Positions 1 through 45,174 of a stretch of 45,174 nucleotides of DNA are shown here, piece after piece. The DNA is from a virus (Duplodnaviria > Caudoviricetes). The notes under the pieces are model-generated. The model was not told the DNA's origin. It ran no database searches and worked only from the letters and a program-made list of their open reading frames with translations. Numbering within the stretch: position 1 is the first letter of the stretch; each line of letters opens with the position of its first letter. Location of the stretch: the IMG/VR virus record IMGVR_UViG_3300031450_000007, positions 1 to 45,174 of that record. One strand, written 5' to 3'. The position numbers were made by a program, and so were the translations under genes.

Positions 1-2
1 TC

Positions 3-122
3 TCGCAGCTCGAGGGCCGCCCTGACGTCGAGGGGTTCGTCCGCGCCCGCCTCGCCGCCGCCGGGGCGCCGCACGGACTGGCCTATGCCGAGACCTTCCG
101 CGTCCAGAGCTATCGGAGATGA
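3..122 (+). CDS. 3' end of an upstream CDS (partial, unknown function)
   Basis: Open frame SQLEGRPDVEGFVRARLAAAGAPHGLAYAETFRVQSYRR* with high GC3, running in from the window edge. Confidence 0.4.
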   Translation, partial: SQLEGRPDVEGFVRARLAAAGAPHGLAYAETFRVQSYRR

Positions 123-240
123 TGGTCGCTTTCTCAAGTGAGTTACCGCCGTCGGTGCTGCTACGCAGCCTCGTCGGCGCTGGCGCGTAGACCCCAGATT
201 GCCCTTGTTTGTGTCCCCCATCACAGTGCACCATCCGCCC

Positions 241-1104
241 ATGACCGACGCAGAAGCAGTAGTCGCCCACCTCGCCTGGCTCCGCACCCGAGGACTACGC
301 CCCGCCACCCTCAAAGCCCGCCGCGGCGCCCTCAGCCGCCTCACCCGCAACCTGCCCAACAGCCTGCTCGGCGCCACTGAAGATGAGCTCCACGCCTGGC
401 AAGAAAACCTGCACCTCGGCCGGCACGCCCTGTCCAGCGAGACAGCCCACGTCTGCCAGTTTTTCGGCTGGGCGCAGCGCTTCCACCACCGGGCCGACAA
501 CCCGACAGCCACCCTGCCCCGACCGAAGATTCCTGCCACCCTGCCCCGGCCGATCTCGGAGGCTGACCTGCGGATGGCACTCGCCTGCGCCCCCGACCGT
601 GTCCGGCCGTGGCTGGTGCTCGCCGGTTGGTGCGGCCTGCGTGCCCGTGAGATCGCCCTGCTCGAACGGGCCGACATCCATGACCAGGACACCCCGCCGA
701 CGCTGTTTGTCCGCGACGGCAAAGGCGGCAAGCAGCGCAGCGTCCCGCTCCCCCGCGGGGTCATTGTCGAGATGCTTGCCTGCCACCTGCCGGCCCGGGG
801 TCCGGTGTTCCGCCGCAGCGATGGGCTACCCGGTCCGATCAGCCCTGCCCGGCTCAGCAAGGTGACGTCGGACTATCTGCGCTCCATCGGCGTCGAGGCG
901 ACACTGCACTCCCTGCGGCATCGCTACGCCACAGTCTCCTATGCCGCTACGCATGACCTGCTGCTGGTCCGGGACTACCTCGGTCACAGCAGCACGAAAA
1001 CAACTGCTGGCTACGCAAAGGTCAGCCCGGTCGCACCGGACGTGCTGTTGCGGACGCTTGACCTGACGCTCAACCCCCAAGCGCCGGTACACGCAGGTGC
1101 CTAA
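241..1104 (+). CDS. int: Tyrosine recombinase/integrase, short XerC/D-like
   Basis: Catalytic set: GLRAREI (R), GKGGK (K), HSLRH (HxxR), LGHSS (H), TAGY (Y). ATG at 241. No obvious arm-binding domain. Confidence 0.93.
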   Translation: MTDAEAVVAHLAWLRTRGLRPATLKARRGALSRLTRNLPNSLLGATEDELHAWQENLHLGRHALSSETAHVCQFFGWAQRFHHRADNPTATLPRPKIPATLPRPISEADLRMALACAPDRVRPWLVLAGWCGLRAREIALLERADIHDQDTPPTLFVRDGKGGKQRSVPLPRGVIVEMLACHLPARGPVFRRSDGLPGPISPARLSKVTSDYLRSIGVEATLHSLRHRYATVSYAATHDLLLVRDYLGHSSTKTTAGYAKVSPVAPDVLLRTLDLTLNPQAPVHAGA

Positions 1105-1235
1105 CGGCGGGCTGAGGGTGGCGGGCATTGGATCGGTGGCTGACATACCCACTGTTATGGGGACGCGTGAGGGGCGCTACCCTGCGGCCATGCAACGCAC
1201 CGTCCCCCGACCCTCACCCCTTGCTAGGAGCCCTC

Positions 1236-1670
1236 GTGGCTGAGAAGAAGTCCCACAAGCTGCGCTGGGTCATCCTCGGCGTCGTCGCATTGATCGTCGT
1301 CATCATCATCGCGAGCAGCAGCGGCGGCAGTAAGGGCTCCTCGACCAGCAGTCCGACGGTTCAGTCCTCGACCGGCAGCAAGCCGCTGCAGCACGCCAGC
1401 GATGTCGCTGTCACCTCATGCGTCCCGGACTCGGGGGGCTTCGCCGCAGCGAAGGTGGTCGTGACGAACACGTCCAGCAAGGCGAGCAACTACGTCATCA
1501 CCGTCACCTTCGAGGCCGCCGGCGGTGCGACGCAGGTCGGGACGGGGTTGGCGTCGGTCAACGGGCTGCTGCCGGGGCAGAAGTCGGTGCCGCAGGACGT
1601 GTCGTCGCTGCAGACGGCGCCGGCCGGTTATACGTGCCGGGTGACGGACGCGACCCGCTACGCCGCCTGA
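1236..1670 (+). CDS. Membrane-anchored exported protein (FxLYD-like Ig fold); possible lysogenic conversion or superinfection exclusion
   Basis: AGGAG RBS then GTG at 1236; basic N-terminus, TM helix WVILGVVALIVVIIIA, Ser linker, beta-rich domain (VTNTSSKASNYVITVTF...LPGQ) with two Cys. Confidence 0.65.
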   Translation: MAEKKSHKLRWVILGVVALIVVIIIASSSGGSKGSSTSSPTVQSSTGSKPLQHASDVAVTSCVPDSGGFAAAKVVVTNTSSKASNYVITVTFEAAGGATQVGTGLASVNGLLPGQKSVPQDVSSLQTAPAGYTCRVTDATRYAA

Positions 1671-1686
1671 CCCGTAACGACGACAA

Positions 1687-1728
1687 GTGCCCCCGGTGCC
1701 CGACCCGAAGGTCAGACGCCGGGGGCGC
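1687..1728. terminator. GC-rich hairpin between convergent genes (probable bidirectional terminator)
   Basis: GCCCCCGGTG..GACC-CGAA-GGTC..CGCCGGGGGC between stops at 1670 (+) and 1747 (-). Confidence 0.65.
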
Positions 1729-1746
1729 TGTGTCGTGTGGTGAGGG

Positions 1747-2013
1747 TCAGGCGACGGGTAATCCGGTCGCCGGATCCACCGCAGGAGCCGCAGCAGGTGC
1801 GGGCGGGGCGTCGGCCGACTGGTCCGCGGACAGAGCCGCCTGCAGACGATCGTGCACGGCCTGCAGCGCCGCGACCGCACTGGCGACCTCTGCCGCTAGC
1901 CCGTCATGCGCAGCCGTCAGGTCGGCGTGCGCCGAGTCCTTACTCGCCAGCTCGGTGACGACGTTGTCGGCGAGCTGCTCCAGTGCGCTGGTGATGTCGG
2001 TCAGGGCGCTCAT
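1747..2013 (-). CDS. Small coiled-coil protein, end of lysis cassette
   Basis: Heptad-like Ala/Leu pattern; GGAGG RBS; ATGA overlap with upstream gene. Confidence 0.75.
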   Translation of the reverse strand: MSALTDITSALEQLADNVVTELASKDSAHADLTAAHDGLAAEVASAVAALQAVHDRLQAALSADQSADAPPAPAAAPAVDPATGLPVA

Positions 2014-2240
2014 GCGGTACCTCCAGGGTTGGGATCGGACGTGCTGGGTGTGTAGCTCCGGGCAGCGGACTGGCCGGCCGGACTGTTGGGGACCTGGAAC
2101 ACGCCGAACGCCCCGGCGGCAGCGACGGCGATGGCGGTGATGTTCGCGGCGGTGCCGTGCAGCACGCCGAGGGACAGCGCTTCCCCGGCGGCCGTGGCCG
2201 CTGCGACGGCGAACTTGCGGCAGGTGCCGAGGCGGCTCAT
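2010..2240 (-). CDS. Holin-like membrane protein
   Basis: 76 aa, two hydrophobic segments, RKF..A N-terminus and GVFQVPN ending typical of actinophage holins; follows endolysin. Confidence 0.7.
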   Translation of the reverse strand: MSRLGTCRKFAVAAATAAGEALSLGVLHGTAANITAIAVAAAGAFGVFQVPNSPAGQSAARSYTPSTSDPNPGGTA

Positions 2241-2241
2241 A

Positions 2242-3207
2242 TCAGAACCGCCGGGCGTTGAGCGCGGTCTGGATCGCGGCCCAGGTCTGCGGCCCCGGGT
2301 CGCCGTCAGGGGTTGCGCCGACGTGACGCTGCACCGCCGCCCACGTCACCAGCCCCGGCACACCGTCCTGAGCGACGCCGACCCGCTGCTGCACCCGCAT
2401 CCAGGTCGCAGGGCCGGGGATGCCGTCGACTGCGGCGCCGACAGCGCGCTGAACCGCCCCCCACGTCTCCTGGCCGGGGGAGCCGTCGACAGACAGCGGC
2501 AGGTCGCCCAGCAGATGCGTCGGCGGCTTAGGCGCCGGCGCCGGCGCCGGCCCGGGAGCAGGGGCGTTGCCATGCAGCCAGCCGCCCAGCGCCAGCACCG
2601 ACCCGCGACCGAAGTCGCCGTCGTCGGGGGTGCCGAGGGTGCGCTGCAACACCCGAACGTCACCGCCGAGCAGGTTGTACGCCCGGGTGACCAGCGCCAT
2701 GAAGGCGCCGATGGGGAAAGCCGGGCCCGGGTCGTGGTGGTCCGACTGTCCCCAGCAGAGGGAGACGTTGTTGTGTGACGTGACGCCTCGGCCGCCGGCG
2801 GCTAGCTGCCCGACTGTCAGCCACACCGGCGGCAGTCCGAAGCGGCGTAGTAACTCTGCGGTGCGGGCCGCGACGTTGCAGGTAGTCCGCTGGGCGTCCG
2901 AGTGGTTCCACTGATCTGGGTTGTACGACGCATAGCCGTCGCGCTCCTGCCCGACGCTGCCCTGGTTGGGCGGGGCGTGATACGCGACCTTGGAGTCCGG
3001 GACGCAGTGCTGCTCGTCGCCCTGGTCAGTGACGTAGCCAGCCGACCCGTAGTTGGGTGCCCGCCGGTTGGCGAAGTCCTGAGCGATGGAGAGGGCGGAC
3101 CCAACCTCGACCGGGAACTCCTCGTCGTGAATGACGACCCGGGTCACTGTGCCGTTCGGGTAGTCGCCGTAGGTGCCGGCGAGCAGGGTGACAGCAGGCT
3201 CGGACAT
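2242..3207 (-). CDS. Endolysin: N-acetylmuramoyl-L-alanine amidase (Amidase_2) with C-terminal peptidoglycan-binding repeats
   Basis: VVIHD, YHAPPN..SVGQE, TSH and DHHDPG Zn-amidase motifs; PA linker; repeated DGxPGxxTWxAVQ; AAGGAG RBS before ATG 3207. Confidence 0.9.
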   Translation of the reverse strand: MSEPAVTLLAGTYGDYPNGTVTRVVIHDEEFPVEVGSALSIAQDFANRRAPNYGSAGYVTDQGDEQHCVPDSKVAYHAPPNQGSVGQERDGYASYNPDQWNHSDAQRTTCNVAARTAELLRRFGLPPVWLTVGQLAAGGRGVTSHNNVSLCWGQSDHHDPGPAFPIGAFMALVTRAYNLLGGDVRVLQRTLGTPDDGDFGRGSVLALGGWLHGNAPAPGPAPAPAPKPPTHLLGDLPLSVDGSPGQETWGAVQRAVGAAVDGIPGPATWMRVQQRVGVAQDGVPGLVTWAAVQRHVGATPDGDPGPQTWAAIQTALNARRF

Positions 3208-3234
3208 GGCTGTTCTCCTTGCGGGCATAGCGAA

Positions 3235-3268
3235 GCACCCGCTCGGTTGGGCGGGTGCGGTAGTGCGG
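3235..3268 (-). terminator. Hairpin upstream of endolysin
   Basis: GCACCCGC...GCGGGTGC inverted repeat. Confidence 0.4.
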
Positions 3269-3319
3269 AAGGTCAGGGCAGGAGGGTCGCGGCGGTGACG
3301 ACGGCGGGGCGTCGCGTGG

Positions 3320-3868
3320 TCATCCGACCGTCACTCCCTGACCGCCGTCGGCGATGGTCCATTCAAGGTCGCCGGGGTCGACCCGGCCTGGCATCCGGCC
3401 GTCGGCGAACAGACGCACCCCGGCGTTGACGCACGCCTGGTCGACGAGCTGCGAGCAGATCAGCGCGTGCTCTTTGTCGACCTTGCGTTCGAGCCACTTC
3501 CACCGAAGCCCGAGGTCGGCGAGGCCGAGGGCCGCAATGTCGGTGAAGCCGTACGGCGTGCCGACCAGCCGCAGCGCCTCGTCGGCGATATGGGTGTTGG
3601 CATACGGGTCGAGGCTGTTGATGTGGGCGTACAGCCCGACGCCGTAGATCACCCGGTCGTTGTCCTGCTCCCGCTTGACGACCGCACCCTTGGCCTGCGC
3701 CTCGACGGTCCGTCCGTCGCCGAGGCAGACGCCGGCATGGTTCACACGTGATCTGGTGGCCGCACGGATGAGAGCGCTCATCCAACCGCCGGAACGGAGC
3801 ACGAAGATGGTTCCCGCTGGATGCGGCACGCTTCTCCAGTTGGCGCCCTGCCTCTCGACGCTGCTCAT
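3320..3868 (-). CDS. Permuted papain-like NlpC/P60 (YiiX/YaeF-type) amidase/peptidase
   Basis: His (NHAGV) precedes GTPY and Cys (LICSQLV), the permuted order; ATGA overlap at 3865-3868. Confidence 0.8.
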   Translation of the reverse strand: MSSVERQGANWRSVPHPAGTIFVLRSGGWMSALIRAATRSRVNHAGVCLGDGRTVEAQAKGAVVKREQDNDRVIYGVGLYAHINSLDPYANTHIADEALRLVGTPYGFTDIAALGLADLGLRWKWLERKVDKEHALICSQLVDQACVNAGVRLFADGRMPGRVDPGDLEWTIADGGQGVTVG

Positions 3869-4422
3869 GGGCACCTGAACGCACGGCCGTAGGCAACGAG
3901 GCTGTCCCGGCTGTGCTGCCCGTAGGCAGTCGCCGGCGCCGGCCCGGAGATGAACACCTTGACGAGGCCGCACGTCGCCGTCAGCTGCCTGTCAAGCTCG
4001 ACCCGCTTGGCCTGCTCGACCTTCGCGACCGCCGCCTCAGCCGCCCGCTGTACCTGCACGATCTGCTGCGTCTGCTGCTGCTGGGCCCGGGTCTGCTCGA
4101 CTTGCTTCTGATGGACGACGGCGAAGGCAACGCCCCCGGCGATGGTGGCGATGACGTCGGCGACCAGGCCCATGAACAGCAGCACCAGGGGGGATACGCG
4201 AGCCGCCCGGTCACTGAAGCGGACCCGGTGGCCCGGCCGGGACATGAGCGCCCACCGGGCGTGCAGCACCGTGACGGTGAGGGACACGGCGGTGACAGCG
4301 ATGCGCAGGATGGGCCGGCCGCCGTTCAGGTTGACGGCGATCGCGACCGCGAGCCCGCCGAGGGAGATCAGCAGATGGACGACGGACGGTGCGCGGGCCA
4401 TCCGTGCGTCGACCCGGTTCAC
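3865..4422 (-). CDS. Multi-pass membrane protein with C-terminal coiled coil (lysis region)
   Basis: Three hydrophobic segments, Gln-rich helix, two C-terminal Cys. Confidence 0.7.
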   Translation of the reverse strand: MNRVDARMARAPSVVHLLISLGGLAVAIAVNLNGGRPILRIAVTAVSLTVTVLHARWALMSRPGHRVRFSDRAARVSPLVLLFMGLVADVIATIAGGVAFAVVHQKQVEQTRAQQQQTQQIVQVQRAAEAAVAKVEQAKRVELDRQLTATCGLVKVFISGPAPATAYGQHSRDSLVAYGRAFRCP

Positions 4423-4766
4423 GGCCCGTCCTTTGGCTTGCTGTCCTTCTCGGCTTTGAGGCGGGCGATCTCCTGCAGCAGGTAGTGGGCGGTCTCGTCT
4501 TCGGTCCGCCCGGCCGGCGGGTCGTGCTCGACGTCAGGGGTCTGCTTGTTCTTCCACCGGGTGTAGCCACCGAGGGCCGCGAAGGAGGCGGCGAGCAGTG
4601 CTGCGATGCCGGACAGGACCGACCCGAAAGCGGACAGGGTTGTGGCGTCGAGGGCGAGGATGGTGACCGAACCGGCGGATATCAACGCTGCCACCCGTGG
4701 TCCGATGTGCGCCGCAATCACGGCTAAGGGATGCGGCATCAGGTTGGGGGTGGCGACCGTGGTCAC
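4419..4766 (-). CDS. Membrane protein, holin/antiholin-like
   Basis: Two hydrophobic segments and charged tail; GGAGG RBS; GTGA overlap. Confidence 0.65.
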   Translation of the reverse strand: MTTVATPNLMPHPLAVIAAHIGPRVAALISAGSVTILALDATTLSAFGSVLSGIAALLAASFAALGGYTRWKNKQTPDVEHDPPAGRTEDETAHYLLQEIARLKAEKDSKPKDGP

Positions 4767-4925
4767 CTACCGGCCCTCCGCACGCCCGGTGCCTGCAGGA
4801 TCATGGCCTCTCCGAGACGGCTTCTTGCATCATCGGATCGTCTCCTTCGGTTCGTGGACGAGCGGCAGGGTCAGGTCCGCAGCCTGGTGAGGAACGGGGC
4901 GGGCTGCGGTGTCGCGGATGGGCGG

Positions 4926-5336
4926 TCAGGAGGTGCGCGGGGTCACGCTCACCGTGTCGCCGTCGAGGACGGTGGCGGGTAGCCGGTCGTCCGGGGTCCG
5001 GCGGACGGTCACCGGCCCGGCGTGCAACGCCCCGGTGCCGTCGGCTGCGCCTATCGCGTCCTGCATCCGGTCGAACGTGCCCGCATCAACGCTGGCGGAC
5101 AGCCCGGCCGGGCTGACTGTGATGGTGGCGGCCATCTGCTCATCGCCGGTCAGCAGCATGTCGGTGAGGCCACGTACCGCAGCGGTCATGACCTCTCGCC
5201 CGGCGGCGTTACGAGCGTCGGGCAGCCGGTCGGCGAGGGCCTGCACCGCTTCGATGGTGAGCGGCTGGTGCCACACCCCGTCGGCGAAGAGCTGCAGCCG
5301 GCCGTCGTCGAGGACGGTCACGCTGAGATCGGGCAT
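4926..5336 (-). CDS. Hypothetical protein, tail-associated
   Basis: GGAGG RBS; high GC3; ends in ATVLDGDTVSVT, matching the upstream repeat unit. Confidence 0.7.
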   Translation of the reverse strand: MPDLSVTVLDDGRLQLFADGVWHQPLTIEAVQALADRLPDARNAAGREVMTAAVRGLTDMLLTGDEQMAATITVSPAGLSASVDAGTFDRMQDAIGAADGTGALHAGPVTVRRTPDDRLPATVLDGDTVSVTPRTS

Positions 5337-5349
5337 TGCGTCCTCCCGG

Positions 5350-7464
5350 TCAACGACGCTCGAGAGCCTGCAGGCGTCTATCCAGGCGGCGCAGGTTCCA
5401 CCGGGAGTGCGGCGGCGGCGCGCCCAGCGTCAAGCTGACAGTCGGCACCGACGACTCGTCCAACGCGACGGACAGTTCCTGCACCCGCAGCGTGCCGACC
5501 ACGTTGAGCCGGCCTTTCTGCACAGCCAGGGTGATCGGGTCACCGAGCCAGATGTGGTCGGGGCCTTGCCACACGCTGTCGGCGAGGGTCACCGTCCAGG
5601 ACGCAAGGACCAGCTGGCGGGCGGCGAGTTCGGCTTTGGCGCGGGCAGCGAGGGTGCCGGCGTTGACGATCGACGTGTCGCCGAACTGGGCGTCCCATCG
5701 GCCTTCGGGCCGGGTGGCGATGTCGGATGCTTCGACCCGGACGGCAGCGAGGGCGGTGTCGCCGGTGACTCGCAGCGCGTTGGCGTAGCCGGACGGGTCG
5801 GCGGTCCGGTTGAAGCTGGCGATGGCGCCGGGATGGTTGAGGACGACCCGCCGGTCGACGCCGCGGGCCGGGTAGTACACGTCGTAGCCGAGCCCGGTGG
5901 TGGGCCGCCGGTTGCCGTCGAGGACGACGCTGAAGTCATAGTCGAAGCCGTTGTCGACGGCGGAGAGCTGGTCGAGCGCTTCCCCGACCGACTTTCCCGG
6001 CTGGTAGTCGGTCCTGTCCCGCAGCACCCCGGTCGCCTGGCCGGCGCCGCGGACGATGCGCAAGTCGCCACCGGGCCGGGCTTGGGTCTGGCTGAGCACG
6101 TTCCAGCCGATCAGGGCCTGGTCGAGATTGAGCCAGGACAGAGTGTCGCCTTCGTAGAGCTGCCGGCGGCGCAGGATGTCCCGGTAGTCGACGGCGTTGA
6201 CCGTCGTCGAGTAGGCAGAACCGTCGCCAGTATCGCCGGTGGTGCCGACCCGGCCGCGGTAGACCGGCCGGCCTTTCCACAGCACCCACAGGTCTGAGAT
6301 CAGCTCGTGGATCTGGCCGGCTTCGGGTAGCTCACTGTCGATGGTGAAGGTGGCGTCGGAGTTGCCGGCCAGCCGCCAGGTGACCCGTCGGCTGGTGATC
6401 TGCGGCAGGACAGTGTCCGGTAGCCCTGTCCATGCTCCGACGGCGAAGGTCCAGTCGTCGGCGCCGCGTAGCGGGTCGGGGACGGCGAAGATCCGGTCGC
6501 GGGTGGTGAAGCCGGCGGTGAGCAGATCACCGTCGCCGAGGGTGGCGGTGAGGGTGAGCGCGGTGGCGAGTACCGCTATCGCCATGTCGCCGTCGGCCAC
6601 GGTTGCGGCGAGCGTGACTGCGGTGGCGAGCGTGACGGTGATCGAGTCGCCGTCGGGCAGGGTCGCGCTGAGCGACACCGAAGTGACCAGGGTGGCCGTG
6701 GCCGTGTCCCCGTCGAGCACGGTGACGGTGAGGGCGACGGCGGTTTGCAGGACTGCGGTCACCGCGTCGCTGTCGACCAGCGGCGCCGCGAGCACGGTGG
6801 CACTGACCAGCATGGCCGTAAAGGCGTCGCCGTCGGTCAGGGTGGCGCTCAGCGCGGCCGGGGTGCCGAGGGTGGCGGCCAGCAGGTCGGCGTCGGCAAC
6901 CGCAGCGGCGAGAGCCATCGCGCTGGCCAAGACCGCAGTCGGTGCGTCGCCGTCGACGACGGTGGCGACGATCCCGGGTGCGGTGGCTAGGGTCGCCGTG
7001 GCCGTGTCGCCGTCGAGGACGGTGGCGGTCAGGCCGGTGCCCGCAGTCGGGGTGGCGAGGACTGTGTCGGAGTCGAGGACTGCAGCGGCGAGCGCCGTCG
7101 CGCTGGTCGGCACGGCGGTGGCGGTGTCGCTGTCCCGGACGGTGGCGCTCAGCGCGGCCGGGGTGACCAGGGTGGCGGTAGCCGTGTCGGACTCGACCAG
7201 GGTGGCCGAGAGCGCAGTCGCGCTGACCGGGCTGGCCGTCGTCGTGTCACCGTCGAGCAGGGTGGCAGCCAGCGAGGTCGCGCTGACCAGCGTGGCGGTG
7301 GCCGTGTCGGCGTCGAGGACTACAGCGGTCAGCGCTACCGCGGTGGTCGGGCTGGCGGTGAACTGGTCGCCGTCGCTGACTGTCGCAGTGAGCGCACCCA
7401 GCGAGGCGCGTAGCCGTGTCGGCGCATTCCGCCGGGCGGGAAACCCCCTGCCGAAACGTGCCAT
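5350..7464 (-). CDS. Minor tail/baseplate-hub protein (ReqiPepy6 Gp37-like) with N-terminal 20-aa repeat array
   Basis: C-terminal ~370 aa resembles actinophage hub proteins (VYRGRV, EALDQLSAVDNGFDY, LGDPITL, LRVQELSV). Confidence 0.8.
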   Translation of the reverse strand: MARFGRGFPARRNAPTRLRASLGALTATVSDGDQFTASPTTAVALTAVVLDADTATATLVSATSLAATLLDGDTTTASPVSATALSATLVESDTATATLVTPAALSATVRDSDTATAVPTSATALAAAVLDSDTVLATPTAGTGLTATVLDGDTATATLATAPGIVATVVDGDAPTAVLASAMALAAAVADADLLAATLGTPAALSATLTDGDAFTAMLVSATVLAAPLVDSDAVTAVLQTAVALTVTVLDGDTATATLVTSVSLSATLPDGDSITVTLATAVTLAATVADGDMAIAVLATALTLTATLGDGDLLTAGFTTRDRIFAVPDPLRGADDWTFAVGAWTGLPDTVLPQITSRRVTWRLAGNSDATFTIDSELPEAGQIHELISDLWVLWKGRPVYRGRVGTTGDTGDGSAYSTTVNAVDYRDILRRRQLYEGDTLSWLNLDQALIGWNVLSQTQARPGGDLRIVRGAGQATGVLRDRTDYQPGKSVGEALDQLSAVDNGFDYDFSVVLDGNRRPTTGLGYDVYYPARGVDRRVVLNHPGAIASFNRTADPSGYANALRVTGDTALAAVRVEASDIATRPEGRWDAQFGDTSIVNAGTLAARAKAELAARQLVLASWTVTLADSVWQGPDHIWLGDPITLAVQKGRLNVVGTLRVQELSVALDESSVPTVSLTLGAPPPHSRWNLRRLDRRLQALERR
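6510..7400 (-). repeat. About 15 degenerate 60-bp (20-aa) tandem repeats, consensus LxATVxD[GS]DTATATLxTAxA
   Basis: DxD-type motif recurs every 20 aa (15 counted); column alignment visible in 60-nt lines. Confidence 0.92.
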
Positions 7465-7465
7465 C

Positions 7466-8185
7466 TCAGATCACGCTCGACCGGTTGACGGCCTGCAACA
7501 TCGGACGGGACTGGAACCGGAGGCTTGAGATGCCCGCGAGCTTGACGACGAGAACCATGCCGGACTGCTGGCCGTTATTACTACCGGTGAAGCTGCCACC
7601 CTCGGTTGCACCTGCCGCTGAGGACTTGTATGCGACGCAGGCGCCCTCGTAGTTCGCGGCATCACGCGAGGCGTTCGTGTCCTTCGTGAACCCGGTTGGG
7701 GGCGCGAGGGTTGCCGCCTCGCCCCAGTCGGTGTAAGCCGCCAGTGCGAGCTGGTTCGCAGCATGAGTCGCGAGCGTCGTGCCCGTGGGCGTCGTCGGCC
7801 CGGTCGCACTACCCGTTGCCGTCACGTCCAGGCACCCCGTACCAGCGGCCGTGCTCAGCCCGGAGAACTCGATGGTCGATGCGCCGAGCTGCAGCCCTGT
7901 CGCCGCCGGGGCTGTGCACGTCACCGTGTTCGCCCCTGTGCGGACGGCCACCGCCGAGTAGACCTGGCCCAGCTCGGTGCCGGACGGACTGGCCAGCAGC
8001 TGGGTGTACGTGTTGCCCTGAGAGTCGGTCGGCGTGTTGATGACCGCCGTGCCGGAGCCGACAGTCGACCCGACGACAACGAGAATCCGGTGGCCGGCCG
8101 TCACGCTGCCGGGAGACGCGACTGTCACCGACGTGACGCCGTTGCCGTCAACGGACGTCGCCGACTGGACGTAGGCCCATGCCAT
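7466..8185 (-). CDS. Putative virion/tail-tip beta-rich protein
   Basis: Thr/Gly/Ala/Ser-rich, beta-strand pattern, in the tail operon. Confidence 0.7.
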   Translation of the reverse strand: MAWAYVQSATSVDGNGVTSVTVASPGSVTAGHRILVVVGSTVGSGTAVINTPTDSQGNTYTQLLASPSGTELGQVYSAVAVRTGANTVTCTAPAATGLQLGASTIEFSGLSTAAGTGCLDVTATGSATGPTTPTGTTLATHAANQLALAAYTDWGEAATLAPPTGFTKDTNASRDAANYEGACVAYKSSAAGATEGGSFTGSNNGQQSGMVLVVKLAGISSLRFQSRPMLQAVNRSSVI

Positions 8186-8188
8186 CGG

Positions 8189-9241
8189 CTAGGCCAGGGC
8201 TGCGGCGCGGGCTTGGAAGCGGGCGAGAGAGTTCGGCGTCTGGTCGAAGGTGATGCCGCCCGCGGCGTTGATGTTGAAGTACGACAGGTACAGGGCACCA
8301 GCCTTGGCTGCCCAGTCGAACACGAGATCGATGTATTCGGGGAAGTCGCCGAGGCCCTGCAGGTCGGCCTGGCCAGGCTGCTTCACAGTCATGTTGCCCC
8401 ACTCGCCGAGCGCGACTGGCTTGCCCTGCGCCTTCGCGAACGCCGTGATCCGGTCGAGCTGCGACTGGACGAGGGCCAGCAGGTCAGCTTTCGCCGGGGC
8501 CGTGGTGCCCCACTTGGCGGCGTAGGCGTCGACGGCGACGACATCGACGTGCTGGGCGCCGGGCCAGAACGGGGCGGTGTCAGCGCCGTCGCTGTTCGGG
8601 CAGAACGTGAGCAGCAGCTTCTTAGTCGGCGCCGCCTTGGCGAACCCAGCACGGATAAGCGGGGCGGCGTGCTGCCAGCACTTGACGAACGCAGCCCGGT
8701 CGATGTTGTTCGCGTCGGGGTTCATGTTGAACTCCCACCACAGCCGGGCAGCCGTGGTTGCCGGGCTGACAGCGGCGAGGCCCGCGCCGAGCCCGCGGTA
8801 GGCGTCGTCACGCGTCCCGCTGGCACCCTCGGCGAGCAGGGCGTTCCAGCCGGCCGGTGGCGTGTTGTGCGGGATGAGCGGCACCCCGACATCAGCGATC
8901 CCGTCGGGGTGGGCGGCGACGAACCCTTTCAGGTCATCGCTGAAGGCGAGCCAGCGGGCGCCGGCCACGTCGTCCCAGGTCTCACGGTTCATCCACACAC
9001 CGACTACGTGGGGAGCCACGCTGGGGATGGCAGCGCCGGACCAGCCGACGAGCGGCTTTGCCTTAGGAGCCACGGGGGCCGGAGCAGGCGCAGGAACCGG
9101 AGCCGGCGCAGGGGTCGGCGCAGGGGCCGGAACGGGTGCGGGTGCTGGTGCCGACGCCGATATCGGAGTGAGCGCCGTGAGCCGCCGGTCGATGTCGTTG
9201 AGGATCGCGGTCAGCGTCGTCTTGCTTAGGTCGTACGGCAT
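8189..9241 (-). CDS. Glycoside hydrolase family 26-like protein with N-terminal helix and Pro-Ala linker
   Basis: RLWWEFN (acid/base Glu), WPGAQHVDVVAVDAY, GKPVALGEWG (nucleophile Glu); GAGG RBS before ATG 9241. Confidence 0.82.
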   Translation of the reverse strand: MPYDLSKTTLTAILNDIDRRLTALTPISASAPAPAPVPAPAPTPAPAPVPAPAPAPVAPKAKPLVGWSGAAIPSVAPHVVGVWMNRETWDDVAGARWLAFSDDLKGFVAAHPDGIADVGVPLIPHNTPPAGWNALLAEGASGTRDDAYRGLGAGLAAVSPATTAARLWWEFNMNPDANNIDRAAFVKCWQHAAPLIRAGFAKAAPTKKLLLTFCPNSDGADTAPFWPGAQHVDVVAVDAYAAKWGTTAPAKADLLALVQSQLDRITAFAKAQGKPVALGEWGNMTVKQPGQADLQGLGDFPEYIDLVFDWAAKAGALYLSYFNINAAGGITFDQTPNSLARFQARAAALA

Positions 9242-9246
9242 GTGCT

Positions 9247-9696
9247 TTACACCTCGTGGTAGGCGGTGGCGTACACGGTGCACGCCGCCGAAGCGGTGAG
9301 CCGGACGACGAAAAACCCCGACACCGGCAGGAACAGCTCGCGGCCCAGCGGGTACTGCCACGGCAACGGACCGCCCGGCAGGATGAGCACTTCCTGGTCG
9401 AAGGCGACGAAGCCTGCCGGCTCAGCGGTGTGGTTGACCTTGACCGTGTCGAGGGCGGTGCCCTGCGCCGTCCCGATCCGTCTCGGCGTGACAGCCGTGC
9501 CCGTCCCGGTGGCGGTCGCCGTCCCGAGCTCAACCAGCAGAGACACCGGCGTCGCCGCCGTGACGTACGTCGAAGACACGGCGAGCTGAATCAGCTCGCC
9601 GGGGATATTCGCGCCCTGGCCGATCTCCAGGATCGTCTTCGGGGTCGCCGCCACCAGGTTGACCGGACCCGTCGGGCTCGCGAACTGGACACTCAT
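9247..9696 (-). CDS. Putative structural protein
   Basis: Beta-rich, coupled by ATGA overlap within tail operon. Confidence 0.7.
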   Translation of the reverse strand: MSVQFASPTGPVNLVAATPKTILEIGQGANIPGELIQLAVSSTYVTAATPVSLLVELGTATATGTGTAVTPRRIGTAQGTALDTVKVNHTAEPAGFVAFDQEVLILPGGPLPWQYPLGRELFLPVSGFFVVRLTASAACTVYATAYHEV

Positions 9697-10283
9697 GCCG
9701 CGGCGTCGGCGAGGGCGCCGATCGCGACAGTGATCTGCCCGGAGGTGCCGGTCACGATCCCGCCGATCGTCACCGCCACCCCGGTAGCGGTGGCGGTGGC
9801 TCCGGCGCTCATCGTCGCCGACGTAGGAGACTGCACCGAGAGGATCGTGGTCCCGGCTGGGATACCCGGACCGCCAACGGGCTTGCCGGCATCGCCAGTC
9901 ACGAAGGCGGCGGTAGCGGAGGTTACCGTCGCCGTTGAGTTCGTCGCAGCGTCGGTGACGGCCCGCGCGCCAGCGACAGGGCCACGGCGGCGCAGCGTGC
10001 CCACGGTCGCGGCGTCGATGAAGCCGGCGTGGGTCACCACAGTGCCGGGTGTCACCGAGAAGGTGAGCTGCGCGGTGTTGGCCGACTGCTTGGCGGGGTT
10101 GCCGGACGGGGCGCCCATCGTGACGGCCTGGCGGGCGTAGCCGCCGCCGACCACCTCAACGGCGAGCGAACCGGCGTCGCCCGGGTCGGCGGTGAACAGC
10201 GCCGCGAAGGGCGCCCAGGCGGGGAAGGCGGTGCCGCGCATCACGCCCAGGTAGTTGGCGGCCTCGGCCGTGGTCATCGGCAT
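9693..10283 (-). CDS. Tail fibre-associated structural protein
   Basis: ALFTADPG..EV.GGGYARQAVT motif common in siphophage tail proteins; internal VGGPGIPAGTTILSV segment. Confidence 0.7.
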   Translation of the reverse strand: MPMTTAEAANYLGVMRGTAFPAWAPFAALFTADPGDAGSLAVEVVGGGYARQAVTMGAPSGNPAKQSANTAQLTFSVTPGTVVTHAGFIDAATVGTLRRRGPVAGARAVTDAATNSTATVTSATAAFVTGDAGKPVGGPGIPAGTTILSVQSPTSATMSAGATATATGVAVTIGGIVTGTSGQITVAIGALADAAA

Positions 10284-10342
10284 GCGAAAGGGTCCTTTCC
10301 GAGGACGAGAAAGCGAAGAGAAGCAAATGCAAAAGGGACGCT

Positions 10343-11269
10343 CTAAGGTCCCACGTAGACGCCGCTGAACACCGTCTCCCCGAAGGAGTCGTCGATGTTG
10401 AGCTGGCCGCCCGTATTCTGGAAGATGGTCGCCTGCATCACATCGCCGCGCTGGCAGCGAAATGTCGTCGCCAGCGACATGACGGGGAGGCCCTGGAAGG
10501 CGTTGCCGGAAGGCACCTGCCGAATCCGCACGCCGTTACGCAACTGCCGGACGGCGAGGTGCCTATCCCCTGTGCCGCTAGGTATGTTGAGTCGCGTGGA
10601 AAATGTGGTGAGGTAACGCCCGGGCTGCGCGATTACCGCACCGTTGTTGACGGTGACCCCCAGGGTTCCAATAGAGTCCGAGACGGTCCAGCCCGAGTAG
10701 AGCGTGGTGGTGACGTTCGGCAGCACTTGCCCGTTGCCGCCGGAGACTTCCCACAGCGGCACGTCGCCGAGCGTGTTGAGCATCCGCCGGTCAGCGACGT
10801 TGGTGGTAGCGACCGACGCCTGCCCGGCCGCGACAGTGACCTCGGCTAGTGCGATCGCGCCCAGCGGCACAGCAGGGGCAGGCTGACCAACGGTGCCGCC
10901 GATCACCTCGACTGCGCCGTTGTAACCGACACCGCCATCGGACTGCTTGTCGTGGACGTGCAGAATCACCAGATCGGTACGGGTCCCCGACAGCGGCGGG
11001 ACTGCGATCGGGACGTTGACCACCGTGTCGGACCAGGCCAGGTACATGCCGCCGAGGGCGATCGTGTCGCACAGCACCGTGGCGGTACCGGTCGCCACGT
11101 CGACGGAGAAGTTCGCGCCACCGGCCCGCTGGGAGACGTTGAAGTCGCCGCGCAGCACGACGCCTTCGAGCGGTGCGATGCCTTGGATCAGCCGGCGTAG
11201 CTGCTGCCCCGAATAGGGGATCGCCGGGTCGCCTGGGACGGCTTCCAGCCACATCACCGAGATCGCCAC
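10343..11269 (-). CDS. Minor tail protein with C-terminal C1q/TNF-like domain (receptor-binding candidate)
   Basis: N-terminal SVDVATG, RTDLVILHVHD, ALAEVTVAAG..VADRR; C-terminal PGRY...RGDVMQATIFQ...FSGVYV. Confidence 0.75.
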   Translation of the reverse strand: MAISVMWLEAVPGDPAIPYSGQQLRRLIQGIAPLEGVVLRGDFNVSQRAGGANFSVDVATGTATVLCDTIALGGMYLAWSDTVVNVPIAVPPLSGTRTDLVILHVHDKQSDGGVGYNGAVEVIGGTVGQPAPAVPLGAIALAEVTVAAGQASVATTNVADRRMLNTLGDVPLWEVSGGNGQVLPNVTTTLYSGWTVSDSIGTLGVTVNNGAVIAQPGRYLTTFSTRLNIPSGTGDRHLAVRQLRNGVRIRQVPSGNAFQGLPVMSLATTFRCQRGDVMQATIFQNTGGQLNIDDSFGETVFSGVYVGP

Positions 11270-11281
11270 GGACGTCCTCTC

Positions 11282-12151
11282 TTAGAGATAGCGCGGCCGC
11301 CAGCTCACAACCGCCTGGCACCCGGGTCCCGGAGCGTTCGGGGTGAACACGAGCTGCACCGACGGGGCGGCCGGCAGCCGGAAGAAGCTGCTTGTCGTGA
11401 AGTCGTAGGTGCTCATGCGGGTCTGCGCCGGGTCTCCGTTGAGCAGCGCGGTCTGCGCCGCCAGGTCGACCCGCAGAAAATCCCCGGCGGCCAGCGTCAG
11501 CCCCGGGAAGTAGACCTGGGCGTTGACGTCGACGCAGCGCAGCAGCGGGTCGGCGCACGGCCCGTACATGTCGGCCACCGCCGGGGTGGGGATAGTGCCG
11601 TCGACCCGGACCAGGGTTGCGCCCGGCACCAGGCCGGGTTGCATGACGACAGGTGACGCCAGCGGGCTGGCGATCCCGCCCTGCGCGGCGCCACCGAGCG
11701 GGTTCAGGGTGACGGTGACCGCCTGCGCGGCTTCCAGCACACCCTTAGGGGCACGCCACACTGCCTGCACCTGCACCGGCAGCTTCCCGTTCGACGGGGT
11801 CGTCACCGACTCACCGCGGACGAAGATGCGACGTTCCCCGAGCGGCCAGTCGTCTCGGCGCACGTACAGCCACAGCCGCCGCAGCGGGTGCGCGAGCGCT
11901 CGGATCACGTCAAGGGCAGGGCCGACCGGACCTTGCGCCGCGTCGAGGGTCACCGTCGTGGTGACGAGCCGGGCGCCGTGGAACTTGGTCCGGTCCACCT
12001 CCCCGTCCGCGCCGGCGTGCGAGCTGAAAGCGGCCCGGACTTCGGGGAAGCCGTAATCCAGCCGGTTCAACGTGAACTGGCTGCCGAGCGTGTCCATCCG
12101 CAGCAGCTCAGTCGTCCCGTCGATGTCCACGATCCGGGCGACCGTCGCCAC
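11282..12151 (-). CDS. Distal tail protein (Dit-like)
   Basis: Immediately after tape measure; typical size; YGP..DP, FFRL and WRPRYL ending. Confidence 0.75.
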   Translation of the reverse strand: MATVARIVDIDGTTELLRMDTLGSQFTLNRLDYGFPEVRAAFSSHAGADGEVDRTKFHGARLVTTTVTLDAAQGPVGPALDVIRALAHPLRRLWLYVRRDDWPLGERRIFVRGESVTTPSNGKLPVQVQAVWRAPKGVLEAAQAVTVTLNPLGGAAQGGIASPLASPVVMQPGLVPGATLVRVDGTIPTPAVADMYGPCADPLLRCVDVNAQVYFPGLTLAAGDFLRVDLAAQTALLNGDPAQTRMSTYDFTTSSFFRLPAAPSVQLVFTPNAPGPGCQAVVSWRPRYL

Positions 12152-15100
12152 CTAGAACCCCCCGGCGAGCATCCGAAACTCGGACTTGCGAAGCTCGGCT
12201 TCGTAGTCGAGGCCGCTGGCAACGTGCATGTGCTCGACGTGCTGCAACGAGCCGAAGCGCTGGGGAGCGTCCGCGAGGCGGTGCAGCGCCTCGACGACGG
12301 AATGCAAGTCAGCGCCGTGACCGGTTCCCGGGCCGGCTGCGGGTAGCCGCATCGCCGCGGGCAGGCCAGCACGGTCCGCGCCGACAGCAAGACGCTTGAT
12401 GTCGGCCCACTGCGAATTGGTAAGAACCGCTTCGGGCTTTCCGCTCAAGTTCACGGCCCGTGTCATGCCGGGATGCAGCACTCCGCCGGTGTCGTAGCCG
12501 ACGTAACGGCCGGTGCCGTCGTGACGGCCGCCGCCCATCAGCATCCCGATGCCGTACGTCTTCACCGCGTAGTTGATGCCAGCGGCGACGTTCGCCAACG
12601 GGTCACGGAGGTTCCACGACGTCCCAGGCCAGTGATTCGCCGCGAACGTGCCGGGGATGAGCTGCATCAACCCTTGCGACGGCGTCCCCGCACGAGCGTT
12701 GGAGTTGCCGGTCAAGAAGACATGGTCGCCTTCACGCGCCGTCCACGATCCGAGGTCGGTGGTTACGCACCACACGTCCCCACGACCGACGGCTTCCTTC
12801 TGCAGCGTGGCGCCCGTAACGACAGGGGAATTGGCTCTCACGGTCGCTGTATCCGCCCAGTTCTCAGGCTGGTTGGTACGCCGGTCGGGGCAAGCCCTCG
12901 GACGGCGTCCCGAGAGGTAGACAGCAAGCGTGATGGCGTCGAGGACAGGGCCGACGCTCTGTGAGATGGAGACCTTGCCCCTCCTGTCCACCGACCCCTC
13001 GGCATCGATGACAGCCTCAAGCCAGGCGGCGCGCTGCTCGCTGTTCATGGCGAGTACCTGCACTTCAGCGTCACGCTTGGGGTGACCCGCACGGCGCAGA
13101 AGGTCTTGTGCGTAGCGGTAGTCGAGTCGGAACTGGTGCCGCGGTCCACAGGGCTGCTGCCCAGTCCGAGTCAGCCGGTCGTCGACGTAGTCGGCGTGTG
13201 GGAACTCGGCCATCAAGCGCCGCAGCTTCTCGACCATCTTCGGCTTCGACTGCGCGACGCTCATTGAGGGGCCGTACTTGCGTGTCTCGACGTGACCGTC
13301 GCCTGCGATCCAGCCAAGCAGAGCCGCTTCGGAGACTGAGATGTCGAGCGAGCCGGCGGTGTCTGCTCTAGCCGACAGCAAGAGTCGTGAACGGCTGTGG
13401 ACCTGCTCAGTTGTCGCCCACACCGGCTGCGTGCGGTACTCGGATCGGGTTGACCGCCCCTTCACTCCATGCACCTTTGCCAGGTGGATGCGGAGGCCGC
13501 CGACCATGGTTGCGCCGGTGCGGCGGACGCCCCGCGGCCACTCGCAGAGGGTGCAGGAGTCCGCTAGCGGCTCGACAGGGGTGGCGACGCGTGGTAAGTC
13601 GAGCCAACGGTGATTCGGCGTGGAGGTGACACTCCACCGGCTGTTGTGCATGCGGATGAGGGGTGCGTCAGCGTATTGGATTACGCGCCTGACGGGCGTC
13701 CATTCACTGCAACCGGTCGCGTGGTTGTAACCGATCGTTTCGTCCCCGACTTGAACCTCATCGTGCTTGAGCCACCCGCGCCGCGTAAGGATCATGTCGT
13801 CAACGGTGAGGCAGTCCCAGTTGTTCTGCGCGTTCGGGTTACCACCGGACTCGGACTGGATCAGCCTGAGCACCCCGCCAGCGGCTGACGCCGGCAGGTT
13901 CTCCATCTGCAGCGCCTGGTAGACGACGTTGGCCCAGTTGCCGTTGACTGCAGCCGCGGCGGACACAGTCGGCAGGTGGTCGACCAGCAGCCTCCGCACC
14001 GCTCCCGGCGTCTCCCAGACAGCCTCCTCGCGGACGTGCGACGACGGGTTCGGGTCGTCGATCATCCGACCGGCACCCTCGTAGATCCCCACGTGACCCG
14101 GGCCGGGGATGCCGCCTTCCCCATAGTTGGTGAACACCAGGTCACCGGGTAGGGCGTCCTTGTAGTTGATCGCCTGACCCATCTTGACCAGATCCCACGT
14201 CAGCGGCCGGCCCGGCAGTCGGTGACCAAGGTCGGCCATGACCCGGTCGACCAAACCGGAGCAGTCGGTGCCGGCGCCGCCGTAGGGGTTGCCGCCCAAG
14301 ACGTACTGCTGGCCCAAGTACTTGCGGGCCTGGTTGACGATGTCGGTGCCGTTGCCGACCTGGCTCATGAACCCGCCACCACCGGCCGCAGCCGCTGCAG
14401 CTGCAGCCTGAGCGGCGTTGTAGGCGTCGTCCTTGCCTTGAAGAAGTGCGAGCAGTGCGTCGCCGATGTTGTGGACCTCTTTGCCCATCCACCGGCCCGG
14501 CTCACCCATCCCCCTGAGCCCCCTGTCCGCGGCCCCCTCAATGGTGTGAACGACGGGGGCAGCTACAGCCGACAGCGCACCAAGCGCGAGATGCTTGAGG
14601 TCTTTCAGCAGATCGGTCGGGTGGAGAATGTCGTGGCCGAGCCGGCTGATGCCGCGGCCGATGGTGTCGAGTATTCCGCCGCCTCCGGCGTTGGTCGAAG
14701 CGATCCGTTTGGCGTCGGCGGCCGTGACGAACTGCCTGGCTGCGGCGATCCCGGGGGCGGCGTGTGCGACGTTACTGATGGTGTTGCTCAGGCCCGACAA
14801 GCCGGACAGGTTGGCCCCGGACAGGTTGAAGCCTGCCGGCAGCAGAGGGCCGCCGACCGCGTAATGCCCACCCGCGCCACCGGTACCGGTGAAGCCAAGT
14901 GCCCCCATCAGCGTGTCCGGGCCGCCGAACCGGGCGACGACCGGCTTCGGGACGACCAGCTCGCCGGGAGTGCCGTAGAACGGCACGTCGTCACGGTCGT
15001 GGTTGCCTGGGATAGGCCCCCCGCCGGCGAAGTGCAGCGGCGCGAGGTGCTGCATTCCCGGCTCGTGGAGGATGTCGCCGATGCCGTGGATCAGCGGAAC

Positions 15101-18100
15101 GATGCCCTGGTCGTACGGGACGTCGATCACCCAGCGAATCGGGCCAGCGACAATCTCCTTGACCCGGTCCCAGACGTGACCGACCTTGGTCACGAGGTCG
15201 TCGAAGATGCCCACTACGTCGTCACGCATGTGGCCGAAGAACCCGGTCACGTCATGCCACAAGTTGGACACTAGGCGTGACGCGTCGTGCCAGGTATTGG
15301 TCCAGCCGCGGACGAGCCGATCCCAGAAGGGACGCAGGATATTGTCGAAAACCCAGTTCGCTCCTCTGGTAAAGAAACCGCTCACGTCATCCCACATACG
15401 CGAGACGAAACCGGTTACGTCGTGCCAGGTATTGGTCCAGCCGCGGACGAGCCGGTTGAGGAACGGGCGCAGGATGTTGTCCCAGACCCAGCTCGCGCCA
15501 CGGCTGAAGAACCCCGTGATGTCGTCCCACATTCGGGATACCCATCCGGTCACGTCCCGCCACATCCGGGTGAAGAACCCGGTGACTGTCCGCCAGAGCC
15601 CGCTGGTCGTGTCCGATGTGGTCCGAGCCCCGGACGTGAAAAGGCCGGTCACGTCGCGCCACAATCTCGTGACAAGGCCGGAGACGGTCTGCCAACCCAC
15701 CCGGAAGAACAGGGTCGCGTCCCGCCACAGGCTGGTGACGATGCCGGTAACGGCGAGCGTTCCGACGTGGAAGAACCCGGTGACGTCGGCCCACATTCGC
15801 GACGTGAATGTGGATACGTCGTTCCACATACGTGTGAAGAATGCGCCGATCTGCTTGTGGAAATGCTCGACCACGACAATAACGAGACCGATAGGGCCGG
15901 TGAATAGAACGAGCAGCAGCCGCCAGTGCCTATCGACAAAATCGAGGATGCCGGTGACGACGTTTGATACGTCGGTCTTTATCCGCTCAAAGAACCCTGT
16001 CACGTCGTGCCAGATTCGGGCTGCGAAACCGGCGGTGTCCCTCCAGATGCGCTCAAAGAATCCGGTCACGTCCCGCCATAAGCGAGACGTGAACCCCGAA
16101 ACGTCATGCCACAGGCGCTCAAAGAATCCGGCGACGTCCTTCCAGATGCGCTGCGCGAAAGTAAGTACCGTGTTGAATGCCCCGGCGATGTCGTTTCCCA
16201 TGCGGACGAAGAACCGGCCGACGGCTCCGACAGCTCCGGCGACGTCGCGGAAGCCGATCATCATCCAGTGTCCGAAGTCCTTGGCCCACTGGATGATGTC
16301 GCCGCCCGCGTGGGAGAACCAGCGCCCGAGGGAATCCATGACATCGCGGAACGTCTTTGAGTGCTGGTAGGCGTAGATCATCCCGGCTGCGAGGGCGGCG
16401 ATGCCGACTACTACCAGCATGATCGGGTTCGCGTCCATGACGAGGTTGAAAGCGAGTTGTGCCGCTGCAGCGATCCGGGTCACGACCGTCCACGCCGCGG
16501 TCACTAGCTTCCACGTCGTCATCAGCCCGACGAAAGTGCCGACAGCCACCAGGACCGGCTCGAACCAGCCGCGGTACTGCGACAGCCACCGGCCGACCGG
16601 GGCGAGGGCTTCCGCGAACAAGCCCGCCGCCCGGGCGGCGAGGGTGAACGCGGCGACGAGGGGGGTCAGGAACGCGGCGACGAACGGGCCGAGGATCGGC
16701 AAGAACGCCTGGAAGCCTTCCCGCAGGTTGCGGAAGAACCGCATCACGCCGGGGCCCACCGAGGCCGCCCAGTCGAAAATGCGGTTGATTACTGGGGCCA
16801 TCGCGTCGCCGAACTTGGTCAGGTCATTGCGGATCGCGTTGGTGACTTCACGGATACGGAACGGCAAAGTCCGCTGAGTGATCCCGAAGGCTTCGTTGGC
16901 GCGGCCGACGCCGTCAGTGGCGTGCTCCACCCGGTTCAGGACATGGTTGTACGCCTCCTGCTGGGCGATGGACGTGCCCGTGATGTCACGCAGCGCACGC
17001 ACGTTCGGGAACAGCTGGAGCAGTGCCGCGTTCGATCCGTGGTTCGCCTTCGACCAGGCTTGCGTCCGGTTCGCGATGTCGTTGAGGGTGGCGTTGAGAC
17101 CCTTCTCCTGCATCTCCTTTCGCACGCTGGCGCTGCTTATGCCAACTTCCTTCATCGCTCCGGCGACCATCTTTGACGGGGCGTCCATCCGCCCGAGCGC
17201 CGTAATGACCGACTGCAGCGACGTAGCAGCTTGCGACGAGCTCATGCCGGTCTTCGTCATCGCAGCGATGTTCGCCACGACCTGCGGGAAAGAGACGTGC
17301 AGCGCAGCGGCGACACCCTGCACCCGGCCGAGGGAACGGGCCAGCTCGTCGACCGGCATGTGACCTTCGGTGACACCGGCAACGAGCATGTCCGTCGCGG
17401 CCTTCGCGGTCAGCCCCGTGCTCGAGTAGGCGTTCATCGAGCCGACGAGAAGCTGCGCAACGTCTTTCGTGTTGCCGAGACCCGTCGCGGCGGCGCGGGC
17501 GGTCATAGTCAGCGCATCCATCGCCCGGGAACCTCGCAGGCCACCGGACTCGATGAAGTACAGGGCGTCGGCTAGTTCTTTCGGTGCCCGTGCCGTAGAC
17601 CCGGACAGGTTCAGCACGTCCACACGGATCTTCTTGAAGTTCTCCCCGGACGAGTCGGTGAGTGCCTGCACCTTGGTCATCTCGCGGGTGTAGTCGGCGC
17701 TCATCTTCACGCCCTCGTACACGGCGCCAGCAAAAGCGAGGCCGAGGCCGAGGACGCCGAGCTTGGCGACTTGCAGGTAGCGGCCGAGGCGGCCTGCGTG
17801 CTCGCCGAGCAGGCTGTAGGACTCGGCGCCGACCCTGCCGAGCGCCCCCGTCTCAGCGCCTAGCGCCCGCGTCTCAGCGGCAACCTCGGCGACCTTGCGC
17901 TTCGCGGGTGCGGTGTCGGCGGTGACCCGGATGACCGCTTCGACACCAGCCGAAGCCCTCATGACGGCTGCGGTCAGCCGCTCACGAAAGCCAGCCATCT
18001 CCAGCTTGGGCTTGACCAGAAACTCGCCACCCGCTAGGGCAGTCTTCGCCCTGACTTCCTCCCGGAAGCCCACCATGTCCAACTTCGGCTTGACCAGGAA

Positions 18101-18760
18101 CTCACCACCGGCAGCAGCGGTTTTCGCCCTGACCTCTTGGCGGAACCCCGCCATGTCCAGGTGAGGCTTGACCAGGAACTCGCCAGCGGCAGCGGCCGTC
18201 TTGGCGCGCACCTCCTGACGGAAGCCGACCATGTCAAGCTTCGGCTTGACGAGGAACTCGCTGGCAGCGAGGGCCGTCTTAGCTCTGACTTCCTCCCTAA
18301 AGCCGGCCATGTCCAGCTTGGGGCGTACGAGGAACTCGCTACCCGCCATAGACGTCTTTGCCCGAACCTCTTCCCGGAATCCGATCATGTCGAGCTTGGG
18401 CTTCACGAGGAACTCGCTACCGGCAGCAGCTGTCTTCAGTCGGACTTCCTCCCGGAAACCGGCCATGTCCAGTTTCGGGCGTACGAGAAACTCGCCGCCC
18501 GCTGCCGCAGTCTTGGCCCGCACCTCTTCTCTGAAACCCGCCATGTCAAGCCGAGGCTTGACTAGAAACTCGCGGCTGCTACCCGCCATCTCGACGCGTA
18601 GCTGCTCCCGGAATCCGGCCATGTCCAGGTGGGGCCGGATTCCCGCCGTCCGGGAAACCTCGGCGACGTCAGCCTTGACCTGCGTTTCAAGGTCAGCCCG
18701 GAACCCCGCTAGCTGCGGGCGGATCCTCACGAAGGCCGAAGCCAGCTCGATTCCGGGCAC
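12152..18760 (-). CDS. Tape measure protein: 26-aa repeats, TP901-type core, Trp/Phe 11-aa repeats, NlpC/P60, intein-split lytic transglycosylase
   Basis: GGGAGG RBS plus GTG 18760 (PGIELASAFVRIRP); ANPIMLVV motif; DCSGLV/GHVGIY; ESGGNPNA...GLMQ. Confidence 0.95.
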   Translation of the reverse strand: MPGIELASAFVRIRPQLAGFRADLETQVKADVAEVSRTAGIRPHLDMAGFREQLRVEMAGSSREFLVKPRLDMAGFREEVRAKTAAAGGEFLVRPKLDMAGFREEVRLKTAAAGSEFLVKPKLDMIGFREEVRAKTSMAGSEFLVRPKLDMAGFREEVRAKTALAASEFLVKPKLDMVGFRQEVRAKTAAAAGEFLVKPHLDMAGFRQEVRAKTAAAGGEFLVKPKLDMVGFREEVRAKTALAGGEFLVKPKLEMAGFRERLTAAVMRASAGVEAVIRVTADTAPAKRKVAEVAAETRALGAETGALGRVGAESYSLLGEHAGRLGRYLQVAKLGVLGLGLAFAGAVYEGVKMSADYTREMTKVQALTDSSGENFKKIRVDVLNLSGSTARAPKELADALYFIESGGLRGSRAMDALTMTARAAATGLGNTKDVAQLLVGSMNAYSSTGLTAKAATDMLVAGVTEGHMPVDELARSLGRVQGVAAALHVSFPQVVANIAAMTKTGMSSSQAATSLQSVITALGRMDAPSKMVAGAMKEVGISSASVRKEMQEKGLNATLNDIANRTQAWSKANHGSNAALLQLFPNVRALRDITGTSIAQQEAYNHVLNRVEHATDGVGRANEAFGITQRTLPFRIREVTNAIRNDLTKFGDAMAPVINRIFDWAASVGPGVMRFFRNLREGFQAFLPILGPFVAAFLTPLVAAFTLAARAAGLFAEALAPVGRWLSQYRGWFEPVLVAVGTFVGLMTTWKLVTAAWTVVTRIAAAAQLAFNLVMDANPIMLVVVGIAALAAGMIYAYQHSKTFRDVMDSLGRWFSHAGGDIIQWAKDFGHWMMIGFRDVAGAVGAVGRFFVRMGNDIAGAFNTVLTFAQRIWKDVAGFFERLWHDVSGFTSRLWRDVTGFFERIWRDTAGFAARIWHDVTGFFERIKTDVSNVVTGILDFVDRHWRLLLVLFTGPIGLVIVVVEHFHKQIGAFFTRMWNDVSTFTSRMWADVTGFFHVGTLAVTGIVTSLWRDATLFFRVGWQTVSGLVTRLWRDVTGLFTSGARTTSDTTSGLWRTVTGFFTRMWRDVTGWVSRMWDDITGFFSRGASWVWDNILRPFLNRLVRGWTNTWHDVTGFVSRMWDDVSGFFTRGANWVFDNILRPFWDRLVRGWTNTWHDASRLVSNLWHDVTGFFGHMRDDVVGIFDDLVTKVGHVWDRVKEIVAGPIRWVIDVPYDQGIVPLIHGIGDILHEPGMQHLAPLHFAGGGPIPGNHDRDDVPFYGTPGELVVPKPVVARFGGPDTLMGALGFTGTGGAGGHYAVGGPLLPAGFNLSGANLSGLSGLSNTISNVAHAAPGIAAARQFVTAADAKRIASTNAGGGGILDTIGRGISRLGHDILHPTDLLKDLKHLALGALSAVAAPVVHTIEGAADRGLRGMGEPGRWMGKEVHNIGDALLALLQGKDDAYNAAQAAAAAAAAGGGGFMSQVGNGTDIVNQARKYLGQQYVLGGNPYGGAGTDCSGLVDRVMADLGHRLPGRPLTWDLVKMGQAINYKDALPGDLVFTNYGEGGIPGPGHVGIYEGAGRMIDDPNPSSHVREEAVWETPGAVRRLLVDHLPTVSAAAAVNGNWANVVYQALQMENLPASAAGGVLRLIQSESGGNPNAQNNWDCLTVDDMILTRRGWLKHDEVQVGDETIGYNHATGCSEWTPVRRVIQYADAPLIRMHNSRWSVTSTPNHRWLDLPRVATPVEPLADSCTLCEWPRGVRRTGATMVGGLRIHLAKVHGVKGRSTRSEYRTQPVWATTEQVHSRSRLLLSARADTAGSLDISVSEAALLGWIAGDGHVETRKYGPSMSVAQSKPKMVEKLRRLMAEFPHADYVDDRLTRTGQQPCGPRHQFRLDYRYAQDLLRRAGHPKRDAEVQVLAMNSEQRAAWLEAVIDAEGSVDRRGKVSISQSVGPVLDAITLAVYLSGRRPRACPDRRTNQPENWADTATVRANSPVVTGATLQKEAVGRGDVWCVTTDLGSWTAREGDHVFLTGNSNARAGTPSQGLMQLIPGTFAANHWPGTSWNLRDPLANVAAGINYAVKTYGIGMLMGGGRHDGTGRYVGYDTGGVLHPGMTRAVNLSGKPEAVLTNSQWADIKRLAVGADRAGLPAAMRLPAAGPGTGHGADLHSVVEALHRLADAPQRFGSLQHVEHMHVASGLDYEAELRKSEFRMLAGGF
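12704..13813 (-). mobile_element. Intein (370 aa) with LAGLIDADG homing endonuclease
   Basis: Block A CLTVDDMILTRRG; block B TPNHRW; LLGWIAGDG and LEAVIDAEG; block F DVWCV; terminal TGN followed by Ser; removal restores NNWD-SNARAGTPSQGLMQ. Confidence 0.93.
15150..16330 (-). repeat. Degenerate 11-aa Trp/Phe repeats of the tape measure (WxDVxGFFxRx)
   Basis: Recurrent WRDVTGFF, WHDVSGF and WDDVSGFF units. Confidence 0.85.
17980..18640 (-). repeat. About 9 tandem 78-bp (26-aa) repeats LDMAGFREEVRAKTAAAGGEFLVKPK
   Basis: Nine L[DE]MxGFR units counted in the translation. Confidence 0.92.
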
Positions 18761-18776
18761 GGCTCGCCTCCCAGAG

Positions 18777-19080
18777 TCAGAACTGCTCAAGCAGTGCAGC
18801 TAACGCTGCAAAGTCCGTAACCGCTTCCTCATCAAGCTCGTCCGGTGATGCCAAAGCGTCATCAAGGTCTTCCCTCGCGGTGGACTCTTGGCCGGCGGCG
18901 CGTGCCGCCGTGTCGACCGCGTCCGCCCGGTCAGCGAGCAGCGTGTAGGCGAAGTCGCAGACAGCGGCTCCGCTCATCCGCCGGATTACTTGCGGGCTAT
19001 GGCCTGCCGCGATGAGCCGGCCACGGACTTCGGCCCAGTTTTCGCCGGCCCAGGTGCAGAGGTCTCGGCCGGCTCCGTAG
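18777..19080 (-). CDS. Tail assembly chaperone, frameshift extension (gpT-like)
   Basis: -1 frame relative to upstream chaperone; PYGAGRDLCTWAGENWAEVRGRL...; no clear own start; lies just before tape measure. Confidence 0.6.
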
Positions 19081-19405
19081 GGCGCCCGAGCACGTTCCCG
19101 GCGATGAACTCCATCACCGGCTGCACTTTCCCCAACGTCAGGGGCCCGTTTGGGTCGGCGAGCATGTCCATGAAGTCTTTGGTCTCGTCCCGGGAGATGG
19201 TGGCGCGGAAGAACGGCCCGACCTGCATGAGTCCTTCGCCGTCGTCGTTTTCCCCGGCCTGCGCGGCCTCGTAGAACTTCTGGATGACGCCGAACGGAAC
19301 GTCTTCGGTGGGTCGGCAGGTCCACCGCCGGCCACCGAGGGTGAAGGTGGCCGACGGTTCGCCGATGTCGTCGTCGTCGAAGTCGGCGTGCGGGGTCTTA
19401 GTCAT
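18986..19405 (-). CDS. Tail assembly chaperone (gpG-like)
   Basis: Between tail tube and tape measure; GRPT near the C-terminus; AGGAG RBS. Confidence 0.8.
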   Translation of the reverse strand: MTKTPHADFDDDDIGEPSATFTLGGRRWTCRPTEDVPFGVIQKFYEAAQAGENDDGEGLMQVGPFFRATISRDETKDFMDMLADPNGPLTLGKVQPVMEFIAGNVLGRPTEPAETSAPGPAKTGPKSVAGSSRQAIARK

Positions 19406-19418
19406 TGGTCAGGGGCTC

Positions 19419-20033
19419 CTAGACGCCAGCGAGGCTAGGCGGGTAGATGAGCCGGTACGGCTGGACACCCGGCGGCTTGTCGAGGTTGAACGTGACGGCG
19501 GTGACCCGCTTGGCGTTGCCCTTGCGGGCAGTCATGGCGACGGTGCCGGTCTGGTAGCACTGGCGGGCGATGAGCCGGCCGAACGGGTCGCCGCCAGCTG
19601 CGCCGGTGGTGCCGAGCGCATCCCACCCGATCATGAGGCGGTTGTCGATGTTGACACCCGGTGGCTCCACCCAGATCGAGCCGTCCGGGTTGGTGCCGGT
19701 TGTACCGGGCGCGAGTCCTGCGCCGGTGCCGGGGGTGCCGATACCGGCGTTGATGGCGATGAGGGCGTTACGGGCCGTCGCCTCGGCGAACACCCACGCC
19801 ATCGTCGCGACCATGCCGGTCGTGACGGTGCGCAGCGGGTAGTACTCCTCCTCGACGTCGACGGTGGCGGTCGTCGGGTTCACCGAGAAGGTGGAGCCCT
19901 GCTCGGTGTAGCCGACCTGCGCCCAACCGGTGGGCCATGCTCCGGTGATAGCGGTCGGCTCGGCGGTGCCGAGCGGGGCAACGTAAATCGTCCCCGGCCC
20001 GACCTTGACGTTGCTAGGTGCGTAGACAGGCAT
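19419..20033 (-). CDS. Major tail (tube) protein
   Basis: GPGTIYVAPLGTAEP...W..VGYTEQG motif; position. Confidence 0.88.
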   Translation of the reverse strand: MPVYAPSNVKVGPGTIYVAPLGTAEPTAITGAWPTGWAQVGYTEQGSTFSVNPTTATVDVEEEYYPLRTVTTGMVATMAWVFAEATARNALIAINAGIGTPGTGAGLAPGTTGTNPDGSIWVEPPGVNIDNRLMIGWDALGTTGAAGGDPFGRLIARQCYQTGTVAMTARKGNAKRVTAVTFNLDKPPGVQPYRLIYPPSLAGV

Positions 20034-20081
20034 GTGAAGCTCCGATCAAACGGGGGTGGGGAATGGTGCGGGGTCGGGCGG

Positions 20082-20501
20082 TCAGGCGATGCGACAGGTG
20101 AGGACGAGGTCCCCGACCCGGCGGGGCCAGCCGGTGTCAGGGTCGGGAACGTCGGCCCATGTCGACACCTGGGCGTTGAGGGCGACTGTGTTACCTGCCG
20201 GGTCGAGCAGCAGGCCGGCGGGCATCCGGTGGCAGGCCGATTCGATGGCGGTGGCGAGGGCGCTGACTGCCGGGTAGTCGCCGAGCGTGCCGCCCCACAC
20301 TTCGACGGCGACTCGTACGTCGAGGATGGGGGCGTCGCCGGGTTGTACAGCCCCCCCGGAGCGGTAGATGCGGACCAGCGGGAAAACGGGGGCGTCGGGG
20401 ACGCGGAAGAACACCCGGCCGCCGTGCATCCCTGTCAGGTCGGGGTGGATGCGGAGCCAGGTCCGTAGGGCGGGCATCGCATCGGGGAAGACGGGGGGCA
20501 T
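20082..20501 (-). CDS. Tail terminator (DUF3168-like)
   Basis: Starts MPPVFPDA; VRIYRSGG, VAVEVWG, PDPDTGWPR; position. Confidence 0.75.
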   Translation of the reverse strand: MPPVFPDAMPALRTWLRIHPDLTGMHGGRVFFRVPDAPVFPLVRIYRSGGAVQPGDAPILDVRVAVEVWGGTLGDYPAVSALATAIESACHRMPAGLLLDPAGNTVALNAQVSTWADVPDPDTGWPRRVGDLVLTCRIA

Positions 20502-20884
20502 CAGAACCCGTCGACGCCGATGTCGAGAGCTGGCCGCAGCCAGGGTCGCGGTTCGATCTTCGACGTCCCGAGCTCGAGGAACAGGCCGTAGTCGACGTCG
20601 GTGCCGGTGTCGGCGTAGATGCTTTCGGCGTCGACTCCTGGGCCGCTGCGGACCGAGTCGTGCAGTTTGCCGAGGTCGTAAGCCGGTGCTTCGCCGGGGG
20701 AGCTGGCGACGTGCAGCCGCGACGGGTGACTCTTGCGGTACAGCCGTCCGGTACCGACCCGGTTCAGCAGCGTCTTCGCGGCTGTCTCGACCCCGGCGGC
20801 GCGGAGCTCCAGGTCGCGGTCGACCGGGCCCCTGGGTCCGGTGAGGGCTTCCCACCCTGTCTCGTGCCAGATGAAGTCGCTCAT
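20501..20884 (-). CDS. HK97 gp10-like tail completion protein
   Basis: SSPGEAPAYDLGKLHDS, YGLFLELGTSKIEPRPWLRPAL. Confidence 0.85.
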   Translation of the reverse strand: MSDFIWHETGWEALTGPRGPVDRDLELRAAGVETAAKTLLNRVGTGRLYRKSHPSRLHVASSPGEAPAYDLGKLHDSVRSGPGVDAESIYADTGTDVDYGLFLELGTSKIEPRPWLRPALDIGVDGF

Positions 20885-20886
20885 GC

Positions 20887-21216
20887 TCAGACTCCGGTGA
20901 CTTGTTTGAGGCGGCCGGTGGTGTGCGCGAGACCGAGGCCGCGTCGCTGCCGGGTCCATTCGACGCGGTATGTCTCACCGGTCGTGTCGTCGGTGACTGT
21001 GTCGTCGGACCGCAGGTCGGTCGGGTCGGCGGTCAGTGTGAATGTGACCGTGGTCCGTTCACCGGCGGTCAGTGTCTCCATCCCGGACGGGGAGGAGATC
21101 ACGGCCCGTACGGCAGTGGCGGTGACGGTCGGTGCTGGTGCGGGGTCGTAGCCGTCGCGGGTGGGGTCGGCTGCGACGCGGCGCACCGTGATTGTGGTGA
21201 CCGCGAACGGGATCAT
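20887..21216 (-). CDS. Head closure/stopper protein
   Basis: Size, position, DLRSDDTV..TYRVE pattern. Confidence 0.7.
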   Translation of the reverse strand: MIPFAVTTITVRRVAADPTRDGYDPAPAPTVTATAVRAVISSPSGMETLTAGERTTVTFTLTADPTDLRSDDTVTDDTTGETYRVEWTRQRRGLGLAHTTGRLKQVTGV

Positions 21217-21219
21217 CGG

Positions 21220-21816
21220 CTACCAGCCGAGGACTTGACGGCGGATGTAAGGCCCGAGGTCGGCGACGATGCCCGCGTCGGTGGCCGCTATCGCCGTGAG
21301 GGTGCCGCTGACCGACGTGTCGCCGACGTGGACACTGGTCGCCCCGGCAGGTACGCCGTCGAGGATCACCGGGTGCAGCATGTGCCAGGCGATGCGGGCG
21401 AGGGCGCGGCCGAGGGTGACGGGCAGCGTCGCCGCCGTGTACCCGCCGACGTAGACGACGGTGGTCTGGGGTGGGATGGCGCCGCCGAAGCCAGCGACTG
21501 TGACCATCGGCGCCGTGAACGAGGTGCCGAGGTGGATGCCGGCGCCTTGGATCAGCACTCCGGCGGATACGGGGCTCATGACGCTTACCAGCGGTGTAGC
21601 CGTTGGGTAAACCTTGCCGTCGCGGTAGACCCGCAGCGACTCGCTGTAAGTCGCCTGTCCGAGCGTCCGGTTGCACACGTCTTCGGCGAGGCGGGTCGCG
21701 TCAGCGAGGGCTTGGATGATGTCCGCGTCGGCGCTGGTCGTGTCTTTCGTGACCGTCCGGTAGGTGCCGGGCAGCACCAGCGGTGCAGGTGGCGTTCCGA
21801 CGACGACAGGGGCCAT
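21220..21816 (-). CDS. Head-tail adaptor
   Basis: ATRLAEDVCNRTL, VYVGGY..LP, LGPYIR patterns. Confidence 0.75.
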   Translation of the reverse strand: MAPVVVGTPPAPLVLPGTYRTVTKDTTSADADIIQALADATRLAEDVCNRTLGQATYSESLRVYRDGKVYPTATPLVSVMSPVSAGVLIQGAGIHLGTSFTAPMVTVAGFGGAIPPQTTVVYVGGYTAATLPVTLGRALARIAWHMLHPVILDGVPAGATSVHVGDTSVSGTLTAIAATDAGIVADLGPYIRRQVLGW

Positions 21817-21819
21817 CGG

Positions 21820-22218
21820 CTACCGGCCGCGTGCCGGGCGACGGACGTCGGCCATCGCCGTCGGGGACGCCGGCACGATTAGTTCAGGCGGGTCGGCAGC
21901 GGCCACCTGGGGGAGGTCCGGTGCGGGCGCGGTGGCCTGCTCGACTTCCACGACAGGCGGAGCGTCGACCGGCGCCCCGAGATGCGGCCGGCGTGGGGAG
22001 AACACGTCGTCCTCGGTCAGCAGCAGCTCGTGGTTGGCGGGCAGCGGCATGCCGACGGAGACGACAAGCTGGCGGGTGTGCGGGTCGAACAGCCGCTGCG
22101 TCGCGACCGGCCCGATGAGGACGGTCGGGTCGGCGGGACCAGGGTAGGGCCAGGTCGCGAGGTTCGGCGGGGCGGTGGGGTTGACGCCCGAAGCACCGTC
22201 CTCGTAGTGAATGGGCAT
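21820..22218 (-). CDS. Hypothetical Pro-rich protein (head module)
   Basis: RBS-supported ORF between capsid/HNH and adaptor. Confidence 0.65.
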   Translation of the reverse strand: MPIHYEDGASGVNPTAPPNLATWPYPGPADPTVLIGPVATQRLFDPHTRQLVVSVGMPLPANHELLLTEDDVFSPRRPHLGAPVDAPPVVEVEQATAPAPDLPQVAAADPPELIVPASPTAMADVRRPARGR

Positions 22219-22238
22219 CTCCCCCACCGCCTTCCTTG

Positions 22239-22976
22239 TCAGCCGACCTTGCTCTCGAAAGCCGCGAGCCGGACTTCCAGGTCGCGGTTCTGGGATTCCA
22301 GGTCGTGGATGCGTTGCCGTGCGGCACGCCGACGGAAACTGCCTTCGTCCAGCGTGATCAACGTGTGCTCGCGCGCCGTCTTTACGGCGAGGTTCCCCGG
22401 CTGGTTGTCCGTCTTGATCCCGTTGACGTGGTGTACCTGGTCATCGGGGTCAAGCCGTCGGCCAAGGGTCTGCTCAACTACCCAACGGTGCTCGAACATC
22501 CGGCCGTTGCGGTACGCCGCCGGGTGGTCCGGTTCCCAGATGAGGACGTAACCGTCCTGGTTGATGACAGCCTCACGGCCGTTGTGGAACCGCCCGAGGC
22601 CGTTGCGAACCTGCCCGGCTTCTGAGCACCGCTTGGAGCAGTAGTGCCCGCTGCGGGCGACGGCTTCCCCGTGCTTACGGATAACCGAAGTACCGCAAAC
22701 CAAGCAGATGATGGTGACTCGCCGCCGCCGCTGCCACTCGTCGTAGCACGTCTTCGAGCAGAACCTTCCGACGTTGTTACTCGACAGCGGCCGGAAGGTC
22801 TTGTCGCATAGCTCGCATGCCTTGTCCGGGTGCCGCCGTGGTTTGCTGCCTAGCTTGCTCCGACAGGACTCGGAGCAGAAGAAGCGGCCAGTCCTGTTGC
22901 GATTGATCGTCGCCTGCGAGCGCATTACCGACGCGCCGCATGCTGCACACTCCCGAACCTCTTGCCTGTTCCGCAT
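22239..22976 (-). CDS. HNH homing endonuclease with three N-terminal Cys4 Zn-finger repeats
   Basis: CxxC...[FY]CSxxC three times; EHRWVVEQTLGR, VHHVNGIKTDNQPGNL. Confidence 0.88.
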   Translation of the reverse strand: MRNRQEVRECAACGASVMRSQATINRNRTGRFFCSESCRSKLGSKPRRHPDKACELCDKTFRPLSSNNVGRFCSKTCYDEWQRRRRVTIICLVCGTSVIRKHGEAVARSGHYCSKRCSEAGQVRNGLGRFHNGREAVINQDGYVLIWEPDHPAAYRNGRMFEHRWVVEQTLGRRLDPDDQVHHVNGIKTDNQPGNLAVKTAREHTLITLDEGSFRRRAARQRIHDLESQNRDLEVRLAAFESKVG

Positions 22977-22983
22977 TCCGTTG

Positions 22984-23027
22984 TCCTCTCCCGGTAGCAC
23001 CCTGCTTGCAATGCTACCGGGAGAGGA
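22984..23027 (-). promoter_or_regulatory. Perfect 16-bp inverted repeat covering the HNH RBS (may also act as post-capsid terminator)
   Basis: TCCTCTCCCGGTAGCA (22984-22999) / TGCTACCGGGAGAGGA (23012-23027), 12-nt loop. Confidence 0.8.
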
Positions 23028-23041
23028 ACGCCAGCGCCAGG

Positions 23042-24271
23042 TTAGACCGCTTGATCCACGAAGAGGTCTGGCCTGGGTACTGCTAGCCCGAGCCGCTCTT
23101 CTCCCTGGATTAGTACCTGGTTCAGCACCGGGTAGTTGGCGTGCTGCGGGTACACCTGGACGTTGACCTCTTCACGGTCGAAGATGATCGCGCCCATCCC
23201 GAAGTCGCCGACGAGGCAGCGGCCACGCGGGTAGACGCGGGACCGCTTCACCGGCAACCCCCACACGGTCAGGCTCTGGCCCAACGCGGTGCTGAACGGG
23301 GCGCCGGCGTCGAGGACACCCGAGGTTGAGGCACGACGGGTGAACATCGCCCAGGCATCAAGCGGGTTCATCACGACTGCGTCGGCCTGGCCGTCCGACA
23401 TCTCCACGGTGGCGAGGCCGTTGGCGATCGACAGGACCGGGTCACCGGCTGTTGCCGTACCAGTCTGCACACCCGGCTGGTTGCGGATGCCCAGGATGTC
23501 GGGCCAGACGCCGAGCCCTGCGAGGATCTCGGCGTCTTCGCGGATCTGCACCAGGTATGGCAGCCGCCCGTTGATGTAGTCGATCACGGTGGGTGCGTCG
23601 GCCATCAACTGCTTGGACACGGTGATGTTGCCGGCGAGGACGGTGATGTTCGCGATGGCGCCAGCGAATGCGATGCTGACTTCGGGCTTGACTCCACCTT
23701 CAGGGACGGAGGTGACGCCACCCTCGAGGTTGACCGGGTTCAGCTCCCGCACGTAGGGGATCTGCGCGAGAGTGGTCCGCTGCACGGGGATCAGGTCCCG
23801 CATGAACAGGCGGGTCCGGCGCGGCGCCGGGACGATCGGCTGGGCGACTGGCAGCAGCGTGCTGACGCCGGTACCTGCCACGTTGCCGGGGCCACCGGGG
23901 CCGAACTCGAAGACGGGTGCGCGAATGCCGGCCCTGAGCGTGACGATGGGGCTGGCGCCGGCGGCGCCGCGCTCCATCCAGCTGGCGAACTCGCTGTCCT
24001 CGACGACAAGGTCACCTGCGGAGCGGGTATCGCCGCCCGGGATGTACAGGGTGCCGGCGGTGGGGCCGGTGCGGTCCGCTTCCCGCTCTTGTAGGGCGAG
24101 GGCGATGGTCAGCTCGGTGTCGAGGGTGTTGACCTCGGACACGAGCGTGCGCATGCGGCCGTTGGCGTCGTCGGAGCGCTCACCGGCGGACAGTTCGGTC
24201 AGGTCGCCGCGAAGTTCGCGGAGCCGGCCGCGCAGCTCATCGGGGCTGCGCTCCAGGGTGGGGGTTGTCAT
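23042..24271 (-). CDS. Major capsid protein, HK97 fold, with N-terminal delta domain
   Basis: VPEGGVKP, VSKQLMADA, VVMNPLD, GDF, EERLGLAVPRP; AAAGG RBS before ATG 24271. Confidence 0.95.
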   Translation of the reverse strand: MTTPTLERSPDELRGRLRELRGDLTELSAGERSDDANGRMRTLVSEVNTLDTELTIALALQEREADRTGPTAGTLYIPGGDTRSAGDLVVEDSEFASWMERGAAGASPIVTLRAGIRAPVFEFGPGGPGNVAGTGVSTLLPVAQPIVPAPRRTRLFMRDLIPVQRTTLAQIPYVRELNPVNLEGGVTSVPEGGVKPEVSIAFAGAIANITVLAGNITVSKQLMADAPTVIDYINGRLPYLVQIREDAEILAGLGVWPDILGIRNQPGVQTGTATAGDPVLSIANGLATVEMSDGQADAVVMNPLDAWAMFTRRASTSGVLDAGAPFSTALGQSLTVWGLPVKRSRVYPRGRCLVGDFGMGAIIFDREEVNVQVYPQHANYPVLNQVLIQGEERLGLAVPRPDLFVDQAV

Positions 24272-24351
24272 GGCTGTGCCTTTCGCGTCGTAGGGGGTTG
24301 CCCGACGGCCGGGAGCAATCGGCAGCGACGCGTGGGCGAGGGTGGTGCGGT

Positions 24352-25062
24352 TCAGGAAGTGACGGGAAGCCCGCCGGTGTGCCCGGCGTGGTGATGCCAG
24401 CGCCAGGTGCGTTCGGGTGCGTGGACGAAGCGGTAGCCCGCGTCTAGGAGCCGGATCAAGACGCCCCAGTCTTCGCGGGCCGGGTCCGGCCAGTCGGTGG
24501 TGCCGGGGGTCGGGAACCCGCCGACGGCGCGTAGAGCGGCCGTGCGGACGAGTGTGGTGACGGGTATGAAGTTCCCGGCGGTCCGCAGGTGGTGTTCCTG
24601 CTCGGGGCCGAACGGGACACCGAACGGGCTGACCCATTGCCCGCCGCGGGCGACGGCGAGGGGGTCCCGGTCGTGCGGGGTGACACCCTGTTCGTCGACC
24701 ATCACGAAGTAGGGGTAGACCAGGTCGGCCCCGGTAGCCGCTGCGGTGGACAGGCAGACGTCGAGATGACCTGGCAACAGTTCGTCGTCGTCGTCGAGCC
24801 ACGCAACCCAGTCGGTCGTGACTCGTTCGAGGGCCCGGTTGCGGGTCGGTCCGGCGCCGGTCCGGTCGGGGTCGGATTCCACGACGACGTAATCGGGGCG
24901 GCGGGTCTGCGTATCGATGCTGAGCAGTGCCCGGTCGAGGAGCTGCTCACGGCCTGGGATCGTCGCGATGGCGACAGTGACGGTGGCCGTCTCGGCGGTC
25001 CAGGCGATCGCGTTGAGCCATTGGGTGGCGTCGGCGCGGGACGTGAACGTGGGGGCGGTCAT
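24352..25062 (-). CDS. Glycosyltransferase family 2 (GT-A)
   Basis: AIATIPGR..LDRALLS, TRNRAL, WLDDDD, VGGF, EDW. Confidence 0.9.
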   Translation of the reverse strand: MTAPTFTSRADATQWLNAIAWTAETATVTVAIATIPGREQLLDRALLSIDTQTRRPDYVVVESDPDRTGAGPTRNRALERVTTDWVAWLDDDDELLPGHLDVCLSTAAATGADLVYPYFVMVDEQGVTPHDRDPLAVARGGQWVSPFGVPFGPEQEHHLRTAGNFIPVTTLVRTAALRAVGGFPTPGTTDWPDPAREDWGVLIRLLDAGYRFVHAPERTWRWHHHAGHTGGLPVTS

Positions 25063-25613
25063 CAGAGCGCTTGCGCGAACGCGACGCCGCGGGGGGTCGG
25101 CAGGAAGATCGGGCGGAGCAGACCGCGGGCCGCAAGGGCTTCCACGGCTTCGGCGACTATCCGGTGGTGAGGTGCCGTGTCGTGGAACCCGACGATCGTG
25201 CCGCGGACCAGATGCGGGTACAGGTGCTCGAATTCGGGGCCACGTAGGTGCGTAAGGCTGTCGAAGAAGGCGAACCCGACGGGGCTGTCGGGGGTGTAGT
25301 CCAAGCTGGCCGTCTGCCTGACCTCCACCGGCAGCCCGGCGCATCGTTCCCGTGCTACAGCAACCCGCTGACCGTCGATCTCTAGGCTGACGCACCGGCC
25401 GTGACCGTTGCGGATCAGCGCGGCGCCGATGTGCCGGGTGGTGTAGCCGTAGCAGGTACCGGTCTCGACGACTAGATCGGGTTGCAGGGCACGGACGAAC
25501 GCGCCGACGAGCTCCGACACTTCGCGTTCGGTGCTGTCAGTGTCCGGGGAGTGCCACCATTCGGGGTGGGGGCAACGTTCGGTGGCTGCCGTGAAGGTCG
25601 ACTCGGCGGGCAT
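25062..25613 (-). CDS. Class I SAM-dependent methyltransferase (Methyltransf_24-like)
   Basis: VVETGTCYGYTT, SLEID, FAFFDS, GFHDT. Confidence 0.88.
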   Translation of the reverse strand: MPAESTFTAATERCPHPEWWHSPDTDSTEREVSELVGAFVRALQPDLVVETGTCYGYTTRHIGAALIRNGHGRCVSLEIDGQRVAVARERCAGLPVEVRQTASLDYTPDSPVGFAFFDSLTHLRGPEFEHLYPHLVRGTIVGFHDTAPHHRIVAEAVEALAARGLLRPIFLPTPRGVAFAQAL

Positions 25614-25617
25614 CGGG

Positions 25618-25704
25618 TCAAACCGCCTGGCGGTGCTGGCAGTTGCAGACCTGCGACCCGTCGCAGTCCTCGTGCTCTCGGCGGCGGCAAGGCTGGCAGA
25701 TCAT
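25618..25704 (-). CDS. 28-aa Cys/His miniprotein
   Basis: MICQPCRRREHEDCDGSQVCNCQHRQAV; ATGA overlap with glycosyltransferase stop; GGGAG RBS. Confidence 0.6.
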   Translation of the reverse strand: MICQPCRRREHEDCDGSQVCNCQHRQAV

Positions 25705-26768
25705 GCGGCTCGGCTCCCGGTGAGGGTGAAGTTCCAGGCGTCGGCCCAGCGGCCGGCGTGACGTTCGTAGGTCTGCCCCGCCATCACCAGCCGTCCCCGG
25801 GCGGCCAGCTCGGCACGGCGGTCCGGTTCGCGCAGCAGGCGGGTCAGCAGGCGTTGCCACCGGCCGGGATGCGCGGCGAGCAGACCGACGCCGAGGTCGT
25901 GGAGCCGGCGGTTGTCCGCGGTCGGGGAAGCGACGACGGGGACACCCAGCGCGGCGAACTCGCCCATCTTCAGCGCAGACTTCGCTTCGTTGAACGGGGT
26001 GGCGGCCAGCGGGACGATCCCGACCTCGAAGCGGGACATCTCGTGGGGGTAGTCGGCGAACGGTACCCAGCCGGTCGAGGCAGGGTCGCTGTCGAGGCCG
26101 AGTGCGTCGGCTACCCGATGGCCGGTGCCGACGACGCGGACCGTGGCGCCTGTGGTGTCGAGCGCCCCGCGGACAGCGAGGCGGGTGACTTCGAGGTCGC
26201 CTGGGTGGGTGTCGACACTGCCGGTCCAGCCGACAGTGTGAAGCAGCGTGTCGGCTTGGACTGTCAGGTAACGCTCGGGGACCAGGTTTGGCAGCACCTG
26301 TACCCGTCCGTGCCGGCCGTACCGGCGGGCGAGCGCGGGGGTGGTGACGGTGACAAGGTCGGCGAGGTCACAAGCCCAGGCCAGGTGGTCCCAGTTGTGG
26401 TCCGGGTTGGTCCGCGGGTCGTAGCCCCGGCGTGCGATGTTGCCGCGGGGGATGGCCGCGAAGTCGTCGTCGACGTCTACCACAACCCGGGTGCCGTGCG
26501 CCTGCAGGTAGGGGATGAGGTCGGCCCAGTGCCGGCGGCCCGGGCGTTGCAGTACGACGATGTCGGCGTCAGGTGGTCGGCAGCCGAGGATGCGGGCGTC
26601 GAGCGGGGCGGTGTCACCCGTCCATTGCCGGTCCCACATGCAGGTCGGGCCTTTGGTGTCGACGGTGACGTCGGCGCCTTGGGCTGCGAGGGCCTGAGCG
26701 GGCCAGCGCATCCGGTACCAGCCGGATGCACCGTCCTGGTCGGCGGGCCACACGCGGACGGTGGTCAC
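25701..26768 (-). CDS. Glycosyltransferase, GT-B (GT4-like)
   Basis: GWYRMRWP, VVLQR, DVDDD, VGWTGS..H, GIVPL..FNEAKSALKMGEFAALGVPVVAS. Confidence 0.9.
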   Translation of the reverse strand: MTTVRVWPADQDGASGWYRMRWPAQALAAQGADVTVDTKGPTCMWDRQWTGDTAPLDARILGCRPPDADIVVLQRPGRRHWADLIPYLQAHGTRVVVDVDDDFAAIPRGNIARRGYDPRTNPDHNWDHLAWACDLADLVTVTTPALARRYGRHGRVQVLPNLVPERYLTVQADTLLHTVGWTGSVDTHPGDLEVTRLAVRGALDTTGATVRVVGTGHRVADALGLDSDPASTGWVPFADYPHEMSRFEVGIVPLAATPFNEAKSALKMGEFAALGVPVVASPTADNRRLHDLGVGLLAAHPGRWQRLLTRLLREPDRRAELAARGRLVMAGQTYERHAGRWADAWNFTLTGSRAA

Positions 26769-26784
26769 GCCACCGCCAGAGGGG

Positions 26785-27186
26785 TTAGAGGCTGGCTAGC
26801 CTGTCCTGGTACTCGAGCCAGTTCCGGTCCTCCGGGGACAGGCAAGCCCGCTCGTAGGCGTCCTCGTAACGCTTGCGTGCCGCCTGGTAGTCCGCCATCG
26901 TCGCGCCGGCCTGTGCACCGGCTTCGGCGGCTTGACGTACCCGCTCGCGGTGCTTGCACCACAGCCACACACCGAAAGCGACCGCGGCGAACACCAGCCC
27001 CAGGATCGGATGAACCACCGTCAGGATGATCCACAGCAGGAACGCGGCGCCATACTCGCTGCGGCGCTTCTGCCGGCGCTGCTCCGCCACCTCGGCGGGG
27101 GTAAGTGCCCGGCCGGGACCGCGACGCCCTCCGCTGACCCGGCCGCTGACCCAGACTCCGGGCAGAACCCGCACACCTAGCCGCAT
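26785..27186 (-). CDS. Two-TM membrane protein (moron-like)
   Basis: AAGGAG RBS; hydrophobic hairpin AFLLWII...AFGVWLW. Confidence 0.75.
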   Translation of the reverse strand: MRLGVRVLPGVWVSGRVSGGRRGPGRALTPAEVAEQRRQKRRSEYGAAFLLWIILTVVHPILGLVFAAVAFGVWLWCKHRERVRQAAEAGAQAGATMADYQAARKRYEDAYERACLSPEDRNWLEYQDRLASL

Positions 27187-27249
27187 CGTCGGCTCCTTTA
27201 CGTGGAGCCAGCAGCGTACTCCCGGTACCTACCGGAAGAACAGGGGGTG

Positions 27250-27454
27250 TCAACGGCTTGGGCCGCCGAGTGCAGACCGTAGTAGATGCGAATGCAGCTC
27301 CATCGCCATCTGCTCGGCGGCGGTGGGGCTGTACCCGCGTTCGGTGCACTGGGCGCGGTAGCCGTCGACTGCGTCGAGGAGACCCCCGAGGCGCCGACAG
27401 CATCTCCATCGACTGCTCTGCGGCCTTGGTGTGGTCGAACGGCTGGGCGCTCAC
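27250..27454 (-). pseudogene. Small phage protein with a +1 frameshift (or sequencing error) near 27390
   Basis: 205 nt = 68 codons + 1; removing one C gives MSAQPF...MLSALGGLLDAVDGYRAQCTERGYSPTAAEQMAMELHSHLLRSALGGPSR*. Confidence 0.65.
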
Positions 27455-28638
27455 CGGCCACGCGCTGTCGCGGTTGCGACCGCAGCGGCCACGTCGTACT
27501 CCAGACCGTCGTCGGCACTGCGGGTGCTGATCGTCACGCCGAGCCGTTTCGCTGCCGCTGCAATGTTCGCCTTCACCTTGACGAGCTGCTCGGCGGTGTA
27601 CTTACCGGCGTTGTCCGCCTGCGCGATGTACGCCCAGGCGGCCCGGACGTGAGCCTGAGTGTCCAGGGGGTAGCGGGCTTTGCCGTCCGTCTGGTAGCCA
27701 GGGTCAGCGTACTGCCCTGTCGCGGACGGGGTATGCGCCGCCTCAGCAGCACGCTCCGTGCCGTCGGCCGGGCCCTCGTCAGCGTCGGGGACGCCGAGCG
27801 CGTCGAGCAGCTCATCCACGGTCACGTCAGCCGCGCCGACAAGAGCGATGCCTTGCTGCACCTCGGGTGGCAGCTGGGACGTGTCAACCGAGGCGAAGGC
27901 GTCCATGGCGGCGTCGATAGCTGCGTCGACCGCTTGGGCGAGCATGCCGGGGTCACTGTCGTCGTCGGAACCGTCGTCGGCCGTGCCATCGTCAGGGTTG
28001 ACTGCTCCGTCGACGCTGACCTGCCCGTCGTCCGCCACGGTGATCGTCGTCGCCCGCTCAGCGACGGTGATCGACTCACGGGCCGGCGGTGGGCCAGCGA
28101 GGCGCAGCATCTCCCGCGCCTCCACAGCCGAGATCACCTGGTCGTCGACCAGCCGGGCGATCGTCGCCGCCTCCTCGGAACGGACACCGAGCACCGACGC
28201 GCCAGGGATCGAACCGACAGTCACCGGGCTGATCTCCGGCATCCGGGCCTTCGTGAACCGGACGTTGCCTCGTTCCCCGTTGGGATGCGGCACCGCCTCA
28301 GCCTGGTCGAACCCGAAGCTGACGTCGGTGATCGTCCCGCTTTCCATCTGCGTGAACGCCCGGTGCGCTGTCGGGACTGCGGTGAAGTCGTCAAACTGGA
28401 GGACGAACTCGTGGGCGCGGGCGCCTTGCTGCCAGCTGACGGCACGGCCGATGGGTTCGGCCCGCTGATGCTGCCAGCAGGCGACGGGCAGCCGGACGGT
28501 GAGAGCTTCGGTGAAGGCGTCGCGGGCGAAGTCGGTGTGGTAGGTGTCGAGGACTTCCCACGGGACGGTGACGAGGGCTTGGCGTTTGCTGGCGTCGACG
28601 TCACGGACACCGCCGTCAGGGGCGACTCGATAGTCCAT
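27451..28638 (-). CDS. HK97-family prohead protease with acidic linker and C-terminal DUF6582-like domain
   Basis: WQH..PIG, DVSFGF, EISPVTVGS; C-terminal YADPGYQ..RYPLDT..HVRAAWAYI; AAGGAG RBS. Confidence 0.88.
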   Translation of the reverse strand: MDYRVAPDGGVRDVDASKRQALVTVPWEVLDTYHTDFARDAFTEALTVRLPVACWQHQRAEPIGRAVSWQQGARAHEFVLQFDDFTAVPTAHRAFTQMESGTITDVSFGFDQAEAVPHPNGERGNVRFTKARMPEISPVTVGSIPGASVLGVRSEEAATIARLVDDQVISAVEAREMLRLAGPPPARESITVAERATTITVADDGQVSVDGAVNPDDGTADDGSDDDSDPGMLAQAVDAAIDAAMDAFASVDTSQLPPEVQQGIALVGAADVTVDELLDALGVPDADEGPADGTERAAEAAHTPSATGQYADPGYQTDGKARYPLDTQAHVRAAWAYIAQADNAGKYTAEQLVKVKANIAAAAKRLGVTISTRSADDGLEYDVAAAVATATARGR

Positions 28639-28649
28639 CGACGGGCTCC

Positions 28650-31559
28650 TTAGGTGGCGGGTAGGTAGATCGCGGCGCAGCGGCACAAGTCGACTTCGTC
28701 GGGGTTGCCAGCCGGGTCGCCCGGGTACTGCAACAAGTCGTCGCCGACCGTGAACGGCTCACCCAACGGCTGGGTCTGTGAATGGGCAAGGACGTGCATC
28801 GGCCGGGTCCGGTCGTCCAGCACGGCATCCCACTGCTTAACGTAGCTGGCGGGGGCCGGCAGCCCGCCGGCTACGGCATGGGAGGCGGCGTTGAGCGCGC
28901 CGAACACTTCACCGCGGGCCAGCAGCGCGACGTAGGTGTCGTGGGCGAACACGCCTGCCACCCGGGCGGACAGCTCGTCGAGGGTTTCGCCGGCTGCGGC
29001 ACCGTCGGCGATCGCACCCGCCAACGCCTGTTCGGTGCCGCCGTTGACCCGGGCTGCAAGGCTTCCTGCCCGGTCGAGCAGCAGGTTGGTCACGTCCGTC
29101 GTCCACGCCCCGTCAGCTTCCAACGTCGCCCCGGTAGATGAGGCGACGCGGGTCGCCGCAACGGTCTGCAACGCGGCGTACAAGGGCCGCAGGGCGTCGG
29201 TGAGTTTCGCCGTCCAGAACGGGCCGTCGAACACGTGGGCGGCGGACACCAGCGGGTAGGCGTCGCCCGCTGCCCGGAGCATCTGCCGTCCCCGCCGCCC
29301 GGTGAGCCGTGACGTGGTGGCCCGGGCCTGGGCGGCGAACGTGTCCCGCAAGACCTGTTCGGCTTGGGGGACGAACAGGGCGACGTCGGCGTCGATCTGC
29401 CGGCGCCCAGCGAGCCTGCGGGCGTCTGCGGTTGTGGCGTGCCCCGACGGAACAGGGACGTGGGCGCCGCCGGCGTGCCGGGTTTCGGCCTGCCGCGTCT
29501 TGCGTCGGCTGGCGGTCAGGGCGTCGGTGTGGGCTTTGGCGCCGAAGCCTTGCCCGCACGACGCGCAGGTTCTCGTCCCACGGCCTCGGGAGCGAAACAG
29601 GTGCGGACCACCGGGGATCGGGCCCTTGGGTAGCAGCAGCCCCGCGCTGCCCGTCTCAAGGACGGGTTCGCGGACCCCGGCGTCTTCGGCGCTGCGGTGC
29701 GTCCGGTGCGTCCGGTGCGTCCGGTGCGTCCGGTGCGTCCGGTGTACCCGAGGGGCGTGGGAGTGGTGCGTCCTCGGGTGATGGCCGTGGGAGTGGTGCG
29801 TATGCGCATGCAGGCCATGGGAGTGGTGAGCGTGGGTGTGATGGCCGTGCGAATGATGGGCGTGACGTCCCTTCACCCGGTGGGCGCCCTTCACCCGGTG
29901 CGCCTTCGTCGCTACCTTCAACGCCGCCAAAGTCGCCTTGTCGACGGCACCCGTCACCTTCAGCCCGTGGGTCCGCTGGAACGCCTGCACAGCCGAATGG
30001 GTCAACGGCCCGAACCGGCCGTCGGCTGCCAGCTTGTGTCCGTACAAGTCGACGACGCCGAGCTTGGCCAGCCGGCGCTGAATCGACTTGACAGCTGCGT
30101 GCTGCGCCCTGCCTGCCGGGGTCGACGTCGAATAGCCGGCGCCTTCACCTAACGCGAACTGGCCGCCACCGGACTGGCCGGCTGGGACCCGCGGATGCTT
30201 CGCCGGATCCCACCGCTGCCCTTCGAGTTCGGCGGCACGCTTCATTCCCGCGCTCCCTGATGACCCTGGTGTGTCGTCGACTGCCGGCTCCGGGACCTTC
30301 TCGGTGGTGGCGTCAGTCGGCGGGGTTGCGGGTAGCCCCAGGTCGATTCGGACCTCGGACGCCTCGACGATCCCGGCGGCGACGAGTGCCGACGGGGTGT
30401 CCTTGTTGAAGATCGGGGCCCGCAATGCGGCGACAGCACTCAGGTCGAACCAGCCGACCTCGATGCCTAGCCTTGGGGACAGGGTGACGTTCACCGCGTC
30501 TTGGAACTCGTGGACGAGCGGCAGGATGGTGCCGGTCCAGAAGTTGCGGTGCTCCTGGTCGGCGTTGGCGTAGGTCCGTTGGCTGGCGTCGCCGAGGAGA
30601 CTGACCGGGACACCCCAGGCGATGCACACGTCGGTTTTGACTTCTTTGAGCAGCTGCAGCAGCTGGGCGTCGTTGGCGGTCTGCCCGAGGGGGACGACCT
30701 GCACCGACTGGACGTGGGCGCCTTCGACGTTTTCCATCTCGGCGAACGCGGTCCGGCCGGCGTTGTCGTAGCCGGTCATCTCGGCGAGGAACTGGTCTTG
30801 GAAGCCGCGGCGCATGTCCGTCTCGGCGAACGGCGGGGTAACGACGAGGTGGCTGGCGGTCATGTTGTTGCGCATGAACGCCCACATGTACCGGTCCATC
30901 GCCACCGCAACCGACAGCGGCAGGGCGGCGGCACGGAGCACGCTTTCAGGCTGCCGCCAGTCGTCCTGCGACGGCCGCCAGCAGTAGCACACCTGGTCGG
31001 CCCGCAGGTCACGCCGTGTCGTGCCGGAGCCGTAGACGTAGCCGTCGAACCACTGACCCGGCTTACCGGACGGCTTGGGCTTGAGTAGCCGGCCGGGGAT
31101 CGGCCACAGCGCAACGACGTCCCGCTGCCCGTTGCGGTCCGGCTTGGTCAGTTCGGTTTCCCACGACCAGCGGCCGGTGAGCAGGTACTGCAGGATGCTC
31201 CAGGTCCAGAACTGGCGGGGGCTGACTGATGGTGCGGGACCGCCAGGTGGCGGGCCTAACAGCCGTGCCAGCGGGGCGTCAGGGTTCCATTTGCCGGGGT
31301 TGGACGGGTCGGGTCCGGCGCGGAACGCGAGCCCGGCGATGGTCTGGGCGATGGTCCGGGCGCACCGGTAGCTGTAGATGTGGCCGTAGTAGCCGACTTG
31401 GACGGCTTGGCCGGCGTCCCATTCGGGGGCCATGGCCCGGCCGGGAGCGGCGTAGGACGTGGTGGCGGTCGCTGCGGCCGGTCCTGTCCCTGCGGGTAGG
31501 GCGACCTGGCTGGCGGCGCGGGTCCCGGCGGTGAGTCGGGTGAGGAGTCCCACTCTCAC
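28650..31559 (-). CDS. Portal protein fused to PG-binding domain, His-rich tract and MuF-like minor head domain
   Basis: Portal (AWGVPVSLLG, TYANA, EVRIDLGLP); DGRFGPLTHSAVQAFQ; C-terminal KQW..D.RTR..H..YPGDP..CRC. Confidence 0.9.
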   Translation of the reverse strand: MRVGLLTRLTAGTRAASQVALPAGTGPAAATATTSYAAPGRAMAPEWDAGQAVQVGYYGHIYSYRCARTIAQTIAGLAFRAGPDPSNPGKWNPDAPLARLLGPPPGGPAPSVSPRQFWTWSILQYLLTGRWSWETELTKPDRNGQRDVVALWPIPGRLLKPKPSGKPGQWFDGYVYGSGTTRRDLRADQVCYCWRPSQDDWRQPESVLRAAALPLSVAVAMDRYMWAFMRNNMTASHLVVTPPFAETDMRRGFQDQFLAEMTGYDNAGRTAFAEMENVEGAHVQSVQVVPLGQTANDAQLLQLLKEVKTDVCIAWGVPVSLLGDASQRTYANADQEHRNFWTGTILPLVHEFQDAVNVTLSPRLGIEVGWFDLSAVAALRAPIFNKDTPSALVAAGIVEASEVRIDLGLPATPPTDATTEKVPEPAVDDTPGSSGSAGMKRAAELEGQRWDPAKHPRVPAGQSGGGQFALGEGAGYSTSTPAGRAQHAAVKSIQRRLAKLGVVDLYGHKLAADGRFGPLTHSAVQAFQRTHGLKVTGAVDKATLAALKVATKAHRVKGAHRVKGRHAHHSHGHHTHAHHSHGLHAHTHHSHGHHPRTHHSHAPRVHRTHRTHRTHRTHRTHRSAEDAGVREPVLETGSAGLLLPKGPIPGGPHLFRSRGRGTRTCASCGQGFGAKAHTDALTASRRKTRQAETRHAGGAHVPVPSGHATTADARRLAGRRQIDADVALFVPQAEQVLRDTFAAQARATTSRLTGRRGRQMLRAAGDAYPLVSAAHVFDGPFWTAKLTDALRPLYAALQTVAATRVASSTGATLEADGAWTTDVTNLLLDRAGSLAARVNGGTEQALAGAIADGAAAGETLDELSARVAGVFAHDTYVALLARGEVFGALNAASHAVAGGLPAPASYVKQWDAVLDDRTRPMHVLAHSQTQPLGEPFTVGDDLLQYPGDPAGNPDEVDLCRCAAIYLPAT
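29695..29744. repeat. 9-bp tandem repeat (CGGTGCGTC) x5 plus partial, encoding HRT repeats
   Basis: Read directly from the sequence. Confidence 0.95.
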
Positions 31560-31573
31560 CCCTCGCGGTCAGG

Positions 31574-31732
31574 TCAGTCGGTGGGGTGGCGGTGCCGGGC
31601 GACGTTGCCAGTGAAGCGGGCGAGCTCGTCGACGCTCATGCGGGCTACCAGCCGGGGGACGAAGTGCAGGGTGGCGAACACGCCGAGAGCCCAGCCGGCT
31701 AGGAGCGTGACGGCGAGCCACAGGAAGATCAC
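31574..31732 (-). CDS. 52-aa single-TM protein
   Basis: MIFLWLAVTLLAGWALGVFATLHFVPRLV...; GGGGAG RBS; between terminase and portal. Confidence 0.65.
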   Translation of the reverse strand: MIFLWLAVTLLAGWALGVFATLHFVPRLVARMSVDELARFTGNVARHRHPTD

Positions 31733-31746
31733 TGAGTGGGCTCCCT

Positions 31747-33075
31747 CTAGCGTGCTCGTCCAGCGTGGGTGATCCGGGCGCCCGGCTTCTTCATCAGCGT
31801 CCGTACTGCCCAGACCATCGCGTCGAGCCGGTCAGGGCTCGACCGCAAGTCCGGGGTCCACGAGCACATTTCATCCTCGAGGTGGGGGAACGGTGCGCCG
31901 ACGTGATGCACCAGCCCACGTTCATAGAGGGCTGACACCGGCTCGGCGCGGACCTGCTTACCCTGCCCCGGGTTCGCGTTCACCGGCGTGTACGCCACCA
32001 GCGGGTCGATGCCGCGCAGTACGTGGCCGACCATCTCCGCACCGAAGTTGGTCTCGGCGACGATCCGGTCCGCCCCGTGATGGTGATAGGCGCCGATTGC
32101 GGCAGTCCCCCACTGCTGCGGGGTGCCGCGCAAGCTCACATCGTCGAGGATGTAAAACTCGCCGTCGACTCCCAGGCCGACGACGACGATGCCTGTCTCG
32201 TCGCTGCCTGCTTTCGACGAGCCTGCCGGGTCGACTCCGACGATGACCCGCTTCAGCTCCGGTGCGACAGCCACTCTGGCCGCGTCGATCAGGGCCAGGG
32301 TGAACAGGGCGCCTTCGACGTCCTTGAGCAGTTCACCGGACAGCTCCTGCCGGCCGAGACGCGTCCCTGCCGACTTCATCATCGAGTCGTAGGCACCCGG
32401 GTCGATGTGCTCCCGGTTGTCCGACGTCAGCAGCAGCGAGCAGGGAACGTCCGGGTCTTCCAGCAGCCGTTTCACCAGCACCCGTGCCGGCTGCGCCGAC
32501 TTCGGGGTACCGGTCGCGATGATCCGCGCCGGGTATTCGGTCACTGCGTAGTGCAGCGACTCATCCCACGCGGTTTCCCACTGTCGCCACAAGCCGATCT
32601 CGTCGCACCAGGCACCACGCAGCCGCTTGCCCTGGACACGTAAAGCTCCGTCGTCGGCGCCGTCGACGTAGACGACGCTGCCGTTCTTCAGCTTCAGGAT
32701 GCCGGTCGACACATGCCATGCGTCGACATGGGGACCGTTCATCCCACCTAAGGCTCGGATGAGCCCCGACTTGCGGCCGGAGATGCACACGTCGCGGGCG
32801 TCGCCGAAGGTGGGGGCGAGGACCGCCCAGTCCCCCGGCTCGTGGCTGAGGATCTGCTCGGCGAAGTAGTTGCTGCCCGTCCACGTCTTCCCCGAGTCAC
32901 GGCCACCGCGGACGTACCAGATGCGCCACGGACCGTCCGGCGGTATCTGCCCGGGTCGTGCGGTTTCCCGCCACTCAGGCCGGGCGAAGTGTGCCCGCAG
33001 GCGTTCGACGTCAGCCGTCAGCGCCCGGAGCTTCACCAGCCGTTCCAGTCGCACTTCGGCTAGCGAGTCGGTCAT
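31747..33075 (-). CDS. terL: Terminase large subunit
   Basis: Walker A GGRDSGKT, Walker B AWCDE, TGTP, nuclease GVDPA, SPDRLDA. Confidence 0.96.
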   Translation of the reverse strand: MTDSLAEVRLERLVKLRALTADVERLRAHFARPEWRETARPGQIPPDGPWRIWYVRGGRDSGKTWTGSNYFAEQILSHEPGDWAVLAPTFGDARDVCISGRKSGLIRALGGMNGPHVDAWHVSTGILKLKNGSVVYVDGADDGALRVQGKRLRGAWCDEIGLWRQWETAWDESLHYAVTEYPARIIATGTPKSAQPARVLVKRLLEDPDVPCSLLLTSDNREHIDPGAYDSMMKSAGTRLGRQELSGELLKDVEGALFTLALIDAARVAVAPELKRVIVGVDPAGSSKAGSDETGIVVVGLGVDGEFYILDDVSLRGTPQQWGTAAIGAYHHHGADRIVAETNFGAEMVGHVLRGIDPLVAYTPVNANPGQGKQVRAEPVSALYERGLVHHVGAPFPHLEDEMCSWTPDLRSSPDRLDAMVWAVRTLMKKPGARITHAGRAR

Positions 33076-33535
33076 GCTCGGCTGACAGCCTTTCGATCTC
33101 GGCGTCGAGGTCGCTGATCGACGGCATCACCCGGATTGAGGTCGGCGCATCCAAGCCTAGAAGTTTCGCTCGCCGTTCCATCACCTTCAGGATGCGGTCC
33201 ATCGCCATCAGCGTCGGCCCGTCATCCACCAGCGGTACCCCGTCGAGTTTCACCACATGGCCCTGGGAGTGGGCGTAGTGCAGACGGTCCATTACCTGCC
33301 AGGCACGGTCCAGCAACGCGTTCAGCCGCTCCACCTCAAGGGCCCGTAGCTCATCGCCGGCTTCCTGCACGGTGGCGACGAGGGCACGCTGGACGGCCTG
33401 GCGGGCGTGGGACTTGTCTGCGTAGCCGAGCTCTGAAGCGACCCGCTCATAGGTCTTGCCTTCGGCGCGAAGCCGGGCGGCGGAAGCGTCGCGCTCAGCG
33501 GTATGGATTTTCCGCTCGTAGTTACGTCCGGGCAT
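33011..33535 (-). CDS. terS: Terminase small subunit (N-terminal HTH)
   Basis: LRAEGKTYERVASELGY, ERRAKLLGLDAP; directly upstream of terL. Confidence 0.85.
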   Translation of the reverse strand: MPGRNYERKIHTAERDASAARLRAEGKTYERVASELGYADKSHARQAVQRALVATVQEAGDELRALEVERLNALLDRAWQVMDRLHYAHSQGHVVKLDGVPLVDDGPTLMAMDRILKVMERRAKLLGLDAPTSIRVMPSISDLDAEIERLSAEHDRLASRSATGTAGEAPGADG

Positions 33536-33668
33536 CAGGTGTATCCGCCTTGACGTGGACCGGGTCAGCGTAGTGCGCTCGCGCATAAGCGATGCCGGCA
33601 GCGATGTTCACCTCGATGTCGGAGGGCTCCTGAGTCGCGTCGTTCTCCGAGGTCGGCATGTCGTCCAC
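33522..33668 (-). CDS. Small hypothetical protein
   Basis: AAAGG RBS and GTG; contains NIAAGIAYARAHY. Confidence 0.4.
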   Translation of the reverse strand: MDDMPTSENDATQEPSDIEVNIAAGIAYARAHYADPVHVKADTPDART

Positions 33669-33679
33669 GTCGGCGCCTT

Positions 33680-33811
33680 TCATCCGTTGCAGAGCCGTAG
33701 GTGGAGGCGCATCACATACCGGTCGAACCCGCCGCCGTCGAGCCAGGCGTGGCGGAAGGTGATGATCTGGTGGCAGTAGCAGCAGGTAACCAGGGCGACG
33801 TACACCTTCAC
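33680..33811 (-). CDS. 43-aa Cys/His protein
   Basis: MKVYVALVTCCYCHQ...HLRLCNG; abuts upstream stop. Confidence 0.45.
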   Translation of the reverse strand: MKVYVALVTCCYCHQIITFRHAWLDGGGFDRYVMRLHLRLCNG

Positions 33812-34051
33812 CTAGTCCGGCCACTCGGCGTAGTAGCAGCGCAGCGCGTCGTCGTGAGCGCCGATGCGGTAAACAACCGAGCGGTTCGCTGCGTCTATGC
33901 GGAGTACGTCACCATCTACGCTGACCCCTTTGCCGGGTGCGTAACGCAGCATCCGCAGCAGCTCATCTGAGATGCAGATCTTCGGGTCGGCGCGGTCGAT
34001 GTACACGTCGCCGTCTCGGATCGAGCACAACAGATCGCCATAATCGCTCAC
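33812..34051 (-). CDS. Hypothetical protein
   Basis: GTGA overlap with upstream gene. Confidence 0.6.
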   Translation of the reverse strand: MSDYGDLLCSIRDGDVYIDRADPKICISDELLRMLRYAPGKGVSVDGDVLRIDAANRSVVYRIGAHDDALRCYYAEWPD

Positions 34052-34356
34052 GGCGTCGCGTTGCTGGTCGCTTCGATCTCCAGCCCGAACCGGATCAGGT
34101 CGTCGTCGGTGAGCGGCGGCCCGGTCGGGACTGGCCGTGCCTGCCAGTGACGGGTCGGGACGAAAGCGACGATCTTGTCGCGGACGTCGGTGGGCGCCGG
34201 CCGGTTGACCCGCTTACCGCACTTCGGGCAGGTAAAGGAGAAGAACGATTGGTCGAGGTCGTCGTCGCAGACCATCAGCCGCATCATGTCGGACCGGACG
34301 AGCACGTTGCCGCAATCAGGGCAGGTGGTGTGGATCGGGACGGTGGCGAGTGGCAT
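34048..34356 (-). CDS. Zn-ribbon protein
   Basis: CPDCG...CPKCG, GPPLTDDDLIRF. Confidence 0.75.
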   Translation of the reverse strand: MPLATVPIHTTCPDCGNVLVRSDMMRLMVCDDDLDQSFFSFTCPKCGKRVNRPAPTDVRDKIVAFVPTRHWQARPVPTGPPLTDDDLIRFGLEIEATSNATP

Positions 34357-34372
34357 CGCTGCCCTCCCGTGG

Positions 34373-34624
34373 TTAGTCCGCACTCACTGTCACTAGGCCC
34401 GTGGCGATCGCCACGGTGAGGCATGGAGCGCAGACCGGATGCCCACCACACTCGCCATCAGGGCAATAACGGGATGTCGCGACCTCGGTGGCTATAACCG
34501 TGCAGACGGCCAGGAACTGAGCCGACGCGGGCTCTCTCGGGTCCTGCGTGACGCACTTGATCTCGGCCGCGTCTTGTGCATCCTCGACCCGGGGTGCGAC
34601 GGAAGGGAATGCGATGTCAGCCAT
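34373..34624 (-). CDS. Hypothetical Cys-containing protein
   Basis: ORF in operon orientation with CxxC. Confidence 0.5.
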   Translation of the reverse strand: MADIAFPSVAPRVEDAQDAAEIKCVTQDPREPASAQFLAVCTVIATEVATSRYCPDGECGGHPVCAPCLTVAIATGLVTVSAD

Positions 34625-34764
34625 CGGCGCAGGTCATGCGGCCACGTCCTCTCGTCGTTCGAGAGCTGCCATAACGGCGATGTGAGAGGTGGGCCCGCGT
34701 CAGCGCTTCCGGGTTCCGGGCACGCGAGGGGCGCTCAAATCTTGCACAGACTTTCCCGTCCACG

Positions 34765-35628
34765 TCAAGCGGCCCCGCTAACCGTGTCGCGTTCGGCCCT
34801 GAGCCGGTCGGCGACGTCGCGACTGGACCACTGCAACGGCTGCCCCTCACGGCGCCGAGTAGCAACCTGAGCGCGGGCTGCCCAGGAGTCGAGAGTGGCG
34901 CGCCTGATGCGTGGCAAGCGGTGGGCGTCGGTCCAGTCGCAGAGCTGCTCCCACGTCAGCCAGGTCCGTGGCTGCCCGAGGCGCTTGACGGCCGCGAACT
35001 CGCCCTCCTCGCCGCAGGTGTCGCAAGTGACCCACTCGGGATCAGGAACCATGCCGTTCAGGTCGGGGGTGGACGGCGCGACGTAGGCGAGCCACGTGCC
35101 GCCACAGGGGCAGGGGACGGTCGTGCTGATCCATCGCTCGGGCCGCGGGTGCAGCAGCCCGTACGCCCGCCTGGTCATCGCCAGCACCTCGAGGGCCAGC
35201 TCGTCGGCCCACGGCTGCGCGAGGCACCAGTCGAGCTGGATGGCGAGCCAGGCACACAGGACGGGGACGGTGACGACGGGTGGTAGGCGGAAGTCGCGCT
35301 CATCGGCGACCATGCGGACCCACGCGGCCAGCTGCGCCTCGATGAGCGTGCGGTGCTCGGTGGCGGCCGGGTCGATGACGAGCCGCTCGCTGGCGAGGCT
35401 GCCGATCGCTGAACGGTGCCCGGCGCTGGCGGTCAGGGCACGGGTGGCGGCCAGGCGGGAGAGTGCTGCGTGGTAGCCGGGCAGCCGCGCCGGACCGGCC
35501 ACGTCCCCGGCGATGGCCGCGGTGATCTCGCCAGTGTGACCAGAGCACAGCAGGGGGGCGCCTGGGCGGGGGCGGTCAGGGTCGTCCTTGTGCGGCAGGG
35601 GGCAGCAGGCTGGCGACGGTTCGTTCAT
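34765..35628 (-). CDS. Putative late-transcription regulator (Zn ribbon plus C-terminal HTH)
   Basis: CPCGG...CDTCG; TLDSWAARAQV HTH-like end; last large gene before the packaging module. Confidence 0.6.
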   Translation of the reverse strand: MNEPSPACCPLPHKDDPDRPRPGAPLLCSGHTGEITAAIAGDVAGPARLPGYHAALSRLAATRALTASAGHRSAIGSLASERLVIDPAATEHRTLIEAQLAAWVRMVADERDFRLPPVVTVPVLCAWLAIQLDWCLAQPWADELALEVLAMTRRAYGLLHPRPERWISTTVPCPCGGTWLAYVAPSTPDLNGMVPDPEWVTCDTCGEEGEFAAVKRLGQPRTWLTWEQLCDWTDAHRLPRIRRATLDSWAARAQVATRRREGQPLQWSSRDVADRLRAERDTVSGAA

Positions 35629-35744
35629 GGGCCGAGCACCACGCTGAGCGCGTCCTGCCAGCGCCACGCCGCCCAACCGGCGGCCACAGCACCCGCAAGA
35701 CTGGCGATGACGACACGGCTGATGACGTGGTAGGTGTGCCTCAT
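35625..35744 (-). CDS. 39-aa TM peptide
   Basis: MRHTYHVISRVVIASLAGAVAAGWAAWRW...; ATGA overlaps at both ends. Confidence 0.5.
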   Translation of the reverse strand: MRHTYHVISRVVIASLAGAVAAGWAAWRWQDALSVVLGP

Positions 35745-36076
35745 GTGGCGTCGCCGTCGAATCCGTAGGCGACACCATCACGGCCGTCGACTTCCCACGA
35801 CACCCGCAGCGGACGGCCGTCCCGGTCGACCTGCACGTTGACCGTCAGCCCGCCGATGTCCATCCACCAGGAGCCGGTGCCCATCTGCTCGACGTGGAGC
35901 CACGAGCCGACCACCAGCTCGTCGAACTCGTTGGGACCGAAGTCCGACGCGTCGATACCGATTGCCTCGCCGTACATGCCGCCGGGGAACATGCCGCCGC
36001 GCCGTGTCAGCCGGTGTGCCTGCAGCCTCCACCGGCCACCGGCACGACGGGCGTACTTGACGGGCTTCTCCCTCAC
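35741..36076 (-). CDS. Hypothetical protein
   Basis: FDELVVGSWLHVEQM..WWMDIGG; GTGA overlap. Confidence 0.65.
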   Translation of the reverse strand: MREKPVKYARRAGGRWRLQAHRLTRRGGMFPGGMYGEAIGIDASDFGPNEFDELVVGSWLHVEQMGTGSWWMDIGGLTVNVQVDRDGRPLRVSWEVDGRDGVAYGFDGDAT

Positions 36077-36288
36077 GGCTTGGCCTCCCACAGTGAGCAG
36101 GAGAACGCACGCGGGGTCTGCAGACTGCCGTAACCCACATCGCCAAGCACAACACATGGGCGGTCCTCGGGCACGTCTCCTTCGAAGTTCTCGGACAGAA
36201 TCGCATTGCATGGGCGACGCCCGATGTATTCCCAGTCCTGCTCCCAGTGCTGGCAGGTGCCGCAGTTGCGCTCGCGCTCGTCGGTCAC
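36073..36288 (-). CDS. Cys-rich hypothetical protein
   Basis: CGTCQHW...FSCSLWE; GGAGG RBS. Confidence 0.65.
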   Translation of the reverse strand: MTDERERNCGTCQHWEQDWEYIGRRPCNAILSENFEGDVPEDRPCVVLGDVGYGSLQTPRAFSCSLWEAKP

Positions 36289-36455
36289 TGGTCCTCCCCC
36301 TGGATCGCGTGAACTAGGGCACGCAGGGCGGCAGCGACGGAGAGGGTCGCCTGAGTCTGACGCCCCGGCGGCCACTCCGTACGTGAGTCTGCGGCGTTCC
36401 GTGCATGCAACTCGCTGGCCTTCAATGCTTGCGCGATCAAGGCATCCCGGGTCAC
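36285..36455 (-). CDS. Hypothetical protein
   Basis: GGAGG RBS, GTGA overlaps. Confidence 0.55.
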   Translation of the reverse strand: MTRDALIAQALKASELHARNAADSRTEWPPGRQTQATLSVAAALRALVHAIQGEDQ

Positions 36456-36694
36456 TGGTCCTCCCGGGTCAGAGCGGCAGCGACAGCGCGGACTGTGGCG
36501 CAGGGGTACCACTTGCCGCCGCAACACTGACTCTCAAGTAGGTGCTCGTCGAGGATGGCGCGGAAGGCGGCCAGGTAGCCGCGCTCGCGATCAATCCAGG
36601 TCGGGGCTCGTATGCCGCGGGCTGCCCAGTTATCGCAACCGTGCAGCCGCCGGTCGATCACGGCTCGGAGCACGTCAGGCGCAGGGACGGTCAT
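36452..36694 (-). CDS. Hypothetical protein
   Basis: ILDEH...WYPCATVRAVA; ATGA overlap. Confidence 0.6.
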   Translation of the reverse strand: MTVPAPDVLRAVIDRRLHGCDNWAARGIRAPTWIDRERGYLAAFRAILDEHLLESQCCGGKWYPCATVRAVAAALTREDQ

Positions 36695-37092
36695 GACTCG
36701 CCCCCAAGGCTCTCGTACAACTCCCAAAGGCCCATCCCTGAGGTGTAGTCCCACACGGTGACACCGTCGGGGCCGACGATGCTGACCGAGGACAAGGCGC
36801 CTTCATCCTCACCGGACATCAGGAACCCGGCTGCTTCCTGCAGTGAGTCGCACTTCTCGTCGTAGTCCACGAAGTACCGCTTGTAGTGAGCGGTCCACGT
36901 CTGCCGACGGCCCTGGTCATCGACGACAACCGTTCTCCTGCTTTGTGGCTTCACTGCTCCCTGACGCGCCCGTTCCTCGTCGCGGCCTTCCTGGCGCAGT
37001 GCCTCGTCCCGCTCGGGGGACAGGACCACAGCCAGGGCCACTTCCATGATCGCCGTGACGTTTCCTCCGACGTGGGCCTCCCCGGCAACCAT
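36691..37092 (-). CDS. Hypothetical protein (start uncertain)
   Basis: High-GC3 frame; may be joined to 37172 by a frameshift. Confidence 0.5.
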   Translation of the reverse strand: MVAGEAHVGGNVTAIMEVALAVVLSPERDEALRQEGRDEERARQGAVKPQSRRTVVVDDQGRRQTWTAHYKRYFVDYDEKCDSLQEAAGFLMSGEDEGALSSVSIVGPDGVTVWDYTSGMGLWELYESLGGES

Positions 37093-37168
37093 TCATGCTC
37101 GCGGACGACCTTGGCTGCCAGCATGTCCAACGGCAGCGCCTCGTCTGGTGTCTCGTCCCTCCCGGTGC

Positions 37169-37423
37169 TCATACCGGCATCCACTTCCCTTCGCGGAAGA
37201 AGCCGTGTGTGCCGCAGGCATGGCACAGAATCGACGGCGAGATCGTCAGCGGCTCTTGCTGCTCCAGGGTCCAGCCACCGGGACCGCCGAGAGGCAGTCG
37301 ACCGGGGATGTGGTCGAACTCCGAGTCGACGCAGTTGTGTCGCCACAGGAAGTGCGTGCCGTCGTCCGAGAGCGTGCAGTGCGGGGTCTCGTCGCTCCCG
37401 GTGGAGGGCGCACCCGACGTCAC
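37169..37423 (-). CDS. DUF6527-like Zn-binding protein
   Basis: LTISPSILCHACGTHGFFREGKW. Confidence 0.65.
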   Translation of the reverse strand: MTSGAPSTGSDETPHCTLSDDGTHFLWRHNCVDSEFDHIPGRLPLGGPGGWTLEQQEPLTISPSILCHACGTHGFFREGKWMPV

Positions 37424-37599
37424 GAGGACACCGACTTGCCGCTGCCAGTGCAAACGGGGCAAGTGATGGGAAAGACGAGCCCAACGACGACGGCGAGGTC
37501 ACTGCCGGGCGGCAGGTTCTCCCACGACGTCCAGGACTCGCCGTCGTCGCTGTTGGCGATCTGGCCGCAGCCGTCGCAGCGCATGCATCGCTTGCTCAT
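37420..37599 (-). CDS. DnaJ-type Zn-finger miniprotein
   Basis: CMRCDGCG...CPVCTGSG. Confidence 0.65.
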   Translation of the reverse strand: MSKRCMRCDGCGQIANSDDGESWTSWENLPPGSDLAVVVGLVFPITCPVCTGSGKSVSS

Positions 37600-37805
37600 C
37601 GCTGCTCCTTGGTGTCGGTCACTGGTCGGCCAGGTAGCCGCATCGACGTCAGATGCCAGCCTTTGCAGGTAGGGCAGCGGTACGCCCGCCGCTCGTCTTT
37701 CGGTCGGGTTTCGTGCCGGCCGTGCCCGTTGGCAAGTCCAGCTAGTGCGAGTTGGGCGCCGATCCGGTCGCGGTACCGCACCTTGCGGCAGGGGGCTCGC
37801 CTCAT
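37596..37805 (-). CDS. Small Zn-binding protein
   Basis: CRKVRY...RAYRCPTCKGWHLTS. Confidence 0.7.
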   Translation of the reverse strand: MRRAPCRKVRYRDRIGAQLALAGLANGHGRHETRPKDERRAYRCPTCKGWHLTSMRLPGRPVTDTKEQR

Positions 37806-37925
37806 GCGGGCTCCTCAAGTCGGTGGGCGACGGTGGCGATGGTGCGGGACGGATGCGGGAGGGTCATGCGGACTCCTCGAGCAGCTGGGCTACGGCGTCG
37901 TCGGCAGCGGCAGCACGATGGTCGG

Positions 37926-38093
37926 TCATGCGGACTTCCTACGCTGGGCGGCGTAGGACCGCGCCGAGTGCAGATCAACGGCTCGACGGCCACTCCGCGT
38001 CGTGCACCACGTGCCAGCCGCAGCCTGGCATTCTGCGCACAGTTCGGCGAGAAGAGCCGAGCGCCAGGCGGCGGCGACTTTGTGTGTTCTCAT
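37926..38093 (-). CDS. Small Zn-finger protein
   Basis: CAECQAAAGTWC...HSAR; ATGA overlaps. Confidence 0.55.
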   Translation of the reverse strand: MRTHKVAAAWRSALLAELCAECQAAAGTWCTTRSGRRAVDLHSARSYAAQRRKSA

Positions 38094-38446
38094 GCGGGCA
38101 TCGTCCCGAACTTGCCGATGATGGTCCGAATCCGAGCTGCGGACTGTCGAACGGTGTCCGGGTCTGCGGGGGCTGCCGCCGCGATCGCTCGCTGCTCGCG
38201 AGCGGCCAGCCTTGCGCGCTCATTGGCAAGCGGGGTCGCGAGCCGGCGGATCATGGCGGGCATCAGGAAGTCGGTCGAGTCCCGGTAGTGCAAGTGGATT
38301 GCCTCGATGCAGTCGTCGAGGCGTAGCCCGCCGAGCGCTCTCGCCCAAGATCGTGCGGCGGCGCCCGTGTCGTCGGGCTTGCGGTTGTCGTAGCTGGCCG
38401 CGAGGGCCAGGAGCCGGGCAGCGTCGCCGGGCGCGAGATCGGTCAT
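38090..38446 (-). CDS. Helicase loader/inhibitor-like protein
   Basis: LLALAASYDNR..W..AL..AI..HY..FLMPA; directly after replication initiator. Confidence 0.7.
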   Translation of the reverse strand: MTDLAPGDAARLLALAASYDNRKPDDTGAAARSWARALGGLRLDDCIEAIHLHYRDSTDFLMPAMIRRLATPLANERARLAAREQRAIAAAAPADPDTVRQSAARIRTIIGKFGTMPA

Positions 38447-39207
38447 CGGGTTGCTCCTGCATCGAGAGACTGGGCGAGGGCGAGGTGAGCGGAGACGTTC
38501 GACGGACGTGCGGTGGCCGTCGGTGGGCCTTGGGCGACTTCGTGGACGACGGACGGCAGGGCAGATGGGTTGAGCCGTCTGTCGTGCCAGCGGGCGAGCC
38601 CGGCTCGGACGGTGTCGTAGGGCTGGCCTTCAGCGAGTAGTTCGCCGACTTGTTTAGCAACCTGGCCTTTGACGCGGTCGGGTGGTTTTGCATTGCCGCA
38701 GGCGTCGATCCATTCGCCGAGAAGGGTGGCGGCGGTTTCGCCGGAGCGCTCCGCACTCCTACTCCCACTCCTACTCCCCTCCTCTACTACTCCTACTACA
38801 GGGGTGTGTTGTGGCGGAACGTCCACGGAAGGCTCACTGCGCTGTTCGTGTGTTGACACTCCATGCAGGTCACGGGCACAAGCGGGTAGTTTCGACCCCT
38901 GCGGCCGGTTCGGGTGCTGGTGTTCGTCGAAGTTAACGACGTGAAGCCACACGCGGCCTTCAGCTTCGTACCTGCACACCACGCCGACACGCTCAAGGTG
39001 CTCTACGTGTGCGCTCACTGTTGACGCAGTGACGTCATCGTCCAGCGGGTAAAGAGCCGCCTTGATGAGCCTCGGGTCCGCCTTGCCACGACCCTCGTCG
39101 TCGCAGTAGGTCCACAGTCCAGCGAAGGTCCAGCGGGCCTCGATCGGCACCTGCGCCAGCGTCTCGGACGTGAACGTGTCGGGCTTAATTGATCTTATCC
39201 GTGCCAC
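38443..39207 (-). CDS. Phage replication initiator (replisome organizer)
   Basis: MARIRSIKPDTF, GLWTYCDDEGR, NFDEHQHPNRP; low-complexity linker. Confidence 0.85.
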   Translation of the reverse strand: MARIRSIKPDTFTSETLAQVPIEARWTFAGLWTYCDDEGRGKADPRLIKAALYPLDDDVTASTVSAHVEHLERVGVVCRYEAEGRVWLHVVNFDEHQHPNRPQGSKLPACARDLHGVSTHEQRSEPSVDVPPQHTPVVGVVEEGSRSGSRSAERSGETAATLLGEWIDACGNAKPPDRVKGQVAKQVGELLAEGQPYDTVRAGLARWHDRRLNPSALPSVVHEVAQGPPTATARPSNVSAHLALAQSLDAGATR

Positions 39208-39638
39208 TAGCCCGCTGCCCTTGCGGCTGTCCGAGCGCGTTGCCGAGCGTTTGTGCACTGGCGGCAATGTCGACTACCGGAGGGGTGACGGTAGGTGTTG
39301 GCCTCGGTGAATTCGTGACCACTGACGCAGTGAGTCTGCCGCGCCCAGTACTGCCCGACGTTCCCCCGGCGCAGGTTCTCGCCATGGGTAACCGGCTCAA
39401 GGTGGGTTGGTTCGCAACAGGCGCGGATGCGGCACAGGTGGTCCAGGTCGAGTCCGACAGGAACAGGGCCGACCAGCGCCTCGTAGTAGACGCGGTGTGC
39501 CGCTCGCACCTTGCCGGCGCCGTCCTGCACCTGTCCGTAGCCGTTGCGCATCTTCGATCCCTGCCAGAGCAGGCATCCGTGGTCGCCGCGGATCATCAGC
39601 TTGGCGTCCATGCGCTCGACAAGTGTCCGGCGACCCAT
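39207..39638 (-). CDS. HNH endonuclease
   Basis: CLLWQG, AHRVYY, LDHLCRIRACCEPTHLEPVT..EN, HCVSGH..NTY..CRQC. Confidence 0.9.
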   Translation of the reverse strand: MGRRTLVERMDAKLMIRGDHGCLLWQGSKMRNGYGQVQDGAGKVRAAHRVYYEALVGPVPVGLDLDHLCRIRACCEPTHLEPVTHGENLRRGNVGQYWARQTHCVSGHEFTEANTYRHPSGSRHCRQCTNARQRARTAARAAG

Positions 39639-39720
39639 CAGCGCGCCCCGTTGCTACGGGCGGCTGGACGTGGTGACATGCTCATCAGAGCCCTCCTGGT
39701 TGCGTCAGGGTGGGTCAGGG

Positions 39721-39749
39721 GCCTCGAAGCGTGTCCAGCGCTTCGAGGC
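39721..39749. promoter_or_regulatory. 11-bp inverted repeat upstream of HNH
   Basis: GCCTCGAAGCG-TGTCCAG-CGCTTCGAGGC. Confidence 0.6.
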
Positions 39750-39807
39750 TCCGTCTTTAGCCCTCCCAGCATCCCACAGTCGAACGCCTGAGCGAAGCGC
39801 GACACGC

Positions 39808-40173
39808 TCATGCGGCTACCCGCCCGCGTCGTTGCCGCATGCGAAGCCTGTTCTCCGCACGGTTCTGCTCGGCGCAGGCCGGCCGTTTGCAGCGATGCGG
39901 GCCACGTTCGGCGCCGTGCAGGCGCACGATCTGAGGCACCCGCTTAGCAGCCGCCCGGGCACGGTCGTAGGCCCGTTTCCGTTCGACGGCTTCCCGTTGC
40001 CGGACCCGGCGGACCCGGTGATAGGCCTGGTTCTGGTCGGCGCATTCCAGCTGGGTGCAAGAGTGGGGGCCGCGTTCGCAGTAGCCCGGCGGCTTCTCGT
40101 TGCGGTAGACGGCGGCGATCACCCGGTTGCGCCACGTCCACTCGGCGTAGAGGTCGGCCAGCACGTCGCTCAT
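39808..40173 (-). CDS. Basic Cys-containing hypothetical protein
   Basis: Two C..C units followed by Arg-rich helices; ATG 40173. Confidence 0.55.
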   Translation of the reverse strand: MSDVLADLYAEWTWRNRVIAAVYRNEKPPGYCERGPHSCTQLECADQNQAYHRVRRVRQREAVERKRAYDRARAAAKRVPQIVRLHGAERGPHRCKRPACAEQNRAENRLRMRQRRGRVAA

Positions 40174-40255
40174 GCGGCGATTCCTGCGGCGACGTCTTCG
40201 AGGTGCCAGTCCTCGCGGGGGATACGCAGGCGGGTCACGTGTGCGGCCGTTGGGT

Positions 40256-40561
40256 TCACAGCGCGTCTCCGTAATGAGCAAGGAGCCAGGTCGGGCAGGG
40301 ATGCTCCCGCTCGCACTCAAGGCATGAACCGACCGGCACCTTGCCCCATCCGCCCTCAACGCGAGGGGGGTGCAGGTCCTCGACGCGGCCGAGCATCCCT
40401 TCGAGCCGGACGGCGAGGTCGCGGGCGGCGTCCCGTTCGGCTCGTGCCAGGTCCCTCTCAGCGCGTAGTAGCGACATGGCACCGACGACGCGGGCCGTGG
40501 GCTCGTCCATCTCGGGTAGCCGCCCACGCACCGCGTTGGTCACGTCATCGAACGTCGTCAC
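40256..40561 (-). CDS. Hypothetical protein
   Basis: Coiled coil then LH...CLEC...HPCPT. Confidence 0.65.
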   Translation of the reverse strand: MTTFDDVTNAVRGRLPEMDEPTARVVGAMSLLRAERDLARAERDAARDLAVRLEGMLGRVEDLHPPRVEGGWGKVPVGSCLECEREHPCPTWLLAHYGDAL

Positions 40562-40761
40562 GCCGCCACCTCGGCTCCGCTAGTGAGGCCGGTGCAGACG
40601 CAGGGCATGCCAGCGGCGCCGCAGAGGCAGTCGTACTCTGTCCCGGAGTCCCAGGGGCGCAGCGGGTGGTCCTCGCACACGATGCCGAGGCCGAAGCACA
40701 CCTCGCAGTTCGGTCGGACTCGGGACGAGATGAAGTCGGGCAGACCCAGCTGATTGCTCAC
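40558..40761 (-). CDS. Cys-rich miniprotein
   Basis: CEVCFGLGIVCEDHP...CLCGAAGMPCVC. Confidence 0.65.
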   Translation of the reverse strand: MSNQLGLPDFISSRVRPNCEVCFGLGIVCEDHPLRPWDSGTEYDCLCGAAGMPCVCTGLTSGAEVAA

Positions 40762-40955
40762 GCTGCCACTTCCTCTCCGCACCAAACGCACCGGCCGGGA
40801 TACAGGGTGTTGTCGACGCAGCCCCACGAAGCGCACGGCCGGCTGTGGCTCGCGGGCCTGCTCGCTGGCGGGGCAGGGCTGGTAGCCGACGCGGCACGTC
40901 TGACGAGGCGGCCGGCGTGCTCCTGGGCGACAGGGACGATCTGGCGCAGGGTCAT
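40758..40955 (-). CDS. Hypothetical protein
   Basis: Overlap-coupled; CVWCG. Confidence 0.5.
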   Translation of the reverse strand: MTLRQIVPVAQEHAGRLVRRAASATSPAPPASRPASHSRPCASWGCVDNTLYPGRCVWCGEEVAA

Positions 40956-41260
40956 GGGCGCTCCTTCATGCGGCAGGCGGGGTCGACGCAGACGCAGCCG
41001 AGCAGCAGGGCGGGTACGCCGTGGGCGTGCCGGACCGTCACTGGCAGGACGTCGAGGGCGTGGTTCGGCAGCCTGGCGATAACCATGCAGGCGCGGCACC
41101 GGGTATTGGGCCGCCCGACGGGGCGTTCACAGTGCGCCGCACCGGCGACGGAGATCAGGTCGTCGAGGACGTTGAGCGGGACAGCCACCGGCCGGCTGTC
41201 GCAGCGGCTCACGTTGCCGGTGCGACCCGTGTTCGGGTTCGCGGGATGCAGGACCGTCAC
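40952..41260 (-). CDS. Hypothetical protein
   Basis: Overlap-coupled ORF. Confidence 0.5.
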   Translation of the reverse strand: MTVLHPANPNTGRTGNVSRCDSRPVAVPLNVLDDLISVAGAAHCERPVGRPNTRCRACMVIARLPNHALDVLPVTVRHAHGVPALLLGCVCVDPACRMKERP

Positions 41261-41565
41261 TGCTGCGTCCCCTCATTCGGTGAGCGGCGGACGGTCTTGC
41301 GGGAGACAAACACGCAGCACGTCTCGCCGCGGGGCTTCACGAGCCATCCCAGCTCGGGTGGCTTGCCGGGTCCGCCCGCCCGGTCCTCACCTTCGGACCA
41401 CACGTCACCGAGTCGCCCATCAGGCATGAGCACCTCGGCTCCGACCCTGGGCTGCCAGCGGGCTCGGCGTCGCATCTTCGGTGCCCAGCCCCCCCCTAGC
41501 GGCAGGGTGGGTTCGTCGCACAGCCCGTCGGCCATCGCCGGCAGCTCCGCACCGAGGCCGGTCAT
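41257..41565 (-). CDS. Hypothetical protein
   Basis: Overlap-coupled ORF. Confidence 0.5.
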   Translation of the reverse strand: MTGLGAELPAMADGLCDEPTLPLGGGWAPKMRRRARWQPRVGAEVLMPDGRLGDVWSEGEDRAGGPGKPPELGWLVKPRGETCCVFVSRKTVRRSPNEGTQQ

Positions 41566-41918
41566 GCCAGCGTCTCCATCACGGCCGGCCAGTCGGCTGG
41601 TCGCCACAGACACGTCTCGACGCCGGGGCAGAGCTTGAGCTTGGCGAGCATCGCGATCTGAGCCGGCCGGATCACACCCGACGTCGACTTCAACTCGGCG
41701 AACACCACCCGGGGGGGGCGTACGAGCAGGAGGTCGGGGAGGCCGGCCTCAGTGACCCGCCGGGAGTCGGGATGGTGAATCGCCCGCCAGCCCTTGAAGC
41801 GGGCGTAGTCGAGAACACGGGTCTGCCACGCCTTCTCCGACATGGGCGGGAGAGTGGTGCCCGCGACGGCCGGGGCCGCCGTCCCCTTGCCGGCCGCCGC
41901 GGGAGAACGGGGGGTCAC
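41562..41918 (-). CDS. VRR-NUC domain nuclease (resolvase-like)
   Basis: SEKAWQ, GLPDLLL, FAELKS, Q, WRPADW. Confidence 0.85.
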   Translation of the reverse strand: MTPRSPAAAGKGTAAPAVAGTTLPPMSEKAWQTRVLDYARFKGWRAIHHPDSRRVTEAGLPDLLLVRPPRVVFAELKSTSGVIRPAQIAMLAKLKLCPGVETCLWRPADWPAVMETLA

Positions 41919-42124
41919 TTCTCACCCAGCGACGTGACAAGATCAGCCACAGCGTCACGACGAAGACGACGGATAGGCAGCCAGTCACCGCAGCTCAGAG
42001 AATCCGCCGCGATGGCTTTCCATCCGCTCCAAACGCTCTGAACATGTCCGACCTTCGCCCCGTCGCGGTAGATGTCGTACATCTGCTCGCCGGGACCGCC
42101 GATGGTGCGGAGGGTGATGCTCAT
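41915..42124 (-). CDS. Hypothetical protein
   Basis: Overlap-coupled ORF. Confidence 0.55.
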   Translation of the reverse strand: MSITLRTIGGPGEQMYDIYRDGAKVGHVQSVWSGWKAIAADSLSCGDWLPIRRLRRDAVADLVTSLGEK

Positions 42125-42357
42125 GCGGCACCTCGCAGCGCGTCGAGCTTCGCCTGCTGCTCCGGAGTAGGCGGCGGCGCACCCCAGTAGCCACGCTCGG
42201 ACAGGACCAGGCCGACGCTCGCAGGCGTCCTGTGCTCGTCGCCTTTCCAGTGCTTGTCGAAGTTGGCGACGGTCGAGAAGGTTTGGTGACACGATGCGGC
42301 CGAGCAGTGCGAGGTGTTCGCCCCGCCCCACGTCGCCCCACAGCGGCAGCCACTCAT
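42121..42357 (-). CDS. FDXHR-like Zn-binding protein
   Basis: CRCGATW..HC..CHQTF..FDKH. Confidence 0.7.
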   Translation of the reverse strand: MSGCRCGATWGGANTSHCSAASCHQTFSTVANFDKHWKGDEHRTPASVGLVLSERGYWGAPPPTPEQQAKLDALRGAA

Positions 42358-42704
42358 GCGGCGTCCTCCCAGGAGGGGATGGAGAACCCGGCCGCCTCAG
42401 CCAGGTTCGGGTTCTGCGTGATCAGGTCGTGGTGCGGTCTGCAAAGGCAGGCGATGTTGCGTTCATCCGTGATCGACCCTCCACGGGCGCGGGACTTGAT
42501 CTCGTGGCAGTCCACCGACGCGGCCCAGCAGGTCGCCCATTCACAGACCGGCCGCTCACTCAGGAGCCGCTTGACCAGCGGGCGCCGGTCGGTGCGGTAG
42601 AGCGCCTCACGCTTCGCGCTGCGTTGCGCGAGCCCCCGCGTACGGCGGGGCATCGGAGAACGGGCTAGCAAGGTACGGCGCTGCAAGGCGCCCGGCGGCT
42701 TCAC
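42354..42704 (-). CDS. Small HNH-fold protein
   Basis: CE..C..DCHEIKSRARGG..N..LCRPHH. Confidence 0.75.
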   Translation of the reverse strand: MKPPGALQRRTLLARSPMPRRTRGLAQRSAKREALYRTDRRPLVKRLLSERPVCEWATCWAASVDCHEIKSRARGGSITDERNIACLCRPHHDLITQNPNLAEAAGFSIPSWEDAA

Positions 42705-42733
42705 AAGACGCCCGGCGGCTTCACAAGACGCCC
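42689..42733. repeat. Exact 20-bp tandem duplication (CCCGGCGGCTTCACAAGACG x2)
   Basis: Read directly from the sequence. Confidence 0.95.
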
Positions 42734-43071
42734 TTGTTCGCGTCCGCTAGCGCTTCATAGTCCGGGTACAGCTCAGGCCAACCGTCCCCCGGCTCCAGTG
42801 CGGACCCGTCCAGTCGTCCCATGGCGACCGCGAGACGTACGCCGACGTGGCCCCAACCCTCAACGGCCAGCCAGCCGGCGCATGCCTTCTCGCCAGCCTC
42901 GGGCGTCTTGTGGCAGGCGAACATCGGCGCGTGCATGTCAGCGCTGCCGTTCGGCCCGTGCGATGTCGCTCGTAGCGCCGCGTACCTCTCTCGCGGGAAG
43001 CGCCCCGGAAGTGCTGTGCGTCGCCACGGGCACTCATCACACGGGCGATGCACCCGTGGGTAGGCGCTCAC
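42721..43071 (-). CDS. DUF6283-like protein
   Basis: PCDECPWR, FACHK, CAGWL, VRLAV. Confidence 0.75.
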   Translation of the reverse strand: MSAYPRVHRPCDECPWRRTALPGRFPRERYAALRATSHGPNGSADMHAPMFACHKTPEAGEKACAGWLAVEGWGHVGVRLAVAMGRLDGSALEPGDGWPELYPDYEALADANKGVL

Positions 43072-44021
43072 GGCTTCGCCTTCCGGGACCGCTTGACCTC
43101 AACCCAGCTCGACGGCGCACCCTGCCGCTCGGGCCACGGGCCGACCAGCAGCTCGTAGCCCTCCCTGTCCAGCGCGGCCACGTCGACCGTTGTCGAGCCC
43201 CTACGGGACGCCTGGCGCACCGTCCAGCCGTCGACCGTGCCCGTCACCCCGTCGAGAACGGTCTTCGCTGCCGCCTTCCGCTTAGCCAGGTCCGCCAGCT
43301 CAGCGAGGTCGAGGACTGCCTGACGCTGACGTTCGTCGTCCAGCTCGGGCAGGTCGCGGACGCCCCATGACGGGCAGCCCCCCTGAGTGCCGTCCGGGTC
43401 GTAGAACGGGCACCAATGCTGGCAGTACGACGGGTCCTTACCGAACCGCGGCGGCTCATCCTGCTCAGCCAGGACGGCCAGGTCGGCGACAGCATCCTCG
43501 GCGACCTGTGGGTCGTAGGGCTCCTCCCATGTCACCACTTCCTCGGACGAGTCGACCGCGTAGGCGGTGATCCGCACCGTGTGGACCGGAAGGCCGCTCT
43601 CGGCGATCGCCCGGGCGTAGCCCTGCACCTGCACCCGCCATGCCCGTGAGGGGCCGTACAGGCGCAGCGAGCGGACCTTGTCACCGTCGCCGGTCTTGGT
43701 GTCCTCGACTACCCCGTCGAGGTACAGGTCGACGTTGCCGGGGATGCCGGCGAACTCAACGGGCAGCTCCGTCTCCCACCCGGCCGCGACAAAGGCCGGC
43801 TCGACGTAGGCGTGGATCGCGTGGCCCCGCAGGGATGCGAGCACACGCATGTTCGGCCGGTTGACCTGCGGCACGCCGTGCAGCCGGGACCACGTCTCGC
43901 GCCGGCAGTCGGATGCGACTGACGACCAGCCGATCGACTCCTGCTGCGAGCGGGGTAGTGCGTCCTCGTGCTCGCGGAGCAGGGCCAGGCGCTCGGCGGC
44001 GATGTCGTCTCTGATAGTCAT
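43068..44021 (-). CDS. Cas4-like PD-(D/E)XK exonuclease
   Basis: CRR, G.AIH, GNVDL..EDTKT, QVQGY, CQHWCPF..C. Confidence 0.85.
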   Translation of the reverse strand: MTIRDDIAAERLALLREHEDALPRSQQESIGWSSVASDCRRETWSRLHGVPQVNRPNMRVLASLRGHAIHAYVEPAFVAAGWETELPVEFAGIPGNVDLYLDGVVEDTKTGDGDKVRSLRLYGPSRAWRVQVQGYARAIAESGLPVHTVRITAYAVDSSEEVVTWEEPYDPQVAEDAVADLAVLAEQDEPPRFGKDPSYCQHWCPFYDPDGTQGGCPSWGVRDLPELDDERQRQAVLDLAELADLAKRKAAAKTVLDGVTGTVDGWTVRQASRRGSTTVDVAALDREGYELLVGPWPERQGAPSSWVEVKRSRKAKP

Positions 44022-44566
44022 GCGGCTGCGTTTCGTCTACGATCGCGGGCTTCGATCTCGCGAATGCGGCGGCAGGCGACGCAGTCACGGGTGTTCGGCT
44101 TAGGCATCCAGTAGGTGTTCTCAGGAGTGCGCGGGTGGCCGCGCCTGCAGTGCTCTCGCGGGTCGTATCCCTCCCGGGCCATAAAACCCCGCGCATTGTT
44201 CTCGTTATTCGTCACGGGCTCCAGGTGTGCCGGATTGACACAGTCGCGCCTACGGCACAGGTGGTCGATATGCAGCCCGCTCGGAATTGGGCCGCACACC
44301 ATCTCGTAGATAAAGCAATGCGCCCTCGTGCGTGACGCCATGGCATAACCGCTGTGGTTCAGCTTGCCACCCCACGGGATGCACTCGTCCGTCGGCAGCA
44401 TTGCGACGATCTCATTGAACGGCGCCATACGCAGGTTGACTCTGTGACCCCGCATCTGCAGCCGTGCGCCTTCCCTCAAAGACGCAAAAGGGATGCCACA
44501 ACTGCACGCGTAGGACTCGCCTAGGTGAATTAGCGCGTGGCCGACCAGCCGGCCTTCGCGGATCAC
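44018..44566 (-). CDS. HNH endonuclease with N-terminal extension
   Basis: CIPWGG, IDHLCRRRDCVNPAHLEPVT..EN, HCRRGH..NTY..CVAC. Confidence 0.85.
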   Translation of the reverse strand: MIREGRLVGHALIHLGESYACSCGIPFASLREGARLQMRGHRVNLRMAPFNEIVAMLPTDECIPWGGKLNHSGYAMASRTRAHCFIYEMVCGPIPSGLHIDHLCRRRDCVNPAHLEPVTNNENNARGFMAREGYDPREHCRRGHPRTPENTYWMPKPNTRDCVACRRIREIEARDRRRNAAA

Positions 44567-44922
44567 GGCGTGACCCCTGACTGCGCCAGGCTGACCTCAG
44601 CCTTGATCGCACTCCCGAATGAACGGCCACACTCGATGCGAACCGCGATGGACCGTAGTCGCTCTCGGCACGACCGGACCCGCTGGTCTGCGATCTCTAC
44701 ATCAAGCCATTCGGACTCAACTAGCAGCCGCGCTGCCTGCTTACGGTTGTCGACCGATCCCTCGCCCTCGAGGAACGCCCTCGCAAAGGTGATCTCGTAC
44801 CGCGCACGCGCACGTACCGCCGCCTCATCGAGCCGAGACAGCTCAGCGGTCGCATGGTCGTGCTCGCGAGCTAAGGACAGCAGGTGCTGCGCGACCTCGG
44901 TCGCCGTTTGCGGCGCGCTCAT
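44563..44922 (-). CDS. Coiled-coil hypothetical protein
   Basis: Helical; ATGA/GTGA overlaps. Confidence 0.65.
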   Translation of the reverse strand: MSAPQTATEVAQHLLSLAREHDHATAELSRLDEAAVRARARYEITFARAFLEGEGSVDNRKQAARLLVESEWLDVEIADQRVRSCRERLRSIAVRIECGRSFGSAIKAEVSLAQSGVTP

Positions 44923-45164
44923 GCCTGGCCGCCGAGGAAAGGGCCGCCGGGATACGCGACTGCGCGACCCTTTGGGCTGATGTAGACGGCGCCGCTGAAG
45001 CAGCTTGAGCAGTCGACCGGCTCCATCATGTCGTGGCCGCCGGCCACGACACCGCGGCCGCGGCAACGGGTGCAGGTCTTGACCTGCCAGCCGAGGTAAC
45101 CGGCTCTTCGCGGTGAAAGGTGATTGATCTTGGTGGGTGTGTCGTAGCGGGCTGTGAGGCTCAC
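44919..45164 (-). CDS. Zn-finger hypothetical protein
   Basis: CTRCRGRG...CSSCFSG. Confidence 0.6.
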   Translation of the reverse strand: MSLTARYDTPTKINHLSPRRAGYLGWQVKTCTRCRGRGVVAGGHDMMEPVDCSSCFSGAVYISPKGRAVAYPGGPFLGGQA

Positions 45165-45174
45165 GGCCTCCGAG

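Follow-up and report, generated by a model that had tools for sequence, protein, structure and literature searches.

Exteins of phage inteins have all been described as nucleic-acid-handling proteins, as have 84.9% of bacterial exteins (PMC5050341). Inteins such as PI-PfuI, TliVMA, and PI-SceI combine a Hint splicing fold with a two-motif LAGLIDADG endonuclease and reside in nucleotide-handling proteins. Class 3 (WCT) inteins, e.g. MP-Be DnaB, carry a Trp in block B (B12), a Cys in block F (F4), and a Thr in block G (G5), followed by Ser or Thr at position +1; they are defined by the lack of an N-terminal nucleophile, with Ser1 or Cys1 given for 3 of 37 WCT inteins (PMC2807308). The tape measure protein has been listed among new intein hosts, without domain detail, by Gosselin, Arsenault, and Gogarten (2025, bioRxiv 10.1101/2025.01.02.630785), in whose main text tape measure is named twice and the terms glycosylase, lysin, and peptidoglycan are absent. 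The same study describes an intein switch from terminase to Cas4, in which a common coding motif for nucleotide binding lets one intein change genes. Tape measure proteins with a wall-hydrolase domain at the C-terminus are known, e.g. TM4 Tmp with its motif 3, and domains of this type are uninterrupted there; such a hydrolase can be dispensable, yet aid infection of stationary cells (PMC1796659). Our literature search, which mostly covered papers available outside subscription, found no title or abstract describing inteins in SLT domains or WXG100 proteins.

In this study, we analyzed an intein in the tape measure gene of a temperate phage whose 45-kb record includes genes for integrase, terminase, portal, capsid, tail, and endolysin. 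The whole stretch of 45,174 nucleotides is referred to as the window. Its longest gene, located on the minus strand between a tail tube gene and a Dit-like gene, encodes the tape measure protein (12152-18790; 2212 aa counted from the first TTG) and contains the PhageMin_Tail domain (PF10145; 17009-17620, minus strand; Pfam, 6e-26), as is typical of siphophage tape measures. Its C-terminal domains according to Pfam are an uninterrupted NlpC/P60 domain (14021-14314, minus strand; 5e-14) and an SLT domain. The N-terminus contains a 78-nt (26-aa) repeat in 8.3 copies (17981-18628).

Further features were observed elsewhere in the window. The 969-aa portal protein (28650-31559, minus strand) is fused to peptidoglycan-binding and Mu F-like head morphogenesis domains, and its gene includes a perfect 9-nt repeat (29695-29744). 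A glycosyltransferase gene (25701-26768, minus strand) between the prohead protease and major capsid genes suggests virion glycosylation. There are two free-standing HNH endonuclease genes (22239-23000 and 44018-44566, both minus strand), the former with zinc-finger repeats and directly after the capsid gene. A 704-aa ORF (5350-7464, minus strand) without Pfam or PHROG match includes a 60-nt repeat that occurs about 10 times (6684-7350); it probably encodes a tail fibre.

The SLT domain is interrupted. Its N-half (13814-13933, minus strand; assigned from sequence, site mapping, and model) includes the predicted catalytic Glu (13850-13852) and ends with the -1 Asp codon GAC (13814-13816); its C-half (12494-12703, minus strand; Pfam and model) starts with the +1 Ser, located 13 residues past the predicted catalytic Glu, and bears the GLMQ and AGINY motifs. 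Between them lies an insert of 370 aa (1110 nt; 12704-13813, minus strand), corresponding to residues 1660-2029 of the ORF, flanked by ESGGNPNAQNNWD and SNARAGTPSQGLMQ with the junction NNWD/SNAR. It runs from Cys1 to Gly-Asn and is followed by Ser, exactly with the ends given in a preliminary description of this DNA, which had been made from the letters alone and had interpreted the insert as an intein.

For analysis of the splicing residues, we aligned 119 inteins, comprising that of the window and 118 of 120 listed matches, after two with unparsed ends had been dropped. Blocks and WCT positions follow the class 3 definition (PMC2807308). The block A nucleophile Cys1 (13811-13813), the three residues of the block B motif T65-x-x-H68-x-W70 (13604-13621), C349, and N370 are each invariant in 119/119, and T368 is found in 118/119; position +1 is Ser in 111 and Thr in 8. 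Blocks F and G (12704-12775) read V-W-C349...L-T368-G-N370, including the F4 Cys, the G5 Thr, and a penultimate Gly. The window thus has the residues of an intein, namely block A nucleophile, block B Thr and His, terminal Asn, and +1 Ser. The endonuclease is represented by LAGLIDADG motif 1, LGWIAGDG (13295-13318; motif, alignment, and Pfam), and motif 2, WLEAVIDAEG (12995-13024; motif and alignment), and the acidic residues D172 and E272 are both intact. All these features are on the minus strand.

Profile searches for Hint, LAGLIDADG, and SLT, as proposed in the preliminary description, bore out the latter two: the insert matched LAGLIDADG_3 (PF14528; Pfam, 4e-9) and the flanks SLT. No Hint family matched the insert among the Pfam models run on the ORF, and NCBIfam models gave zero matches to it. 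The Hint fold was detected by a profile match to the Spl DnaX intein (7cfv, E 1e-5) and in an AF2 model of the intein with both SLT halves (79 sequences; pLDDT 90, pTM 0.79). In a wide structure search of this model with VIA-align, the best matches were endonuclease-bearing inteins, i.e. the TliVMA intein (7qsu; Z 23.6, rmsd 4.5, 300 aligned) and PI-PfuI (Z 20.1, rmsd 4.0, 299 aligned); 6zgq (Z 18.9, rmsd 2.0, 148 aligned) and, for the LAGLIDADG fold, I-DmoI (Z 10.7, rmsd 3.1, 152 aligned) also matched. The Hint and two-motif LAGLIDADG architecture is thus shared with PI-PfuI, TliVMA, and PI-SceI (Z 20-24) at about 13% identity, but the hosts of the window's family are virion or predicted secreted enzymes and the window intein adds a zinc-finger-like insert.

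This C2H2 zinc-finger-like insert, C87-x2-C90...H110-x4-H115 (13469-13555, minus strand), is found in most members, where it follows block B and precedes the endonuclease. A regular expression matched it in 85/119 members, and the four ligands are each kept in 92-94/119, at a spacing longer than in canonical C2H2. Profile matches were weak (ZFP57, E 0.12; zf-C2H2_6, E 0.005, the latter in the relative P0284), and the insert may bind zinc and DNA. In two metagenome runs (X1 and X2), a co-occurring intein allele has 22 nt in place of 163 nt (window 13435-13597), an in-frame loss of 47 codons by which the zinc-finger-like insert is gone.

With W70 (B12), C349 (F4), and T368 (G5), the WCT triplet is present. 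Class 3 demands that no N-terminal Cys, Ser, or Thr be present, whereas Cys1 was found in 119/119 here; therefore, we regard the family as a hybrid and did not file it as class 3. Its members also differ from class 3 by a terminal Gly-Asn in place of His-Asn and in their nearest hosts, wall hydrolases instead of helicases. Cys1 and WCT occur together in 227 of 230 inteins for which both ends and flanks could be parsed. Inteins with Cys1 or Ser1 plus WCT were reportedly the subject of work by Tori and Perler in 2011. The phage genome contains no second copy of the intein that we could find; 18 plasmid records match the SLT region in part, without any of them covering the intein; and no RNA datasets were among those listed as carrying the sequence.

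The flanks of the AF2 model taken together resemble MltE (Z 9.8, rmsd 1.9, 77 aligned; model range 1-470) and Slt70 (Z 9.8, rmsd 2.4, 84 aligned). The catalytic Glu motif, the GLMQ and AGINY motifs, and the lysozyme-like fold agree with SLT (PF01464), and peptidoglycan cleavage is predicted. A PDB sequence search with the empty SLT domain gave nothing at E<=0.1. Excision of the insert was expected to restore a contiguous SLT motif, and this is what an intein-less homolog displays: the tape measure gene of a related phage (L004), one of seven loci found with the C-extein, has an empty site with contiguous NNWDSNAR. Its uninterrupted domain scores 8e-10 with the Pfam SLT model, compared with 8e-5 for the C-half of the window and no match for the N-half. 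DNA identity between L004 and the window is 87-100% in flanks of 15-120 nt. Judged from the sequence, it is reasonable that splicing would be required for an active, tail-compatible protein; since the SLT halves already pack around the insert in the AF2 precursor model, the fold as such may form without it.

Empty alleles were also obtained from metagenomes. We checked four of nine listed rock-metagenome runs, belonging to four studies, and in 4/4 found contigs skipping exactly 1110 nt at the intein site. These contigs represent relatives and not the strain of the window, with 13 differences over 175 nt and 31 over 260 nt in X1 and X2. In both runs, from which the window itself may derive, they coexist with contigs identical to the window, and X4 contains a diverged occupied contig along with an empty one. 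The insertion is thus in frame and has precise empty alleles. On the basis of motifs, profile match, fold model, and these alleles, 12704-13813 is confirmed as an intein with a Hint fold and two intact LAGLIDADG motifs, for which splicing is predicted.

To survey the family, 189 longer and 130 similar-length proteins were collected by protein searches, and the best 150 of 837 representatives at E<=1e-30 were examined. The resulting 230 parsed inteins are ranked by similarity to the query and do not represent a census. A lysozyme-like domain hosts 182 of them, whose insertion points map to 13 positions between Glu+1 and Glu+61, with two more lying beyond the profile, and the other 48 include NlpC/P60 sites and motifs that by eye are zinc-peptidase-like. 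The window's site holds 89 of the parsed inteins; among the 119 top longer matches (window counted), it is used by 80, in proteins of tape-measure length and in WXG100-SLT proteins. At every parsed site +1 is Ser, Thr, or Cys, which the parser required. Hosts of lower similarity comprise DNA polymerase A, thymidylate synthase, RtcB, DnaB, glycosyltransferase, and sigma-70 proteins, and the similarity-chosen homolog set overstates the specialisation of the clade on wall hydrolases. Unusual hosts of distant members (P0232, P0242, P0311, P0329, P0272) include sigma-70 region 2, RtcB, a group 1 glycosyltransferase, and a GH5 glycosidase.

Some SLT-like domains contain two family inteins (L068, ORF 720-9179; P0244; P0045), which are 33 residues apart in L068. 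In P0046, P0057, P0063, P0130, and P0135, inteins are inserted at AINL/SDSN, two codons upstream of D/SN, and nest among the D/SN inteins as if the site had shifted by 6 nt onto another Ser. The empty SLT domain matches 499 phage records at E<=1e-10. Intein trees were calculated with FastTree and, for 39 rows, with a quick IQ-TREE run; they are rooted at midpoints, so the direction of transfer is not set. A single clade of WXG100-type inteins was rejected (39 rows chosen after viewing the larger tree; 5 label changes; AU p 6e-111), from which we conclude that the lineage passed repeatedly from one gene type to the other. As the site is common to tape measures of phages and to WXG100-SLT genes on Pseudonocardiaceae chromosomes, the lineage likely crossed between phage and host several times, too. 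A common coding motif would let one intein change genes here just as in the terminase/Cas4 switch, but the motif belongs to a peptidoglycan-hydrolase domain and connects a phage tail gene with a chromosomal type VII substrate gene.

The tape measure proteins gp18 of the Gordonia phages Mcklovin and Twinkle, which belong to the same host protein class, contain an insert of 352 aa with 33% identity to the window intein that shares Cys1, the WCT positions, and the +1 Ser and branches basally in the same intein tree. In Mcklovin (L002), the intein is located at 5001-6056, and that of Twinkle is 100% identical. Unlike the window's intein in SLT, it sits in the motif H/SDHVHW (HxDHVH-type), which is zinc-peptidase-like by eye without a Pfam match, and the SLT domain downstream is empty. 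Within the named phage collection, Mcklovin and Twinkle were the only ones with a tape-measure match among 50 of the 95 records listed for the window intein.

A genome scan yielded 54 loci, mostly from Pseudonocardiaceae, where 23 of 401 sampled genomes match. For Amycolatopsis, represented by one genome per species and thus not by populations, the C-extein of the host gene was found in 146/147 genomes and the intein in 43/147. At two loci examined, the WXG100/SLT gene stands downstream of purD, a PPE-like gene, EspG, and a small ORF, with an aminotransferase gene after it; by this gene content, the locus is a predicted type VII substrate cluster and not a prophage, and its WXG100/SLT product is a candidate type VII-secreted muramidase of these soil bacteria. 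The cluster purD-PPE-EspG-small ORF-WXG100/SLT is conserved in Pseudonocardiaceae (L022, 8852-11422; L040, 6772-11344).

From 150 listed matches in Amycolatopsis, 130 alleles were retrieved and 128 parsed, giving 85 empty and 43 occupied ones. On an extein tree of 125 rows, with 15 codons on each side of the site excluded, intein presence changes 30 times, compared with a mean of 35.3 (29-40) in 200 shuffles, i.e. occupancy is near random. The median dN/dS of 37 full-length copies is 0.21 for the endonuclease, 0.19 for the splicing domain, and 0.40 for the extein, and both LAGLIDADG motifs are lost in 3/42 copies; the endonuclease is under purifying selection in these Amycolatopsis relatives. 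Counting against selfish homing, synonymous distances of intein and extein correlate (Spearman 0.72), and thus much of the history in Amycolatopsis was vertical, with loss. A recent foreign origin was also considered from GC content and set aside as weakly indicated (GC3 0.77 for the intein, 0.82 for the exteins).

The codon before the site differs between empty and occupied alleles. The -1 Asp is encoded by GAT in 52/85 empty vs 7/43 occupied Amycolatopsis alleles, while GAT makes up 120/1294 (about 9%) of the Asp codons elsewhere in the empty genes. In 25 independent pairs, GAT was associated with the empty state 14.5 times, as against 1.1 times for the occupied one (median p 0.001), and position -1 was the sole signal among 23 codons in this paired test. 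Empty alleles near occupied ones have GAT in 37/48 vs 14/35 of the other empty alleles, comparisons that are not independent, and the GAT/GAC state changes 32 times on the extein tree. These patterns suggest that GAT at -1 is likely a silent escape from homing in Amycolatopsis, by which cutting would be reduced; the GAC found in 33/85 empty alleles and the GAT in 7/43 occupied ones count against it. In phages, empty alleles revealed no GAT excess (3/38 high-GC genes vs 56/492 background) in a viral set restricted to empty sites, 91 distinct ones from at least 122 loci, and an extension of the signal to phages was dropped. The -1 codon is GAC in L004 and, by joint overlap, in the co-occurring empty contigs.

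We consider it likely that the intein behaves as a selfish homing element and is, for the phage itself, probably a near-neutral passenger. In the precursor, Cys1 or the Cys of block F would mediate splicing onto Ser+1, accompanied by cyclisation of Asn; this would restore the SLT lytic transglycosylase domain before tail assembly or secretion. The freed LAGLIDADG endonuclease would then cut the intein-free NNWD/SN coding site during co-infection or in lysogens, and repair of the cut empty allele would copy the intein in. As a tape-measure hydrolase can be dispensable yet helpful against stationary cells, such sites may stay conserved enough to serve as homing targets. The lineage likely moved to new Ser/Thr positions within the SLT domain, and in Amycolatopsis, where the intein is common, GAT before the site may lower the cutting of empty alleles.

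The preliminary description instead proposed a post-translational gate on infectivity. In its broader form, a domesticated switch would gate virion assembly or wall lysis to the benefit of the phage by redox-, metal-, or temperature-tuned splicing, for which the zinc-finger-like insert or one of the cysteines (Cys1 or that of block F) could, for example, be responsible. Two Cys residues that could act as nucleophiles are conserved and one motif resembles a metal-binding site, which fits this proposal, as do a class 3 intein reported as oxidative stress sensor (PMC6195587) and the faster splicing that a penultimate Gly confers on a phage intein (PMC5050341). However, the site is empty in close relatives from the very samples that contain occupied alleles, presence is patchy and near random, speaking against fixation, the endonuclease is intact and selected, many sites and non-virion, non-phage genes are used, and the zinc finger is absent in 34/119 members by regular expression and replaced in frame in the co-occurring allele. 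The infectivity gate as described is therefore not supported, none of our data point to regulation, and we judge a domesticated switch in general improbable. A relic that does not splice or only cleaves, either tolerated in a dispensable SLT domain or acting as an autoprotease that releases the C-terminal part of the tape measure protein, would agree with the viability of TM4 without its tape-measure hydrolase motif (PMC1796659), with the second hydrolase NlpC/P60 in the same protein, and with the missing Pfam or NCBIfam Hint match. Yet Cys1, His68, Asn370, and the +1 Ser/Thr are each kept in 119/119, both SLT halves stay conserved, and every new site has Ser, Thr, or Cys at +1, albeit as the parser required; such a relic is very unlikely.

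The main rival to silent escape leaves the intein selfish and concerns the GAT/GAC contrast alone. Flanking bases are co-converted during homing, so that in ancestrally GAT clades -1 could have been turned into the GAC of the donor; alternatively, the intein could have been precisely lost by recombination with GAT alleles. Occupied GAT alleles do exist (7/43) and phages lack the GAT excess, and this explanation deserves to be taken seriously even if we doubt it: it leaves unexplained why a codon used at about 9% makes up 61% at -1 and nowhere else, why its share is higher close to occupied alleles, and why it has switched 32 times along the tree, and neighbouring codons are without paired bias. 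Selfish homing with silent escape is consequently preferred for Amycolatopsis. That a hybrid class 1/3 lineage specialised on wall-hydrolase domains, bridged phages and chromosomes, and drove a recurring homing-blocking change from GAC to GAT in Amycolatopsis is a composite reading that we put forward tentatively, with belief and doubt nearly in balance.

The novelty claimed initially for the tape measure protein as host is reduced by its listing (Gosselin et al. 2025); the type VII substrates as hosts and the codon signature, which could not be seen in the first description, raise it. Within the literature searched, we did not find in print the 13 positions in lysozyme-like domains, the sharing between phage tape measures and WXG100-SLT genes, the -1 GAT signature, or the combination of Cys1 and WCT in 227/230 inteins. 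The value of the finding is the family, with its targeting of wall hydrolases, its sharing between phages and chromosomes, its hybrid active site, and its candidate escape codon. Unlike the nucleic-acid-handling norm, the nearest members of the lineage crowd a wall-hydrolase domain of about 80 residues whose host proteins belong to virions or are predicted to be secreted; the window's insert escaped those Hint models of Pfam and NCBIfam that were tested. The shared site offers a concrete route for intein traffic between phages and their hosts, and the more than 200 inteins with Cys1 and WCT provide material on the relationship of class 1 and class 3 splicing. The 43 occupied and 85 empty alleles of one gene form a natural set in which one base predicts occupancy, and homing resistance is thereby testable with two oligonucleotide targets. 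If the escape is true, it would represent a natural, readable resistance to gene drive in bacteria.
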